From an uncultured delta proteobacterium (GTDB lineage: Bacteria > Desulfobacterota > RBG-13-43-22): a stretch of 64,000 nt of DNA. Position 1 is the stretch's first letter. Every line of letters starts with the position of its first letter. The position numbers and the translations under genes are program-made. Under the pieces are notes generated by a model. It made no database searches. It was given only the letters and a program-made list of their open reading frames with translations, and was not told where the DNA came from. The stretch covers positions 1 to 64,000 of the forward strand of contig CAVUPH010000014.1 of assembly GCA_963743305.1 (NCBI GenBank). The letters run 5' to 3'. Positions 1-64,000 of the stretch are shown piece by piece.

Positions 1-44
1 TATCGGGCTGACGGCCCGGCCGGGCAACCACTTCAGGGGATGGT

Positions 45-1917
45 ATGGGCACCTCCTTTTGGCCCGATGACTATTTAAAAAAACGCACCTCGGCTAAGGA
101 GGCCATCGGGAGGATTCAATCCGGGCAAAGGATCTTTATCGGCTCCTCCTGCGGGGAACCCCAATGCCTGGTCCGGGAACTGGTGAACCAGGCCGATCGG
201 TTTGCCGATCTGGAAATTGTCCGCCTGCTGAGCCTGGAAAGCTCCCCCTTGACCCAAATCGCCTCCAAAACCGGGGGCAATTGTTTTACGGTTCGTTCTT
301 TTTACCTGGGGTCCATCAAACCCCGGAGTCTGGAACGGAATAAGCGGTTTATGACCCCCATCAATCTTTCCGCCGTGCCCCGCCTCTTGAAAAGCCGACA
401 GATTCCGGTGCATGTGGCCTTGATTCAGGTTTCTCCCCCTGATGATTTCGGCTGGATGAGCCTGGGCGTTTCGGTGGATATCACCCTGGCCGGCGCCCAG
501 GCGGCGGACTTGGTGATCGCCCAGGTGAACAACCGGACGCCCCGGGTCCTGGGGCAAAGTTTCATTCACGTCAACGATGTGGACGTCATGGTGGAGTGCG
601 ATGAAGAGCTGTTGACCATTACCGACCCGCCCGAATCCCAGGCGAGCCGAATGATTGCCGAGCATGTGACCAAGCTGATTGATGACGGATCGACCATCCA
701 GATCAGTCTGGGAGCCGCCCCCCGGGCCACGTTACTGGCGCTGGCCGATCGCAAAGACTTGGGAATCCACACCCACTACCTGACCGATGCGATCATGCAG
801 CTCACCGCCCAGGGAGTAATTACCAACCGCAAAAAGGGGCACCACGAGGGCAAACTAGTGGCCAGCGCCGCCATCGGTTCCAAGGACCTTTACGCTTTCA
901 TTAACGACAACCCGGGTATTGAGTTTTACCCCTCCGATTACGTGAATAACCCGGGAATCATAGCCCGGAACAATAAGATGGTGGCCTTGAACGTGGCTAT
1001 GGCCATGGATCTCACCGGACAAGTGGCCGCCGACGCCCTGCCTTACAATAATTTTTCCGGGGTCACCGGTTTGATGGATTTTGTCCGGGGGGCCGCGGAT
1101 GCCCCGGAAGGGAAATCCATCCTCATGCTTCCTTCCACCACCCTGGATGGGAAAAGCAGCCGCATCGTCCCCTTCCTGGAAAACATCGCCGTGGTAGTCC
1201 CCCGGGGGGATGTGCAATACGTGGTCACCGAATACGGCATCGTCAATCTGTTCGGCAAGAGCCTTCAGGAACGGGCCATGGCCCTGATCAGTATTGCCCA
1301 TCCGGATTTTCGGGAAGACCTTTTCTATCAGGCCAAGAAGATCGGGCTACTGGGCCCGGAACGGAGCCTGAGCGAATCGATTTTCGGCATCTATCCCCTG
1401 AAAGTGGAGGAAATCCGGGAGGTGAACGGAAAAAAGGTTTTCCTGCGCCCGGCCAAACCTACCGACGAACGACTGATCCAGGAACACTTTTATAACATGG
1501 ACAAAGACGATGTCATCTCCCGCTTCATGCATGAAAAACTCCTCTTCTCCCGGCATGATGTGGCGGACATGTACCAGGTCGATTATGTCCGGAATATGAC
1601 CATTGTGGCGGTAGTGGGGGAAGTGGGGGTGGAACGCATCGTCGTCCGTGGGGGCCTATTTTTTCGAGCCGGCCCGGAATATGGCGGAGGTGGCCTTTTC
1701 GGTACTCAAAGACTGGCAGGGGCTGGGATTAAGTTCCCTGATTATCCGGAAATTGGCCGACGCGGCCCGGGAAAATGGCATCTCCGGCCTCACGGCCTAC
1801 ACCCAGCCGAACAATCAGCGGATGATTAAACTCTTTCAATCCCTGCCGTACAAGGTGCATACCTCCTTTGATGAAGATATGCTGTATTTAAGCTGCAAAT
1901 TCGATGAACCGGCATGA
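45..1917 (+). CDS. Acetyl-CoA hydrolase/transferase-family domain fused to C-terminal GNAT acetyltransferase (frameshift near 1648)
   Basis: ORF 45..1829 has family I CoA-transferase motifs (QVSPPDDFGWMSLGVSVD, DLTGQV, VVTEYG). The GNAT C-terminus (AEVAFSVLKDWQGLGLSS) continues in ORF 1648..1917. Confidence 0.88.
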
Positions 1918-1924
1918 TCGTAGT

Positions 1925-2025
1925 AAAAGACAGAAGATGGAATAGGAGAAAGAAGACAGAATAAAAACGGCAAGGCCTCCCCTTCTAGGGGGTTGTCTTT
2001 TTCTGGCTCCTGACTTCTATCTTTT
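1925..2025. repeat. Purine-rich/pyrimidine-rich imperfect inverted repeat element with ~7-nt periodicity
   Basis: agacagaag/agaagacagaa on the left and ttctggctcctgacttct on the right; similar element at 17607-17685. Confidence 0.5.
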
Positions 2026-2040
2026 CAAAAGGAGTCCGCC

Positions 2041-2265
2041 ATGCACAGCAAAGAGTTGTGGCCCTTTATTTTTCTGCTGGGCCTGCTGTTTTTCAATTAT
2101 CCGATCCTCGATCTGGTGGATGTGGCCCTTCCGTATTACCTTTACACCGCCTGGGCCCTTTTTATCCTGATGATCGGTCTCCTGGTCACCCTCAGTCAAC
2201 GCGAAGAAAAAAAGATAATATGTTCAGGGGCTGGTGGTTATTTTTTATCATCCTGGGCTACCTGA
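2041..2265 (+). CDS. Small two-TM membrane protein upstream of and overlapping the SLC5 kinase
   Basis: AGGAG RBS, hydrophobic ORF MHSKELWPFIFLLGLLFFNYP...; the true stop may lie near 2218 if the A-run holds an indel. Confidence 0.65.
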   Translation: MHSKELWPFIFLLGLLFFNYPILDLVDVALPYYLYTAWALFILMIGLLVTLSQREEKKIICSGAGGYFLSSWAT

Positions 2266-5186
2266 GCATCCTGTTTCTGATCGCCTATGTGGCCGAACGG
2301 CGGGAGACCCGGGGGAAGAGCCTGGTCACCAACCCCTACGTCTACTCCCTCTCCCTGGCCGTGTATTGCACCTCCTGGACCTTTTACGGCAGCGTGGGCG
2401 AGGCCGCCACTTCCGGGCTCTCCTTCCTGCCTATTTATCTGGGTCCCACTTTAATGTCCGCCCTCTGGGGCGTGCTCCTGCTAAAAATTATCGGCATCGT
2501 CAAGCGGCATCGGATCACCACCATTTCGGACTTCATCGGTTCCAGGTACGGGAATTCCCTCTCGCTTTCCGCCCTGGTGACCCTGGTGACCATGGTCGGG
2601 ATCACCCCCTATCTGGGCCTGCAGATGAAGGCCATCATGAATAGCTTCACCATCCTGGCCGGGGAGCCCACCGGAAGCATCGCCGCCGGCTGGGTCATCA
2701 CCCTACTCCTGGGTGTCTTTGCCATTATCTTCGGGGCCCGGCGGCTGGATTCATCCGAACGGCACGGGGGCCTGGTCTTTGCCATCGCCTTTGAATCCCT
2801 GATTAAGCTAATCGCTTTTCTGGTGGTCGGACTGTTTGTCACCTACGGACTTTTTGGCGGATTCAGCGACATTTTTAACCAAATCCAAAATTCCACCTAC
2901 CTTTACCTGCTGAATATCGGCAGCGGCTCCTCGGTCAGCTTTCAGGAATGGGCCTCCCTGCTCTTTCTTTCCATGATGGCCATCCTTTTTCTTCCCCGGC
3001 AGTTTCATGTGGCGGTGGTGGAGAATTCCGACCCTTCCCATGTCTTCAAAGCCATGTGGCTCTTCCCCCTCTATCTCTTTCTGATGAACATCTTTGTCCT
3101 GCCCATCGCCTTCGGGGGAATCTTATTAGGCAAGAGTCAATTGGAGGCCGATAGTTTCGTCCTGGCCATTCCCCTGAGCCAGGGCAATTCCTACCTGGCC
3201 CTCTTGGTTTTTATCGGCGGGTTCTCGGCCGCCACCGGGATGATCATCGTCGAATCCCTGGCCTTAAGCACCATGATGATGAACAGCCTGGTCATGCCGG
3301 CCATCTTCCGTTTCAATCACATCAAGGGCTTCCCCACCCTGATTCTGAACATCAAACGGTTCATCATCATCGGCTGCGTTTTCCTGGGTTATTTCTTCGC
3401 CGTGTTTATCGGCCGCTTTTATACCCTGGTGGAAATCGGGCTCAAGTCCTTTGAAGCCGTAACCATCTTCGCGCCCCCCCTGATCTTGGGCCTATACTGG
3501 AAAAAGGGGAACCGAAACGGGGCCATAGCCGGGATCATCGCCGGGTTTGTCATCTGGTTTTACACCCTGCTCATGCCGGCCCTGATCAAAGCTGAGGTCA
3601 TTTCCAATGAAGGGCTCCTCGGCTTCCTGCTGCGGCACGACTTCTTGAATCCCCATGGGCTCTTCGGCCTTAGGGGGCTGGACAAATGGAGTCATTCCCT
3701 TTTCTGGGGGCTGACCTTTAACCTGATCGGTTACGTGGGGTTCTCCCTTTTTACCTCCCAGAAGGATGAGGAAGAGCGGCAAGGGCTGCTTTTTGTAGAA
3801 TCTTATGATCCCAAATTGGTGTCCAAAAAGAGTTTATACACCATCCGGCAGATCGAGGACATCCTGGGCCAATATGTGGGCAAGCTGGAGGCCCAGGAAA
3901 TCATCGGCCGCTTTATCAGCCGGCAGGGGATCAATCGTCGGTCCATCACGCAGGACGACCTGGTTCGTCTGCGGGGCGAGGCTGAACGGATACTCTCCGG
4001 GGCCCTGGGTTCCTCCATCGCCACCATCATCTTTGAGGATAAATCCACTCTCACCGAGGAAGAGCGGGGAGAGCTTTCCAACTCCATTAAGCAGATCACC
4101 GACACGCTGCGCCTTTCCCGGCATGAGCTGGCCGAGGCCAATCGCAATCTGGCCTACCTGAAGGAATTCAGCGAAAATATCATCGAAAGCGCGCCGCTGG
4201 GCATCATCACCGTGGATTCCGGCCTGGCGGTCAAGTACTGGAATCGGGAGATGGAAAACATCACCGGCGTTAAACGGGAGGTGGCCATCAACCGGTCTAT
4301 CCAGCCGTTGCTGCCCTGGGTTCATCGGGGGGCCTGGAACTTGGGCGAGCAGAAGGAATTGATCGCCCAGACCTCGGTCAACCAGACCATCAAGATCAAC
4401 ATCAGTCCTTTCAAGGATCCTTCGGGCGGGTTGGTCGTTATCTTGGAAAACATCACCGAAAAAAAGAAGATGGAAGAGCAACTGCTCCAGACCTCCAAGC
4501 TGGCCAGTCTCGGCCAGCTCACGGCCGGCATATCCCATGAGATCGGAAACCCATTGGCCTCTATCTCCTCCCTGGTCCAGGAACTTCAATCCCTGGAACT
4601 CCACCAAGAGGATGATATTAATTTCACCAAGGAGTCGCTGCAGACCATCAACAACCATCTGGGTCGGATCGCCAATATCGTTCGCAGTCTGGGCGACTTT
4701 GCCCGAATCTCGGCTTCGGAAAAAATGCCGACCAATATCAGTGAACTGCTGGAGCAAACCGTCAATTTAGTTAAATACGACAAGCGATCCCGAAAAATCG
4801 AATTTACCACCCAGGCGGACCCTATCCCTCTGCTGCAGGTCAACCCCGACCAGATCCAACAGGTCTTTTTAAATCTGGTCCTTAATGCCATTGACGCCAT
4901 GCCCGAGGGGGGCCGGTTGGAGGTGGCGATCCGGCGCGTCGATCCCTGGGTACTGATCCGCTTTACCGATAACGGCGGCGGGATCGACCCTTCCGTCCTC
5001 GACCGCATCTTTGACCCTTTCTTCACCACCAAGCCCCTGGGCAAAGGAACAGGGTTGGGATTAAGCATCTGTTATGGTATCATCAAAGATCACAACGGAC
5101 AGATTTCGGTAAAAAGCAAAATAGGAGGCGGCACCACCTTCGAGGTCCGGCTGCCCATGGAGGAAATGGAGGAATTCAATGGATGA
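2220..5186 (+). CDS. Na+/solute symporter (SLC5)-STAC-PAS histidine kinase, CrbS/CbrA-like
   Basis: YSLSLAVYCTSWTFYGSVG and LPRQFHVAVVEN symporter motifs; AERILSGALGSSIA (STAC-like); H-box HEIGNPL; PFFTTKPLGKGTGLGL. Start placed at ATG 2220. Confidence 0.93.
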   Translation: MFRGWWLFFIILGYLSILFLIAYVAERRETRGKSLVTNPYVYSLSLAVYCTSWTFYGSVGEAATSGLSFLPIYLGPTLMSALWGVLLLKIIGIVKRHRITTISDFIGSRYGNSLSLSALVTLVTMVGITPYLGLQMKAIMNSFTILAGEPTGSIAAGWVITLLLGVFAIIFGARRLDSSERHGGLVFAIAFESLIKLIAFLVVGLFVTYGLFGGFSDIFNQIQNSTYLYLLNIGSGSSVSFQEWASLLFLSMMAILFLPRQFHVAVVENSDPSHVFKAMWLFPLYLFLMNIFVLPIAFGGILLGKSQLEADSFVLAIPLSQGNSYLALLVFIGGFSAATGMIIVESLALSTMMMNSLVMPAIFRFNHIKGFPTLILNIKRFIIIGCVFLGYFFAVFIGRFYTLVEIGLKSFEAVTIFAPPLILGLYWKKGNRNGAIAGIIAGFVIWFYTLLMPALIKAEVISNEGLLGFLLRHDFLNPHGLFGLRGLDKWSHSLFWGLTFNLIGYVGFSLFTSQKDEEERQGLLFVESYDPKLVSKKSLYTIRQIEDILGQYVGKLEAQEIIGRFISRQGINRRSITQDDLVRLRGEAERILSGALGSSIATIIFEDKSTLTEEERGELSNSIKQITDTLRLSRHELAEANRNLAYLKEFSENIIESAPLGIITVDSGLAVKYWNREMENITGVKREVAINRSIQPLLPWVHRGAWNLGEQKELIAQTSVNQTIKINISPFKDPSGGLVVILENITEKKKMEEQLLQTSKLASLGQLTAGISHEIGNPLASISSLVQELQSLELHQEDDINFTKESLQTINNHLGRIANIVRSLGDFARISASEKMPTNISELLEQTVNLVKYDKRSRKIEFTTQADPIPLLQVNPDQIQQVFLNLVLNAIDAMPEGGRLEVAIRRVDPWVLIRFTDNGGGIDPSVLDRIFDPFFTTKPLGKGTGLGLSICYGIIKDHNGQISVKSKIGGGTTFEVRLPMEEMEEFNG

Positions 5187-6354
5187 ACGATTACTGATTA
5201 TTGAAGACGAGGACACCCTGCGGGAATCGCTGAGCCGCGTATTTACCCGGGAAGGGTATCAGGTGGTGGCGGTGAACAGCGCCGAACCGGCTTTGGAACT
5301 TTTTGAAGAAGGATCGTTCGACCTGATCCTCACCGACATCATCCTCCCCGGCATCACCGGTATCGAACTCTTGAAGCGAGTCAAGGAAGCGGCGCCCGAT
5401 CAAGTGGTGATTATCATGACCGCTTACGCCTCCCTGGAAACCGCCGTGGAAACGCTGCGCTCCGGGGCCTATGACTACATCGTCAAGCCGATCATCCATG
5501 AAGAAATCAAACAGATCGTCAAAAACGCCCTGAAGGTCCGGGCCCTGCAGAAAGAAAATGTCCTGCTCAAGAAACAAATGGGGGGGTCTTATGACTTAAG
5601 CCGGATTATCGGCCAACACCCCGACATCCTGCAGATCATCGCTCGGGTCAAAAAGATTGTCGAGACCCGCAGCAATGTCTTGTTTATCGGAGAAGTAGGA
5701 ACCGGGAAACGGCTCATTGCCCGGGCCATTCACTTCAGCAGTTCCCGGGCCGATAAGGCTTTTATGCCCGTCAACCTACGCGCCATTCCGGCCGGCCTCT
5801 GGGAGGCGGAACTGTTTGGGAGAGTCAAGGACACCTTCCCCGGCACGACCCTGATCACCCGGGGTCTGCTGGAAGAGGCCAACGGGGGGACGGTGTACCT
5901 CAACGGCGTTGAACTCCTCACCCCGGACCTGCAATTGAAGCTCCTCCACGTGCTGGAAGATCAGGAAGTCCGGCCGGTGGGCGGCGCCCAGGGAATCAAA
6001 ATCGACTTGCTGGTGATCTCCAGTTCCAATCTCGAACTGGGGGCCCTGGTCAAGGCCGGACAATTTCGAGAGGACCTGTACCAACGGCTGAAAGTAGTCA
6101 CTTTAAAAATCCCTGCCCTGCGGGAACGGAAGGACGACCTGGCCCTCCTGTCGCGTTTTTTTATTCAAAGGTACGCCAAAGAATTCGGAAAGACGATCAA
6201 GGATATCGATCCCGAATCCTTGGATACTTTTTTCAACTATGACTGGCCCGGCAATGTCCGAGAATTGCGTATTATCCTTGAAAGAGCCGTGTTGATCGCT
6301 TCCGAAGAGGTCATTCGCCCGAAACACTTGCCTCGCCTGTTAGACAGCCTATGA
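5179..6354 (+). CDS. Degenerate NtrC-family response regulator (REC + AAA+; no GAFTGA, altered Walker B, no HTH)
   Basis: REC intact; GEVGTGK; DTFPGT in place of GAFTGA; YLNGV in place of FLDEI; WPGNVREL; ends at 391 aa. Confidence 0.88.
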   Translation: MDERLLIIEDEDTLRESLSRVFTREGYQVVAVNSAEPALELFEEGSFDLILTDIILPGITGIELLKRVKEAAPDQVVIIMTAYASLETAVETLRSGAYDYIVKPIIHEEIKQIVKNALKVRALQKENVLLKKQMGGSYDLSRIIGQHPDILQIIARVKKIVETRSNVLFIGEVGTGKRLIARAIHFSSSRADKAFMPVNLRAIPAGLWEAELFGRVKDTFPGTTLITRGLLEEANGGTVYLNGVELLTPDLQLKLLHVLEDQEVRPVGGAQGIKIDLLVISSSNLELGALVKAGQFREDLYQRLKVVTLKIPALRERKDDLALLSRFFIQRYAKEFGKTIKDIDPESLDTFFNYDWPGNVRELRIILERAVLIASEEVIRPKHLPRLLDSL

Positions 6355-8249
6355 TCCTGGAAGATACCATTGCATTCCTGAAAAGGATTCCACCCTTTCA
6401 ATTCCTGGAAGAATCGGTCCTGAAAAAAGTGGCGGCCAGCCTTTCATTGGAATTTTATCCGAAAGGCACCATTATCCTGAAACAATTCGGCCCGCCCAGC
6501 GATTCGGTAAAGATCATCAAAAAAGGCGGCATCAAGGTCTTGATGGAATCCCCCGAAACCGGAGAGGTCGTCATCGATTATAAGGGAGAGGGGGATACCT
6601 TCGGTTTCTTGTCCCTGATCGGAAAAGACCGCCAGCGGACTACCTGCATCGCCCTCGACGATACGATCTGTTACATCTTGGAAAAGAACGGGGTGTACCA
6701 GCTTCTGGAGACCAGCCCGGCCTTTACCGAATATTATCTGGCCTACCTCTCCCACTATGTGGACCGCACCTATCAGGAAATGCATAACAAGAGCCTTTCC
6801 TACCAGGGCAGCAACCGTTACCTTTTTGCCACTCCGGTCAAAGACATTGCCGCCAAGCCTATCTCCATCGGGGAATTATTCTCGATTCAGGAAGCCGCCC
6901 AGTTGATGGCCCGCCATAAGATCAGCTCGGTGATTGTCGTCAACCAGAATAATACACCGATCGGGATTGTTACCGACCGGGATCTTCGGGAAAAGGTGGT
7001 GGCTCGCGGTCGGTCGGTGGAGGAGCCCATCAAGAATATCCTCACCCTCTCATTAATTCGGGTCGATGCCGACGATTCCTGTTTTGAGACGATCATTAAG
7101 ATGATCAAATACAACATTCATCACATGCCGGTCATCCGGGACGGGGTCCTGTCGGGGATCGTCACCAATCACGACCTCATGCTACTCGAGGGGACTTCCC
7201 CCCTGTCCCTGGTGCACGACATCATCAACCAAACCACTATCGACGGCTTGATCCCGCTTTCCAAAAAGACCAACAATATCGTCGGCCTGCTGATCAAGGA
7301 AGATGCCAAGGCCAGCAACATTACCCAGATCATCAGCGAGATCAATGATCGGTTGATCGGCAAAGTCCTGGAGCTCGCCGAGCTCAAATACGGCCCCCCG
7401 CCTTTACCTTATTGCTGGATTGTTTATGGCAGCGAGGGCCGCAAAGAACAAACCTTTAAGACCGATCAGGACAATGCCCTGATCTACAATGATACCCCCA
7501 CTCCCGAACTGGAAGGCGAGGCGAAAAGGTACTTCAGCCGTTTTACGGCCTTCGTGACGGAAGGCTTGGTTCGGGTGGGCTTCCCGCTCTGTCCGGCTCG
7601 GTATATGGCCAGCAACGGGGAATGGTGCCAGCCCCTAACGGTTTGGAAGAAATATTTTTTGAAATGGATCGACGAACCCCTGCCGGACCATTTATTGAAG
7701 TTCTTGATTTTTTACGATTTGCGTCCCTTGCACGGAAAAACAGCTTTGGCTCAGGAATTAAGGGATTTCTTGGCTACCACATTAACAGAACAAAAGGGGT
7801 TTTTGGGACACATGTCCAATATGATGAGCCAGATCACTCCACCGATCGGATTTTTTAAAACCTTCGTCGTGGAAAAGAGCGGGGAACACAAGGATAAGTT
7901 CGACCTCAAGGTCAAAGGCCTTACTCCGTTGTTGAATGCCGTCCGGCTGTTTTCCATGGAAAAAGGGCTCCGGGTGACCGGGACCCTGGACCGGATCCTG
8001 GAGCTTAAGACCAAACATTCCATCGTCGAAGAATATTTTGATGAATTAAATCAAGCCTTTGAATTTATCATGTTGCTCCGGATTCATCATCAATTCGAAC
8101 AAATCAAGGATGGGAAGGCCCCGGATAATTTCATCAATCCCGATGAATTGAGCAACTTGCAGAAAAAAACATTAAAAGAATCCTTTAACCTGATGACCAA
8201 GGTCCAGTCCTTGATTGCGGAGCAGTATAAAACCTTCTTCCGCATATAA
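6351..8249 (+). CDS. cNMP-binding + CBS pair + DUF294 putative nucleotidyltransferase
   Basis: N-terminal PPFQFL cNMP domain, GIVTDRDLR CBS motif, GSEGRKEQTFKTDQDN nucleotidyltransferase motif. Confidence 0.92.
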   Translation: MILEDTIAFLKRIPPFQFLEESVLKKVAASLSLEFYPKGTIILKQFGPPSDSVKIIKKGGIKVLMESPETGEVVIDYKGEGDTFGFLSLIGKDRQRTTCIALDDTICYILEKNGVYQLLETSPAFTEYYLAYLSHYVDRTYQEMHNKSLSYQGSNRYLFATPVKDIAAKPISIGELFSIQEAAQLMARHKISSVIVVNQNNTPIGIVTDRDLREKVVARGRSVEEPIKNILTLSLIRVDADDSCFETIIKMIKYNIHHMPVIRDGVLSGIVTNHDLMLLEGTSPLSLVHDIINQTTIDGLIPLSKKTNNIVGLLIKEDAKASNITQIISEINDRLIGKVLELAELKYGPPPLPYCWIVYGSEGRKEQTFKTDQDNALIYNDTPTPELEGEAKRYFSRFTAFVTEGLVRVGFPLCPARYMASNGEWCQPLTVWKKYFLKWIDEPLPDHLLKFLIFYDLRPLHGKTALAQELRDFLATTLTEQKGFLGHMSNMMSQITPPIGFFKTFVVEKSGEHKDKFDLKVKGLTPLLNAVRLFSMEKGLRVTGTLDRILELKTKHSIVEEYFDELNQAFEFIMLLRIHHQFEQIKDGKAPDNFINPDELSNLQKKTLKESFNLMTKVQSLIAEQYKTFFRI

Positions 8250-8307
8250 ACAGGTTGTCCCGAAGGCCTATGAATCTTTCCGGCTACCTATTAACCCAAT
8301 CGTCCCT

Positions 8308-9654
8308 ATGCCAGAACGAATCCTGATTGTAGAAGATGAACCGACGCTGCGCGAATCCCTGAAACGGGTTTTTCTTCGGGACGGCTATGAAGTGGAAACG
8401 GTTGCCCAGGCCGAGTCGGCGCTACAACATTTTGAGGAAGGGGCCTATGATTTGATCCTCACCGACATCCTGCTTCCAGGGATGGACGGCATCGGGTTTT
8501 TACAGGCCGTCAAAAAGCAGGCCCCGAACCAAATCGTCATTATTATGACCGCCTACGCCTCCATTGAAACGGCCGTCGGGGCCCTGCGGGCCGGTGCCTA
8601 CGATTACATTTTGAAGCCTATTATCCATGAAGAGATCAAACGGATCGTTCGAATAGCTTTAAATGAACGGTCGCTCCGGGCGGAAAATCTGTTGTTGAAA
8701 AAGCAGATCGGGGAACGGTATGACTTTGAAAATATTCTGGGACAGAGCCCGACTATTCAAGCCTTGATCGATCAGGTCAAGAAGATTGCCGATTCCCGGA
8801 GCAATGTGCTGGTCCTGGGGGAGACCGGGACCGGCAAGGAGCTGTTTACCCGGGCCATTCATTTTAATAGTTCCCGCCGGAACAAACCTTTTGTGCCGAT
8901 CAACTGCAGCGCCATTCCCGGATCTCTGCTGGAGTCCGAGTTGTTTGGTTATGTGAAAGGGGCCTTCACCGGGGCCACTCAGACCAAAAGAGGCCTCTTT
9001 GAAGAAGGCGATGGGGGAACGGTTTTTTTAGATGAAATAGCCGACTTGAGTTTCCCTTTGCAGGCTAAATTACTGCGAGTTATAGATGACCATGAGATCC
9101 GCCCCTTGGGCAGCACCCAAAGCCGAAAAGTGGATATTCGTTTCATTACCGCCACCAACAAAGATATCATCCGGGCGGTACAGGAGGGTTCTCTTCGTGA
9201 AGACTTGTATTACCGTCTCAATGTGATCACTTTCCATTTGCCCCCGCTGAGGGAACGGAAGGAAGACATTCTCCTCCTGGCCAGACAATTTATTAAAAAA
9301 TACGCCCAGGAACTGGGAAAGACGGTTGACGATATTCAGGCCTCCGCGGTCAAAGTTTTGGTGGATTATCACTGGCCGGGAAATGTCCGGGAACTCCAGA
9401 ACATCATGGAACGGTCGGTTTTAATCGCCGAGGGGAAAGAGATTTCACCGGAAAATCTGCCCGAGGGACTGAAGAAGGCCGCAACTTTTCCCTTGGCCGC
9501 CTTGAACCAATCGCTATCGATCGAAAATTACACCATGGAATTCATCAAATTATATCAATCCTCCCTGAATGAACAACAATTGTCTGAAAAGCTCGGGATC
9601 ACCCGAAAGTCTCTCTGGGAAAAAAGAAAACGCTGGGGCTTGGAGAGGATATAG
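8308..9654 (+). CDS. Sigma54-dependent response regulator (NtrC family, complete)
   Basis: GETGTGKE, ESELFGYVKGAFTGA, FLDEI, WPGNVREL, C-terminal HTH (LGITRKSLWEK); start placed at ATG 8308. Confidence 0.95.
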   Translation: MPERILIVEDEPTLRESLKRVFLRDGYEVETVAQAESALQHFEEGAYDLILTDILLPGMDGIGFLQAVKKQAPNQIVIIMTAYASIETAVGALRAGAYDYILKPIIHEEIKRIVRIALNERSLRAENLLLKKQIGERYDFENILGQSPTIQALIDQVKKIADSRSNVLVLGETGTGKELFTRAIHFNSSRRNKPFVPINCSAIPGSLLESELFGYVKGAFTGATQTKRGLFEEGDGGTVFLDEIADLSFPLQAKLLRVIDDHEIRPLGSTQSRKVDIRFITATNKDIIRAVQEGSLREDLYYRLNVITFHLPPLRERKEDILLLARQFIKKYAQELGKTVDDIQASAVKVLVDYHWPGNVRELQNIMERSVLIAEGKEISPENLPEGLKKAATFPLAALNQSLSIENYTMEFIKLYQSSLNEQQLSEKLGITRKSLWEKRKRWGLERI

Positions 9655-9698
9655 CCTCTCCTTATTTTATTACTTTTTTTCCCATTTCTTTCTAAGTA

Positions 9699-9781
9699 AT
9701 GTTACAATAAGTAACATAACTAACTTATTGATATAATATAATAATTAGTAAATATCCATAAAATGTTACTTTTTGTAACGT
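9699..9781. promoter_or_regulatory. Two palindromic enhancer-like sites TGTTAC-N5-GTAAC
   Basis: ATGTTACaataaGTAACAT at 9699-9717 and ATGTTACtttttGTAACGT at 9763-9781, upstream of a sigma54 promoter. Confidence 0.75.
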
Positions 9782-9898
9782 TTCCCCTGCCATAATAGTC
9801 CTTCCTAAATTAATTTTATTTAATTCTCTTTCGCGCCTCTACCAAATATCATCAGTAAAACTAGTTAGTTAAAAAATTAATTCCTTTTGCTAGCTATT

Positions 9899-9914
9899 CG
9901 GCACAACTGTTGCT
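9899..9914 (+). promoter_or_regulatory. Sigma54 (-24/-12) promoter
   Basis: CGGCACAACTGTTGCT, GG-N10-GC with consensus flanks, 16 nt before ATG 9930. Confidence 0.85.
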
Positions 9915-9929
9915 TCTTAAAATGCCATT

Positions 9930-11834
9930 ATGAACCTGGACGAGGCGTTAAACTTCCTTCAGGGAACCCCCCCTTTTCAAGATCTTGATAAAAACGCCAT
10001 AAGGGACCTAAAGGATCAGATAACCATGGAATCCTATCCACAGGGAAGGATCATCCTTCACCAGGGCGGACCGGCCAGCGAATATTTGCGGGTTATCAAA
10101 AAGGGGGCCGTCAAGCTCATCATCCATCTGGGTCATGGCAATGAAACCTTTATGGATTATCGAGGAGAAGGGGATTCCTTCGGTTTTCTTTCCCTGATCA
10201 GCGGGGACAAATCCCGGGCTGAAGTAGTAGCGATCCAGGACACCCTTTGTTATCTGATTAACCGAGCCACCGTTTTAAATCTCTTACAGAGCCAGCCTCT
10301 TTTTTCTCAATTTTTCCTTTATTATTTCCTATCCAAATATATCGATAAGCCTAAGCAGGAAATGGGCAAGAATAAGTTGCTCTACGGGGGATCCGACCGA
10401 CTGTTGTTTACCACCCCGGTGGGGGAACTGATATCCCGGGATCTGATCACCTCCTCCCAGGAACTTACCATCCAGCAAGCTGCTGAGATCATGTCTAAAA
10501 ACAAGGTCAGTTCCCTTATCCTCCTGGATGATGTGGGCCTCCCGGCCGGGATCATTACCGAGAAGGATTTGCGGGACCGAGTGGTTTCCAAGTCCAGAGA
10601 CCTCCAACTCCCAGTCAAAACCATCCAGAGCGTATCCCTGGTCAGGGTCGAGGCCAAGGAAGACGGCGTGGAAGCCCTGTTCAAGATGCTCCGCTATGAT
10701 ATCCATCATCTCCTGGTGGTGGATAACGGCAAGCTGGTGGGAATCGTCACCCGCAATGACCTCCTGCGACTCCAGGGAGCAACCCCCCTATCGCTGGTTC
10801 GTGAAATCGAAGGGCAGCAGACCATTGAAGGATTAATACCCCTCTCCAAAAAAATAGACCAGATGATCGGCATTTTTCTGCAGGAAGGGACCCGGGCCGG
10901 TAACATCGCCCGGATCATTAGCGAGATGAAAGACCGGTTAGTCCGGAGGGTCCTGGAAATCAGCGAGCGCCGGGTTGGACCGCCGCCCTTTCCTTATTGC
11001 TGGCTGGCTTTAGGCAGCGAGGGACGGAAGGAACAGACGGTTAAGACCGATCGAGATAATGCCCTCCTCTTCGCCGACCCGGACAGCCCGACAGGGGAAT
11101 CCTTGGCCCAAGACTACTTTTCCCGATTAACCGCCCGGGTGGAAAAGGGCCTGGAGGCCTTGGGATACCCGCCCTGCCCCGATGGATTGACGGCGACCAA
11201 TCCCCGCTGGCGCCAATCCCTCAAGGCCTGGAAAGAAACTTTTTCAGACTGGGTGAATAACTTCGACCCTGAAAAAATTATTGTCTGTTTCCCGGTTTTC
11301 GATTTTCGCCCTATCTTCGGATCTATCCCCCTGGCGGAAGAACTGCGGGATCACCTGTCGACCCTGATGGAGCGGCACCGAGGGGTTATCAGTTCCCTGA
11401 CCAACCTGATGGTCCGGAATAATCCGCCGCTGGGTCTGATCCGGAACTTTCTGCTTAAGAAACAAGACCCCCATCGCCATACCTTCGACTTAAAGTTTCA
11501 GGGGATTCTGCCCCTGGTGGACCTGGTCCGTCTTTTCGCTTTGGAAAAAGGTGTCCGCGAGACCTCCACTTTCGAACGCCTCCAGGCCCTAAAAAACCAG
11601 TCCACTCTGATCCAGCCGCACTTGGCCTCGTTGGAATATGCCCTGGAGTCCCTTTTGAAGCTGGACATTCAGCATCAGTTTGAGCAAATGCGCTCGGGGG
11701 AGACTCCCGATCACCGGCTCAACCCCCGAAATCTTAACAAGCTGGAAAAAAAGAACCTGAAAGAGAGTTTTGTCCTGATCGAAAAGCTTCAGGATCAGTT
11801 GGTCAAACGGTTCCGGTTAGCCCGGGCCGCTTAA
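9930..11834 (+). CDS. Second cNMP-CBS-DUF294 putative nucleotidyltransferase
   Basis: Same architecture as 6351..8249; GSEGRKEQTVKTDRDN. Confidence 0.92.
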   Translation: MNLDEALNFLQGTPPFQDLDKNAIRDLKDQITMESYPQGRIILHQGGPASEYLRVIKKGAVKLIIHLGHGNETFMDYRGEGDSFGFLSLISGDKSRAEVVAIQDTLCYLINRATVLNLLQSQPLFSQFFLYYFLSKYIDKPKQEMGKNKLLYGGSDRLLFTTPVGELISRDLITSSQELTIQQAAEIMSKNKVSSLILLDDVGLPAGIITEKDLRDRVVSKSRDLQLPVKTIQSVSLVRVEAKEDGVEALFKMLRYDIHHLLVVDNGKLVGIVTRNDLLRLQGATPLSLVREIEGQQTIEGLIPLSKKIDQMIGIFLQEGTRAGNIARIISEMKDRLVRRVLEISERRVGPPPFPYCWLALGSEGRKEQTVKTDRDNALLFADPDSPTGESLAQDYFSRLTARVEKGLEALGYPPCPDGLTATNPRWRQSLKAWKETFSDWVNNFDPEKIIVCFPVFDFRPIFGSIPLAEELRDHLSTLMERHRGVISSLTNLMVRNNPPLGLIRNFLLKKQDPHRHTFDLKFQGILPLVDLVRLFALEKGVRETSTFERLQALKNQSTLIQPHLASLEYALESLLKLDIQHQFEQMRSGETPDHRLNPRNLNKLEKKNLKESFVLIEKLQDQLVKRFRLARAA

Positions 11835-11860
11835 CTCCTGCGGATGGAAGACCGGCAGCG

Positions 11861-12589
11861 ATGGGGTTTCTTGGAAAGAAGAAAAAAGAAAAGAACGGGA
11901 CCGCCGGCTCCGAGCCTAACAGCCCCGATGGGCAAAGTCCCCTGCGGGAAATTTCCTATGTTTTTTTCGATACCGAATTGACCGGCCTGGATGAAAAAAA
12001 AGACTATCTCCTCTCCATCGGGGCCGTGAACATGGTCAACGGCCGTATCGAATTGGGCACCACTTTTTACCAACTGATCAAACCCCGGTCTTTCCCGAAC
12101 GGGGACAGTGTCATCATTCATGAGATCACCCCTTCCGAGGTCACAGAGCAGCCCGAAGTGGATCTGGTCTTGTCCGATTTCCGGACCTACATTAACGGTC
12201 GGGTGCTGGCCGGGTACTACCTGACCATCGATTTGGGTTTCCTCAACCGGGAAATGCGGCGTATTTTCGACCGTCCCCTGGACAACCCGGCCATCGATAC
12301 CTACCGACTCTATCAATGGCTGCACCAGAAATACCCGGAAGAAACTACCTTTACCCTTCCGGCAGAACAACTGGATCTATACGCCCTGGCCCGGACCTTT
12401 GACATCCCTTTTTCCAGCCAGCACAACGCCCTGGAGGATGCCCTGATTGCGGCCCAGGTCTTTCAACGTTTTCTCCCTTGGCTTAGTCAAGCCGGAGTCC
12501 GGACTTTGGAAGAATTAATCCGCTTAGGCGACCCGTACAAAGGAGGTGAAGATCGATTTCGGGCGCCGGCACAAATCAGTAATCTCTAA
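11861..12589 (+). CDS. DEDDh 3'-5' exonuclease-family protein (DnaQ-like)
   Basis: FFDTELTG, LTIDLGFLN and HNALEDA motifs. Confidence 0.88.
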   Translation: MGFLGKKKKEKNGTAGSEPNSPDGQSPLREISYVFFDTELTGLDEKKDYLLSIGAVNMVNGRIELGTTFYQLIKPRSFPNGDSVIIHEITPSEVTEQPEVDLVLSDFRTYINGRVLAGYYLTIDLGFLNREMRRIFDRPLDNPAIDTYRLYQWLHQKYPEETTFTLPAEQLDLYALARTFDIPFSSQHNALEDALIAAQVFQRFLPWLSQAGVRTLEELIRLGDPYKGGEDRFRAPAQISNL

Positions 12590-12609
12590 AACTAAAAGGA
12601 GGGAATGTT

Positions 12610-12909
12610 ATGGGTAAAACAGCACATGAAATTGTAACATCAGACCGTTTCAAAGCCCTTGTCAGGAAAAGGTGGAGCGTCAGTATCATTCTGACCATCC
12701 TGCTCTTTGTCAGCTATTACGGGATTATTCTGGTTATCGCCTACGGAAAAGAATTCCTCAGCCAAAAAGTGGGAGAATTTACCAACTGGGGGATCATCTT
12801 GGGGATCTTTGGTATTGTTTTTGCCTGGATATTGACCGCGATTTATGTCGTCTGGGCCAATAACGTCTACGACAAAGAAGTCGATTCCATTAAACAAACG
12901 ATGGTATAA
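12610..12909 (+). CDS. DUF485 (YjcH-like) membrane protein
   Basis: FKALVRKR...YVVWANNVYD, two TM helices, directly upstream of actP. Confidence 0.88.
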   Translation: MGKTAHEIVTSDRFKALVRKRWSVSIILTILLFVSYYGIILVIAYGKEFLSQKVGEFTNWGIILGIFGIVFAWILTAIYVVWANNVYDKEVDSIKQTMV

Positions 12910-12919
12910 GGAGGGCATT

Positions 12920-14465
12920 ATGGGAGGAGCAACTACTGTAGGTGAAACCAATGCCACGGCGATTATATTTTTTATCGTCTTTATCAGTGTTACCCTATAC
13001 ATTACCTATTGGGCGGCGAAACGGACCAAGACCACTAAAGAATATTATGCCGCCGGCCGGAGTATAACCGGCTTCCAGAACGGGGTGGCCCTGGCCGGGG
13101 ACTATATGTCGGCCGCCTCTTTCCTGGGTATTTGCGGCATGACCGCTTTGAAAGGCTATGACGGGATGATTTATGCCTTAGGCTGGCTGGTGGGTTGGCC
13201 GGCCCTGATGTTTCTGATGGCCGAACCCCTGCGGAATTTAGGCAAATATACCTTTGCCGACGTGGTGGCCTATCGCCTGAAGCAAAAACCCATCCGGATC
13301 GCCGCGGCCATCGGCGGCGTCCTGGTCTTATGGACTTATGCCACGGCCCAGATGGTCGGGGCCGGCAACCTGATCAAGTTGATGTTCGGTTTGCCTTATG
13401 AACTGGCCGAAGTGATCGTCGGGGTGGTTATGCTGATGTACGTGCTTTTCGGCGGCATGATCGCCACCACCTGGGTCCAGATCATCAAGGCCTGCTTGCT
13501 GCTGGGCGGGGTGACGGTCCTGATGCTGATCGGCATGTCCCATTTCAACTTCAACCCCGGGGTCCTTTATGGGGAAGTTCAGAAAATGTACAGCGTCAAG
13601 ATGCTCAATCCCGGCGGTCTGGTCTCTAATCCCTTAGACGCCATTTCTCTGGGCCTGGCCTTGATGCTCGGCCTCCTGGGCCTGCCCCATATCCTGATGC
13701 GTTTTTACACTGTGCCCGATGCCAAGGCGGCCCGCAAGTCGGTTATGTGGGCCACCACCCTTGATCGGTTATTTCTACTGCATCATCCCCCTTGTCGGTT
13801 TTTCCGCGGCCGTCCTGGTCGGTCAAAACCTGATTAAAAAAGTCGATGCCGGAGGCAACATGGCTGCCCCGCTCCTGGCCGAACTGCTGGGCGGGAATCC
13901 TTTCATGGGCTTTATTGCCGCCGTGGCCTTTGCCACCATCCTGGCCGTGGTCTCCGGTCTGACCCTGGCGGCTGCTTCGGCCATGGCCCATGACCTCTAC
14001 CTGAATGTCTTTAAGGGCGGGAAAGCCACCGAGGCCGAACAGGTCAAAGTGGCCAAGATAGGCACCGTCATTTTCGGCATTATTGCCATTCTGACCGGGA
14101 TCGCCTTTAAGGGTCAGAATGTGGCCTATATGGTGGGTCTGACCTTTGCTATTGCCTGCAGCGGTCCCTTTCCGGCTATTTTCCTGTCCATCGTCTGGAA
14201 GAAGCTCACCACCTGGGGGGCGGTTGCGGCCATTCTCGTCGGCTCGGTGTCCGCCGTGGTCTGTATTGCCCTCAGCCCCACCGTCTGGGTGGATGTCCTT
14301 AAGAACAAGGAAGCCATCTTCCCCTTACGGAATCCGGCTATTTTGACCATGACCCTGGCCTTTCTGGCCGCCTGGATCGTTTCGATTGTGGCGCCGGATA
14401 AGGAGGCCGAGGCCAAGTTTGAAGGTACTCTGGTCAGGACCTACCTGGGTGTGGGCGCGGAGTAA
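12920..14465 (+). CDS. actP: Cation/acetate symporter (frameshift near 13760)
   Basis: QNGVALAGDYMSAASFLG, GLPHILMRFYTVPDAKAARKS, AVAFATILAVVSGL; split over two frames. Confidence 0.9.
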
Positions 14466-14485
14466 CGGGTCGTCCGCTAATCAAA

Positions 14486-14526
14486 ATGGCCCCATTCGGA
14501 AACGATCTGTTTCCGAATGGGGCCAT
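14486..14526 (+). terminator. Perfect 18-bp stem-loop after actP
   Basis: ATGGCCCCATTCGGAAAC-gatct-GTTTCCGAATGGGGCCAT; no U-tract. Confidence 0.6.
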
Positions 14527-14715
14527 CAGTCACTAACCGTCAGCAATCGGCGTAAGCTTTTTATCTGAAAATTGGGGAAGCAGAAATTGTGAATAAACCA
14601 CTAGGACCGTGATATCCGTAGTGTTAGGAAAAAAATGGCAAGGTGAGCAAGCGAGAAAATTGGCAAGGCGATCATTTAGAGCCTGAAAAAAATATAAAAA
14701 GGAGCGAAAAAAACC

Positions 14716-16764
14716 ATGGCTGAAAAAGAAGAATCAGGCGTTGAAACGTCCGAAGCTGAAATAGCGGTGCATTGGCAGGAAGAGGGATTGGTTTATCCTT
14801 CGGTCAAGTTCATTGCCCAGGCCAACATGACCGATGAAACGATTTATGATCGTTTTTCCTTGGAGAATTTTCCAGACTGTTTCAAAGAATATGCCGACAT
14901 GTTGACCTGGTACAAGTACTGGGACGAAATCCTCGATACCAGTGATGCCCCCTGTTACAAGTGGTTTAAGGGCGGTTTGATCAATGCCAGCTACAACTGT
15001 ATCGACCGACATCTGGCCAAGTATAAGAACAAAACCGCGATCCATTTTGTACCGGAACTGGAGAATGAAAAGACCGAACATGTCACCTACCAGGAGTTGT
15101 ATGTCCGGGTGAATGAGTTTGCCGCCATCCTGCAGAATGAATGCGGCCTGAAGGCCGGGGACCGGGTCACCCTGCATTTGCCTATGGTGGCCGAACTACC
15201 GATTACCATGCTGGCCTGCGCCCGGCTCGGCGTTATTCATTCTCAGGTCTTCGGCGGGTTCAGCGCCAGGGCCTGCGCGGACCGGATCGTTGACTCCGGG
15301 AGTGAATACCTGATCACCATGGACGCTTATTATCGGGCCGGCCAGCTTCAAGAGCATAAGGAGAAGGCGGATATTGCCCTGGAAGCGGCGGCCAAAGAAG
15401 GACAGCAGGTCAAAAAGGTCCTGGTCTGGCAGCGTTATCCCGGCAAATATTCCTCCAAGATCCCGATGGTGGATGGCCGCGATTTCTTTGTCAATGACCT
15501 GCTGAAGAAATATTACGGCGCCCGGGTTGAGCCGGTCAAGATGCCGGCGGAAGCGCCGCTGTTTCTCATGTATACCAGCGGCACCACCGGAAAGCCCAAA
15601 GGCGCCCAGCACAGCACCGGCGGTTATCTGGCCTATGTCACCGGCACCTCGAAGTACGTTCAGGACATTCATCCGGAAGACGTGTACTGGTGTATGGCGG
15701 ACATCGGCTGGATTACGGGCCATTCCTATATTGTCTATGGTCCGCTGGCCTTAGCGGCCTCTACGGTTATTTATGAAGGGGTCCCTACTTATCCGGATGC
15801 CGGCCGATCCTGGAGGATTGCGCAGGACCTGGATGTGAATATTTTCCACACCGCACCGACGGCCATCCGGGCGCTGAGAAAGGTCGGCCCCGATGAACCG
15901 AAAAAATATCATTATCACTTCAAACATATGACCACCGTGGGGGAGCCGATCGAGCCTGAAGTCTGGCGATGGTATTATAAGGAGGTCGGCAAAGGCGAGG
16001 CGATCATTGTGGATACCTGGTGGCAGACGGAAAACGGCGGTTTCCTGTGCAGCACACTCCCGGCCATTAAACCCATGAAGCCCGGCAGTGCCGGCCCGGG
16101 TATGCCCGGTATCCATCCGATCGTTTATGACAATGATGGAAACGTTGTTCCGCAAGGGTCAGGCAAGGCCGGCAACATCTGCATCCAAAACCCCTGGCCC
16201 GGCATGTTCCAGACCATATGGGGAGACCGCGACCGTTTTGTCAAAACCTATTTTGAAAGATACTGCAAAGACCCAAAGAGCAAGAGATGGCAAGATTGGC
16301 CGTATCTTACCGGTGATGCCGCGGTGGTGGCTAAGGACGGGTATGTCCGCATCCTCGGTAGAATTGACGATGTGATCAACGTTTCCGGTCACCGACTGGG
16401 GACCAAAGAGATTGAATCCGCTGCTTTGACCCACCCGGATGTGGCCGAGGCGGCGGTGGTTCCGGTGAAGCATGAGATCAAAGGCGTAGAACCGGATCTG
16501 TATATTGCCTTGAAACCCGGCAAAACCGCATCCGCGGAAGTTGCCAAAGCCATATCCCAGTGTATCGTCAAGGAAATCGGCGCCATCGCCAGGCCGAGAA
16601 AGGTCTGGATTGTCGCTGACATGCCGAAGACCCGGTCGGGAAAGATCATGCGCCGTGTACTGGGCGCTATTTCCAACCACACGGATGTCGGCGATGTGAT
16701 GACCCTGGCCAATCCTGAAATCGTAGAGGCCATTCTCCAGATGAATAAGGAATCCGGAGTGTAA
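14716..16764 (+). CDS. acs: Acetate--CoA ligase (AMP-forming)
   Basis: YTSGTTGKPKG, DTWWQTE, GRIDDVINVSGHRLGT, PKTRSGKIMRR. Confidence 0.95.
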   Translation: MAEKEESGVETSEAEIAVHWQEEGLVYPSVKFIAQANMTDETIYDRFSLENFPDCFKEYADMLTWYKYWDEILDTSDAPCYKWFKGGLINASYNCIDRHLAKYKNKTAIHFVPELENEKTEHVTYQELYVRVNEFAAILQNECGLKAGDRVTLHLPMVAELPITMLACARLGVIHSQVFGGFSARACADRIVDSGSEYLITMDAYYRAGQLQEHKEKADIALEAAAKEGQQVKKVLVWQRYPGKYSSKIPMVDGRDFFVNDLLKKYYGARVEPVKMPAEAPLFLMYTSGTTGKPKGAQHSTGGYLAYVTGTSKYVQDIHPEDVYWCMADIGWITGHSYIVYGPLALAASTVIYEGVPTYPDAGRSWRIAQDLDVNIFHTAPTAIRALRKVGPDEPKKYHYHFKHMTTVGEPIEPEVWRWYYKEVGKGEAIIVDTWWQTENGGFLCSTLPAIKPMKPGSAGPGMPGIHPIVYDNDGNVVPQGSGKAGNICIQNPWPGMFQTIWGDRDRFVKTYFERYCKDPKSKRWQDWPYLTGDAAVVAKDGYVRILGRIDDVINVSGHRLGTKEIESAALTHPDVAEAAVVPVKHEIKGVEPDLYIALKPGKTASAEVAKAISQCIVKEIGAIARPRKVWIVADMPKTRSGKIMRRVLGAISNHTDVGDVMTLANPEIVEAILQMNKESGV

Positions 16765-16850
16765 GACGTCGTTTGAAGATTTGATATTTCTCCAAAGGAC
16801 ATTAAGAGTGAAAACATAATTTGGTTATTGACCATTTTCAGTTTTTTTTC

Positions 16851-16997
16851 GTCATGCCGGACTCGATTCGGCATCCAAGATTGGCAAAGAGTCTCTCCGC
16901 GGGGAGGACGATCGTCGTCGGGCACACCACCGTTCGGCAATCGGCCTCCCCTTCTCCGGCAGGCCGGGGAGGGTGATGCGATCCCCTCCCCGGCCTG
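16851..16997. repeat. REP-like palindrome plus GC-rich hairpin
   Basis: gtcatgccggactcgattcggcatcca at 16851-16877; caggccggggagggt...cccctccccggcctg at 16960-16997. Confidence 0.5.
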
Positions 16998-17043
16998 CTC
17001 CTCCAACAAACCAGATTGGGAATGCTCCCTGAGAAAGGGCCTT

Positions 17044-17598
17044 ATGGTAGATAAATTTCTCATTAGAAAAGGTGAGGTCATTTTAGTCCTCATCGATATC
17101 CAGGAGAAACTGGCCGCCGCCATGAAAAAAAGGGAGACGGTGACGGCCAATTGCCTCCACCTGGTGGAGCTGGCAAAGCTCCTCGATATCCCGATTCTAT
17201 TGACCGAACAATACCCCAAAGGGCTGGGGCCAACCCTCAAGGAAATCAAAACGGCCCTGCCGCTGTACGAACCCTTTGAGAAAACCGCCTTTGACTGCTG
17301 CCGGGAGATCGGCTTCATCGAAAAGGTAGCGGCCTCCGGAAGGCAAAAAATCCTGCTTACCGGCATGGAGACCCACATCTGCGTTCTGCAGACCGCGCTC
17401 GGTTTGATTCAGGCCGGCTATGCGGTCCAGGTCATCCAGGATGCCTGCTGTTCCCGGACCAAGGATAATTTTAAAATCGGCCTGGAATGGCTGCGCGACG
17501 CCGGGGCAACCATCACCGGAACGGAAACGGTTCTTTTCCAACTGCTGGAAAAGGCGGGTACTGAGCCGTTTAAGGTTATTTCGAAAAGGATAAGGTAA
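17044..17598 (+). CDS. Isochorismatase-family cysteine hydrolase
   Basis: LIDIQEKL, TEQYPKGLGPT, EKTAF, GMETHICVLQT; start placed at ATG 17044. Confidence 0.9.
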   Translation: MVDKFLIRKGEVILVLIDIQEKLAAAMKKRETVTANCLHLVELAKLLDIPILLTEQYPKGLGPTLKEIKTALPLYEPFEKTAFDCCREIGFIEKVAASGRQKILLTGMETHICVLQTALGLIQAGYAVQVIQDACCSRTKDNFKIGLEWLRDAGATITGTETVLFQLLEKAGTEPFKVISKRIR

Positions 17599-17706
17599 AA
17601 CCAGGCATTCAGAAGACAGAAGTCAGGAGAAAATAACTTAAATCAACCCTTGCTGTTTTTTTTTTGTCTCCTGTATTCTGTAATTCAATACCAAAAGGAG
17701 ACTCTT

Positions 17707-19608
17707 ATGACCTATCAAGAGATGTACCGGGAATCGATCGAAAAACCCGAATCTTTCTGGGGAAGGGCGGCGGAAGAGATCGTCTGGGATCGGAAATGGG
17801 ACCAGGTCCTGGACGATTCCCAGAAACCCTTCTACCGCTGGTTTAAAGGGGGCCGGCTGAACACTTGTTTTAATGCCGTCGATGTCCACGTCCAGCAGGG
17901 GCGGGGCAGCCAGCCGGCCTTGATCTACGACAGCCCGGTCACCAACACGATTCAAACGACCACCTATCAGGAACTCCTGGACCGGGTTTCCCGAATCGCC
18001 GGTTTTCTAAAAGCACTGGGGGTCCAAAAAGGGGATACGGTGATCGTCTATATGCCCATGATCCCGGAAGCCGTCCTGTCCATGCTGGCCTGTGCCCGAC
18101 TGGGGGCCATCCATTCCGTGGTCTTCGGGGGGTTTGCCCCCCGGGAGCTGGCCATCCGCATCGATGACGCCAAACCCAAGGTCATCCTCTCCGCTTCCTG
18201 CGGAATCGAAGGGCAACGGGTCATTCCTTATAAACCTCTGCTGGATGAAGCCATCCAACTGGCGGAAAGCAAACCGGAAAAATGCGTCATCTTCCAGCGC
18301 CCCCTGGCCCCGGCCGACTTGATCCCCGACCGCGATCTGGAATGGACCCACCTGGAGGCCCAGGCTCATCCGGCCGACTGCGTTTCCGTGGAGGCCACCG
18401 ATCCCTTGTACATCCTTTACACCTCCGGGACCACCGGAAAGCCCAAGGGGGTGGTCCGGGACAACGGCGGCCATGCCGTGGCCTTGAAATGGAGCATGAA
18501 GCATATTTACAACATCGGCCCGGGGGAGGTTTATTGGGCGGCCTCGGACGTGGGCTGGGTGGTCGGCCACTCCTATATCGTTTACGCGCCCCTTTTCATG
18601 GGCGCCACCTCCATCGTCTATGAGGGAAAACCGGTGGGTACCCCCGACCCCGGGGCCTTCTGGCGGGTCATTTCCCAGCACGGCGTCAAGGCCCTGTTTA
18701 CGGCGCCCACGGCCATCCGGGCCATCAAGCGGGAGGATTCCAAAGGCGAATTCCTGAAAAAATACGACCTGTCCAAATTCGAAACCCTTTTTCTGGCCGG
18801 CGAACGCCTCGACCCGGACACCTACCACTGGGCCACCGACCTGCTTAAAAAACCGGTCATCGACCACTGGTGGCAGACCGAAACCGGCTGGGCCATCGCC
18901 GGGAACTTCCGGGGGTTGGAACTTTTTCCCATCAAACCCGGATCGGCCACCATGCCCATGCCCGGCTACAACATCAAAATTCTGGAACCCGCCACCGGCC
19001 AGGAACTGGGGCCCAATGAAAACGGGATGATCGTGGTCAAGCTGCCCCTGCCGCCGGCCAACCTGCCCACACTCTGGCAGGACGATCAACGCTTTCTGAA
19101 CTCCTATATGAACCCCTATCCCGGATATTACCTTACCGGAGACGGCGGGTATTTGGACGAAGAGGGGTATGTCTTTGTCATGGGCCGGGTAGATGACGTG
19201 ATCAACGTGGCCGGGCATCGCCTGTCCACCGGCGGGATGGAAGAGGTCCTCTCACGCCATCCCGACGTGGCCGAATGCGCGGTCATGGGGGTGGCCGACG
19301 ACCTGAAAGGCCAGGTGCCGGTGGGAATGATCGTTCTCAAGAGCGGGGTCACCCGCCCACCGGAGGAAATCGTCGCCGAAGTCATCCAGATGGTCCGAAA
19401 GGATATCGGCGCCGTAGCCTCCTTCAAAAAGGCGGTGGTGGTCAAGCGCCTGCCCAAGACCCGCTCCGGCAAGATCCTCCGCGGGACCATGCGTAAGATC
19501 GCCGACGGCGAGGAATTCAAAATCCCCTCCACTATCGACGATCCGGTCATCCTGGATGAGATCGGCGACTCCCTGAAGACCATCGGCTATGGAAAGGCCC
19601 CCGCTTAG
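17707..19608 (+). CDS. prpE: Propionyl-CoA synthetase
   Basis: YILYTSGTTGKPKGVVRDNGGH, FLAGERLDP, DHWWQTETGW, PKTRSGKILR. Confidence 0.9.
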   Translation: MTYQEMYRESIEKPESFWGRAAEEIVWDRKWDQVLDDSQKPFYRWFKGGRLNTCFNAVDVHVQQGRGSQPALIYDSPVTNTIQTTTYQELLDRVSRIAGFLKALGVQKGDTVIVYMPMIPEAVLSMLACARLGAIHSVVFGGFAPRELAIRIDDAKPKVILSASCGIEGQRVIPYKPLLDEAIQLAESKPEKCVIFQRPLAPADLIPDRDLEWTHLEAQAHPADCVSVEATDPLYILYTSGTTGKPKGVVRDNGGHAVALKWSMKHIYNIGPGEVYWAASDVGWVVGHSYIVYAPLFMGATSIVYEGKPVGTPDPGAFWRVISQHGVKALFTAPTAIRAIKREDSKGEFLKKYDLSKFETLFLAGERLDPDTYHWATDLLKKPVIDHWWQTETGWAIAGNFRGLELFPIKPGSATMPMPGYNIKILEPATGQELGPNENGMIVVKLPLPPANLPTLWQDDQRFLNSYMNPYPGYYLTGDGGYLDEEGYVFVMGRVDDVINVAGHRLSTGGMEEVLSRHPDVAECAVMGVADDLKGQVPVGMIVLKSGVTRPPEEIVAEVIQMVRKDIGAVASFKKAVVVKRLPKTRSGKILRGTMRKIADGEEFKIPSTIDDPVILDEIGDSLKTIGYGKAPA

Positions 19609-19643
19609 CACACCGGCCAAAAAGGTCTCGCCCCAAGCTTAAA

Positions 19644-19671
19644 CCGGAAGTCCCCCGCGGGGGGCTTCCGG
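19644..19671. terminator. GC-rich hairpin after prpE
   Basis: CCGGAAGTCCCCC-gc-GGGGGGCTTCCGG. Confidence 0.55.
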
Positions 19672-19841
19672 CCCCATTGAGGCACTCAATATTAATTAAT
19701 AGTTGACAATTGATTATTAATTATTAAGTAAATAACTTAGCAGATAGTCCCGCTCCTTATATTTTCAGCCTTCGAGAGTGCCCGCTCCTGGATAAAGGGA
19801 TTTCCCGCGAAAGAATCCGGCCTTGGTCGGGAACCCGAATA

Positions 19842-22838
19842 TTACAAGACTTCCTCTTCCTCGCCGCCATCCTCCCAGACGGCCCGGCCGTCAAATCCCA
19901 GTTTTTCGCGGATCCTCCGGCGGACAGGTTTGACCGGCGCCCCGGTCAGCAAGGCCTGGGGAAGCTGCCCGAAGACCAAAGACAAGGGCAATATCTTCTT
20001 GGAGGAAACCCCTTGAGGCTCCCATTCTTCCCCGGTCAGGACGTTCCGCCAGCGTCTCGGTCCGCCCTTCGGGAGAACCAGCGCATTCCCTCCCCAGCAG
20101 GGCTCCCCCAGGGGCAGCCGATCCGGTCCCGAAATTTCCGAAAAAAAACGGCCGGCCACCGTTATGGTCCAGTCATCTCCCAGAACCCTGGCGAAAGCCG
20201 CCACCCGGTCCCGGTGAACCCCCTGCACGGCCAGCGGCAGGTAAGCTCCCGACTGAAAAAGTTTGGCTTGCGCCCGGCGAAAGCGGAGGGTTTTGGCGGT
20301 AATAAACATTTTGATCAACCCGTCTTTCCATTGGTGAAGCAGTTTGCCGGCCAATTTCGGTTCACCCCGGGAATCCCGCGCCAGCAGTCGACGAAGGGCG
20401 GACCGCCGCAGCTTAAAATCCACCGGCCGCCGGTTATCGGGGTCCACCAGACTGAAGTCCCAGAGTTCCGTCCCCTGGTAAAAATCGGGGACTCCCGGAG
20501 AGGTAGTTTTGAGCAGCACCTGGGAGAGGGAATTCAGGGCGCCCCAGAAGGCCAGACGCGATTGAAATTGGAGAAAATCATCCAGAAAGGGAGAGTCCCT
20601 GGTATCATCCAGGATGGCACCTAAAAAAGACACCAGCGCCTGTTCATATTCCGGATGGGGGGCTATCCAGCGGGTATGGACCTTGGCCTCCCGGACGGCC
20701 TTCACCAGGTAGGTCTCCAGACGGGTTCGACATTCCGGGACCTCCCCGGGAAGCAGGGGCCAGACCCCCAGCAGGGTCTGGTAGAGGAAAATCTCTTCAT
20801 TGGGTCCGGGGACCGGCAGACCCCGGATCACCGTCTTGTTTCCGGCATTCCACTCGGTCCACTGATTCAGACGCCTTTCCCATTCCTCGGGGATTTCCGA
20901 AAGCACATGAATCCGCGCCCGGACGTCTTCACTTCGTTTGGTATCATGGGTGGACGTGGCATTCAAGGTTAAAGGACAGGACTGCTGCCGCTCCCGGTTG
21001 AAACGATGGAAATCATCCAGCCTCTCCGCCTGCAGCCTTCCTCCCACTTCGTTCAGTGAAATCAAAGGATTATAGACATACAGCGCGGTATCCTCCAGCC
21101 CTTTGGCCATGATCGGCCCGGTGAACTGCTGCCAGCGCATCAGGAAGGAAAGCCAGGTTTGCCGGCGTACCTCCCCGGCCCGATCCGGGTTGTCCAGCGA
21201 CATAATCCTTTCCAAGAAATCCAGGCATCTCGGATCCAGGTCCGGGAGACGGCGGACCCTTTTAAGCAATTCGGTCAGGATCTGCTGGTCGGAGGGGGAA
21301 ATCTGAAAGTCCCGAAGGTAGGTCCGATAGACCGGGAGGCGGGCGACGCACTCCTCCAGGACTCTCAACAGAGCTTTCCGTGAAATGTCCCGGGCCTGCC
21401 GGTCCCCGTCAGCCAGCCGGACCAGCCGGTTGGTCAAGGATTCCACCTCCCCGCCGAACAGGGAGCGCAGGATCAGTTTTTTCTTTTCGGCCACGATTTC
21501 CTGAAAATCCCGCCGCTCTCCGCTAAAACGGCGGTAAATCGATTTCAACTTGGCGAAGCCTTCCGGGTGGACCAAAAAGCCATTCAGTTTCCCCAGAAAA
21601 TCATACCCGGAGGTCCCCGCCACCGGCCAGGTCCCGGGCACCCGTTCTTCCCCCATCAGGATTTTTTCCACCAGGAGATAAAAGTCTTTTGATCCCTCCT
21701 CCTTTCCGGACAGTTGGCGGATTCGCTGCTGCAAGCGCTGCAGATAGCCCTCGGGATCGTGCAACCCGTCGATGTGATCGATGCGCAGACCCGAGATCTT
21801 CCCTCTCTCGATCAGGGGCCAGAGCCCGGCATGGGCCGCCTCGAAGACCGCCGGGTCTTCCACCCGGATTCCGATGAGGTCATTGATGCTGAAAAATCGC
21901 CGGTAATTGATCATCTCCAGGGCCACCCGCCAGCAGGCCAGCCGGTACGGCTGTTCCCGCAGGAGGGCGTCGAGGAGGTCGAAGCTTTGAGGGTCTCCCG
22001 GAATTCCGTTAAACTGACGGAGGTTCTCTTCCAGAAACTTCCGGATTTCCGGAAAATCCTGCACCAGGTTCCACAGGCCCTTCTTAAGACCTTGGATCTG
22101 ATGTTGGCGGGCCCGCAGTTTATTCCCTCGGGAAGATTGATAACCGGGCAGTTCCAAAAGCAGGGCGATCAAACCCCTGAGACCCAAAACGGCGGGATGA
22201 CTTTCCCCGGTTTTATTCTCCAGATCCGACAGCCGGTGGGTCAAGACCTGCAGCCAGGATCGGGGTTCCACCGGAAACTGGTGTTCGAAATATCGGACAA
22301 AAAAACCCCTGGGATCCAGGTCCAAAGAAATCTCCTGATCTTCCAGGACCTGCCCGTAAGGGGCCCCCAGCAACGGGATCAGCACTTTCCCTTCCATCAG
22401 CCCCTGGGGGGGATGCCAATCAATGTCAAAAAAACCCGCATACGGCGATCCCGGACCGCTTTCCAGGACATTCCACCACCAGGGGTTATCCTGGCTTAGT
22501 GCCAGATGATTAGGGACGATATCGAGGAGCAGCCCCATCCCCCTGGAACCCAGGGCCTTGGTCAGGGCCTCGAAAGACCGCCGCCCCCCGAGTTCCGGAT
22601 TAAGCTTCTGAGGGTTGGTCACCGAGTAACCGTGCTGACTACCCTTGCGCGTTTTAAACAGAGGCGAGGCGTACAGGTCGGAAATGCCCAGGGCCTCCAG
22701 ATAGGGCACCAGGTCCCGGGCCTCCGCCAGGGTCCAGCCCGGATGGAGCTGGACCCGGTAGGTGGCCGAGGGGACACTATTCAGGTTGGAAGGCTTTTTC
22801 AGGGGGCCATTCATTTGGTTAGTCTTCCTCATCTTCAA
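19842..22838 (-). CDS. treY: Malto-oligosyltrehalose synthase
   Basis: PSATYRVQ, LLDIVPNH, INYRRFF, GLRIDHIDGL, STHDTKRSED, SLVDPDNRRPVD. Confidence 0.95.
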   Translation of the reverse strand: MKMRKTNQMNGPLKKPSNLNSVPSATYRVQLHPGWTLAEARDLVPYLEALGISDLYASPLFKTRKGSQHGYSVTNPQKLNPELGGRRSFEALTKALGSRGMGLLLDIVPNHLALSQDNPWWWNVLESGPGSPYAGFFDIDWHPPQGLMEGKVLIPLLGAPYGQVLEDQEISLDLDPRGFFVRYFEHQFPVEPRSWLQVLTHRLSDLENKTGESHPAVLGLRGLIALLLELPGYQSSRGNKLRARQHQIQGLKKGLWNLVQDFPEIRKFLEENLRQFNGIPGDPQSFDLLDALLREQPYRLACWRVALEMINYRRFFSINDLIGIRVEDPAVFEAAHAGLWPLIERGKISGLRIDHIDGLHDPEGYLQRLQQRIRQLSGKEEGSKDFYLLVEKILMGEERVPGTWPVAGTSGYDFLGKLNGFLVHPEGFAKLKSIYRRFSGERRDFQEIVAEKKKLILRSLFGGEVESLTNRLVRLADGDRQARDISRKALLRVLEECVARLPVYRTYLRDFQISPSDQQILTELLKRVRRLPDLDPRCLDFLERIMSLDNPDRAGEVRRQTWLSFLMRWQQFTGPIMAKGLEDTALYVYNPLISLNEVGGRLQAERLDDFHRFNRERQQSCPLTLNATSTHDTKRSEDVRARIHVLSEIPEEWERRLNQWTEWNAGNKTVIRGLPVPGPNEEIFLYQTLLGVWPLLPGEVPECRTRLETYLVKAVREAKVHTRWIAPHPEYEQALVSFLGAILDDTRDSPFLDDFLQFQSRLAFWGALNSLSQVLLKTTSPGVPDFYQGTELWDFSLVDPDNRRPVDFKLRRSALRRLLARDSRGEPKLAGKLLHQWKDGLIKMFITAKTLRFRRAQAKLFQSGAYLPLAVQGVHRDRVAAFARVLGDDWTITVAGRFFSEISGPDRLPLGEPCWGGNALVLPKGGPRRWRNVLTGEEWEPQGVSSKKILPLSLVFGQLPQALLTGAPVKPVRRRIREKLGFDGRAVWEDGGEEEEVL

Positions 22839-23002
22839 AATAGATCAGGCGGCTCAGTCGATCCCCCCAGAGCCGGTTTCCCACTTGATCCTGGTTCCGA
22901 GAGAGAACGAGCAGCCGTCGGGGAGGAAATTCCCGGGTTGAGGACCCGTGGCGGTGTTTTAGGCAGATCGAATACCGGCTGAGTCGAAGGTTCAAAATTC
23001 AC

Positions 23003-23104
23003 CCACTCCCCATCCCCCTACCGTCAAGGGAGGGGGGGCTGGTCAATTTGATTTCGGACTCTTGTGTTTGTTTCGGATTTTGTGCTTCGAATTTCGAATT
23101 TTCG
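23003..23104. repeat. BoxC/REP-like hairpin plus short heptamer repeat tract
   Basis: ccactccccatcccccta...gggagggggg, followed by tttcgga/ttcgaat repeats. Confidence 0.45.
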
Positions 23105-23111
23105 TAAATTC

Positions 23112-25061
23112 TTATTCATTGGGTTTAAAAACACAGAGCGCCAGGGGTGGGAGCGTCAGATTCAGGGAATAGGGCCGTCCATGGAAAGGAATCGGGGCCG
23201 CCCCCATCCCGCCCATATTTCCCTGCCCGCTGCCGCCGAACTCCTTGGCGTCCCCGTTCAGGAGCTCCCGCCAATATCCCCCCCGGGGGACCCCGACCCG
23301 GTAATTATACCGGGGGACCGGGGTGAAGTTGGCGGCCACCAGGACCACCTGACGGCCCTCCTCATCCCGGCGTAGAAACGTCAAGGCGCTGTTGTCCGAG
23401 TCGTTGCAGTCGACCCACTCAAAACCCTTATAGGAAAATTCCTGACTGTGCAGGGCCGGCTCCTCCCGATACACCCGGTTCAAGGATTTCACCCATTGTT
23501 GCAGACCGGCATGGAGCGGATACTCCAGAAGGCTCCAGTCCAGGCTCTCGTCGTGATTCCATTCCCGCCACTGGCCGAATTCGATACCCATAAAGAGCAG
23601 TTTCTTTCCCGGCTGGGTGAACTGATAGCCCAGTAGCAGCCGCAGGTTGGCGAACTTCTGCCAGTCATCTCCGGGCATCTTCCCCAGCAGGGAGCCCTTG
23701 CCGTGGACCACTTCGTCGTGCGATAAGGGAAGCATGAAATTTTCATTGAAGGCGTAGAGCAGCCGGAACGTCAATTGATTATGATGATACTTCCGGAAAT
23801 AGGGGTCCCGGGCCATGTACTGCAGGGTATCGTGCATCCAGCCCATGTCCCACTTGAACCCGAACCCCAGACCACCCACATAGGTCGGCCGGGAGACCAT
23901 GGGCCAATCCGTGGATTCCTCGGCAATCGTCTGGACCCCGGGAAATTCCTTATAGATGAATTCATTGAATTGCCGGAGAAAAGCAATGGCCTGCAGATTT
24001 TCCCGGCCCCCGAATTCATTGGGGATCCACTCCCCCTCCCTGCGGGAATAATCCAGGTAGAGCATGGAGGCCACCGCATCTACCCGGATTCCGTCGGCGT
24101 GGAAGACATCCAGCCAGAACATGGCGCTGCTCATCAGAAAACTGCGAACCTCGTGCCGGCCGTAATTGAAGATGAAGCTGTCCCAGTCGGGGTGATGCCC
24201 CTGCCGCCGGTCGGCATGTTCGAAGAGGTGGGTCCCGTCGAAATAAGCCAGTCCGTACTCGTCGGTGGGAAAGTGGGAGGGGACCCAGTCCAGAATGACG
24301 CCGATCCCGTTTTGATGGAGATAGTCAATCAGATACATCAGGTCCTGGGGACTGCCGAAGCGGCTGGTCGGCGCGAAATATCCGGTGCACTGATACCCCC
24401 AGGACCCGTAGAAGGGGTGCTCCATGACCGGCATAAATTCCACGTGGGTAAATCCCAGGTCCTTCAGATATTCGGCCAACTGGGGAGCGAGTTCCCGATA
24501 GTTTAAGAAACGATGGCCTTCCTCGGGAACCCTTTTCCATGAACCCAGGTGAACCTCATACACGGAAATCGGTTGTGAGAGAGAATTCAGCCGCTTCCTG
24601 CCTTCCAGCCACTCCCGGTCTCCCCAGTCATACCACAGGTCCCAGACGACGGAGCCGGTTTTGGGAGGGATTTCGCTGTGAAAGGCAAAGGGGTCGGCCT
24701 TATCCACCCGGTAATTCTGTCCCCGGGAATCAATGCGGAATTTGTAAAAATCGCCGTTTTTCACATCCGGGAGAAATCCCTCCCAGATGCCGGAAACCCC
24801 ATGGGGGTGAAGATCCTGGGGGATTTCCCCCCAACGGTTGAAATCGCCGATGACCTGCACCCGTTCGGCATTCGGGGCCCAGACGGCAAAATAGGTTCCC
24901 CTGGTTTCCCCGAGGGTCATGGAATGGGCACCCAAATGTTCATAGAGGCGGTAATGATTTCCCTCGTTGAACAGAAATACGTCTTCTTCCTTCAGGAGAC
25001 TGGCCTGATACTCAACCGGGGCCTTTGTTTCGTGGGATGATTTGGTGATCTCCTTGGACAT
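23112..25061 (-). CDS. glgB: 1,4-alpha-glucan branching enzyme (short form)
   Basis: [46 protein letters not shown]. Confidence 0.96.
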
Positions 25062-25377
25062 GACAGTTGGCTCCTATCGGTATTATGTTAATGTAATATA
25101 TTACGTCTGTTAAAGATTTATTTTACTTGTCATCCCAGCCTCGGTAAGCCTTCTCCGACGGGTAGTCAGCCGGAGGTAACCGGGACCTTTACAACCTAAA
25201 CGGCGTTAGACATACGGGTTAACCGTTAAGAAAGGGCCCCCCCATTCTCATCATGGTCTAAATTGAAGTGCTATACCCAAAAGGGCGTCAATAATTAGGG
25301 GCCCGATCGTGAAATATTCTACCACAATTGTCGGATTTGATGTAGACAACCTTTCATGGCGAAAGATTCCTTTCGGG

Positions 25378-25406
25378 TTGACAAAATCAGAAAAATACGA
25401 TATAAA
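25378..25406 (+). promoter_or_regulatory. Sigma70-type promoter
   Basis: TTGACA-N17-TATAAA; predicted TSS coincides with GTG 25413. Confidence 0.7.
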
Positions 25407-25412
25407 AAAAGT

Positions 25413-25724
25413 GTGAAAAGATTTATCATTCCCAAAACAATTCTTTTGGCCGTGCTGGTCCTTTTTCTGGCCGAATACCTGAACCCTTCGGCAATCGGTG
25501 TGCGTGCCGATTATAAACCGGCGCCGACCGGTTCGTCCCATTCGGCTAACCCGGCCCCTTCCAGTAGCGAAGGGCCTTCGACCACCCCTCATTTCATGAT
25601 CAAAGCTGAAGCCTATCGGCCCGACGATGATTTTCCGAGCCAGGTCCTTTTTTCATCGGCCTTATCTATCACCGAACAAACCAACCAGAAAGAAATTTTT
25701 CATCCACCGGCCTTTACCCTTTAG
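25413..25724 (+). CDS. Small exported protein ending in IFHPP (candidate regulatory leader)
   Basis: N-terminal signal-like segment, S/P-rich linker, FHPP four residues before the stop. Confidence 0.55.
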   Translation: MKRFIIPKTILLAVLVLFLAEYLNPSAIGVRADYKPAPTGSSHSANPAPSSSEGPSTTPHFMIKAEAYRPDDDFPSQVLFSSALSITEQTNQKEIFHPPAFTL

Positions 25725-25846
25725 CGTTTTCCTCCCTGTTCCCTGTTGAAGAGTCCGACTTCTGTCGGGCCTCTTCGCTGACTTTCTTATCCAACACTGC
25801 TGACGACTTTCTAACGAACATCCATCGTTCCAGGAGGGGTAGGCTT

Positions 25847-26080
25847 ATGAAACCATTTTCTTTGGCGGCCTTGTGCATTGGTACCTTGGTCCTGGGGGTA
25901 GCCCTGGTCTTGCTGGCCATGGTTTTACTGAAAATCATCCCCCAGGGGCTGGTCGTTTTGATTTTCGCGGTCCTGGGTCTGGTTATCGTCAAGTTGTTAA
26001 TTGGAATCCTGAGCCGTGGTCTGGCGGTCCATCCCGCGTCCGTCAACTCTCAATCTAGTCGAGAACAACCCGAGAAGTAG
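25847..26080 (+). CDS. Small two-TM hypothetical protein
   Basis: AGGAGG upstream; two hydrophobic helices. Confidence 0.55.
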   Translation: MKPFSLAALCIGTLVLGVALVLLAMVLLKIIPQGLVVLIFAVLGLVIVKLLIGILSRGLAVHPASVNSQSSREQPEK

Positions 26081-26103
26081 GTAAGCCGCCCAAGGCCTTC
26101 GGG

Positions 26104-26334
26104 GTGGTTTGGATTCAAGGGGGACAGGTCCAAAATCTAAAAAAGGTCGTGGCCGAGAAGGGTATCCCGGCAACAACTTTCCAGCTTATCTCGGATGACC
26201 TGCGAGGGGCCTACGAACGCAGCGGGAGTGCTTCCCGGTACTCCACCAACCTGGCCGGGAAGAATGTGGTGGTAACCCCCTCCGAGCCCTTGGCCCGCGA
26301 GGTCCAGCAGATCATTCAGGGACTGGGTGCCTGA
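26104..26334 (+). pseudogene. Probable C-terminal gene remnant followed by a hairpin (~26349-26406)
   Basis: Protein-like composition, no RBS or clear start, GC-rich stem downstream. Confidence 0.3.
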
Positions 26335-26576
26335 GAAACCGATAGGTCGCCGAGGCGCGGAGAAAGCGAGGGCAGCCGCATTCGCGCTGCCCTCCGCGCC
26401 TCGACGGTGTCCTTTTATTGATCAGGTCTTTCTGAACGGATAGGGTCCCCCCCGCATTTCCCTAGTGACGGATTCTAACATCGCCCCTGCCTGAACCTAT
26501 CCAGTTATTATCCTGTTGACCCGAGAAAGAAATAATAATAACCTTTTTGTCGTTTTTTTATGGATATTTAAACCAC

Positions 26577-28130
26577 ATGCGCGATAACAGGAAGACCAAG
26601 CAGCAACTGATCCTAGAGTTGGAAGCTCTTCACCGAAGGATTGCCGAATTGGAAAAATCAGAAACCGAGCATAAGCGGACTGAGGAGGCGCTGCGGGAGA
26701 GTGAGGAGAAGTTCTCTAAGATTTTTAGAACCAGCCCCGATGCGGTAGCTATCGCTCGGACATCCGATGGGGTCTATATTGACGTCAACGAAGGATACAC
26801 CAAGATATCCGGGTATTCCAGGGAAGAGCTTCTCAGTCGATCTCCCCTCCCTGGCGACCTGAACCTTTGGGTCCGTAAGGAAGACCGTGCCCCTTTTGCT
26901 GCCACCTTAAAGGAGACCGGTGAGGCCCTTGGACTTGAGGTTCAATTCCGACGCAAAGATGGGTCAATACGTACCGGCTTGTTGTCCGCAGGCGTACTGG
27001 ATATTAAAGGCGAATCTTGTCATGTCGCAATTATATCGGACATCACCGAACGCAAAAAAGCAGAGGAGGACTTGCAACACCAGCGTTGGCGACTGGCCAG
27101 CATCATAGAGGGCACCCGTGTCGGGACATGGGAATGGAACGTCCAGACCGGGGAAACCGTATTCAATGAAAGGTGGGCCCAAATCCTCGGCTACTCCCTT
27201 GAGGAATTGCTGCCCATTAGCATCCAGACCTGGGAAAGGCTTGCCCATCCCGATGACCTCAAACAATCCTATGATCTCCTGCGGCGCCATTTTGCGGGCG
27301 AACTGCCCTATTACGATTTCGAATGCCGGATGCGGCACAAAGAAGGGCATTGGATCTGGGTTCAAGACCGTGGCCGGGTCATGACCCGCACCTCCGAAGG
27401 GGACCCGCTATTGATGTCTGGGACTCATACCGACATTACCGAGCAAAAAGAGGCCGAGGAGGCCCTAATAAAATCAGAGGAAAGGCTGCGTGCCCTTTCC
27501 ACCCGTATCCAATCGGTACGCGAAGAGGAGCGGATAAACATCGCCCGGTAAATTCATGATGACCTGGGTCAACAGTTGACCGGCCTCAAGCTGGACCTGG
27601 GTTGGCTCCTCCTGCACTTTAAACCTGACCAGTCAGGACTGAAAGAGAAGGCTAAAGCCATGGGCCAATTAATCGACCAGACCGTTCAGACCATCCGGCG
27701 GATTTCCACCGAACTGCGGCCCCGGATTCTGGACGATTTCGGCCTGATTGCCGCCCTGGAATGGCAGGCCCGGGAGTTTACCAATCGAACCGGGATCCAT
27801 TGCAATTTTCGATCGACGGCTCGGAAACCTGAACTGAAACCCGACCTCTCTATAGCCGTTTTCCGGATATTTCAGGAAGCCCTGACCAACATAACCCGCC
27901 ATGCTTTGGCGACCAAGGTCGAGGCCTCTTTCAAGCAAAACGCTAAGGGCTTGATCCTGAGGATCCAAGACAACGGCCGGGGGATTACCGAGGAGGAAAT
28001 CGCCCTAACCCCTTCACTCGGCCTTGTGGGCATGCGGGAGAGGGCCCTGGTCTTCGGAGGCACGGTGGCGATCAAAGGAAAAAAAGGAAAGGGGACACGG
28101 GTAATCCTAACGGTACCCACCGCCCACTAG
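26577..28130 (+). pseudogene. PAS-PAS HisKA_3 sensor kinase with in-frame TAA at 27549
   Basis: EERINIAR*IHDDLGQQLTGLK (E to stop); RIFQEALTNITRHA; DNGRG; GLVGMRERA. Confidence 0.85.
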
Positions 28131-28585
28131 GACCCGGGAAGGTCATTATCGGAGCAGGTATCTTTTCTTACCGACTCTTTGCAGATGAAGGGACCGATTC
28201 GGATCCCAAAAGCCAAACTTCGAGGACAACTTACGGCCAGCTTAGTCGAAAAATAAATTTATCCAACAGGTTTAGAAGTGCTTCCTGTACTTTTCAAAAG
28301 CCAATCTTCCGAATTCTGCCAGAGTTCAATTGATAATCAATTAGGGGTCCCTCTGACCGCTCGCCCTTCCCATGGACAAAACTTCTTGTTTACTTTTTCC
28401 AAATTATGTCGTTAATTAGGCTAGTTCGCCCAGGAATAAAGATCTCTAGTCCTCCTGGTTGGTGACCAACACCTGATAGAGGGTATGCATCCGGAGAAGA
28501 ATATGGCCACCAACTTTCTCAGAAGAGAGATGTCGTTTCAAATTTGCTTGGTTTTAACCAATGAATTTTAGGTTAGGAGTCAGCG

Positions 28586-30325
28586 ATGAAGAAAAAGATC
28601 CATTTCCGTATTGGGTTATTGACCTCGGTTTGCCTGTTTTTATTTTGGACCTCCCCGGCCTATTGTAAACTTTATCCCCCCTGTCAGAATATTACTTTTA
28701 TTCAGGATGCTGTTAATTCAATACGGTACTCGGTTACGGATCCGATCAGTGGGAATATCGTGGAGGATACATGGTCGCTGACCAAGGGAGATGAGCACAT
28801 AATAGAATCTGCTCAGAAGGATCAAGGCATCATAACCTGGATAGCGAAATATAAAAATTCTACCGAAACGGATTATACTTTCGAGGTTCATTATTGTATC
28901 TATGATCCCGGTAGGGGAATATGGAAAGAGGGGTCATGGGGTCCATTTAACGGCTATAGAACTTCACTGGAACAACATCAAGTTAAAGATGGAGTCGTGG
29001 CTTGGATTGCCCATCGGTCAGAAGATTACGGTCCTACCAGTAAATTGGAGCATGAAATCATATATACCACATATGATCCAGAATTAGGATCTTGGCCAAA
29101 TGATAGCTATAGCAAGAAGGTTGCCTACAATTCCCAAAAAGCCCCTGAGATTTTGAGAGTTAAAAATGGAGTAGTGGCCTGCCCCTGGAAAAATGATTCA
29201 GGCAATCTAGGTCAGGGAAATAAGGAAGTTGTTTGTTGTATATATCACTATGGCGCTCTGAGTAATCCTAGTTATTGGTCAAGAAAAGTTCAAATTTTCG
29301 GTTGTGATCTCGATTGGCTCCAGATACCGGCGGACCTGACTAGAGTCGAAGGACAGGAATCTTGTCAGCAACAAGGTGGTAGGAAGTATAATTTCACCTT
29401 GGCATATGATGTATTAACTACTTGGAGTTTCGGGGATACACCCCCTGTACGCACTCCCCGTTTCGTCGTTTACCCAAGGTCCGGGGTGACCCCGTTTCGG
29501 CCTTGGTTTTGGGATTGCTCTTATAACCTGGATGGGGCCTATTTCCCCTCGACTTGGAGTTGGACTGTCGGCCCTGGGCAAACTGAATTTGGGCGCAGTA
29601 CCTCTCATCTTTATACTTCACCAGGACAGTTTAAGGTATACGAAAGCGTAAATTATCTCGAAGGGGGTACATTTAATAATTATAATACCTCAGACCAAAT
29701 AACCGCCCTGCCCCCAGCACCTATTGGCGAAATTAGTATCAATAATGGCGCAGCCTACACCAATTCAACCAATGTTACCTTCAGCCTCAATTATGGGCCA
29801 AGCGCAAAAGAAATGTGCTTTAGGCAAATCCCCGGATGGATTTGGTGGCAAAATTGGCAACCGGTCGCCCCCAGTATTAACTGGATACTCTCACCCGTGC
29901 ATCTTTATGGCACTACATCAGATGGCCCTCAAACGGTCTTGGTAAAATTTAGAGATCAGTATGGTACTGAATCCCAAGCGTATCAGACTTCTATCATTTT
30001 AGATGCCACTCCACCAAAAGGGACTTTAATTCTGAATAACGGGGCACTGACAGCATATAATCCTCATATCCAGGTTAGTTGGTCCGCCAATGACTCATAT
30101 AGGCTGAATATGTCTTACACTTATTTCAATGAGGGCGATAGATATTATCACTGGATTTCAGGATTAGATTATCAACCAACCAATATGACTATCCCCTTCG
30201 ACTCTCAGCCTGGGGAGAAAACAGTCATAGTGCGCTTTGTGGATGAAGCAAGCAATATCTCCCAATACCAAATGGGGATAAAATTCATTCCGTCAATTTA
30301 TTTACCGTTGATAATCAAAAATTAA
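28586..30325 (+). CDS. Secreted beta-rich protein with PKD-like segment and C-terminal YLPLI motif
   Basis: Signal peptide; SHLYTSPGQFKV; INNGAAYTNSTNV; LDATPP; ends IYLPLIIKN; visibly more AT-rich than flanks. Confidence 0.8.
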   Translation: MKKKIHFRIGLLTSVCLFLFWTSPAYCKLYPPCQNITFIQDAVNSIRYSVTDPISGNIVEDTWSLTKGDEHIIESAQKDQGIITWIAKYKNSTETDYTFEVHYCIYDPGRGIWKEGSWGPFNGYRTSLEQHQVKDGVVAWIAHRSEDYGPTSKLEHEIIYTTYDPELGSWPNDSYSKKVAYNSQKAPEILRVKNGVVACPWKNDSGNLGQGNKEVVCCIYHYGALSNPSYWSRKVQIFGCDLDWLQIPADLTRVEGQESCQQQGGRKYNFTLAYDVLTTWSFGDTPPVRTPRFVVYPRSGVTPFRPWFWDCSYNLDGAYFPSTWSWTVGPGQTEFGRSTSHLYTSPGQFKVYESVNYLEGGTFNNYNTSDQITALPPAPIGEISINNGAAYTNSTNVTFSLNYGPSAKEMCFRQIPGWIWWQNWQPVAPSINWILSPVHLYGTTSDGPQTVLVKFRDQYGTESQAYQTSIILDATPPKGTLILNNGALTAYNPHIQVSWSANDSYRLNMSYTYFNEGDRYYHWISGLDYQPTNMTIPFDSQPGEKTVIVRFVDEASNISQYQMGIKFIPSIYLPLIIKN

Positions 30326-30442
30326 TACAATCGTCGGAAGAGTAGCTAGAACTAACTCTTTAGAATGCGGGGCAATTCATGCACATTTTTTGTGGAGGAT
30401 ATTTAAAGCAGTCGGGGGATCCGCGGCACAGCAGCCACCAAG

Positions 30443-31093
30443 ATGGCCACATTTACTGAGCCGAGCAGAGGGCCAACGGCTGGCACAATGCACACGTTGG
30501 ATGCGATATATGACCTAGTGGGGCGGCGGGCCCCGGTTGCCAGGACCGGGCAGACACCAACGGCACCTCCTGTTGCCACCTCCGGGTCCGACGGCGTCCT
30601 TAAAAAAGGCCTGGCGTAGCCCAGCCCTCGGTTTACGGATAACAAAAACGGGACAGTGACCGACAACCTGACCGGGCTGATCTGGTTGAAGAATGCCAAT
30701 TGGAAGGATACGGTGGGCGGAATCGATAAAAGTTCAGGGAAGCTTCCTTGGGCCGATGGGCTGACCTGGAGTAATAATTTGGCAGGCGGACGCTGCGATC
30801 TAATCGATGGTTCTACTGCGGGTCAATGGCGACTGCCCAATGTCGAGGTACTTCAGAGTCTGATCGATTATGCTTATGCCATTGCTTTATCAGATGCTGC
30901 TGGGACCAAGATGAGGTCGGAAGGGGACGCGTTTTCCGGCCTGCAGGTGGGCAACTATTGGTCATCTACCTCATATGCGGGCGCTCCAACAGACCTCGCC
31001 TGGTTCATATACTTCCCCACCGGCATCGTCAGCTACGAACTCGCCGCTAGAACTTTCATGTTCTATGTTTGGCCGGTCCGAGGTGGACAGTAG
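30443..31093 (+). pseudogene. DUF1566 (Lcl C-terminal) protein, 5'-truncated with in-frame TAG at 30617
   Basis: APVARTGQT...GLA*PSPRFTDNKNGTVTDNLTGLIW...WRLPNV..YWSST...VWPVRGG; the stop replaces the usual Trp. Confidence 0.8.
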
Positions 31094-31210
31094 AATGATT
31101 TGGTGGTTCGACTTTTTGGGCCCTTTGGGGGGGGGCAGGAGTCTCCCCTGTTTTTCGTGATATTTTGTAAGGGAGGATTTTAGATAAACTATACCAAACC
31201 GAAATCGATA

Positions 31211-31517
31211 TTGCGCGCAGCAGTGTTCGCGACCGTTTTTCTGGCTTTGTTGGGTATGTACCAGATAGGTTCAGCCGCCGGGATTGACTCTGCGGCCAAA
31301 TATGCCTGGAGTACGAATGCGGGCTGGATCAACTTTGCCCCAACCGGCGGGGGGGGTGACCATCGACCCGCAGACCGGAGCCTTTTCCGGCTACGCCTGG
31401 GGGGAGAATGTGGGCTGGATCAGCCTCAAGGGGGGCACCGAACCCGCGGCCTACGGGGTGGTTACCGATTTTCGTAATTTCCAAATCTATCTGCCCCTGG
31501 TCCTGAAGCCATCGTGA
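31211..31517 (+). CDS. Small secreted protein with YAWxxNxGWI repeats and C-terminal YLPLV motif (frameshift in G-run ~31350)
   Basis: KYAWSTNAGWINF and GYAWGENVGWISL in adjacent frames; ends IYLPLVLKPS. Confidence 0.7.
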
Positions 31518-31946
31518 GGGTTATTTATTAACCCTGTTTTGGCAACCTCTCCGGGATAATTTCTTTTTACCCGGAGGGAGTGGTTGAGGAACCCCAGGGG
31601 ATTTCGGAAATGAACCTGGGATAGAGCTGTAAGGAAAGAGTTGGATGAAACATAGACAACAGCAGATTCACCAGTACAAACGGTATTCATTGATTTTTAA
31701 GATTCGCCTTTTTAAGGACTCGTAGGTGAAAGCACCTCCTATTGAACTAAATCCTCCACGAAAAATTCAAGACCGGAAAGGAGTGGTCCGGTAATTATCC
31801 AAGGACATTCCTCGGCCGGAACGGTCCTCGATGCTCAGTTTCCCGCCCAACAATAGGCCGCGTTGCAGGTCCAGATTGATCTCTTTGGTCAGACGCCGGG
31901 AGGCGCGGAGCCAGACCGGAATGCTCTTCTCGCTATGAGAAGCTAT

Positions 31947-32786
31947 TTAAGATCCTTCCTCCACCGGCCGGTCGTCGAAAACCACCTGTTCGGCGCCGTT
32001 GTAAACCAAAAAGCGTTTGCCCCGGGCCCGGGCGATGATGGTCATGTTCAGGCCCTGGGCCAGTTCCAGGCCCATGTGGGTGACGCCCGAACGGGACAGG
32101 AGCACCGGGATGCGCATGATCGCGGCCTTCATCACAATCTCCGAGGTCAGGCGTCCGGTGGTATACAGGATCTTGTCCTCCCCCGGGATCCGTTCCAGCC
32201 ACATCCGCCCGGAGATGGCGTCGGCGGCATTGTGGCGACCCACATCTTCGAAAAACAGCAGCACCCGGTCCTCCCGGCACAGTCCGCAGCCGTGCACCGA
32301 TCCGGCCTGTTTGTAGAGGACGTCACTTTGAGAAACCGCCTTCATCAAACCATAGAGATGAGATTGGCGCACGGCTAAGGGGGGGAGGCGCAGTTCCAGT
32401 ATCTTGTCCAGGGTGCAACTGAAGATCGTCCCCTGACCGCAGCCTGTGGTCACCGTCATCTTCGAGATTTTTTCTTTCAGTTCGGAGATGCCCTGACCGT
32501 GGGTGGTCCGCAGGAAGGCGGTTTCCTTCTCCCAGTCCACGTCGACCGAAGCGATCTCTTCAATCCGCTCCACCAAACGCTGATTGCGCAGGTACCCCAG
32601 GGCCAGTTCCTCCGGGTGGGTGCCCAGGGTCATCAGGGTGACGATTTCCTGTCCGTCGATTTTGATGGTCAGCGGCGTCTCTCCGGGGACCCAGATTTCC
32701 CGCCGTTCCCCCAAATGGTTGACCACCGTGGCCCGATGGACCGGCGAGCGGCCGGCCTGCGTCATCTGGGGGCGGTAACCATCCAT
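31947..32786 (-). CDS. fdhD: Formate dehydrogenase accessory sulfurtransferase
   Basis: ETPLTI, TTGCGQG, GSVHGC, EDVGRHNAAD, TTGRLTSE; ATG overlaps the hisHF stop (TGATG). Confidence 0.93.
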   Translation of the reverse strand: MDGYRPQMTQAGRSPVHRATVVNHLGERREIWVPGETPLTIKIDGQEIVTLMTLGTHPEELALGYLRNQRLVERIEEIASVDVDWEKETAFLRTTHGQGISELKEKISKMTVTTGCGQGTIFSCTLDKILELRLPPLAVRQSHLYGLMKAVSQSDVLYKQAGSVHGCGLCREDRVLLFFEDVGRHNAADAISGRMWLERIPGEDKILYTTGRLTSEIVMKAAIMRIPVLLSRSGVTHMGLELAQGLNMTIIARARGKRFLVYNGAEQVVFDDRPVEEGS

Positions 32787-34357
32787 CAAGGTCTGATCTC
32801 CACCTTGCCGGCCAGAAAGCGCTTCACCTCGCCGATCGGCACTTCCCGGCGGTGAAAGATCCCGGCGGCCAGGGCCGACTCGGCCTTCGTCCGGGTGAAG
32901 ACCTCCAGGAAGTGTTCGGGGCTGCCGGCGCCGCTGGAGGCGATGACCGGAATGGTCACCGCCGCCTTCACGGCGTTGATCAGTTCCAGGTCGAAACCCC
33001 GATTGGTCCCGTCCCGGTCGATGCAGTTGAGCAGGATCTCCCCGGCCCCCAGCTTTTCGCAGACCTGGGCCAGGGTGACCGCGTCCACCTCCCGGCCCTC
33101 GCGGCCGCCCTTGATGGTGCACTGGTACCAGCAGTAGCGCTCACCCCCGGGACCCGGAAAGGTCGTCTCGATCACCGGGTGCTTCGTTTCCTCCGGGTCC
33201 TTCACGTAGACCCGTCGGGGGTCTATGGAAATGACTACCGCCTGGTTGCCGTAGACCCGGGAGATCTCTTCGATGGAACTCTTCCCGCCGGCCCGGCCGG
33301 CGGCCAGATATTCCTCGACGATCAGGACGGCGTCGCTGCCGATGGAGACCTTGTCGGCCCCGGAACGGAAATACCGGGAAGCCACCTCCAGAGCGGAATA
33401 CCGCCGGCCTTGCCGATCGGTGTAGTCCCGTATCCCCCCGCCGATGGTCAGCGGAACAAAGACGTTTTCCGAGGTCCGCTTTAGGACCTCCAGCATGGGC
33501 AGGTCTTCCAGGGGGAAATCCCGAAAGCCGGTGATGTTCAGAAAGGTGATCTCGTCGGCCCCTTCCTGGTAATATCTCCGGGCCAGATCCACCGGCCGGC
33601 CCAGGTTCCGGACCTCCCCTTCTTCCCGCACGTCATATTGATCGCCCTTGGTCACTACCAGGTCGCCTTGATCGTTGGCGCGCACATCGAGGCAGGCGAC
33701 GATCCGTTTGGCCAGTCGGGTCCGCTCCGGGCGGTAAGCCGGCCAGTCCGCTTCTTCGCCCGGTTTAAGGAAATTCTCCAGCAGCCGTAATCCGGCGGCC
33801 CCGCTCTTCTCCGGGTGGAACTGAGTGGCCACGATGGGGCCCTGCTGCACGGCGCTGACGAACCGCCGGCCGTAATCGGTCACGGTCAGCACAAGGGCTT
33901 CGTCCTCGGGAACCACGTGGTAGGAATGGACGAAGTAAAATTTTTCGTCACCCCGGATTCCCCGCAGAAAAGGCGACGGCTGGCGCACCTGCACGCCGTT
34001 CCAGCCGATATGGGGGACCGCCAGATCGATGGCGAAGCGCCGGACCGCGCCCTTAAAGATCCCCAGTCCGGGAACGCCGGGGGCCTCCTCACTGAACTCA
34101 AACAGGGCCTGGAGACCCAGGCAAATACCTAAGAAGGGCCGGCCCGAGGCCAGATAGGCCCGCAGGGGATCCAGCAATTGTTTTTCCCGCAGGATCCACA
34201 TCAGGTTCCCGAAATGGCCGACCCCCGGGAAAACGAGCTTTTCGGCCTCCCCGATATCTTCCGGGGTTTCCACCAGCCTGACCTTTTCCCCCAGGCTCTC
34301 AATGGCGTTGACCACGCTCCGCACGTTTCCCGCGCCGTAATCCAGAAGGGTAATCAT
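32786..34357 (-). CDS. hisHF: Fused imidazole glycerol phosphate synthase HisH-HisF
   Basis: LDYGAGN, GICLG, QFHPEKSG, then KRIVACLDVRANDQGDLVVTKGDQYDVRE and IASSGAG in one ORF. Confidence 0.95.
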   Translation of the reverse strand: MITLLDYGAGNVRSVVNAIESLGEKVRLVETPEDIGEAEKLVFPGVGHFGNLMWILREKQLLDPLRAYLASGRPFLGICLGLQALFEFSEEAPGVPGLGIFKGAVRRFAIDLAVPHIGWNGVQVRQPSPFLRGIRGDEKFYFVHSYHVVPEDEALVLTVTDYGRRFVSAVQQGPIVATQFHPEKSGAAGLRLLENFLKPGEEADWPAYRPERTRLAKRIVACLDVRANDQGDLVVTKGDQYDVREEGEVRNLGRPVDLARRYYQEGADEITFLNITGFRDFPLEDLPMLEVLKRTSENVFVPLTIGGGIRDYTDRQGRRYSALEVASRYFRSGADKVSIGSDAVLIVEEYLAAGRAGGKSSIEEISRVYGNQAVVISIDPRRVYVKDPEETKHPVIETTFPGPGGERYCWYQCTIKGGREGREVDAVTLAQVCEKLGAGEILLNCIDRDGTNRGFDLELINAVKAAVTIPVIASSGAGSPEHFLEVFTRTKAESALAAGIFHRREVPIGEVKRFLAGKVEIRP

Positions 34358-34389
34358 TGTTCCTTATTCCTTGTCATAAGTACGCCCAT

Positions 34390-34528
34390 TGAACATCGAA
34401 CATCCAACATCGAACATCCAACCTCGAATGAAAAACAAATCGGCATTGCCGAACAGAAAACACCTCTTTCTGTTTTTCAATTTTTTTCATTTCACATTCG
34501 ATGTTGGACGTTCGATGTTCGATGTTCA
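34390..34528. repeat. Heptamer tandem repeats arranged as a long inverted repeat
   Basis: (gaacatc/caacatc)n on the left and (gatgttc/gatgttg)n on the right. Confidence 0.75.
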
Positions 34529-34573
34529 TCTTTTCACTGATCCTCCGCCAGTCCATCCAAGGCTTACGTCCGA

Positions 34574-35819
34574 TCAGGCCATCAACTCCTGGACCGAAAA
34601 CCAGAGGAGGGCCAGGCTGAGCAGGATAAGGATGCCCACCGTCGCCCAGGACACTTTATTATAGAGGGGTGAGTTTTTAAAAGCTCCCATCAGCTTCACC
34701 CGGTTGATCAGGAGAAGGATAAAAATCAAAATAAAGGGCAGCAGCAGGCCGTTGATCACCTGGGAGAGCAGCATAATCAGAATCAAAGGGGCCTTAGGGA
34801 TCAACACCAACCCCCCGCCCAGAATGATCAGCCCGGTGTAGAGCCACATGAATTGCGGGGCTTCTTTAAAATCCTTGTTGATGCCCGCCTCCCAGCCCAT
34901 CCCCTCGCAGATCACATAGGCCGTGCTCAAGGGCAGGATGGAAGCCGCAAACAGCGAGGCATTGGCCAGACCCAGGGCGAAGAGGAGACTGGCATATTTG
35001 CCGGCCAACGGCGCCAGGGCCACGGCCGCGTCTTCGGCCGTTCGGATGGGGATGTTGTGCACATGAAGCGTGGCCGCACAGGCCACCACAATAAAGAAGG
35101 CCACCACCACGGCCATGATGCAACCGATAATTACGTCCCAGCGGACATACCGGTAATCCTTGGTCCGTATCCCTTTTTCCACAATGGAGGATTGCTGATA
35201 AAACTGCATCCAGGGGGCGATCGTCGTCCCCACCACTCCGATCAGCATCATCATATAGGAACGGTCCAGTTGTATCCGGGGATGGACCATTTCCTGAAAG
35301 ACCCCACCCCAGGCCGGATGGGCCATAAAACCGGAGATGATATACGACAAATAGATCGTGCAGGCCACCAGAAAAACCTTTTCCACGAAATCGATAACTG
35401 CCCTTGACCACCAAAAACCAGACCAGAAATCCCCCGGCGGGGATGGCTATATAGCGGTTCACTCCCAGGATTTCCAGGCTGGCGGCCAACCCGGCAAATT
35501 CCGCCATGATATTCCCCAGGTTAGTCAGCAGCAGGGCCAACAGGACCAGAAAGGTGATCTTGACCCCGAACTCCTCCCGGATCAGGTCCGAAAGACCTTT
35601 CCCGGTGACCACTCCCAGACGGGCCACCATTTCCTGCACCATAATCAACAGGACGGTGATCGGGATCAGGGACCAGAGCAACCCATAACCGTAATGCGCC
35701 CCGGCCAGGGAATAGGTGGTGATCCCCCCGGCATCGTTGTCCACGTTGGCCGTAATTATCCCGGGTCCCACGATACTGAGAAAAAAAAGGAGGCGCTTCC
35801 GGTTCATAGTCCAGCCCAT
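34574..35819 (-). CDS. Nramp-related divalent metal (likely Mg2+) transporter, frameshift near 35388
   Basis: GPGIITANVDNDAGGITTYS, QEMVARLGVVTGKGL, GTTIAPW. Confidence 0.88.
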
Positions 35820-35828
35820 AATCCGGCC

Positions 35829-37046
35829 CTATCTTCTCCGCCTCAAGGGGGTGGGCAGGAGGATATCGACGATGTCATCCACGGTGATGATCCCCAGCAT
35901 CTGGTCTTCCTCATCGACCACCGGCACGGCCATGAGATTGTATTTGGAGACCATTTCCGCCACTTCTTTCTTATCCACCTCGGAATGGACCTTTTTGGGA
36001 TTGGTTTTCATCAACTCTCCCAACAGCATCTCCGGGGCAGCCAGGATCAAGTCTTTCAGCGAGAGGACCCCCTCCAGATGATCGTCCTTGTCCAGGATAT
36101 AGAGGTAATAGATCATCTCCACGTCGGGGGCCAACAGGCGGAGGGACTGCATGGCCTCGGCCACGGTGGCCTCCTTGGGAAAGGAAACGTAATCCGTGGT
36201 CATCAGGCCCCCGGCGGAATCCTCATCGTGTTCCAGAAGTTCCTGAACATCGCAGGCCTCTTTCTCCTCCATTAAATTCAGGATCTCTTTGGCCTGGCTT
36301 TCGGGGAGGTCCCCCAGGACGTCGGCGGCCTCATCCGGTTCCATCACCTCCAGGACATCGGCCGCCTCCCCGGGCTCCATCTGCTTGAAGATATTGGCCC
36401 GGGTTTCCTCATCCAGTTCATACAGGGCTTCCCCGGCCTTCTCTTTCCCCACCGCGTCGATCAGGCTGGAACGTTCCTGCATGGAGACTTCGGAGATGAT
36501 CTCCGCCAGATCCACGGGATGCATCTGAATCAGGTTCTTACGGGTAATGGTCAGGGTCAGGTGATCCAGCCCCGGCTCCAGGGGCTTGAGATACTGCCAG
36601 GGGATGGGGGTCCCTTTTTTGGATTTCTTAAACCCCAACCGCCGGACCAGCCCTCCCAGCCCCACGTCAATCGCCAGGAGACCGAAATCCCCGTTGACCC
36701 GGCCCAGCCGGACATCATTGACCCGGACCACCTTGACCCCGTTGATATCGACTACCTGCTTATCCATGATATGCTCGGCGATCAGGATTTCGTGGGCCTG
36801 GGGCTCAGCAGAAACCAGGGACTCTTCGGAACCCCGGAAGGCGATCACCTTGCGGTTTAACACGTCCACGTCCATCAGGAGAATATAGAACAGCCCCCGG
36901 CGCCCTTTGACATACAAGCCCTCCACCAGGGGATAGGCCTCCCCCGGCACCACCCGCAGGTCTTTCACCCGCCCGATTTCGTTTCCCCGCTGATCCAGCA
37001 CGGGATGATTCAGCAGTTCACTTAAGAATATGTCGTCGGTGATCAT
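35829..37046 (-). CDS. PRC-barrel + MgtE N-terminal + CBS domain protein (no TM domain)
   Basis: HPVDLAEII, MEPDEAADVLGDL, SAGGLMTT, GIITVDDIVD. Confidence 0.9.
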   Translation of the reverse strand: MITDDIFLSELLNHPVLDQRGNEIGRVKDLRVVPGEAYPLVEGLYVKGRRGLFYILLMDVDVLNRKVIAFRGSEESLVSAEPQAHEILIAEHIMDKQVVDINGVKVVRVNDVRLGRVNGDFGLLAIDVGLGGLVRRLGFKKSKKGTPIPWQYLKPLEPGLDHLTLTITRKNLIQMHPVDLAEIISEVSMQERSSLIDAVGKEKAGEALYELDEETRANIFKQMEPGEAADVLEVMEPDEAADVLGDLPESQAKEILNLMEEKEACDVQELLEHDEDSAGGLMTTDYVSFPKEATVAEAMQSLRLLAPDVEMIYYLYILDKDDHLEGVLSLKDLILAAPEMLLGELMKTNPKKVHSEVDKKEVAEMVSKYNLMAVPVVDEEDQMLGIITVDDIVDILLPTPLRRRR

Positions 37047-37063
37047 CGGAATTCCCTCAATCA

Positions 37064-37534
37064 CTAAAATCGAAGCGTGGCCTTTAGCCGTTTGGGATTC
37101 AAGAGCAGATCCAGGCCGTCCTGGGCGCTGCGAACCAGTATGTTCGCCGCCTTGATCGCCTCCACCGCGCAGCCTTCCCCCTCGACGACGGCTATGCCCA
37201 CCCGGGCCGCGGAGAGCATCTTCCGGTCGTTGTTGCCGTTGCCCAGGGCCACCACCTTCTCCGGTCCCAGGTCTTTCACCTGGGCCTCTTTTTGAAGGTC
37301 ATGGTCGGCGCCGGTCAGAATAGCAATGGTACAGTTTACCTTTTCCAGGGCTTCCCTGGCCTTGCCAAAGGTATCCGCCGTGAGGATTTGGACCTGCATA
37401 AATTCACTTATTCGGTTCAATCGATCCTCCACACCCGGAAGAAGCTACCCCATCCACCGACAGGGTCCCGGTAAAATCGGAGACCAGATACTCCACCTTC
37501 ACTTCTCCAAAACCCGGAATATCAACAGATACAT
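37064..37534 (-). CDS. Soluble P-type-ATPase-like HAD hydrolase (frameshifted), copy 1
   Basis: LVSDFTGTLSVDG, LTADTFG, GNGNNDRKML, LLNPKRLKATLRF. Confidence 0.8.
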
Positions 37535-37718
37535 AATCTCTCCTGGAGGCTGCGCTTAATAGAGAAGAATAACCCGATAAGGGGGCTAATGACAACCCCT
37601 TTTTTCATGTAAAACCTCCGGTCCCGGGGGATACGAGGCGGAGATGGGATCCCCAAGGGTGATGCCCGGGGGAAAGACCGAGTCGGTCTATCTTCGGGCG
37701 CGGTAAGATCTTTCATAA

Positions 37719-39350
<1,632 letters not shown>

Positions 39351-39362
39351 GAAAGATTACCG

Positions 39363-39420
39363 TGAAAGCCTTCCAGGGCGATCTTTGGGACCGATTTTTC
39401 AACGCCCTGGAAGGTTTTCA
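39363..39420 (+). terminator. Long hairpin after enolase
   Basis: tgaaagccttccagggcg ... cgccctggaaggttttca. Confidence 0.55.
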
Positions 39421-39537
39421 GGAAGCCCCCGAAGAGTTGACCCGGTTAAAACAGGAGGACCAAATGAGGGAGACGGTTGAACGGCCGCGAAATACCAAAC
39501 CAGCAGAGGTTGGAGCGGGTGAAGGAGTTATTCGGTC

Positions 39538-41085
39538 TTAGACGAGCACCCTGCTATAGGTGACTCGTCCATCCCCGGGGCCATAGAAATTCTCCAGCAC
39601 GGATTCGGCAGTATAACCGCATCTTTCATAGAAAGCCCTGGTGCCGTCGTAGAGGGGCCGCTGTGAGGTCTCAATGTATATTCTTTCCCCCTTGGCTTCC
39701 CTTATCAATCGCTCGGTTTCCTTGAGGAGTATTTTGCCTAAGCCCTTTCCCTGCCTATCGGGATGAACGGCAATCCAGTAGAAATCAAAGCTCGAGTCCG
39801 TACAGGGGATAGGACCGTAGCAGGCGTATCCGACCAGACATCCGCGGATCTCTGCAAGGACAAAATGATAGCCGCTGGCCTCGCCTTTGGAAAGACGCTC
39901 AAGGACCAGTTCCTCGGCCACATCCACCTCGGCGGGATGGAAGAACCCGGTCGCCTCTGCCAGTCTTCGAATGCCCTCAGCATCTTCGGGAATTACTTCG
40001 TAACGCAATTTTATATTCCGGGATGATTCGCCTTGAGGCTTTTGAGTGCCTAATTTCCGGGGGGAGGAGCAGCTTTCAGTGATGATCTTTTCTATGGTAT
40101 CTTTATAGGGAATCCCGAATTTCATGGCCGCGGCGGCAAACCCGGCATCAGGATTAAGGCACGGGTTGCTGTTGATTTCCAGAATCCAAGGCCACCCTCC
40201 TTCATCAACGCGGAAATCAACCCTGGCATATCCCCTGAGTCCGAACAGGTTCCAGCAACGCAGGGCCAGAGATTTTAACGCCAGAAGGATCGGCTGATCA
40301 TCGTCCGTGAAATCAAAAGACCTGTTGGTATGGAGGTATTCAGAGGATTCCATGTTCCACTTGGCGCGGTAGCCGACCATGGGAATACGTCCTCGGTCTA
40401 AACCATCAAAGACAATCTCCGCCGGGGGCAGCATTCTGGGGCCGTCAGGCCCTCCCAGGATGGAAAGGTTGAACTCCCGGCCAAGGATAAAGCGTTCCCC
40501 GAAACAGGCCCCCCCAAGATCGCTCGACCGTTCCTTGAGAATATCCCACAATTCCCCTTCGGTCTTCCCGGAAACGACATTATTATCAGCGAGACCCAGT
40601 GAGCCGTGTTCCCAAAGGGATTTGATAATCCACTGCCATTTCTTGCGAGGGGCATCCGTTTTATTATGATGCCACATAGCGATAGTCCGGGGATAAGGCC
40701 CTATCCAGGCCGGAGTGGGCAGGTGGCCGAGACACATCCGCTCCTTGGCCAGGATCTTATGGGTAGTTATGAAGATCGTCTCGGTACACGAGCCGGTGTA
40801 AAGGAGGCCCATGACATCAAGGAGCCCGGGGAAAAGATGCATCAGCCGATCCTTTCCCCCGAGGGATTCCACAAGGTTGAAGACCATATCCGGCCTTAAG
40901 TCCTCAAGCCGGCCCTTTATGTCCATAAGATCAAGGCCGCAGGGTATTTGAAAGGCCTTATGACCCAGATCATCCAGGACATTTGAAATAGCCTCGGCCT
41001 GGATCAAAACATCCTGTACGTCTGTCCTGTCGTTTGGTCCGACCTCGTTATGCACAATGGCTATGCGCATTATATTATTATCCAC
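39538..41085 (-). CDS. D-Ala-D-Ala-ligase-like ATP-grasp protein fused to GNAT
   Basis: VFNLVESL, GYARVDFRVD, ILEINSNPCL, then FYWIAVHPDRQGKGLG. Confidence 0.88.
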   Translation of the reverse strand: MDNNIMRIAIVHNEVGPNDRTDVQDVLIQAEAISNVLDDLGHKAFQIPCGLDLMDIKGRLEDLRPDMVFNLVESLGGKDRLMHLFPGLLDVMGLLYTGSCTETIFITTHKILAKERMCLGHLPTPAWIGPYPRTIAMWHHNKTDAPRKKWQWIIKSLWEHGSLGLADNNVVSGKTEGELWDILKERSSDLGGACFGERFILGREFNLSILGGPDGPRMLPPAEIVFDGLDRGRIPMVGYRAKWNMESSEYLHTNRSFDFTDDDQPILLALKSLALRCWNLFGLRGYARVDFRVDEGGWPWILEINSNPCLNPDAGFAAAAMKFGIPYKDTIEKIITESCSSPRKLGTQKPQGESSRNIKLRYEVIPEDAEGIRRLAEATGFFHPAEVDVAEELVLERLSKGEASGYHFVLAEIRGCLVGYACYGPIPCTDSSFDFYWIAVHPDRQGKGLGKILLKETERLIREAKGERIYIETSQRPLYDGTRAFYERCGYTAESVLENFYGPGDGRVTYSRVLV

Positions 41086-41100
41086 ATCCTCTCTGGGTCT

Positions 41101-42087
41101 CTATTTTTTAATCCTCTTTGAAGCGGAGACCAGTATCCTTTCAATGAGCGCCTGATAGCTTAGGCCCACTCCCTTGGAGATAATGGGCAGGTCGGAATGA
41201 TCAGGGTGCAGTCCGGCCAGGGGATTTACCTCCAGGAAATAGGGATTTCCCCCATCATCACAGCGGATATCCACGCGACCTCCGTCCCTGCAACCCAGGA
41301 CGCGCCAGGCCTTGAGAGCAACCGCTTCGGACCTTTTAACCACTGAAGCCTCCGAGTTCTTTTTAATAGTATAACTCACCAGCTCTTCGGAATTCTCCTT
41401 GTTTACATAGGAATAGGCGCCCTGCTCCGCCTTCGGCAGCAGATGAATCTCCATCGTGCCCACGACCGTTGCCTCGGAATCCGTGCCTGTTAGGCCGACG
41501 GTAAATTCCCGGCCGGGAAGGTATCGTTCCACAAGAACAGGCTGGCTAAAGGCCTTACGCATAGCTTCGCAGGCCGGTCCAAGGTCCTCGGTCCGTCTTA
41601 TGATGGAATCCGGAGTTATCCCCTTTCCTGTGCCCTCCGCCACCGGCTTAATAAAAAAAGGGGGTTGAAAATTTATATCGCCTTCTTCTATTCTTCCTTC
41701 GAATACCCAAAAATCCGATGTGGGAATTCCGGCGTCCCGGATTACCCGTTTCGTCATGCTCTTATGAAGAGTCAGACTCATGACCAGGGGATCGGAAAAG
41801 GTGTACGGTATATCGTAGATATCAAGGACAGCCGGGACCTGGGCCTCGCGGCCTATCCCCTTCAGCCCCTCGGCTATATTGAAGACCAAATCCCAGCGGG
41901 CCCCCCGGGCCAGACGCTCAATCAGCCCGCGGGCATTGCCGATGCGTTCGGTATGGTGACCCAAGTGCCCGAGACTGTCCTCAATACCCTCAATGGTCTC
42001 TTCCCGGTCAAACTCGGCTGTCTCCAATTTGCTGTAACCTTGCGCCAGATAGTCGGACCTTAGATCATAGGTCAAACCGATTTTCAT
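41101..42087 (-). CDS. D-Ala-D-Ala-ligase-like ATP-grasp protein
   Basis: VFNIAEG, KPVAEGTGKGI, YLPGREFTVG, FLEVNPLAGL. Confidence 0.9.
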   Translation of the reverse strand: MKIGLTYDLRSDYLAQGYSKLETAEFDREETIEGIEDSLGHLGHHTERIGNARGLIERLARGARWDLVFNIAEGLKGIGREAQVPAVLDIYDIPYTFSDPLVMSLTLHKSMTKRVIRDAGIPTSDFWVFEGRIEEGDINFQPPFFIKPVAEGTGKGITPDSIIRRTEDLGPACEAMRKAFSQPVLVERYLPGREFTVGLTGTDSEATVVGTMEIHLLPKAEQGAYSYVNKENSEELVSYTIKKNSEASVVKRSEAVALKAWRVLGCRDGGRVDIRCDDGGNPYFLEVNPLAGLHPDHSDLPIISKGVGLSYQALIERILVSASKRIKK

Positions 42088-42139
42088 GGATTATTCTCTC
42101 CGCGGGATCAGTCCTTAAGACCTGTTAACGGGAAGTCTA

Positions 42140-43516
42140 TTAATAATTTTCCTGGGTCTCGGCAGGGGGTCTGGGGATGAAAACACTGGGAGCGGCCTCT
42201 GCGGAACTGTAAGCCGGATACTTATAAAGGACGCCTTTATAATTGCGAAGGACCAGATGGTCTCCATCCCGACCTTCCCGATACTCGGGCATAATCGGGA
42301 TCTTTCCGCCTCCTCCGGGGGCATCGATCACGTAACTGGGAATGGCATATCCGCTGGTAAATCCCCTTAATCCCCTGATAATCTCCAGACCCTTTTCAAC
42401 AGGTGTGCGGAAATGGGAAGACCCGGATATGGGATCGCACTGATAGAGGTAATAGGGTCTCACCCGCATCTTTAAAAGGTTATGGAAAAGGTCCCTCATG
42501 GTTTCCACCTTATCGTTGATCCCCGACAGGAGAACGGTCTGGGAACCAAGAGGGATGCCCGCGTCGGCCAGCAGGGAACAGGCCCTGTAGGCCTCGGGAG
42601 TGCATTCCTCCGGGTGGATAAAATGAAGGCTCATATAGAGCGGATGATGTCTCCGAAGCATGCAGACAAGCTGAGGAGTAACTCGTTGCGGCAGGACCGC
42701 CGGCACTTTTGTGCCGATACGCACTATTTCGACATGAGGAATTTTGCGGAGGTTGGTCAGTATCCAGTTCAGACGATCATCGCTCAAAGTAAGGGGGTCG
42801 CCGCCGGAGATAAGGATATCCCTGATCCCCGGATTGGCCCTGATGTAGTCAAAGGCCCTTTCAAGGCGGGACCTTGTTGGATGGAGAGACCCATGACCGA
42901 CCACTCTGGATCGTGTGCAATATCGGCAATAGGTGGAACAGAAATCCAGGGCAACCAATAGGACCCTATCGGGATATCTGTGCACCAGACCGGGCACAGG
43001 GCTTTGATGTTCCTCGCCGAGGGGATCATCATTTTCTCCCGGCGCAGCGATAAATTCATCGATGGTCGGGACAACGCTTCGACGCAAAGGGGAAGCCGCA
43101 ATATCAGGAGAGATGAGACTCATATAATATGGCGTTATCCCTACGGGGAGTTTGGGGGTAAACCTTTCCAGGGCAGCTTGCTCTGCGATTGAAAGGGTTA
43201 AAAACCTTTTTAAGCGGACGACCGTCTGGATGCGGTTGGTGATTTGCCAATGCCAATCGTTCCATTGTTTATCCGCTACCTCAGGATAAAATTGTCGTCT
43301 AAAGCTTTTGGTTTCTATTGATGTACGGGGTCTTTTCTTGCCGGTAAAAGGGATAAGAATCGCCGGATGGCGCTGGGGAATCCGGACGTCATGAGTCCAG
43401 GATATGGGGATCTCTAATGGCAAGCTGCTACTCGGAGGTTCCTCATCCTTATCAAGCAGGATCTCCTGCTGCTCCTGACCTCTAAAGCACGGCATTAGTG
43501 AACTTCCTTCCTCCAT
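42140..43516 (-). CDS. KamA-family radical SAM aminomutase
   Basis: WNDWHWQ, VHRYPDRV, CSTYCRYC, SGGDPL, DAPGGGGKIP (PLP lysine). Confidence 0.93.
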   Translation of the reverse strand: MEEGSSLMPCFRGQEQQEILLDKDEEPPSSSLPLEIPISWTHDVRIPQRHPAILIPFTGKKRPRTSIETKSFRRQFYPEVADKQWNDWHWQITNRIQTVVRLKRFLTLSIAEQAALERFTPKLPVGITPYYMSLISPDIAASPLRRSVVPTIDEFIAAPGENDDPLGEEHQSPVPGLVHRYPDRVLLVALDFCSTYCRYCTRSRVVGHGSLHPTRSRLERAFDYIRANPGIRDILISGGDPLTLSDDRLNWILTNLRKIPHVEIVRIGTKVPAVLPQRVTPQLVCMLRRHHPLYMSLHFIHPEECTPEAYRACSLLADAGIPLGSQTVLLSGINDKVETMRDLFHNLLKMRVRPYYLYQCDPISGSSHFRTPVEKGLEIIRGLRGFTSGYAIPSYVIDAPGGGGKIPIMPEYREGRDGDHLVLRNYKGVLYKYPAYSSAEAAPSVFIPRPPAETQENY

Positions 43517-43624
43517 CTGTTACTCCCCCTTTGGAAAAAGATGTTTTTAATTAGCGCTAAAATAAGCCCATCTTAAAAAAAATCAAGCCTTTTTTCAATG
43601 CCTGCAAGGAACTACTAATTTCCT

Positions 43625-43740
43625 TAAGCCATTTCCGATGGCCCGAGCGATCCGAGAGCCAGGCGGAAAAGATTTTCAGCAGGCTGGCCGTGCTATCAGA
43701 TCAATGACCGATTTGGGGACCCCGACTACGGAAGTTGGAA
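43625..43740 (-). pseudogene. Short MFS gene fragment duplicated from 51880-52010
   Basis: taagccatttccgatggcccgagcgatccgagagcca...ttcagcaggctggccgtgct, nearly identical to the MFS gene. Confidence 0.75.
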
Positions 43741-43745
43741 GCGTC

Positions 43746-43762
43746 AGGGCTTTGTCCGCTGA
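43746..43762 (+). repeat. 17-bp direct repeat, right copy
   Basis: AGGGCTTTGTCCGCTGA. Confidence 0.7.
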
Positions 43763-43844
43763 AACTGTTTTTTCTCTTGACTCCGGATTGGTCATATTTT
43801 AAATTGTTTGGCATTTAAGACTGTCATAAAATAGGTTTTTGTGT

Positions 43845-43896
43845 AGCGATGGAGTTCGCTTAACCGTCCCGCGGATTCGGGACTGATAACTCCTGC
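43845..43896 (+). ncRNA. Fluoride (crcB) riboswitch 1
   Basis: AGCGAUGGAGUUCGCU-UAACCG-UCCC..GGGA-CUGAUAACUCCUGC; pseudoknot GGAGU/ACUCC. Confidence 0.9.
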
Positions 43897-43928
43897 CTAA
43901 TGAAATTTTTGGCAGGAGTTTTTTATTT
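43888..43928 (+). terminator. Riboswitch 1 intrinsic terminator
   Basis: aactcctgcc...ggcaggagtt followed by a T-tract; overlaps the aptamer 3' strand. Confidence 0.85.
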
Positions 43929-43985
43929 CTTGGGTGACCCCAATGACCTCTGCTCCCGCCAAAATAAGATGATGGGAGGACAAAA

Positions 43986-45746
43986 ATGGTTCTCGATAAA
44001 TACGCGCAACTTAAAAATGAACTCGTAACCTGCATCAACTCCCTGGTGACCATCGAAAGTGACACCAGTGGCCTCTATGAAGAACTCAGAGAAAAAATCC
44101 AAAATAATGTCTTTAACCTCGTTGTTCTCGGACAGTTCAAAAGGGGGAAGACCAGCCTGATCAATGCCCTCCTGGGGGCAGAAATATTACCCACCGCGAT
44201 TGTCCCTCTCACCTCTATTGCCACGATTCTCAAATACGGCGAAACCGTAAATATCAATGTGTATTTCAATGACGGCCGGGTGATGGACATTGAACCGGCA
44301 ACCCTCCCCCAATATGTAACGGAAAAAGGAAATCCCAGAAATGAGAAAGAGGTGCAGGAAGTCATCATCGCTTATCCTTCGACCTATCTAAAAGACGGGG
44401 TCCGGTTAATCGACACCCCCGGCGTCGGATCGGTCTATGAACATAATACCGATGTGGCTTATCATTATTTACCCAAGTCGGATGCCGCCCTGTTTCTCCT
44501 CTCGGTAGATCAGCCGGTGAGCAAGGCCGAGCTTGAATTTTTGAAAGATGTCCAGGAATTCTCAAACAGGATATTCTTTCTCCAGAACAAGGCCGATTAT
44601 GTGGGCGCCGAAGACCTGGCCGAATCCATTTCCTTCTCGAAGAAAATTATTGAGGAGTGCCTGGGCAACGAAGTAAAGATATTCCCTCTTTCCGCCAAAT
44701 GGGCACTCGAAGGCAAATTGTCCGGAACAAAGGAATTTCTGGAGAAAAGTTTTCTTCCCGAATTTGAACGAGTCCTGAATACCTTTCTGATGCAGGAAAA
44801 GGGCCGGGTCCTGCTCCTTTCCGTGACGAATAATCTTCTGCGGCTGCTCGCTCAGGCCCGGTTCAAGCTTGATCTGGAGATGAAATCGTTCTCGACGCCT
44901 TTGGAGGAATTGAAGGAAAAGATAAAGATCTTCGAGAATAAAAAGAAAGAGATCCTGGTCGAAAAAGACGACTTCTACCTCCTGCTGGATGGCGCCACGA
45001 AAAATATTATCAAGAACGTCCTGGATGAAGACACGAAGGCCTTCAGGCAGGAGTTGCTTCTTAAGGTGTCGGAAAACATTGAAACCCGCTACCCGGAGTA
45101 TTCGGGCCTGTCCCTGAAGGAGATTCAGCGGCGTCTTGAAGAACAGATTGTCGCCGAAGTCAAACAGGCCTTTATGGCCTGGCGCGGCCTGGAGGATGAG
45201 AAACTGTCAAAAACCTTTGAGACGTCCTGCCAGAGGTTTATTACCAAGATCGACGAGACCGTGGATTCCCTCCTCAATTTCTCAGCCGACCTCTTCGCCG
45301 TTCCCTTCGATATCGTCCAGGCCGAGGCCATTTGGTCATCGAAGTCGAGGTTTTACTATAAATTCAAGGAGCAGCCGGGGGGGATTGAGATCGTGGCCTC
45401 ATCGCTGACCTTGTTGCTGCCGAAATTCATCGGCGAAAAGATCTTGCTGAAAAAGATGAAGGAATACCTCGAGGGAGTAATAGACAGGCAGTCCGCCAGG
45501 ATTGGTTCTGACTTTGAAGAAAGACTGGATAAGAGTAAGCTGGCTTTCAGGTGGGAGATGCTACAGAGGATTGAGGCCACCATGGAAGGGATATCCCAGG
45601 CTATCGAAACGGGGATGAGCCGGAAATTGCAGGGCGAAAAGGCCGTGGAGGAACAAAAGGCTTTCCTCCTGAAAAAGGAAAAGAGAATGGGTGAAATCAA
45701 GGAAAAATTGATGTGGATACGGGAAAATTTATCCAGTAAAATTTGA
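43986..45746 (+). CDS. Bacterial dynamin-like GTPase
   Basis: GQFKRGKTS (G1), PLTS (G2), DTPG (G3), NKAD (G4), long helical C-terminus. Confidence 0.92.
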   Translation: MVLDKYAQLKNELVTCINSLVTIESDTSGLYEELREKIQNNVFNLVVLGQFKRGKTSLINALLGAEILPTAIVPLTSIATILKYGETVNINVYFNDGRVMDIEPATLPQYVTEKGNPRNEKEVQEVIIAYPSTYLKDGVRLIDTPGVGSVYEHNTDVAYHYLPKSDAALFLLSVDQPVSKAELEFLKDVQEFSNRIFFLQNKADYVGAEDLAESISFSKKIIEECLGNEVKIFPLSAKWALEGKLSGTKEFLEKSFLPEFERVLNTFLMQEKGRVLLLSVTNNLLRLLAQARFKLDLEMKSFSTPLEELKEKIKIFENKKKEILVEKDDFYLLLDGATKNIIKNVLDEDTKAFRQELLLKVSENIETRYPEYSGLSLKEIQRRLEEQIVAEVKQAFMAWRGLEDEKLSKTFETSCQRFITKIDETVDSLLNFSADLFAVPFDIVQAEAIWSSKSRFYYKFKEQPGGIEIVASSLTLLLPKFIGEKILLKKMKEYLEGVIDRQSARIGSDFEERLDKSKLAFRWEMLQRIEATMEGISQAIETGMSRKLQGEKAVEEQKAFLLKKEKRMGEIKEKLMWIRENLSSKI

Positions 45747-45887
45747 TGGTTTCGAAAAAAGTCCCCAACGCTGTCATTGCGAGGAGTGAAGCGACGAAGC
45801 AATCCCCAAGAATCAGGCAATTACCATGGTGGGGATTGCTTCGCTTCGCTCGCAATGACAGGTTTTTGGACTTTTGCGAGGTTATCA
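45746..45887. mobile_element. Non-autonomous palindromic (RPE/MITE-like) element
   Basis: Outer IR gatggtttcgaaaaaagtcc / ggacttttgcgaggttatc; inner tgtcattgcgag..gaagcaatcccc / ggggattgcttcg..ctcgcaatgaca. Confidence 0.75.
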
Positions 45888-45916
45888 AAACTGAACCCCT
45901 TTGAGGGAGGTCTGCC

Positions 45917-46378
45917 ATGCCGGAAGAAAAATGCGTTTTTTGTAGTATTGCCGCCGGACAGGCGCCGGCCCATATCGTCCAGGAGGATGGTCTGTCCCTG
46001 GCCTTGCTGGATATAAATCCTTTGGCTCAGGGCCACTGCCTGATCATTCCCAGAAGGCATGTGCCCTGGTGGCATGACCTGACGAAAAAAGAAACCGACA
46101 GCCTCTTTCGAATGGCCCAAGAAGTTGCCGGAAAAATCATGGAAACCTTCCATCCGGATTTCGTTTGCATGTACGCCCGGGGGAGAAGGATCCCCCATAC
46201 CCATATATTTTTAGTCCCCACCTATTCGGGTGATCCCCTGGACCGCTTTTTCAATGCCCTGGAAGGGTTCCAGGAGACGCCGACGGAGTTGAGTCGGCTC
46301 AAACGGCCGGACCGGATGCGGGCGACAGCGGAACGTTTGCGGAAATCGGTCTGTCTCCGGGCAGGTGAAGGGGAATAG
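45917..46378 (+). CDS. HIT-family nucleotide hydrolase (atypical HxHxF motif)
   Basis: CVFC, LDINPLAQGHCLIIPRRH, IPHTHIFLVP. Confidence 0.88.
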   Translation: MPEEKCVFCSIAAGQAPAHIVQEDGLSLALLDINPLAQGHCLIIPRRHVPWWHDLTKKETDSLFRMAQEVAGKIMETFHPDFVCMYARGRRIPHTHIFLVPTYSGDPLDRFFNALEGFQETPTELSRLKRPDRMRATAERLRKSVCLRAGEGE

Positions 46379-46770
46379 GCGATAAACCAAGGACCTATTC
46401 AGGCCAATAGATTGAAATTGCTAAATAATTTATGCATAATCCCCGCCGTTGGGCCTTTGAGGTCGGACCCCACAAAAAGCTTGCCCCCTTGGCGGATGGG
46501 GAGTAAACTACCGCCATTTTAGGTGACCAGGAAGCCTGTGGATAGATGGAATTTTAGTTGAAGGTATCGCAATGAATGACCCGGATGGTAGTGATAGACC
46601 GTCTGAATAAAACCGAAAGAACGAATTCCACCGAATTGGAAGACCCTGTACCTCAACGACCAGAGGTTGCCTTTGGAATAATGAACGGTCGGCGTTCCTA
46701 CCGAGCTTAACCCGCCGGTTCGCCCCCGGCCGCCTTCTCCTTCCTGCCGCGGCCTTAATGGAGGTGAACC

Positions 46771-46926
46771 ATGCAAATCAAGATTTCACTTCTCGTTCCC
46801 GTGTTCCAAGTAATGCCGGCGATCGGGACCGTCAACTCCTATCAAAAATTCCATGAGGCGGCACGCCCCGCCGTGATGGCCGAACGGCTTTCCACCTTAG
46901 CCGGGGAATCGAAGGTTGCGCCATGA
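46771..46926 (+). CDS. 51-aa upstream ORF translationally coupled to mgtA
   Basis: GGAGGT RBS at 46760, ATG 46771, TGA overlapping the mgtA ATG (ATGA). Confidence 0.5.
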   Translation: MQIKISLLVPVFQVMPAIGTVNSYQKFHEAARPAVMAERLSTLAGESKVAP

Positions 46927-49586
46927 AAAAGCGATTCCTTGCGCGATTCTCGAAGGGCTCCGGTATCCAATCGCCCGCAACCCAAACCTTGAACGGGCAT
47001 GAACGGCAATTGGTGGAGCTTTGCACGATCCCCATCCAGGAAGCGCTTAGGCACGCTCAAGACGACCCTTCAGGGACTCAAGGCCGAAGAAGCGGATCAT
47101 CGACTGGACGAGTACGGCCCCAACGAGTTGTCTCATCTCAAGCGCCTGGGTTTCTGGGCCGACATGGCTCACCGCCTGAAGAGTCCTCTGGTCGTTCAGC
47201 TCTTGGTGATCGCACTGGTCTCCGGGGTCATCGGCGAGTTGAAGTCAACCGCCATCGTCTCCGCGATGATCGTGTTGAGCGTCGGGTTGTCCTACATTCT
47301 CGACCGCCGCTCCAGCCGTACCGTCGAATCCCTCGGCAAGCGCGTTCAGTCCCGCACCTTCGTCTTGCGGGATGGCGTGGAGACCGAGGTCAGGATATCC
47401 GAAATCGTTCCGGGCGACATCGTGCTCCTCCAGGCCGGCTCCATCGTTCCGGCGGATCTGCGGTTGATCGCCGCCAAGGATTTTTTCGTCAGCGAGTCGG
47501 CCCTGACCGGGGAATCCATGCCGGTCGAAAAAACGAGTGCAAGCGCCGACTCATCCATCCAGTCGGCCATGGATCTGCCAAACGCCTGTTTTTTCGGGAC
47601 CTCCGTTACCAGCGGCACGGCCCGGGGCGTGGTCGTGAACACCGGCACCCGCACCCTGTTTGGAGCCATTTCGGAGCGGCTGACCGAAAAGCGGGAGGAA
47701 ACCAGCTTCGACCGGGGCGTGCGTTCCTTCACCTGGCTGATGATCCGGTTCATGGTGGTGATGGTCTGCGCGGTGTTCTTCATCGTGGGCATGACCAAGG
47801 GCAACTGGCTGGAGGCGCTGCTGTTCGGCCTGTCCATTGCCGTCGGCCTCACCCCGGAAATGCTGCCGATGATCGTCACCGTCAACCTGGCCAAGGGCGC
47901 GCTGACCATGGCCAAGAAAAAGGTCATCGTCAAACGGCTGCCGTCGATCCAGAACTTCGGAGCCATCGACATCCTGTGCACGGACAAGACCGGGACCCTG
48001 ACCCAGGACCGGGTCGTTCTGGAGCGCCATGTCGATATCGTCGGACACACCAGCGAAGAGGTCCTGAACTACGCCTATCTCAACAGCTACTTCCAGACCG
48101 GCCTGCGCAACCTGATCGACCGGGCGGTTCTCGAGTCATGCCGACCTGCATCCGGAGCAGGACTGCCGGCTTGTGGATGAACTGCCCTTTGATTTTCAGC
48201 GCCGCCGCATGTCCGTGGTGGTGGACTATGAAGAGGACCATGTCCTGATCTGCAAAGGCGCGGTGGAGGAGATCTACGCCTGTTGCAGCCATTATCAGAT
48301 CGAGGACGAGGTCTATCCGCTGATCGACATGATCCGTGCCGACCTGTTCGAAGAGGTCGAGAAGCTCAATCGCGACGGTTTCCGGGTCCTCGGCATCGCT
48401 TATCGGGAGTTTCCCCGGTCGACAAGACCGTTTTCACGGTCGATGATGAAAGCCAACTCATCCTGCTCGGCTATATCGCCTTCTTCGATCCGCCCAAAGT
48501 CTCCGCCACGGAGGCGATTGAGCTTCTGGCAAAAGCCGGAGTGAAGGTCAAGGTTCTGACCGGCGACAACGGCCTGGTGACCGAAAAGGTCTGCCGGGAT
48601 GTGGGACTCGATGCGGAACGGATCGTCACGGGAGCGGAACTCTCACGGCTTTCCCCGAGCGATTTCTCGAAAACGGTGCAGGACAGCAATGTCTTCGTCA
48701 AGCTCTCTCCGGCGCAAAAAGAGCAGATTGTGAAGGAACTGCGCGAACAACGGCCACGTGGTGGGGTTCATGGGCGACGGCATCAACGACGCGCCGGCGC
48801 TGAAGGCGGCGGATGTCGGCATTTCGGTGGATTCCGCGGTCGACGTGGCCAAGGAAGCCGCGGACATCGTGCTCCTGGAAAAGAGCCTCCTGGTCCTGGA
48901 AGAGGGCATCATGGAAGGCCGGAGGGTCTTCGCCAATATCGTCAAATACATCCGCATGGGCGCCAGCTCCAATTTCGGCAACATGTTCAGCGTGGTCGGG
49001 GCGAGCTACCTGCTGCCTTTCCTTCCCATGCAGCCGGTGCAGATTCTCACGAACAACCTGCTCTACGACTTCTCGCAGACCGGAATTCCCACCGACAATG
49101 TGGATGAGGAACTGATCGCCAAGCCCCTCAAATGGAATATCGACAACATCAAGCGCTTCATGGTCTTCATCGGGCCGATCAGCTCCATCTTCGACTACGC
49201 CACCTTCGCCCTGATGTGGTTCTTTTTCCATTGCAGCGCCTTTCTCGATCCCGCGACCGGCGCCATGCAAAAGGAATCGCTGGCGCGGCTCTTTCAGACC
49301 GGATGGTTCGTGGAGTCGCTGCTGACCCAGACATTGATCGTCCATATCATCAGGACCAGGAGGATCCCCTTCTTCGGAAGCCGGGCCTCCTTGCCACATG
49401 ACTATGACGACCCTGATCATCATGGCCATCGGGGCCTGGTTGCCGTATTCGCCTTTCGCGGCCGATTTGGGGATGGTTCCGCTGCCCGCGGTCTACTGGG
49501 CCTGGATAGCGGCTTTTCTGGTGACATACGCCGTGCTGACACACGTGGTGAAGACCTGGTTCTTCAAGCGTTTTGGAGGTGATTGA
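46923..49586 (+). CDS. mgtA: Mg2+-translocating P-type ATPase (about five frameshifts)
   Basis: [87 protein letters not shown]. Confidence 0.92.
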
Positions 49587-49588
49587 TC

Positions 49589-50393
49589 ATGGATACTATT
49601 TTGGATGCCCTTCAGGAGGGCAGATTGTTCGAGCTGCCTGAAAACGACAAGGCCCATGCCTTGCAGTTTCTGGCGCACATCATCGAAGCCTTTCCGGAGA
49701 CCCCCGCCGGAACCGATGTGGTCGGACTTGTCATGAAAAGAGAAGAGGCGACCAACACCGCCATCGGCAAGGGCTGGGCCTGTCCGCATGCGCGGGTGCC
49801 CTATGACGAGGATCTCATGTGCGTGATCGGATGGAGTCCGACGGGAATCGATTACGGCGCGCCGGACGGCAAGCCCGTCTCGCTGGTCGTCATGTACCTG
49901 GTTCCGGACAACCAGCGGAATCATTACCTGCGCGAGGTATCGATGCTGGCCAAGGCGCTTGAAACCTATCCCGACCTTGAAAAGTTTAGTGAAGCCGGAA
50001 ACCTGGACGATGTCCGCAACTACCTGCTCGACCTGATTGACGCCACCAAGGGAACTGTCGGTCCGGATGCCCGGGCCAAGATGATCCGGCTGCAAACCAA
50101 GGCGGCTCTTGAAACATTCCCCCTTCGCGACCTTTCGAATCTGATTGTGGAGCCCGTCACGCTTGTCGCCGGTCCGGGAATAAAGCACATTGCTCTCACC
50201 CAGAATGCCGAGTCTTGCGGAATGGCTCGACTCCGCGAGCGATCTGATCGAAAAGATGGAAACCGACGGCGTGTACCAGAACGGCGGATGGCGCGTCTTG
50301 CGCCGGGGCGCGTTACCTATCAAGGCGGGACGGGTTGCCTATGATTGCCTGGCGATCCGGATGGCTTCAGGGAACTCGGTCACTATTAAATAA
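49589..50393 (+). CDS. PTS EIIA(Ntr/Fru)-like domain protein with C-terminal extension (frameshift ~50215)
   Basis: REEATNTAIGKGWACPHAR, GIDYGAPDGKPV. Confidence 0.82.
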
Positions 50394-50435
50394 CCGAATA
50401 AAGGTATTTCCCGGCGTTTTACCTTTTGCCCTTTA

Positions 50436-50909
50436 TTAAAAGCGTAAAGTCGCCTTCAACCTTTTGGGGTTCAGTAAAAGGTCCAGACCGTCCAGGATAC
50501 TGCGGACATGGATATCCGCCGAGGTAATCGCATCCACAGCGCAACCTTCCCCCTCGGAAACAGCAATACCTACTTTGGCTGTTTTGAGCATCCGGCGGTC
50601 GTTATTCCCGTTACCGAAGGCTATGGTATTTTCAGACCCGATTTTTAGCAGGTATGCTTCCTTTTGTCGGTCATGGTTTTCTCCGGAAAGGATATGAATC
50701 TGGCCCCCATTTATCTCCTGTAATTCTTCCCTGGCCTTACCGAAGGTATCGGCTGTTAAAAAGTGAATTTCCAAAAATTCGCTGATCTTATTCAATCTAT
50801 CTTTTACCCCGTCGATTAAGCGTCCATCAACCGAGAGTGTTCCGGTGAAATCGGAAACCAGATATTTTAATTGAATCGGCCCAAATCCGGGGATGTCTAA
50901 ATCAAACAT
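50436..50909 (-). CDS. Soluble P-type-ATPase-like HAD hydrolase, copy 2 (intact)
   Basis: LVSDFTGTLSVDG, GNGNNDRRML. Confidence 0.85.
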   Translation of the reverse strand: MFDLDIPGFGPIQLKYLVSDFTGTLSVDGRLIDGVKDRLNKISEFLEIHFLTADTFGKAREELQEINGGQIHILSGENHDRQKEAYLLKIGSENTIAFGNGNNDRRMLKTAKVGIAVSEGEGCAVDAITSADIHVRSILDGLDLLLNPKRLKATLRF

Positions 50910-50938
50910 AAGTCCTCCTTATTTTTCCTTTTTAGGAA

Positions 50939-52130
50939 TTATTGTCTTTTCCGTTTAAAGAGTAAATAGATAAACAAAAGGGCCGACAGCCAGGCCGTGG
51001 CCGTACCGTACAGGAAGGTCGCCGGGGGGCCGAAACGATCCCAGAGGAGCCCGCCGATGAGGCTGGCCGGGAACACCGCCAGCCCAACCAGGGTATTATA
51101 AAGCCCGAATCCGGTGGCCTTGAACTCTTGAGGGATGATGGTGGCTAAGAAGGCCTTCTGCACCCCCTCGGTCATGGCCATAAAAAGGCCGTAGGCGATG
51201 AACAAAAACCAGATGTGGACTGGGCGCCCGGCCTGGGCAAATCCCAGGTAGATGAACCCAAAAAGGATAAAACTCAAAAAGATGATCGGTTTTGGTCCGA
51301 TTCGGTCCGATAATATACCGGCGGGCAAGGCCCCCAGGCCATAAATGACATTAAAAGTGAGATAGACCAGGGGAATGACAGCCAGCGGAATCCCCACATT
51401 TTGGGCCCGTAGGATCAGGAATACATCGCTGGAGTTTCCCAGAGAAAACAGGGCCGCCACCACGATAAAAAATTTATAGGAACCACTGAAACTTTTCCAA
51501 CCCAGCCTGGGTCTTCCCGCCTCAGGGATCGAACAGGCCCGGGTTTCCCGAATGAAAAAAATGATGATCAGGACGGCCAGGGCCCCCGGGATCATGGACA
51601 GCCAGAACACCAGACGATACTGGCCGTTAAAATAAGCCAGCAGCCCAAAGGCTACCGCCGGGCCGACCACGGCCCCCAGGGTATCCATGCCCCGATGGAA
51701 ACCGAAGGAACGTCCCAGGTTTGGCGCTTCACAGGATTCGGCAATCAGGGCGTCCCTCGGGGCAGTGCGGACCCCTTTGCCGAAACGGTCCATGAAGCGG
51801 GAGGCCAGGACCTGCCCCCAATTAGGGGCGGTGGCGATCAGCGGACGGCTCAGGGTGGAGATTCCGTAGCCCAGGGCCATAAGCCATTTCCGATGGCCCG
51901 AGCGATCCGAGAGCCAACCTGAAAAGACTTTCAGCAGGCTGGCCGTGCTCTCGGCAATTCCCTCAATCAGACCAATAACCGACTTTGGGACCCCGAGTAC
52001 GGAAGAAAGGAATAGAGGTACCAGGGGGTAGACCATCTCCGAACTGAAGTCCATGAAAAAACTGACCAGTCCGGTAAAGAAGATATTTCGGTTGAGGCCC
52101 GCAGATTTTGTTTGGGGAATTTGTTCCCAT
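50939..52130 (-). CDS. MFS transporter (1-nt indel just after the start)
   Basis: [59 protein letters not shown]. Confidence 0.9.
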
Positions 52131-52170
52131 GGAATTATCCGTTCTATTTCATTTATTCGCCGGACAGTAG

Positions 52171-52188
52171 ATGTAACTGTAGTTACAT
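52171..52188. promoter_or_regulatory. Palindromic operator in the divergent MFS/ChrB-like intergenic region
   Basis: ATGTAACtgtaGTTACAT; extra half-site GTTACAT at 52228-52234. Confidence 0.7.
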
Positions 52189-52278
52189 TATATAAATTGA
52201 ATTGTCAAGAAATAATTTAAAATTACTGTTACATTTATTTGTTTGACATTTTTATGGACTAACTTATATCATTGAACC

Positions 52279-52920
52279 ATGAAATGGCTTTTTTTTTCCT
52301 ATAGTCTCCCGACGGAACCGTCCAAGGCCAGAGTGTATACCTGGAGGCAGTTAAAAAAACTGGGAGCCGTAAATTACCAATCGGTCTGGGTCCTGCCGTA
52401 TTCCAAGGAATGGCTCGAAGACCTCACGAAGCTTATGGAGTCCATTGGAAGCCGCCGAGGGGAAAGCCTGCTGATTGAGGGAAAAAGCTTGACCAAGGAG
52501 CAAGAGGATCGAATCAATAAGGCCTTTATCGATTCACGAAATGAGGAATACGGGGAATTGATCGAAAAGTGTGAAGATTATTTCAAGGAGATCGATTTTG
52601 AAATCGAGAGGCAAAATTTCATCTTTGCCGAGGTGGAGGAAAATGAGGAGGAACTTGAAAAACTTAAACTGTGGTTTAAAAAGGTGGCCAAGCGGGATGT
52701 CCTGGATGTGCCGCTACGCAAGGTAGCAGTTGAGAAATTAATAGACTGCGAAAAGCGTTTTGAGGAATTTTCCCAAAAGGTTTTCGAACATGTTCAATTG
52801 AAAAATACGGAGAAAAAGGGGCCCACCCCAAAGAAGGCCTTGAGGAAAAAGAAAGATTCAGGAACGCTATTTTCCTGCGGGCTGAAAGGGAAGCCGAGGG
52901 AGGACGAACTTTTAAAATAA
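52279..52920 (+). CDS. ChrB N-terminal-domain transcriptional regulator
   Basis: YSLPTEPSKARVYTWRQLKKLGAV, RNEEYGE, EENEEELEKLKLW. Confidence 0.8.
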   Translation: MKWLFFSYSLPTEPSKARVYTWRQLKKLGAVNYQSVWVLPYSKEWLEDLTKLMESIGSRRGESLLIEGKSLTKEQEDRINKAFIDSRNEEYGELIEKCEDYFKEIDFEIERQNFIFAEVEENEEELEKLKLWFKKVAKRDVLDVPLRKVAVEKLIDCEKRFEEFSQKVFEHVQLKNTEKKGPTPKKALRKKKDSGTLFSCGLKGKPREDELLK

Positions 52921-53042
52921 TCGAAGGCGAACCATTGTCAACCAGTTTTGCCGAAGATTTATATCAAGCACTTTGATCTCTGGGGAGAAGACAAACCTTC
53001 CGCCAATGCCCAGCCTGTGGAAAAAAACGATGAGGAGGAGGT

Positions 53043-54243
53043 ATGGCAGATTTTAATTTGATCCGTGAATTAACCGTAACCGCCGATACCAAGATCGTGC
53101 TTCTTGTCATGGACGGTCTTGGCGGGGTGCCGAATGCGCCGGGCGGACCCACCGAACTGGAGTCCGCCCGCACACCGAACCTTGACCGTCTGGCGGTCAA
53201 AAGCATGCTGGGCTCTCAATCCCCATCGGGCACGGTATCACCCCAGGCTCCGGACCGGGGCACCTGGCCCTGTTCGGCTACGACCCGCTCAAGTTTCTCA
53301 TCGGCCGGGGTGCTGGAGGCGCTCGGCATCGGTTTTGAGCTGACGCCGGACGACGTGGCCGCGCGGGGCAATTTCTGCACGGTGGATGACAAGCTGCTCA
53401 TCACCGACCGCCGCGCCGGACGCATTCCGACGAAAAAATGCGCCGAGCTGGTGGTTAAGCTGCGGGCGATCCGGCTGCCGCAGGTGGAGATCTTCGTCGA
53501 GCCGGTTCAGGACTACCGGTTTGCGCTGATCTTCCGTGGCAAGAGCCGTCCGCCGCCCTGACCGACACCGATCCGCAAAAGACCGGGCTTCCGCCGCTTC
53601 AGGTCAGGCCCGGGCCGAGGAGGCGCGCAAGACGGCCGAGATGGTCAATTGCTGGGTTGCGGCCGCCCGCGAGCTGCTTAAAGACGAGCAGCCGGCCAAC
53701 ATGGTGACGCTGCGGGGCTGGGCCAAGGAACCCGGTCTTCCCAAGTTCGACGACATCTACCGTCTCAAGGCCGAGCCATCGCCGTGTACCCGATGTACAA
53801 GGGCCTGGCCAGCTGGTCGGCATGGACGTGGTACCGGACTGCACAGTCTGGAGGAGCAGATCGAGGCGCTGAAGGCGAACTGGGAGGATTACGACTTCTT
53901 CTTCGTCCACTATCAAGTACACCGACAGCCGGGGCGAAGACGGCGACTTCGCGGCCAAGGCCGCCGAAATCGAGAAGGTGGACGCCGCGATCCCGCGTTT
54001 CCTGGATCTCAAGCCGGACGTGTTCATCGTGACCGGCGACCACAGCACGCCGGCCGTTTGGAAGGCGCATTCCTGGCACCCCGTGCCGACCCTGCTCTAC
54101 GCTCCGCATCTGGCCGGCCGCAACGACGTGAAGGGATTCGGGGAGACCGAATGCCTGCGGGGGCGCTCGGCCAGTTCCAGGCCATGGACCTGATGCCGCT
54201 GGCGTTAGCCTATGCCGGGCGCATGGCCAAGTTCGGCGCTTAG
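53043..54243 (+). CDS. apgM: 2,3-BPG-independent phosphoglycerate mutase, ApgM type (multiple frameshifts)
   Basis: [50 protein letters not shown]. Confidence 0.88.
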
Positions 54244-54288
54244 CCCTGCAGCGCCTTTCAGGCCGTCCTCCACTTGAATCCCTTCTCG

Positions 54289-56128
54289 TCAGCGCCTTGG
54301 GCCGCCGGCCAATCCTCCAACCTCAGCCATCTCAGGCATAATGTCGGCCAGGTCACGGCGGATCGCCTCGGCAGTCCTCCGGGCTCGCTTCCGCTGACCC
54401 GAGAAGCCGGTCCAACTGCGCCCGATACGCATGGGCGTACGAATCGAACCCCGTTTGAATCTCGCCGGTGACCCTCCGTACCCAGGCCTCGAGGAGCCGG
54501 CGATACGTTCGAAAGGCTTCCGAAACCGCCGGGCCGAACCGGTGCCGGAGTCGGCGTTCCACCCGCGCCCTTACCAGCGACGCAGCGATTGACACGAATG
54601 GTGAGCGCTTGTAGGACGGTATCTGCCCGGCGAAATCAAGTTGCGGCATTTCTCGGAGGCCCGAGACAAGCTCTTCCTCCTGAGGCATCTCAGTCATATT
54701 CAGTTCCCGGGCGGCCCGCTGAAGGGCAACGGTCAGCTCCTTGGCGAGGCCATTAAGCCTCACGAACAACTCCGTGGCGGCGCCGGCGGCAGTTTCCGCT
54801 ACGGAGGCGGTCAACAGGTCCGACTCCACTTTTTGCCCCTGGCGCCAGCGCGCAACTATTCGGGACGCGGCTTCCCGCAGTGCGGTCGATGCCAGGTTCT
54901 CCACTTCTTCGGCTGCCCGAAGACAGGCCGAAATTTCTTCAGGTATCCGGCCGGCCGACCGCCTCAACTCCTTTTCCACCTGTTTTAATTTTTCGGCATC
55001 CGTCGGACGGATTCCCTCCACACGATCCAGCCTGGACCGCAGCGCCGCCTCAACCGATTCCCGCAGGGCCGCAATTTTCCGCCGCACCGACTCACCCGCA
55101 AGCTGTTGGTGCCGTTGACAAAGCGGCTCGATCTGTTCTTTGAACCAGGCCTCCAATAAGGCCGCGGAATCTCCGACGATGCTGACCGGCTGGACATTCA
55201 GGGTCAGGCCCAACCGCCCCTGGATCTGCTCGGAAATATAAGTCCGTGCCGACTCACGGTCCTCCCGTGTCAGGAGGTCTGCCTTGCTGAGCAAGACCGA
55301 AGCCGGCACTCCCGCCTCCACCAGGGCCTGAATGGTCGCCAGGTCCTCTTCATCGAGCGTCGAGCCGGCGTCGACCAACACCATGCCGAGATCGCACTGC
55401 GGGAGGTAGGCCCGGGTCTCGTCGGCCCCGGAAGTCGCCAAAGAACCGAGACCCGGAGTGTCCACGAACACCATCCCATCACTGAGTCTGGCGCTAGGCA
55501 GCTCTGCTATAATCTTGGTGACGCCCTTGGAGTTACCCGGATTGCGTTGCTCGGTAACGAAATCCGGCAAGGCGGCGACTTCGAAGCGCTCAACTCGGCG
55601 GTCTGTGAAAGTGACCGTCAACCTCGGTTCCGGTCCGAAAACCAGCCGGGTCGGCACCGCCGTGATCGGATTCACGCCGACCGGAAGCACGGCCACGTGC
55701 AGCATCTGATTCAACAACGACGATTTTCCCGAACTCACCCGGCCGAAGACGGCTATTTCGAAGCGCTGGGTCTCCAGGCGATCCAGAATCATCGTAAGCT
55801 TGGGGCGAAACTCGACCAAACCCTGCGCGGAAATGATTCTCTCGATCTTATGAAGCAGATCCGCATCGTCCCCGTCCCATTGGAGTCTCTCGCTGCGGGT
55901 GCCGAGGTCCTGCCCGAGGCCTTGCACCAGATAGGCGTCGAGTGTGTCGACCAGCGCCTGGAGTTCGTTGACCAGGCCGTTGAGGTCGGCGATCGCGGAT
56001 TCCGGAACTTCTCCGTAGCCCCTCATGTATTTAGGGCCTATCTCGGTCAGGGCGATTCCGACAAATGATAGGTTATCCACATACTCGACACTGCTGATAA
56101 GACGACGTTGCTGGGATTCATTCAACAT
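54289..56128 (-). CDS. Second dynamin-like GTPase (frameshift near the 3' end)
   Basis: GRVSSGKSS, PITA, DTPGLGS, SKAD. Confidence 0.88.
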
Positions 56129-56400
56129 TTTTCAATTCCATATTAAAAAATGGGTAGCCATTCTTGTTGCCGGCAATATGATTCAAAGCCCGAAGGTAAG
56201 CATCTTTTTCATCCTTATTAATCAGGTCCCTTCGTAAGGCATTACGTTTTATGGCGTAGTTTTCCAGATCCTCCATTGCATATTCTTCTTGGACCTCTGG
56301 GTCCTGGGAAAACGTATTCATCCAATGCGCATAATAATCAAGCGCTCGTTGGATAAGATGGGTGCACACCGGACACCCGCGGCTTTGCAGATCTTGAACG
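56118..56400 (-). pseudogene. C-terminal remnant of a CxxC-containing hypothetical protein
   Basis: GCPVCTHL...; 5' end lost at an abrupt junction with the truncated MFS. Confidence 0.5.
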
Positions 56401-56406
56401 ATCTCA

Positions 56407-56949
56407 CTAAACCCTAGCCGGGTGGCCGGCTATCCAACTCAGCAAACCAAACGCGGTTAAAGGCCCCAGGATGGCACCGAGCGTATCGCTGGCCCGGTGA
56501 AATCCAAAGGCCTTCCCCAGGTCTTTGGGAGCAACCGATTCGGCCAGCAAGGCATCGCGGAGAGGACTGCGTATGCCCCGGCCGAACCAGCCCACTACCC
56601 GTCCCAGGAGGATTAGGGGCCAGGCCAAGGCGAAGGCAAAAACGGCCTTGGCGATGGCGGTAAGGGTATAGCCGATAACGGTCCACGTCTTGCGATGTCC
56701 AATTTTGTCACTGTGATAACCGGCCCCAATTTTGACAAAGCTGGAGAGGGCATCGGCTACCCCTTCGATAAAGCCCAAGGCGGCCGCCGAAGCCCCTATG
56801 GCCCGCATGAATTGAGGCAAAACAGCAGTGGCCATTTCATGACAAAAATCACTCAGGAGGCTGGTCAGACCAATGGCCAGGACATTACGATTGAACCATC
56901 GGTTGAGAGTTGTAGACTCCTTTTCCGGGCTTTGGGTTTTTTCATTCAT
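56407..56949 (-). pseudogene. Truncated MFS transporter (N-terminal half)
   Basis: TSLLSDFCHEM, GRGIRSPLRDALLA, GFHRASDTLGAILGP; stops at 180 aa. Confidence 0.8.
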
Positions 56950-56971
56950 TTTAAGGTCACCAGTCTCCGAT

Positions 56972-57570
56972 TCAGCCCTGCCTCAGGAGGGCAAGTAAAA
57001 TTTTACCTTTTCCTATTATCCATATCCTAATTTTAAACCAACTCACTATTATGACCAGGGCACAAATCCCGCCCAAGAAAATGCCGCCCAGGACATCCAG
57101 AGGATAATGTTCCCCCACGTAAACCCTGGAATATCCTACGACTAAGGCCATCAATAGGAAAAGAGGGGTACCACAGTCGATAAGAAAAAGAAAGGAAAAT
57201 TGCGGCGGCAAAACAATTGGCCACATGATTGGAAGGGAAGGACAGAGAGCGTGGACAGGGCCAAAAAGTATGGATGCCGGACAAAACATGACAAGGACGG
57301 ATGCGGCCGAAGAGGGGCTTGATAAAAAAACTGTTTGAGTAATCAGTCGTCCCCACTAACAGGGCCAGCAAGACGGCTGTTATCTTTCCTTTCGGACCTC
57401 CTAAAAAAAACAACAGTAACCAAAGGACCAGCAAAGGAATCCGCCAGTAATTAAATTCAGTAATGATGGGCATGACCCAGTCAAAGAATGGATTGCGGCT
57501 GGCCTTGGTTGATCCAGTAAAATATCCAGATATCCCGAGCTAAAAGGCTATTGAAGAGATGTTCCATCAT
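56972..57570 (-). CDS. PAP2-family membrane phosphatase (frameshifted)
   Basis: KPLFGRIRP, SFPSNH, SRVYVGEHYPLDV. Confidence 0.85.
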
Positions 57571-57631
57571 TTAAGATAACCCCTTAAGAAATAAAGGTTG
57601 CTAAAAAAATCGAGGATTTTGCTCAAAGGTT

Positions 57632-58382
57632 TTATTTATTGTTCCGATCAGATATAAAGGGATAAAATCGCGATTCCTCCTGATTAACCGAATCAGAAGG
57701 AGAAACCCGCGAAAAAAATAGCTTCCACCCGCTGCACCAGCCTACGGCGCTGATCAAGGCCGCTTTATCCTCTTCGGTTTCCGTCCCCTGGAATTCCATG
57801 CGGAAAGAGTGGGCAGTCAGACAATATGATGAAGAATTTCCTTTACAAAAGCCTGATGGCGGGGAAAATCATTTACGATCCCTGAGCGTATATCCTCCAT
57901 AAGATGGGGCCGGCATCTTTGAGCCGATTCATTTCCCAAACACCGCCCGCAAACGGCCTTCTGCCAGTATTTCTTGGTGTCCAGGGCAATTTTTGAAGCT
58001 CCGAGAGGTCCCGGCCTCTTCTGATGACATCCGCTTGGGCCTTCCCTATCGAGTTAGGTCCAAAACCTTCCTCACACATCAAACAGGGGCCCTGGTTCCG
58101 AAGGCGTCTAATCGTCCGGAGACGGGGCAGGGACCCCTGGAAATTAAGGGCCGACCACGCCTGCTCCATGAGATCCAGATAAAGGATGGCCGGTCCATGC
58201 ATCCATCCTCGGCGAAAAGAGGCATCCATGGAGATAAAGCCCCAGGCGTGGCGTCCACAGAAGCCCCAGGCCTTTTTAAGCCGCTCCCGTGTACGGGAGG
58301 ACATGATACTCCCCTGGATAAACCACCAGAGGAAGTGGATTTCACCTTCCGATAATTGAAAATCCTTTCTTTCAATGAGCAC
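57632..58382 (-). CDS. Cys/His-rich hypothetical protein (GFCxxHAW motif, DUF6062-like), frameshifted
   Basis: WGFCGRHAW, CLMC; C-terminal AALISAVGWCSGW in another frame. Confidence 0.6.
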
Positions 58383-58392
58383 GGATATTTTC

Positions 58393-58876
58393 TTACTCTG
58401 TGTCGTTCACCTTCATCGTGTTTAAAATCTCTCGGGCGGCCTCTCGAACCGATTCGACCGGATCCGTAGCAGGCGGCGGATACGGATTCCAGGGCCGGTG
58501 CCCCCCCCAATTTGCCCAGGGCCTGAACGGCTTCTTTACGGACCAGGAACGAGGGGTGCCGCACGAAATCCTGGAGTTGTGGAAGGGAAGCCGGATCTTG
58601 GATTTCTCCTAAGGCCCAAACAATGTCCGGAAGCAAATAAATGTCCCGGGTCTCCTGCGCCGCCTGCATTAAAGCCGGAAGGGCTTGCTTGGCCTTTAAC
58701 AAACCCAGTATGCGGGCCGCCCGATGGCGGGTCTCCGGCTCCGGGTGCTTCAAGGAAAGGGCCAGGCGCTCCGCATAGCCCATCGCTTTCCATCGGCTAA
58801 GATCCTCCCGGCAACGGGGACAGGTTTCAAAGGAATCAGAGGATTCGAACCAGCAGAACGGGCAATAATAAGTCAT
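58393..58876 (-). CDS. Zinc-ribbon + HEAT-repeat protein (frameshift ~58485)
   Basis: CPFC..CPRC; AARILG, WALGEI, VRKEAVQALGKLG. Confidence 0.78.
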
Positions 58877-58888
58877 GAAAGCCGCATC

Positions 58889-59713
58889 CTAACTTTTTTG
58901 AAAATCTTCGAGAACCTTCAAGGTGTTGATGGCCATGCAGGTATATTCCAGAGTTGCAATCCCCAACAAATGAGACCTTCTGAACCCAAATCCTTTGGTT
59001 TGACAATCAAGGACAAATTTCAAGATGGCCTCCTGGTACTTTGGTCGATAACCTGCCAGTTCAGAGCCTAATAAACCAAAATAAATATCCTCTAAAAAGG
59101 CCAATGTAGACATAGGGACATTGGTAAAACCGAATTCTTCTTGTTCACACAGAAAAATAAATTCAAAAAAGCCTGATGGGTCTGTGAGATAGCCCAGATC
59201 CTTTAGTATCCTTAAAGCCCAATAGGTCTCCCGCAAGTTGGAGATTTCTATACTAAAGCCAAAATCTTTTCGTTGGAACCTAAGGACATAATCCCGCCCT
59301 CTTTTCTTTAACGATTCCTCCATGGGGCACCCGATTAGTTCGATCAGTTCTGTCAGATAGCTCAAAGATTCAAGGCCTGATTCTTGGCCGGAAAGGGTTT
59401 TTTCAAAATTCCCTAATAGGGATCGAAACAGCTCCGGAGTGTTGATTTCTGTTTTGAAGAGTTTAAGGACTCGCAAGCCATAATAAGTCCCCCAGAGGCC
59501 GGGCAGGCCATCAGCATGGTCAAAGAATCGTTGAACGAAGGCAACGGTTTTGAAGGGATTAGGAGGTAAAGCGGATAATAATGATAGCGTCCGGGTGGCA
59601 AAAAAGGTATCGGCCAGATTGGGCTCTTCCAGCCCATAGAAACAGTATCCTCCTTCCCGGCATTCCAGGGAATGGATATATTCGATCACTTTCAAGGGCG
59701 TCACCCGGTCCAT
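58889..59713 (-). CDS. Prenyltransferase/squalene-oxidase-repeat (alpha-alpha toroid) protein
   Basis: Repeats EGGY..TFFA..L, DFGF..TYWA..L, FGFT, FGFR..TCMA. Confidence 0.7.
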   Translation of the reverse strand: MDRVTPLKVIEYIHSLECREGGYCFYGLEEPNLADTFFATRTLSLLSALPPNPFKTVAFVQRFFDHADGLPGLWGTYYGLRVLKLFKTEINTPELFRSLLGNFEKTLSGQESGLESLSYLTELIELIGCPMEESLKKRGRDYVLRFQRKDFGFSIEISNLRETYWALRILKDLGYLTDPSGFFEFIFLCEQEEFGFTNVPMSTLAFLEDIYFGLLGSELAGYRPKYQEAILKFVLDCQTKGFGFRRSHLLGIATLEYTCMAINTLKVLEDFQKS

Positions 59714-59963
59714 AAGCCCTCCATGGAGCCGGGGATCATTCTTTGTCGAAGGTAAGCCAGGGGAGGGCATTCCATCCTCACAGATTATTTCCCCGACCTT
59801 TCCCGGGTTGCCCCCCTGATTTGAAGAAGCCCCGAATCACCCGAAAAGGGCATTCCTTCGGTTCGAATTCACTGTTGGCCCTTTACTCCCCATAGGAATT
59901 CCCGTTTCCAAAATTATATGCAGGCCATCCTTCTTTATCGAAGTTTCTACCAGTCCCAAAAAT

Positions 59964-59999
59964 AAAAAACTTCTACCCCAATTATTTTGGAGTAGAAGT
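59964..59999 (-). terminator. Riboswitch 2 intrinsic terminator
   Basis: ACUUCUACUCCA...UGGGGUAGAAGU-UUUUU on the minus strand. Confidence 0.85.
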
Positions 60000-60061
60000 C
60001 ATGAGCTTCCTTTAAACCTACCGGTAATTAAAAGAAAGCGGTTCCGGTGAACTTCATCACC
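59992..60061 (-). ncRNA. Fluoride (crcB) riboswitch 2
   Basis: GGUGAUGAAGUUCACC-GGAACCGC-(long stem)-GCUCAUGACUUCUAC. Confidence 0.9.
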
Positions 60062-60122
60062 TTTTTATAATCTAAAAACCATCGTCGTCCGATATCATCG
60101 TTCAAAAAAATTTTCCCCGCTG

Positions 60123-60564
60123 TTAGTCCTTTTTCTTTTCAGACTGGGCCAGGATGACGGTACAAGGGGCATGGGTGGTGATCTGCACGGCCGTGCTGCC
60201 GCTTTGGGTATGCAGAATGGCAGATCGGCCTTTTTTACCCAAGAGCAGAGCATCAAACATGCCCTTTTGGGCATAGGCGATCACGGCCTCCACTTCATGC
60301 CCCGGAAGAATTCGGCATTTGATTTCCACCCCGTGTTCCCGGCGCATCTTCACAGACCAGGGTTTGCTCCTTTTCGATTTCCTTGGTGATCTCGGCCAGG
60401 GCCTCTTTGACCTCCCCGATCGTGGCCGCATAATGGGGGAGCTGTTCGATGATGGTCAGCAAATGGACTTCCGAATCAAACTTTCTGGACAGTTCCAGGG
60501 CGATCTCCAGGGCCTTCTTGGAATCGTCGGACCCGTCATAGGCCACCAATAATTTTTTAAACAT
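60123..60564 (-). CDS. Universal stress protein (frameshifted)
   Basis: KKLLVAYDGSDDSKKAL, LLLGKKG, GSTAVQITTHAPCTV. Confidence 0.88.
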
Positions 60565-60582
60565 AGAACACCTCCTATTCTT

Positions 60583-61725
60583 CTAAATGCTCCGAAGTAG
60601 AGTAGAACCATTAAGATCGGGTAATTCATATTTGGGATTAAACCATTTCTGGGCGATAAAGGTGGGGATGATGGCGCTCAAGACCACAACGGCCACCAGC
60701 ACAGAAAACTGGGTTCGATTGATGATACCGGCCGTCAATCCAAAAACCGATGAAATGGCTCCCACATGGTCAGACCCGTGCTCATCAACAGGGTCGTGTA
60801 CATGGCATTTTCAGGAAGATATTTTTTAGCAGGGGATAAGACCCCCACTATTTTGGTGACTTGTTTGACCAAAAGCATCTGCACCAGCAAGCCTAAACTC
60901 AATAAAAGCAATTTCAAAGAGATATTCATCCCGCCGTTGATAAAGAAGAATGGGGTAATAATGGCAAAGGCCACTACCCGAAGTCGGTGCTGTAATTTAC
61001 GGTTTTCCATAAAAATTTTGGACATGGCCAGACCCAGGACAAAGGCCGGCAGGATGGCATGGCTGGCCCCGACTTTGGCGAAAAACATAAAAACAACCAG
61101 GATGAGAAAAAGAAAATTGATCTCGGCTCAATCACCCGGTCACCGTAGCGCTTGCAGATCCAGGGATAGATCCTGGGGATAATCAGAATCGAGCAGGGCG
61201 GAAACCCCCAGAAAGAGCAGGGTGAACCACGTTGAGCTCGAGAAACAGCAGAGTAAGGGCCAGGGTTGTTCCCAAATCAGTAAAAAAAGTGGCGGCCATA
61301 AGGATCTTGCCCAGTTCGGTATTGGTTAAACCGGTTTCGACCAAGACGGCATAGACGACGGCCAGGGAGGTGGTGGAAAGGGCTATTCCGGCGATCTCAG
61401 CGGCCGGCCAGGTCCAGTCCAACAGGTAATGGGTATAAAATAAGGCACCCAGAAAAGGAGCTAAAAAAGAAACGATGGTCCGACAAGAACTTCCTTAAAT
61501 TTGGCTTTCATGACCTGGGTGTCCACCTCGGCCCCGGCCAGGAAGGTCAAGAGGATACCGCCAAAGCCGGCCAGATAGGTACTCCAGGGAGTGGGATGGA
61601 GTTCCAAAAAGTTTCCTCCGATGACACCGAGGGACATTTCAATGATGCCACTGAGAGGCCCAGCTCAACCCGAAGAAGATTGGCGAGGATGGTGCGGAGA
61701 GGATAAATACGAAGATGGCGTCCAT
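60583..61725 (-). CDS. Cation:proton antiporter (CPA2-like), multiple frameshifts
   Basis: AGIALSTTSLAVVYAVL, AATFFTDLGT, LPAFVLGL, TLLMSTGLT. Confidence 0.82.
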
Positions 61726-61775
61726 TCAAAACCTCCATTACAAGGAAGCATCCTCACAATGAGCCTTCTTCGGCA

Positions 61776-61801
61776 TAAAAAAAACCGCCGGGTGGCGGGT
61801 T
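61776..61801 (-). terminator. Terminator in the riboswitch 3 expression platform
   Basis: CCGCC-accc-GGCGG-UUUUUUUU on the minus strand. Confidence 0.75.
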
Positions 61802-61846
61802 CATCCGTACTCCCTAATGCCCCCCACCGCGGCAGTGACCTGCGCA

Positions 61847-61896
61847 GTAGGAGTCATTAGCTCGAATTCGGCGTTTATCGGGGGGACTCCATCCCC
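61847..61896 (-). ncRNA. Fluoride (crcB) riboswitch 3
   Basis: GGGGAUGGAGUCCCCC-CGAUAAACGC...GCUAAUGACUCCUAC; TTGACA -35 at 61926-61931. Confidence 0.9.
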
Positions 61897-61946
61897 ATCT
61901 AATAAATTAAAGGAATTTTAATAATTGTCAATTAGTTTTTGCCACT

Positions 61947-62924
61947 CTAATCAATAAAATATTGAGAAATATAACGCAAAGCCAGGAAGGTGATGATGAG
62001 GCCCAGCATGAGCTTTATGAATTTTTGGGGGACAAATTTCTGGGCCCGGGCGCCAAAGTACATACCTCCAAAGCCACCGACGCCGAAGAGGAAGCCTAAG
62101 AACCAATCCGGGGCGGTAGCCAGGCCGGGCTGGGCCGGGATGACGCTGTAAAAAAAGACTCCGGCAATGGAGGTGATGAAGGTCCCCAACAGGGCCGCGC
62201 CTGCTACAGTATAAACGGGCAGGCGGAAGACGGCCACGCAAAAAGGGGCAATGATCGCCCCCCCGCCTATGCCATAAGTGCCGCCGATAATGCCGACCAC
62301 GAAGGCTAATAGAAACATGGCTACGGTGCTATAGGAAAACCGTTCTCCCCAAAATTCGTATTCCACTCGGGTCAAGGAAAAATGAATGGTCTTGACCACG
62401 GCCTCGGCCGGCAAACCGGAAGCCAGCCGAGCCATCCGTCCTTCTTTGAGTTGCCTGGCTTGTTGATTGAATTTTTCTTCCAGGGCCTTCATCTCCTTCT
62501 TACCCTTTTGCGAACGCCCCGACATTTCGTAAAGAAGGCGTATCCCAATATAGAGTAAGACGCAGCCGACAAATAATTTAAAGGCCTTAGGATCGGGCAG
62601 GTAGAGGACCCGCAGATAGTAACCGATAAACACCCCCGGCAAGGTCCCGACAATGACCACCCAGGTCAGCGGCCAGGCCATCCGCCCTTCTTTCAGGTAA
62701 CGGTAGACGCCACTGGGGATCGCGACGATATTATAAACAAAATTCGTAGCACTGACTGAAGGACTGGTGAAGTTCAAAAAACTTACCTGAAAGGGAAGGA
62801 GCAGAAAAGCCCCGGAAACACCGCCCATCGAGGTAAAAAAAGATACGATAAAAGCCACCACGGGAGGGATAAAAAAATAGGTCTTTACCCCCGAAACCGG
62901 GAAAAGCCAATACCAGCTTTCCAT
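61947..62924 (-). CDS. TauE/SafE (TSUP) family anion exporter
   Basis: FTSMGGVSGAFLLLPFQ, GGTYGIGGGAIIAP, APDW. Confidence 0.88.
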   Translation of the reverse strand: MESWYWLFPVSGVKTYFFIPPVVAFIVSFFTSMGGVSGAFLLLPFQVSFLNFTSPSVSATNFVYNIVAIPSGVYRYLKEGRMAWPLTWVVIVGTLPGVFIGYYLRVLYLPDPKAFKLFVGCVLLYIGIRLLYEMSGRSQKGKKEMKALEEKFNQQARQLKEGRMARLASGLPAEAVVKTIHFSLTRVEYEFWGERFSYSTVAMFLLAFVVGIIGGTYGIGGGAIIAPFCVAVFRLPVYTVAGAALLGTFITSIAGVFFYSVIPAQPGLATAPDWFLGFLFGVGGFGGMYFGARAQKFVPQKFIKLMLGLIITFLALRYISQYFID

Positions 62925-62942
62925 ATAATTCCTCCTGTTAAT

Positions 62943-63491
62943 TTATAAGGTTGCCATTCGGGATTCATTCGATTTTTCTCTTCTCAAAGGGATTTGAAAG
63001 GTATTTCCTATCCAAACCCGACTAGAAACCAGTCTGGAATCCAGGTAATGAACCAGGGACGGGAGAGGCGGCACGGGAATTTTCTCAGGATTCCAACTGG
63101 GGTCCGTAACCTGAAAAATGACCTGACCTTGAACATCCAAGACCAGAATCCCCAAAACATCTCCTCCCATCATTTTTAAGGACCGGGTGATAATTCCATC
63201 AGGTTGAGTCATTAACCCGGTACCTCCCAACTCCCAGGCATTTTTTAAGTTAAGCAAGGTCGTCTCCAGAGCGGAGACCTGATTTTGAATATGATCGGAA
63301 ACTTTTCGAGCCAGAATTAGCTGTTGCTGGTTGAGTTGCTGGGTAACGGTATCCTCGATACTTTTGGACGTGCTATACCCGATAAAACCGACAAACAAGG
63401 TCAGCAGAAGGGCCAATAGATAGCCTAAAGGCAAGTAGTGACGCCAGGGATTGGGAAAGCCGCGAGTTTTTGTTTTCATAGTAATCGCCAT
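62943..63491 (-). pseudogene. Truncated periplasmic-sensor N-terminus of a histidine kinase-like protein
   Basis: One TM helix, then QQLNQQQLILA helix typical of Cache-type sensors; no second TM or kinase core. Confidence 0.5.
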
Positions 63492-63546
63492 TCCCTCTCT
63501 CCATTTTAACCTCTTTAGATTGATGAAATCCAGAATCGGCAGTACT

Positions 63547-63572
63547 ATCACGAAAATAATAAAATTCGTGTC
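63547..63572. promoter_or_regulatory. Spaced palindrome CACGAA-N10-TTCGTG in a divergent intergenic region
   Basis: atCACGAAaataataaaaTTCGTGtc. Confidence 0.6.
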
Positions 63573-63649
63573 AATTTATCAATGGTCACAAATCAATGTC
63601 AAGATTTTTTTAGGGCTTGCGGAAATTGCCGGATATTTTAGAATACAGT

Positions 63650-64000
63650 ATGGATAAAAATAACAAAGAGCTAGACAAGAAGGAGCGACCCCATCGCCCC
63701 TCGCCGATACCGGAACGGGCAAGTCACGGCCGCATGGTTTCCATAACCAATAAGATCCGGTGTCTGGACCCTGTGCAGCTCAGCCGGTTGGAAAAATCCT
63801 TTCGCGACTGGGCGGATAGCAAATCACGGTCGGACCTGCAATTGTCCCGCAAGCGTATTTTGCTGATCTTTCTGCTAATTCGTTATACGGGCGCCAAATT
63901 GAACGAGGCTTTGACCATAAACCCTCTCAGGGACATAGATCTCCATAGGCACTTGATTGTTTTGGGAAAACCAGGGGCTTCCCCGGATCGACCTCCACGG
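63650..64000 (+). CDS. Recombinase-fold transcriptional regulator (TunR/ModE-TOBE-like), runs off the window
   Basis: Own translation: CLDPVQLSRLEKSFRDW...RILLIFLLIRYTGAKLNEAL; integrase box I-like with K for R; divergent from a TSUP gene. Confidence 0.72.
   Translation, partial: MDKNNKELDKKERPHRPSPIPERASHGRMVSITNKIRCLDPVQLSRLEKSFRDWADSKSRSDLQLSRKRILLIFLLIRYTGAKLNEALTINPLRDIDLHRHLIVLGKPGASPDRPPR

Follow-up and report, generated by a model that had tools for sequence, protein, structure and literature searches.

Dynamin-like GTPases are widespread in bacteria, but for most of them neither the trigger nor the physiological role is known. The window analysed here, a 64,000-nucleotide stretch of the genome of an uncultured delta proteobacterium, carries a dynamin-like gene (Dyn1) immediately behind a fluoride-sensing RNA element (RS1). 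The question raised by this locus is whether fluoride controls the gene and, if so, what a dynamin-like protein would do in fluoride stress.

The Dyn1 locus

The features of the locus are:

43777..43805, + strand: sigma-70-like promoter candidate, TTGACT-N17-TAAATT (consensus scan, 9 of 12 matches)
43836..43902, + strand: fluoride riboswitch aptamer RS1 (RF01734; cmscan 43.5 bits against a gathering score of 34, E 9e-9)
43888..43928, + strand: intrinsic terminator, predicted expression platform of an ON switch (MFE and centroid folds, sequence)
43974..43980, + strand: ribosome-binding site GGGAGGA, 5 nt ahead of the ATG at 43986
43986..45746, + strand: Dyn1, bacterial dynamin-like GTPase, intact orf of 586 aa (Dynamin_N 101.6 bits against a cut-off of 27, 6e-29)
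45771..45862, + strand: very stable long hairpin followed by GUUUUUGG, separating Dyn1 from the HIT gene (folding energy -70.5 kcal/mol, z -8.2)
45917..46378, + strand: HIT-family (histidine triad) protein, 153 aa (Pfam HIT, 9e-19)

A preliminary description of this DNA proposed that a fluoride riboswitch directly controls a dynamin-like GTPase, and all parts of that arrangement are present: aptamer, overlapping terminator, ribosome-binding site and an intact orf with motifs G1 to G4. RS1 spans the whole RF01734 model (positions 1-64 of 64), exceeds the gathering score by 9.5 bits, and was recovered a second time by a search of the entire 4.9-Mb genome, which yielded three RF01734 matches, all within the window (RS1, RS2 and RS3). 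A degenerate aptamer pattern matched the window at these same three sites and matched nothing in 100 shuffles. The pseudoknot parts of RS1 are intact (P1 loop GGAGU and 3′ ACUCC), and both GAUGGAGUUC and CUGAUAACUCCU are visible where its pseudoknot strands and core nucleotides align with the RF01734 consensus; the GAUAAC variant is seen again in many dynamin-linked copies of the aptamer. The 3′ pseudoknot strand of the aptamer is also the 5′ arm of the terminator, a 10-bp stem (43888-43897 with 43911-43920) followed by the U-tract UUUUUAUUU, with a fold z-score of -3.4. RS1 is predicted from these features to be a working transcriptional ON switch that responds to fluoride. The promoter candidate, which had also been pointed out before, is present, but it is weak evidence with its 9 of 12 matches because the region contains six such sites where 2.6 are expected from shuffles.

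Dyn1 possesses the motifs G1 (GQFKRGKT, residues 49-56), G2 (T76), G3 (DTPG, 143-146) and G4 (NKAD, 201-204), which are invariant across 70 homologues; identity to the nearest homologue is 87% across the entire protein. The AF2 model of Dyn1 (pLDDT 84.3, pTM 0.76) was matched by Foldseek to PDB structures 2j68 (TM 0.70), 2j69 (0.67) and 6j72 (0.61), each with a probability of 1.00, and in this predicted structure the neck and trunk helical bundles are folded back on the GTPase domain as they are in BDLP and IniA. Its sequence motifs and predicted fold place Dyn1 with the dynamin-like proteins of the BDLP/IniA type and mark it as catalytically intact; a transmembrane helix is absent. In the model, the tip of the trunk (approximately residues 438-480) is a loop whose pLDDT drops under 50 across residues 453-471; this tip contains conserved aromatic and basic residues (consensus FYYKFK) along with the nearly invariant F456 and P479. 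It is in this tip loop that confidence in the model is low, and membrane binding by Dyn1 is therefore proposed by analogy with BDLP and IniA.

The hairpin on the 3′ side of Dyn1 occurs once in the window. It may form the 3′ end of the Dyn1 transcript or stabilise it; alternatively, it may be a palindromic repeat element. Genes encoding HIT-family proteins are also found on the 3′ side of the dynamin gene in loci L025, L026 and L030, and within a riboswitch-led string of genes in L061, but co-transcription of HIT with Dyn1 is uncertain because the large hairpin and its U-run stand between them. Beyond the HIT gene, a wrong-frame orf (46923-48248) had no match in Pfam or NCBIfam. The metagenome-assembled genome has many frameshifts, so that local sequence errors are possible; the Dyn1 orf is nonetheless intact.

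Conservation of the riboswitch-dynamin linkage

A search of species-representative genomes gave 574 relatives of Dyn1, of which the 80 best loci, the closest ones and not a random sample, were scanned with Rfam's RF01734 model. A same-strand fluoride riboswitch is located no more than 350 nt upstream in 49 of these best 80 of 574 loci (79 assessable, one being without upstream sequence), and 7 more have a riboswitch 1.3-2.8 kb upstream in the same gene string. Such a count of homologues with an upstream crcB motif had been set beforehand as a check in the preliminary description; the result is a massive enrichment, and for this reason the aptamer is not considered a relic of a deleted exporter gene. 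Where the pairing is direct, the aptamer is 20-270 nt from the start codon, and a terminator is built on the 3′ strand of the aptamer in 46 of 50 loci (the window counted in). The riboswitch is absent from 23 of the 79 assessable loci, mostly those of one Syntrophobacteraceae clade (15), and fluoride control is therefore not obligatory for the family. Every deep branch of the protein tree (KSB1, Bacillota, Desulfobacterales and Nitrospirota) shows the riboswitch-led state, with at least five changes of state.

Among 60 related genomes, ten contain a homologue of Dyn1. RF01734 is found within 460 nt upstream of it in seven, 1.37 kb upstream with the insertion of a DDE transposase between them in one, and 2.8 kb upstream on the same strand in another, while the gene of the tenth is cut by a contig end. 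Counted from the other side, 8 of the 33 riboswitches in these 60 genomes are in front of a Dyn1-type gene. The neighbours of Dyn1 in related loci are classical fluoride genes: Na_H_Exchanger (22 orfs), Usp (18), CRCB (12), DUF190 (12), H_PPase (13), enolase (6) and HAD (7). Among anaerobes of the Nitrospirota, Desulfobacterota, Bacillota and other groups, an extended fluoride regulon appears to include the Dyn1 clade as a conserved member. Cultured carriers of the gene are Desulfacinum hydrothermale DSM 13146 (L076) and Fervidicola ferrireducens Y170 (L096).

The second dynamin gene and two further riboswitches

The same window contains a second dynamin-like gene (Dyn2) and the other two riboswitches of the genome, all on the opposite strand:

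61841..61905, - strand: fluoride riboswitch RS3 (46.7 bits; terminator 61798-61785)
60583..61738, - strand: Na+/H+ exchanger gene behind RS3, in several frames in the assembly (Na_H_Exchanger profile positions 25-77, 101-157 and 223-326)
60123..60564, - strand: universal stress protein gene, in two frames in the assembly (Usp profile positions 1-69 and 71-139, overlapping orfs)
59986..60070, - strand: fluoride riboswitch RS2 (45.9 bits; 14-bp terminator 60000-59968)
58889..59770, - strand: prenyltransferase-like alpha-alpha-toroid protein, first gene behind RS2 (Pfam)
58079..58876, - strand: HEAT-repeat protein, second gene behind RS2 (Pfam)
54353..56128, - strand: Dyn2, second dynamin-like GTPase, Acidobacteria-like subfamily (Dynamin_N 2e-23)

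The Na+/H+ exchanger that is broken here belongs to an intact orthologue cluster with 22 members in related loci, the HEAT-repeat cluster was found in 9 loci, and the pair of toroid and HEAT genes occurs again in L061. The existence of the second dynamin gene had been recognized correctly in the preliminary description, but its orf is 54353-56128 on the minus strand, not 54289-56128. Searches of Pfam and NCBIfam gave no match for the 83-aa orf before Dyn2, for orf 57873-58382 or for a 152-aa orf in L019.

Dyn2 is situated in a block of 62-65% GC. Its best relative is a 690-aa metagenome protein with 83% identity; its closest relatives are 83-65% identical, and the named ones belong to Bryobacteraceae/Acidobacteria. 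Approximately 67 N-terminal residues of these relatives are missing from Dyn2 (residues 30-96 of the nearest homologue), and at approximately position 56070, within its own 5′ end, the gene is joined to unrelated sequence of low GC content. Three contigs of relatives continue with different sequence at 56066-56073, and none of the contigs of four sequencing runs compared at 55300-57100 bridges the junction, which may represent a real recombination or acquisition or else an assembly chimera. No Dyn2 orthologue (E<=1e-45) was found in 400 genomes of the phylum, nor in the 60 relatives, where the only matches were Dyn1-type genes of about 30% identity. Of 5 metagenome loci of the Dyn2 subfamily that could be assessed, 4 are led by a riboswitch; in the window, the pattern search detected no degenerate aptamer ahead of Dyn2 beyond the three known sites.

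Exporters and other dynamins in the genome

No crcB gene was found in the genome, either with the Pfam model or with the CrcB protein of L040, a result that is not proof of absence because the genome is 90% complete. The single CLC protein (on contig C37) scores for ClcA/ClcB-type models only, far below their cut-offs, and carries the motif GKEGP, which we take to mark it as a non-fluoride type. Strong scores for Dynamin_N were obtained with Dyn1 and Dyn2 alone. In the 3-kb flanks of related loci, a second dynamin gene is present at 1 of 80 Dyn1-type loci (L102) and at none of 6 Dyn2-type loci.

Possible functions of Dyn1

The best explanation of these observations, to which a probability of about 0.6 is assigned, is that RS1 is a fluoride-ON switch for Dyn1 and that Dyn1 would carry out membrane remodelling in fluoride stress as a homo-oligomer. 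For the view that RS1 matches by chance, or survives from an exporter gene since deleted, and does not regulate Dyn1, one might point to the failure to find crcB or an obvious fluoride-type CLC in the 90%-complete genome; yet the same juxtaposition in 49 of 79 assessable loci of several phyla, the matched terminator in 46 of 50, and the margin of RS1 above the gathering score leave this explanation with a negligible chance of being correct. It is also highly improbable that Dyn1 and Dyn2 constitute a heterotypic dynamin pair co-induced by fluoride. Their genes are no more than 12 kb apart, Dyn2 shares its strand with the RS2 operon and no strong terminator is predicted in between, both subfamilies are associated with riboswitches elsewhere, and BDLP pairs have a precedent (Campylobacter DLP1/2, PDB 5owv). 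However, the earlier suggestion that Dyn2 could be the partner of Dyn1 is disfavoured by the membership of Dyn2 in another, Acidobacteria-like subfamily, by its foreign composition and the joining of its N-terminus to low-GC sequence, by the lack of an orthologue in the 60 relatives and 400 genomes of the phylum, and by the rarity of a second dynamin gene at loci of either type.

Metal fluorides trap the G domains of the dynamin superfamily. Dyn1 might accordingly be a form of compensation, in which GDP-MgF3 or GDP-AlF4 (formed with Mg2+ or trace Al3+) traps dynamin-type GTPases and the cell responds by making more of the enzyme. Extra copies of fluoride-sensitive enzymes do occur in the same neighbourhoods (enolase at 6 loci, H+-PPase as 13 orfs), and passages of PMC11139923 describe the same logic for enolase and pyrophosphatase. 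Compensation is nevertheless unlikely because there is nothing otherwise present for Dyn1 to back up: a housekeeping BDLP is missing from the genome, where Dyn1 and the foreign Dyn2 are the sole strong matches to Dynamin_N, and 79 of the 80 Dyn1-type loci have no second dynamin in their 3-kb flanks. Somewhat more doubtful still is a GTPase role other than remodelling, whether in assembly or control of co-encoded transporters (Na+/H+ antiporter, CrcB, MFS) or linked to the nucleoid as for CrfC of Escherichia coli. Variable transporter genes adjoin the dynamin gene, such as MFS on its 3′ side in L034, L050, L051, L070 and L071 and the antiporter-USP pair ahead of it in many loci, but no one transporter partner is conserved across loci; the N-terminal match of Dyn1 to the CrfC model is weak (3e-6), at 25.8 bits against a cut-off of 1146; and the predicted fold over the full length is that of BDLP/IniA with trunk and tip loop, which argues against either version.

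Proposed mechanism

If RS1 is a fluoride-ON switch for a membrane-remodelling Dyn1, the terminator that shares strand ACUCCUGCC with the aptamer would form when fluoride is low, and transcription would halt ahead of Dyn1. When fluoride is bound, the pseudoknot would keep strand ACUCCUGCC and block the terminator, allowing Dyn1 mRNA to be made, with the HIT gene perhaps within this transcript and perhaps outside it. The induced protein would attach to the cytoplasmic membrane by the conserved aromatic and basic residues of its tip loop (approximately 440-480, FYYKFK) and would self-assemble on GTP, as a homo-oligomer without Dyn2, so that the membrane is remodelled or resealed in fluoride stress, as has been proposed for the stress-induced IniA and DynA. 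By analogy with these proteins, we infer that membrane repair, remodelling or vesiculation is the fluoride-relevant activity of Dyn1.

A tentative extension, which we consider improbable as it stands, is that membrane remodelling by dynamins forms an exporter-independent arm of fluoride resistance, acting by resealing, vesicle shedding or compartmentalisation. In a bolder version, fluoride in the form of GDP-MgF3 or GDP-AlF4 would lock the induced GTPase in its assembled state, so that one ion would turn on the gene and also set off its product. Since neither crcB nor a fluoride-type CLC was found in this genome, the dynamin route may be one of its main fluoride defences.

A ligand-specific RNA sensor would give one clade of BDLPs, and apparently a second and distant one, a defined inducing condition, namely fluoride, so that the purpose of these GTPases becomes directly addressable with NaF. 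Besides exporters, fluoride-sensitive enzymes and the homeostasis of pH and phosphate, the fluoride regulon would then take in a putative membrane-remodelling machine, which would imply that fluoride stress acts on the cell envelope of anaerobes, sulfate reducers and syntrophs among them.

Comparison with known systems

Canonical RF01734 units control crcB/Fluc, eriC-F/CLC-F, Na+/H+ antiporters, pyrophosphatase, enolase, HAD proteins or formate hydrogen lyase; RS1 has in common with them the aptamer class and the terminator-based ON design, but is placed to control a dynamin-like GTPase instead. In related loci the dynamin unit is found beside riboswitch-led units of the canonical fluoride type, either crcB-DUF190 or antiporter-USP. 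Dynamins are absent from the fluoride-riboswitch gene lists in excerpts of Stockbridge and Wackett 2024 (PMC11139923) and of Sherlock and Breaker 2020 (PMC7266159), and from the crcB-motif genes in the crcB section and supplements of Weinberg 2010 (PMC2864571). No literature linking dynamins to fluoride riboswitches was found, in a comparison that leaves the gene associations of Baker et al. 2012 to one side, which suggests that a dynamin-like GTPase has not yet been described in print as a component of the fluoride stress response. The FRM operon of Enterobacter cloacae (PMC5533749) resembles the loci described here as a multi-gene, riboswitch-linked fluoride response that extends beyond exporters; unlike the Dyn1 loci, it is not credited with a dynamin gene in the abstract of that paper.

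Among dynamin-like proteins, BDLP of Nostoc punctiforme (2j68, 2j69 and 2w6d) is both the best sequence match of Dyn1 (2.9e-27 to 2j68) and the best structural match (TM 0.67-0.70 over about 680 aligned columns). The two proteins are 18% identical and share GTPase, neck and trunk, but Dyn1 is about 100 residues shorter, and in place of the paddle of BDLP it has the low-confidence loop with the conserved FYYKFK patch. Their regulation and physiological roles are unrelated as far as known.

IniA of Mycobacterium is induced by isoniazid and has membrane-fission activity, and paired or tandem BDLP systems include DLP1/DLP2, IniA/IniC, LeoB/LeoC and the fused DynA. IniA, encoded by iniBAC, has the BDLP fold and a size similar to that of Dyn1 (E 2.5e-16 to 6j72, TM 0.61, approximately 17% identity). 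Both proteins are induced by chemical stress rather than constitutive, a property that in the case of Dyn1 is predicted from its riboswitch. Whereas IniA is under a protein regulator of cell-wall stress, Dyn1, which has no IniB or IniC partner, would be under an RNA sensor for fluoride.

Fluoride riboswitches of the source genome

The fluoride riboswitches of the window, identified with the Rfam covariance model RF01734 (gathering score 34), and its dynamin-like genes are:

43836-43902 (+), fluoride riboswitch RS1, 43.5 bits
43986-45746 (+), Dyn1, dynamin-like GTPase (Dynamin_N), intact orf of 586 amino acids
54353-56128 (-), Dyn2, second dynamin-like GTPase
59986-60070 (-), fluoride riboswitch RS2, 45.9 bits
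61841-61905 (-), fluoride riboswitch RS3, 46.7 bits

These three riboswitches are the only RF01734 matches in the metagenome-assembled source genome (4.9 Mb, 43 contigs; 90% complete, 5.7% contamination), and a stretch of 18 kb holds all three as a fluoride island. RS3 and RS2 are in tandem (59986-61905, minus strand); RS3 precedes genes for a Na+/H+ exchanger and a universal stress protein, each split over several frames, and RS2 precedes genes for a protein resembling prenyltransferases and one with HEAT repeats (Pfam). Neither the Pfam model nor a CrcB protein query found crcB in the 90% complete genome, and its sole CLC protein (contig C37, L010), in which GKEGP is present, matches no models but those of the ClcA/ClcB type. 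The assembly, with its three fluoride riboswitches, yielded no recognisable fluoride exporter.

RS1 is predicted from its sequence to be a terminator-type ON riboswitch, directly 5′ of an intact gene for one of the bacterial dynamin-like proteins (BDLPs), and this pairing is conserved across phyla. The pseudoknot strands are preserved (P1 loop GGAGU and 3′ ACUCC), and a 10-bp terminator hairpin pairs the 3′ strand of the aptamer (43888-43897) with 43911-43920, followed by UUUUUAUUU. GGGAGGA lies five bases 5′ of the Dyn1 ATG (43986). The aptamer, overlapping terminator, ribosome-binding site, intact 586-residue orf and G1-G4 motifs of the preliminary description were each found; its promoter, TTGACT-N17-TAAATT, was located but matches the consensus at only 9 of 12 positions and is a candidate.

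On the 3′ side of Dyn1, a near-perfect 92-nt palindrome (45771-45862, +), which occurs once in the window and folds at -70.5 kcal/mol (z -8.2), is followed by GUUUUUGG and a HIT gene; it might end transcription, stabilise the mRNA or be a repeat element. Upstream, divergent from the Dyn1 promoter (39538-43516, minus strand), are genes for a lysine-2,3-aminomutase-like radical SAM protein, a D-Ala-D-Ala-ligase-like ATP-grasp protein and an ATP-grasp-GNAT fusion, which may produce a peptide or a compatible solute derived from beta-lysine. Two blocks of 57-65% GC (46500-50400 and 53000-56070) stand in a 45-52% background; the second, whose end at about 56070 falls inside the 5′ end of Dyn2, could be acquired DNA in a mosaic or the product of a chimeric join. 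Alone between the two high-GC blocks is a ChrB_N-domain gene of the chromate-resistance regulator family (52279-52920, +; 42% GC). Many genes, among them those for an MgtA-like P-type ATPase (46999-49582), phosphoglycerate mutase, MFS protein, Na+/H+ exchanger and universal stress protein, are split over at least two frames (46999-49582, 53043-54243, 56407-57030, 60123-61738), often at homopolymer runs; the splits resemble indel errors of the assembly more than genuine pseudogenes. Dyn1 and Dyn2 each run through in a single frame.

Conservation of the riboswitch-dynamin pairing

Dyn1 homologues were found in 10 of 60 relatives' genomes, seven of which (G002, G019, G020, G035, G044, G046, G049) have a same-strand riboswitch (Rfam) at most 460 nt upstream. 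In G054 it is 2.8 kb upstream, and in G015 the homologue is truncated by a contig end. In G012 the riboswitch is 1.37 kb upstream, with an ISAZ013-type DDE transposase between it and a 5′-truncated dynamin gene, a natural uncoupling of switch from gene; the insertion (L013 243-1319, the same as L026) cost the gene its first 8 codons. Across the 60 genomes, 33 riboswitches pass the cut-off, spread over 23 genomes, and 8 of the 33 front this dynamin gene.

A pattern-plus-tblastn scan of species-representative genomes yielded 574 relatives, and the best 80 loci, which are the closest and come from related, non-independent genomes, were all scanned for RF01734 at the Rfam gathering threshold. A same-strand riboswitch lies at most 350 nt before the start (estimated from alignment offsets) in 49; in seven it is 1.3-2.8 kb upstream with intervening genes, five of these having the order riboswitch, Na+/H+ antiporter, universal stress protein (missing in L058), dynamin; 23 have no riboswitch and one has no upstream sequence. 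With one riboswitch per roughly 1.6 Mb of the source genome, adjacency by chance would be expected on the order of once in 10,000 cases. A U-run preceded by a hairpin of -7 kcal/mol or stronger lies just 3′ of the aptamer in 46 of the 50 direct cases, one of which is the window; in most of the 46, the ACUCCUAC strand of the aptamer forms the 5′ arm of this hairpin.

A quick, unrooted FastTree of 70 proteins, with some long branches, places the riboswitch state on all of its deep branches (KSB1, Bacillota, Desulfobacterales, Nitrospirota); riboswitch-less proteins form one Syntrophobacteraceae clade (15) plus five scattered, and at least five changes of state are required. Dyn1 is nested in the Nitrospirota group beside its 87% relative.

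Neighbourhoods of the 80 loci and the window were compared by greedy orf calls, BLASTP clusters and Pfam on one representative per cluster. The recurrent neighbours are classical fluoride genes: Na_H_Exchanger (22 orfs), Usp (18), MFS_1 (16), H_PPase (13), CRCB (12), tandem DUF190 (12), HEAT_2 (9), HAD (7), HIT (6) and Enolase (6). Typical strings are riboswitch, antiporter, universal stress protein, riboswitch, dynamin, then enolase, MFS, HEAT or HAD; or riboswitch, CrcB, DUF190, riboswitch, dynamin. The riboswitch-less clade has an H+-pyrophosphatase or GlnD-like protein gene 3′ of dynamin; the membrane pyrophosphatase is directly 3′ in the Syntrophobacteraceae loci L074, L078, L079, L082, L085-L088, L095 and L099. 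In two Bacillota loci (L096, L097), the riboswitch-dynamin unit stands between pyrophosphatase, CrcB and DUF190 genes on its upstream side and MoxR-AAA and DUF58 genes on its downstream side.

A full-text literature search, with Baker et al. 2012 outside its scope, found no report of a fluoride riboswitch-dynamin link. Matches for crcB with dynamin were, by their titles and abstracts, eukaryotic cell biology only; those listed for bacterial dynamin with fluoride concerned structures and reagents. Neither dynamin nor GTPase is named in the accessible portions of two reviews (PMC11139923, PMC7266159) or of the crcB section and supplements of Weinberg 2010 (PMC2864571).

The second dynamin-like gene

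Dyn2 had been suggested as the partner of Dyn1, a partnership that proved not to be conserved: among the 60 relatives Dyn2 matches only Dyn1-type genes, at about 30% identity, and 400 genomes of the phylum contain no relative at E<=1e-45. Its nearest relatives (about 680-690 residues, 83-65% identity) belong, where named, to Bryobacteraceae and other Acidobacteria; Dyn2 lacks residues 30-96 of the nearest. It lies in a 62-65% GC block (53.0-56.0 kb) with surroundings of 45-50%, and relatives' contigs from a public run depart from it precisely at 56066-56073, inside its 5′ end, none of them bridging the junction. The joint near 56070 may reflect genuine acquisition of DNA or be a chimera made in assembly. 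An 83-residue orf of low GC (56118-56369, minus strand) with a CxxC motif and no family match ends in a ATGTTGAATGA overlap with the start of Dyn2 and is preceded by an MFS gene with an abrupt stop at 56407.

Six Dyn2-type loci were found, all in metagenome contigs (L116-L121). A fluoride riboswitch precedes the gene by 15-148 nt in L116, L117, L118 and L120 (L117 and L118 are near-identical); L121 has none and L119 has no upstream sequence. Therefore, a second, distant BDLP subfamily is also linked to fluoride. A second dynamin gene is nearby in one of the 80 Dyn1-type loci and none of the six Dyn2-type loci, which leaves action as a Dyn1-Dyn2 pair very improbable.

Predicted function of Dyn1

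Dyn1 scores 101.6 bits against Pfam Dynamin_N (cut-off 27); among proteins of solved structure, its sequence best matches Nostoc BDLP (2.9e-27), IniA (2.5e-16) and the Campylobacter DLP pair. An alignment of 70 homologues, on which an AlphaFold2 model was built (pLDDT 84.3, pTM 0.76), shows no variation in G1 (GxFKRGK), T76, DTPG or NKxD. Full-length Foldseek superposition gives TM 0.67-0.70 with BDLP and 0.61 with IniA. The sole poorly modelled stretch, the trunk tip (453-471), bears a patch of conserved aromatic and basic residues and probably corresponds to the membrane paddle.

The preliminary description had allowed that RS1 was left by deletion of an exporter gene, with homologues then not enriched for upstream crcB motifs; with 49 of the 80 best loci direct and seven further upstream, the comparative counts exclude such a relic aptamer, to which we give almost no weight. 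Overproduction of Dyn1 could also serve to offset the trapping of the GTPase by metal fluoride; we consider this unlikely, though the least so of the alternatives. Somewhat more doubtful is that Dyn1 works with the neighbouring transporters in a non-membrane role: antiporter and MFS genes recur beside dynamin, but no single partner is conserved across the 80 loci and the window.

Under the membrane-remodelling reading, which we consider the most likely, fluoride binding would prevent termination and allow Dyn1 to be made; by analogy with characterised dynamins, its tip would bind the membrane, with GTP-dependent assembly to follow. Assembled Dyn1 may then remodel or reseal the membrane under fluoride stress, for which the functions of IniA and DynA provide the model.
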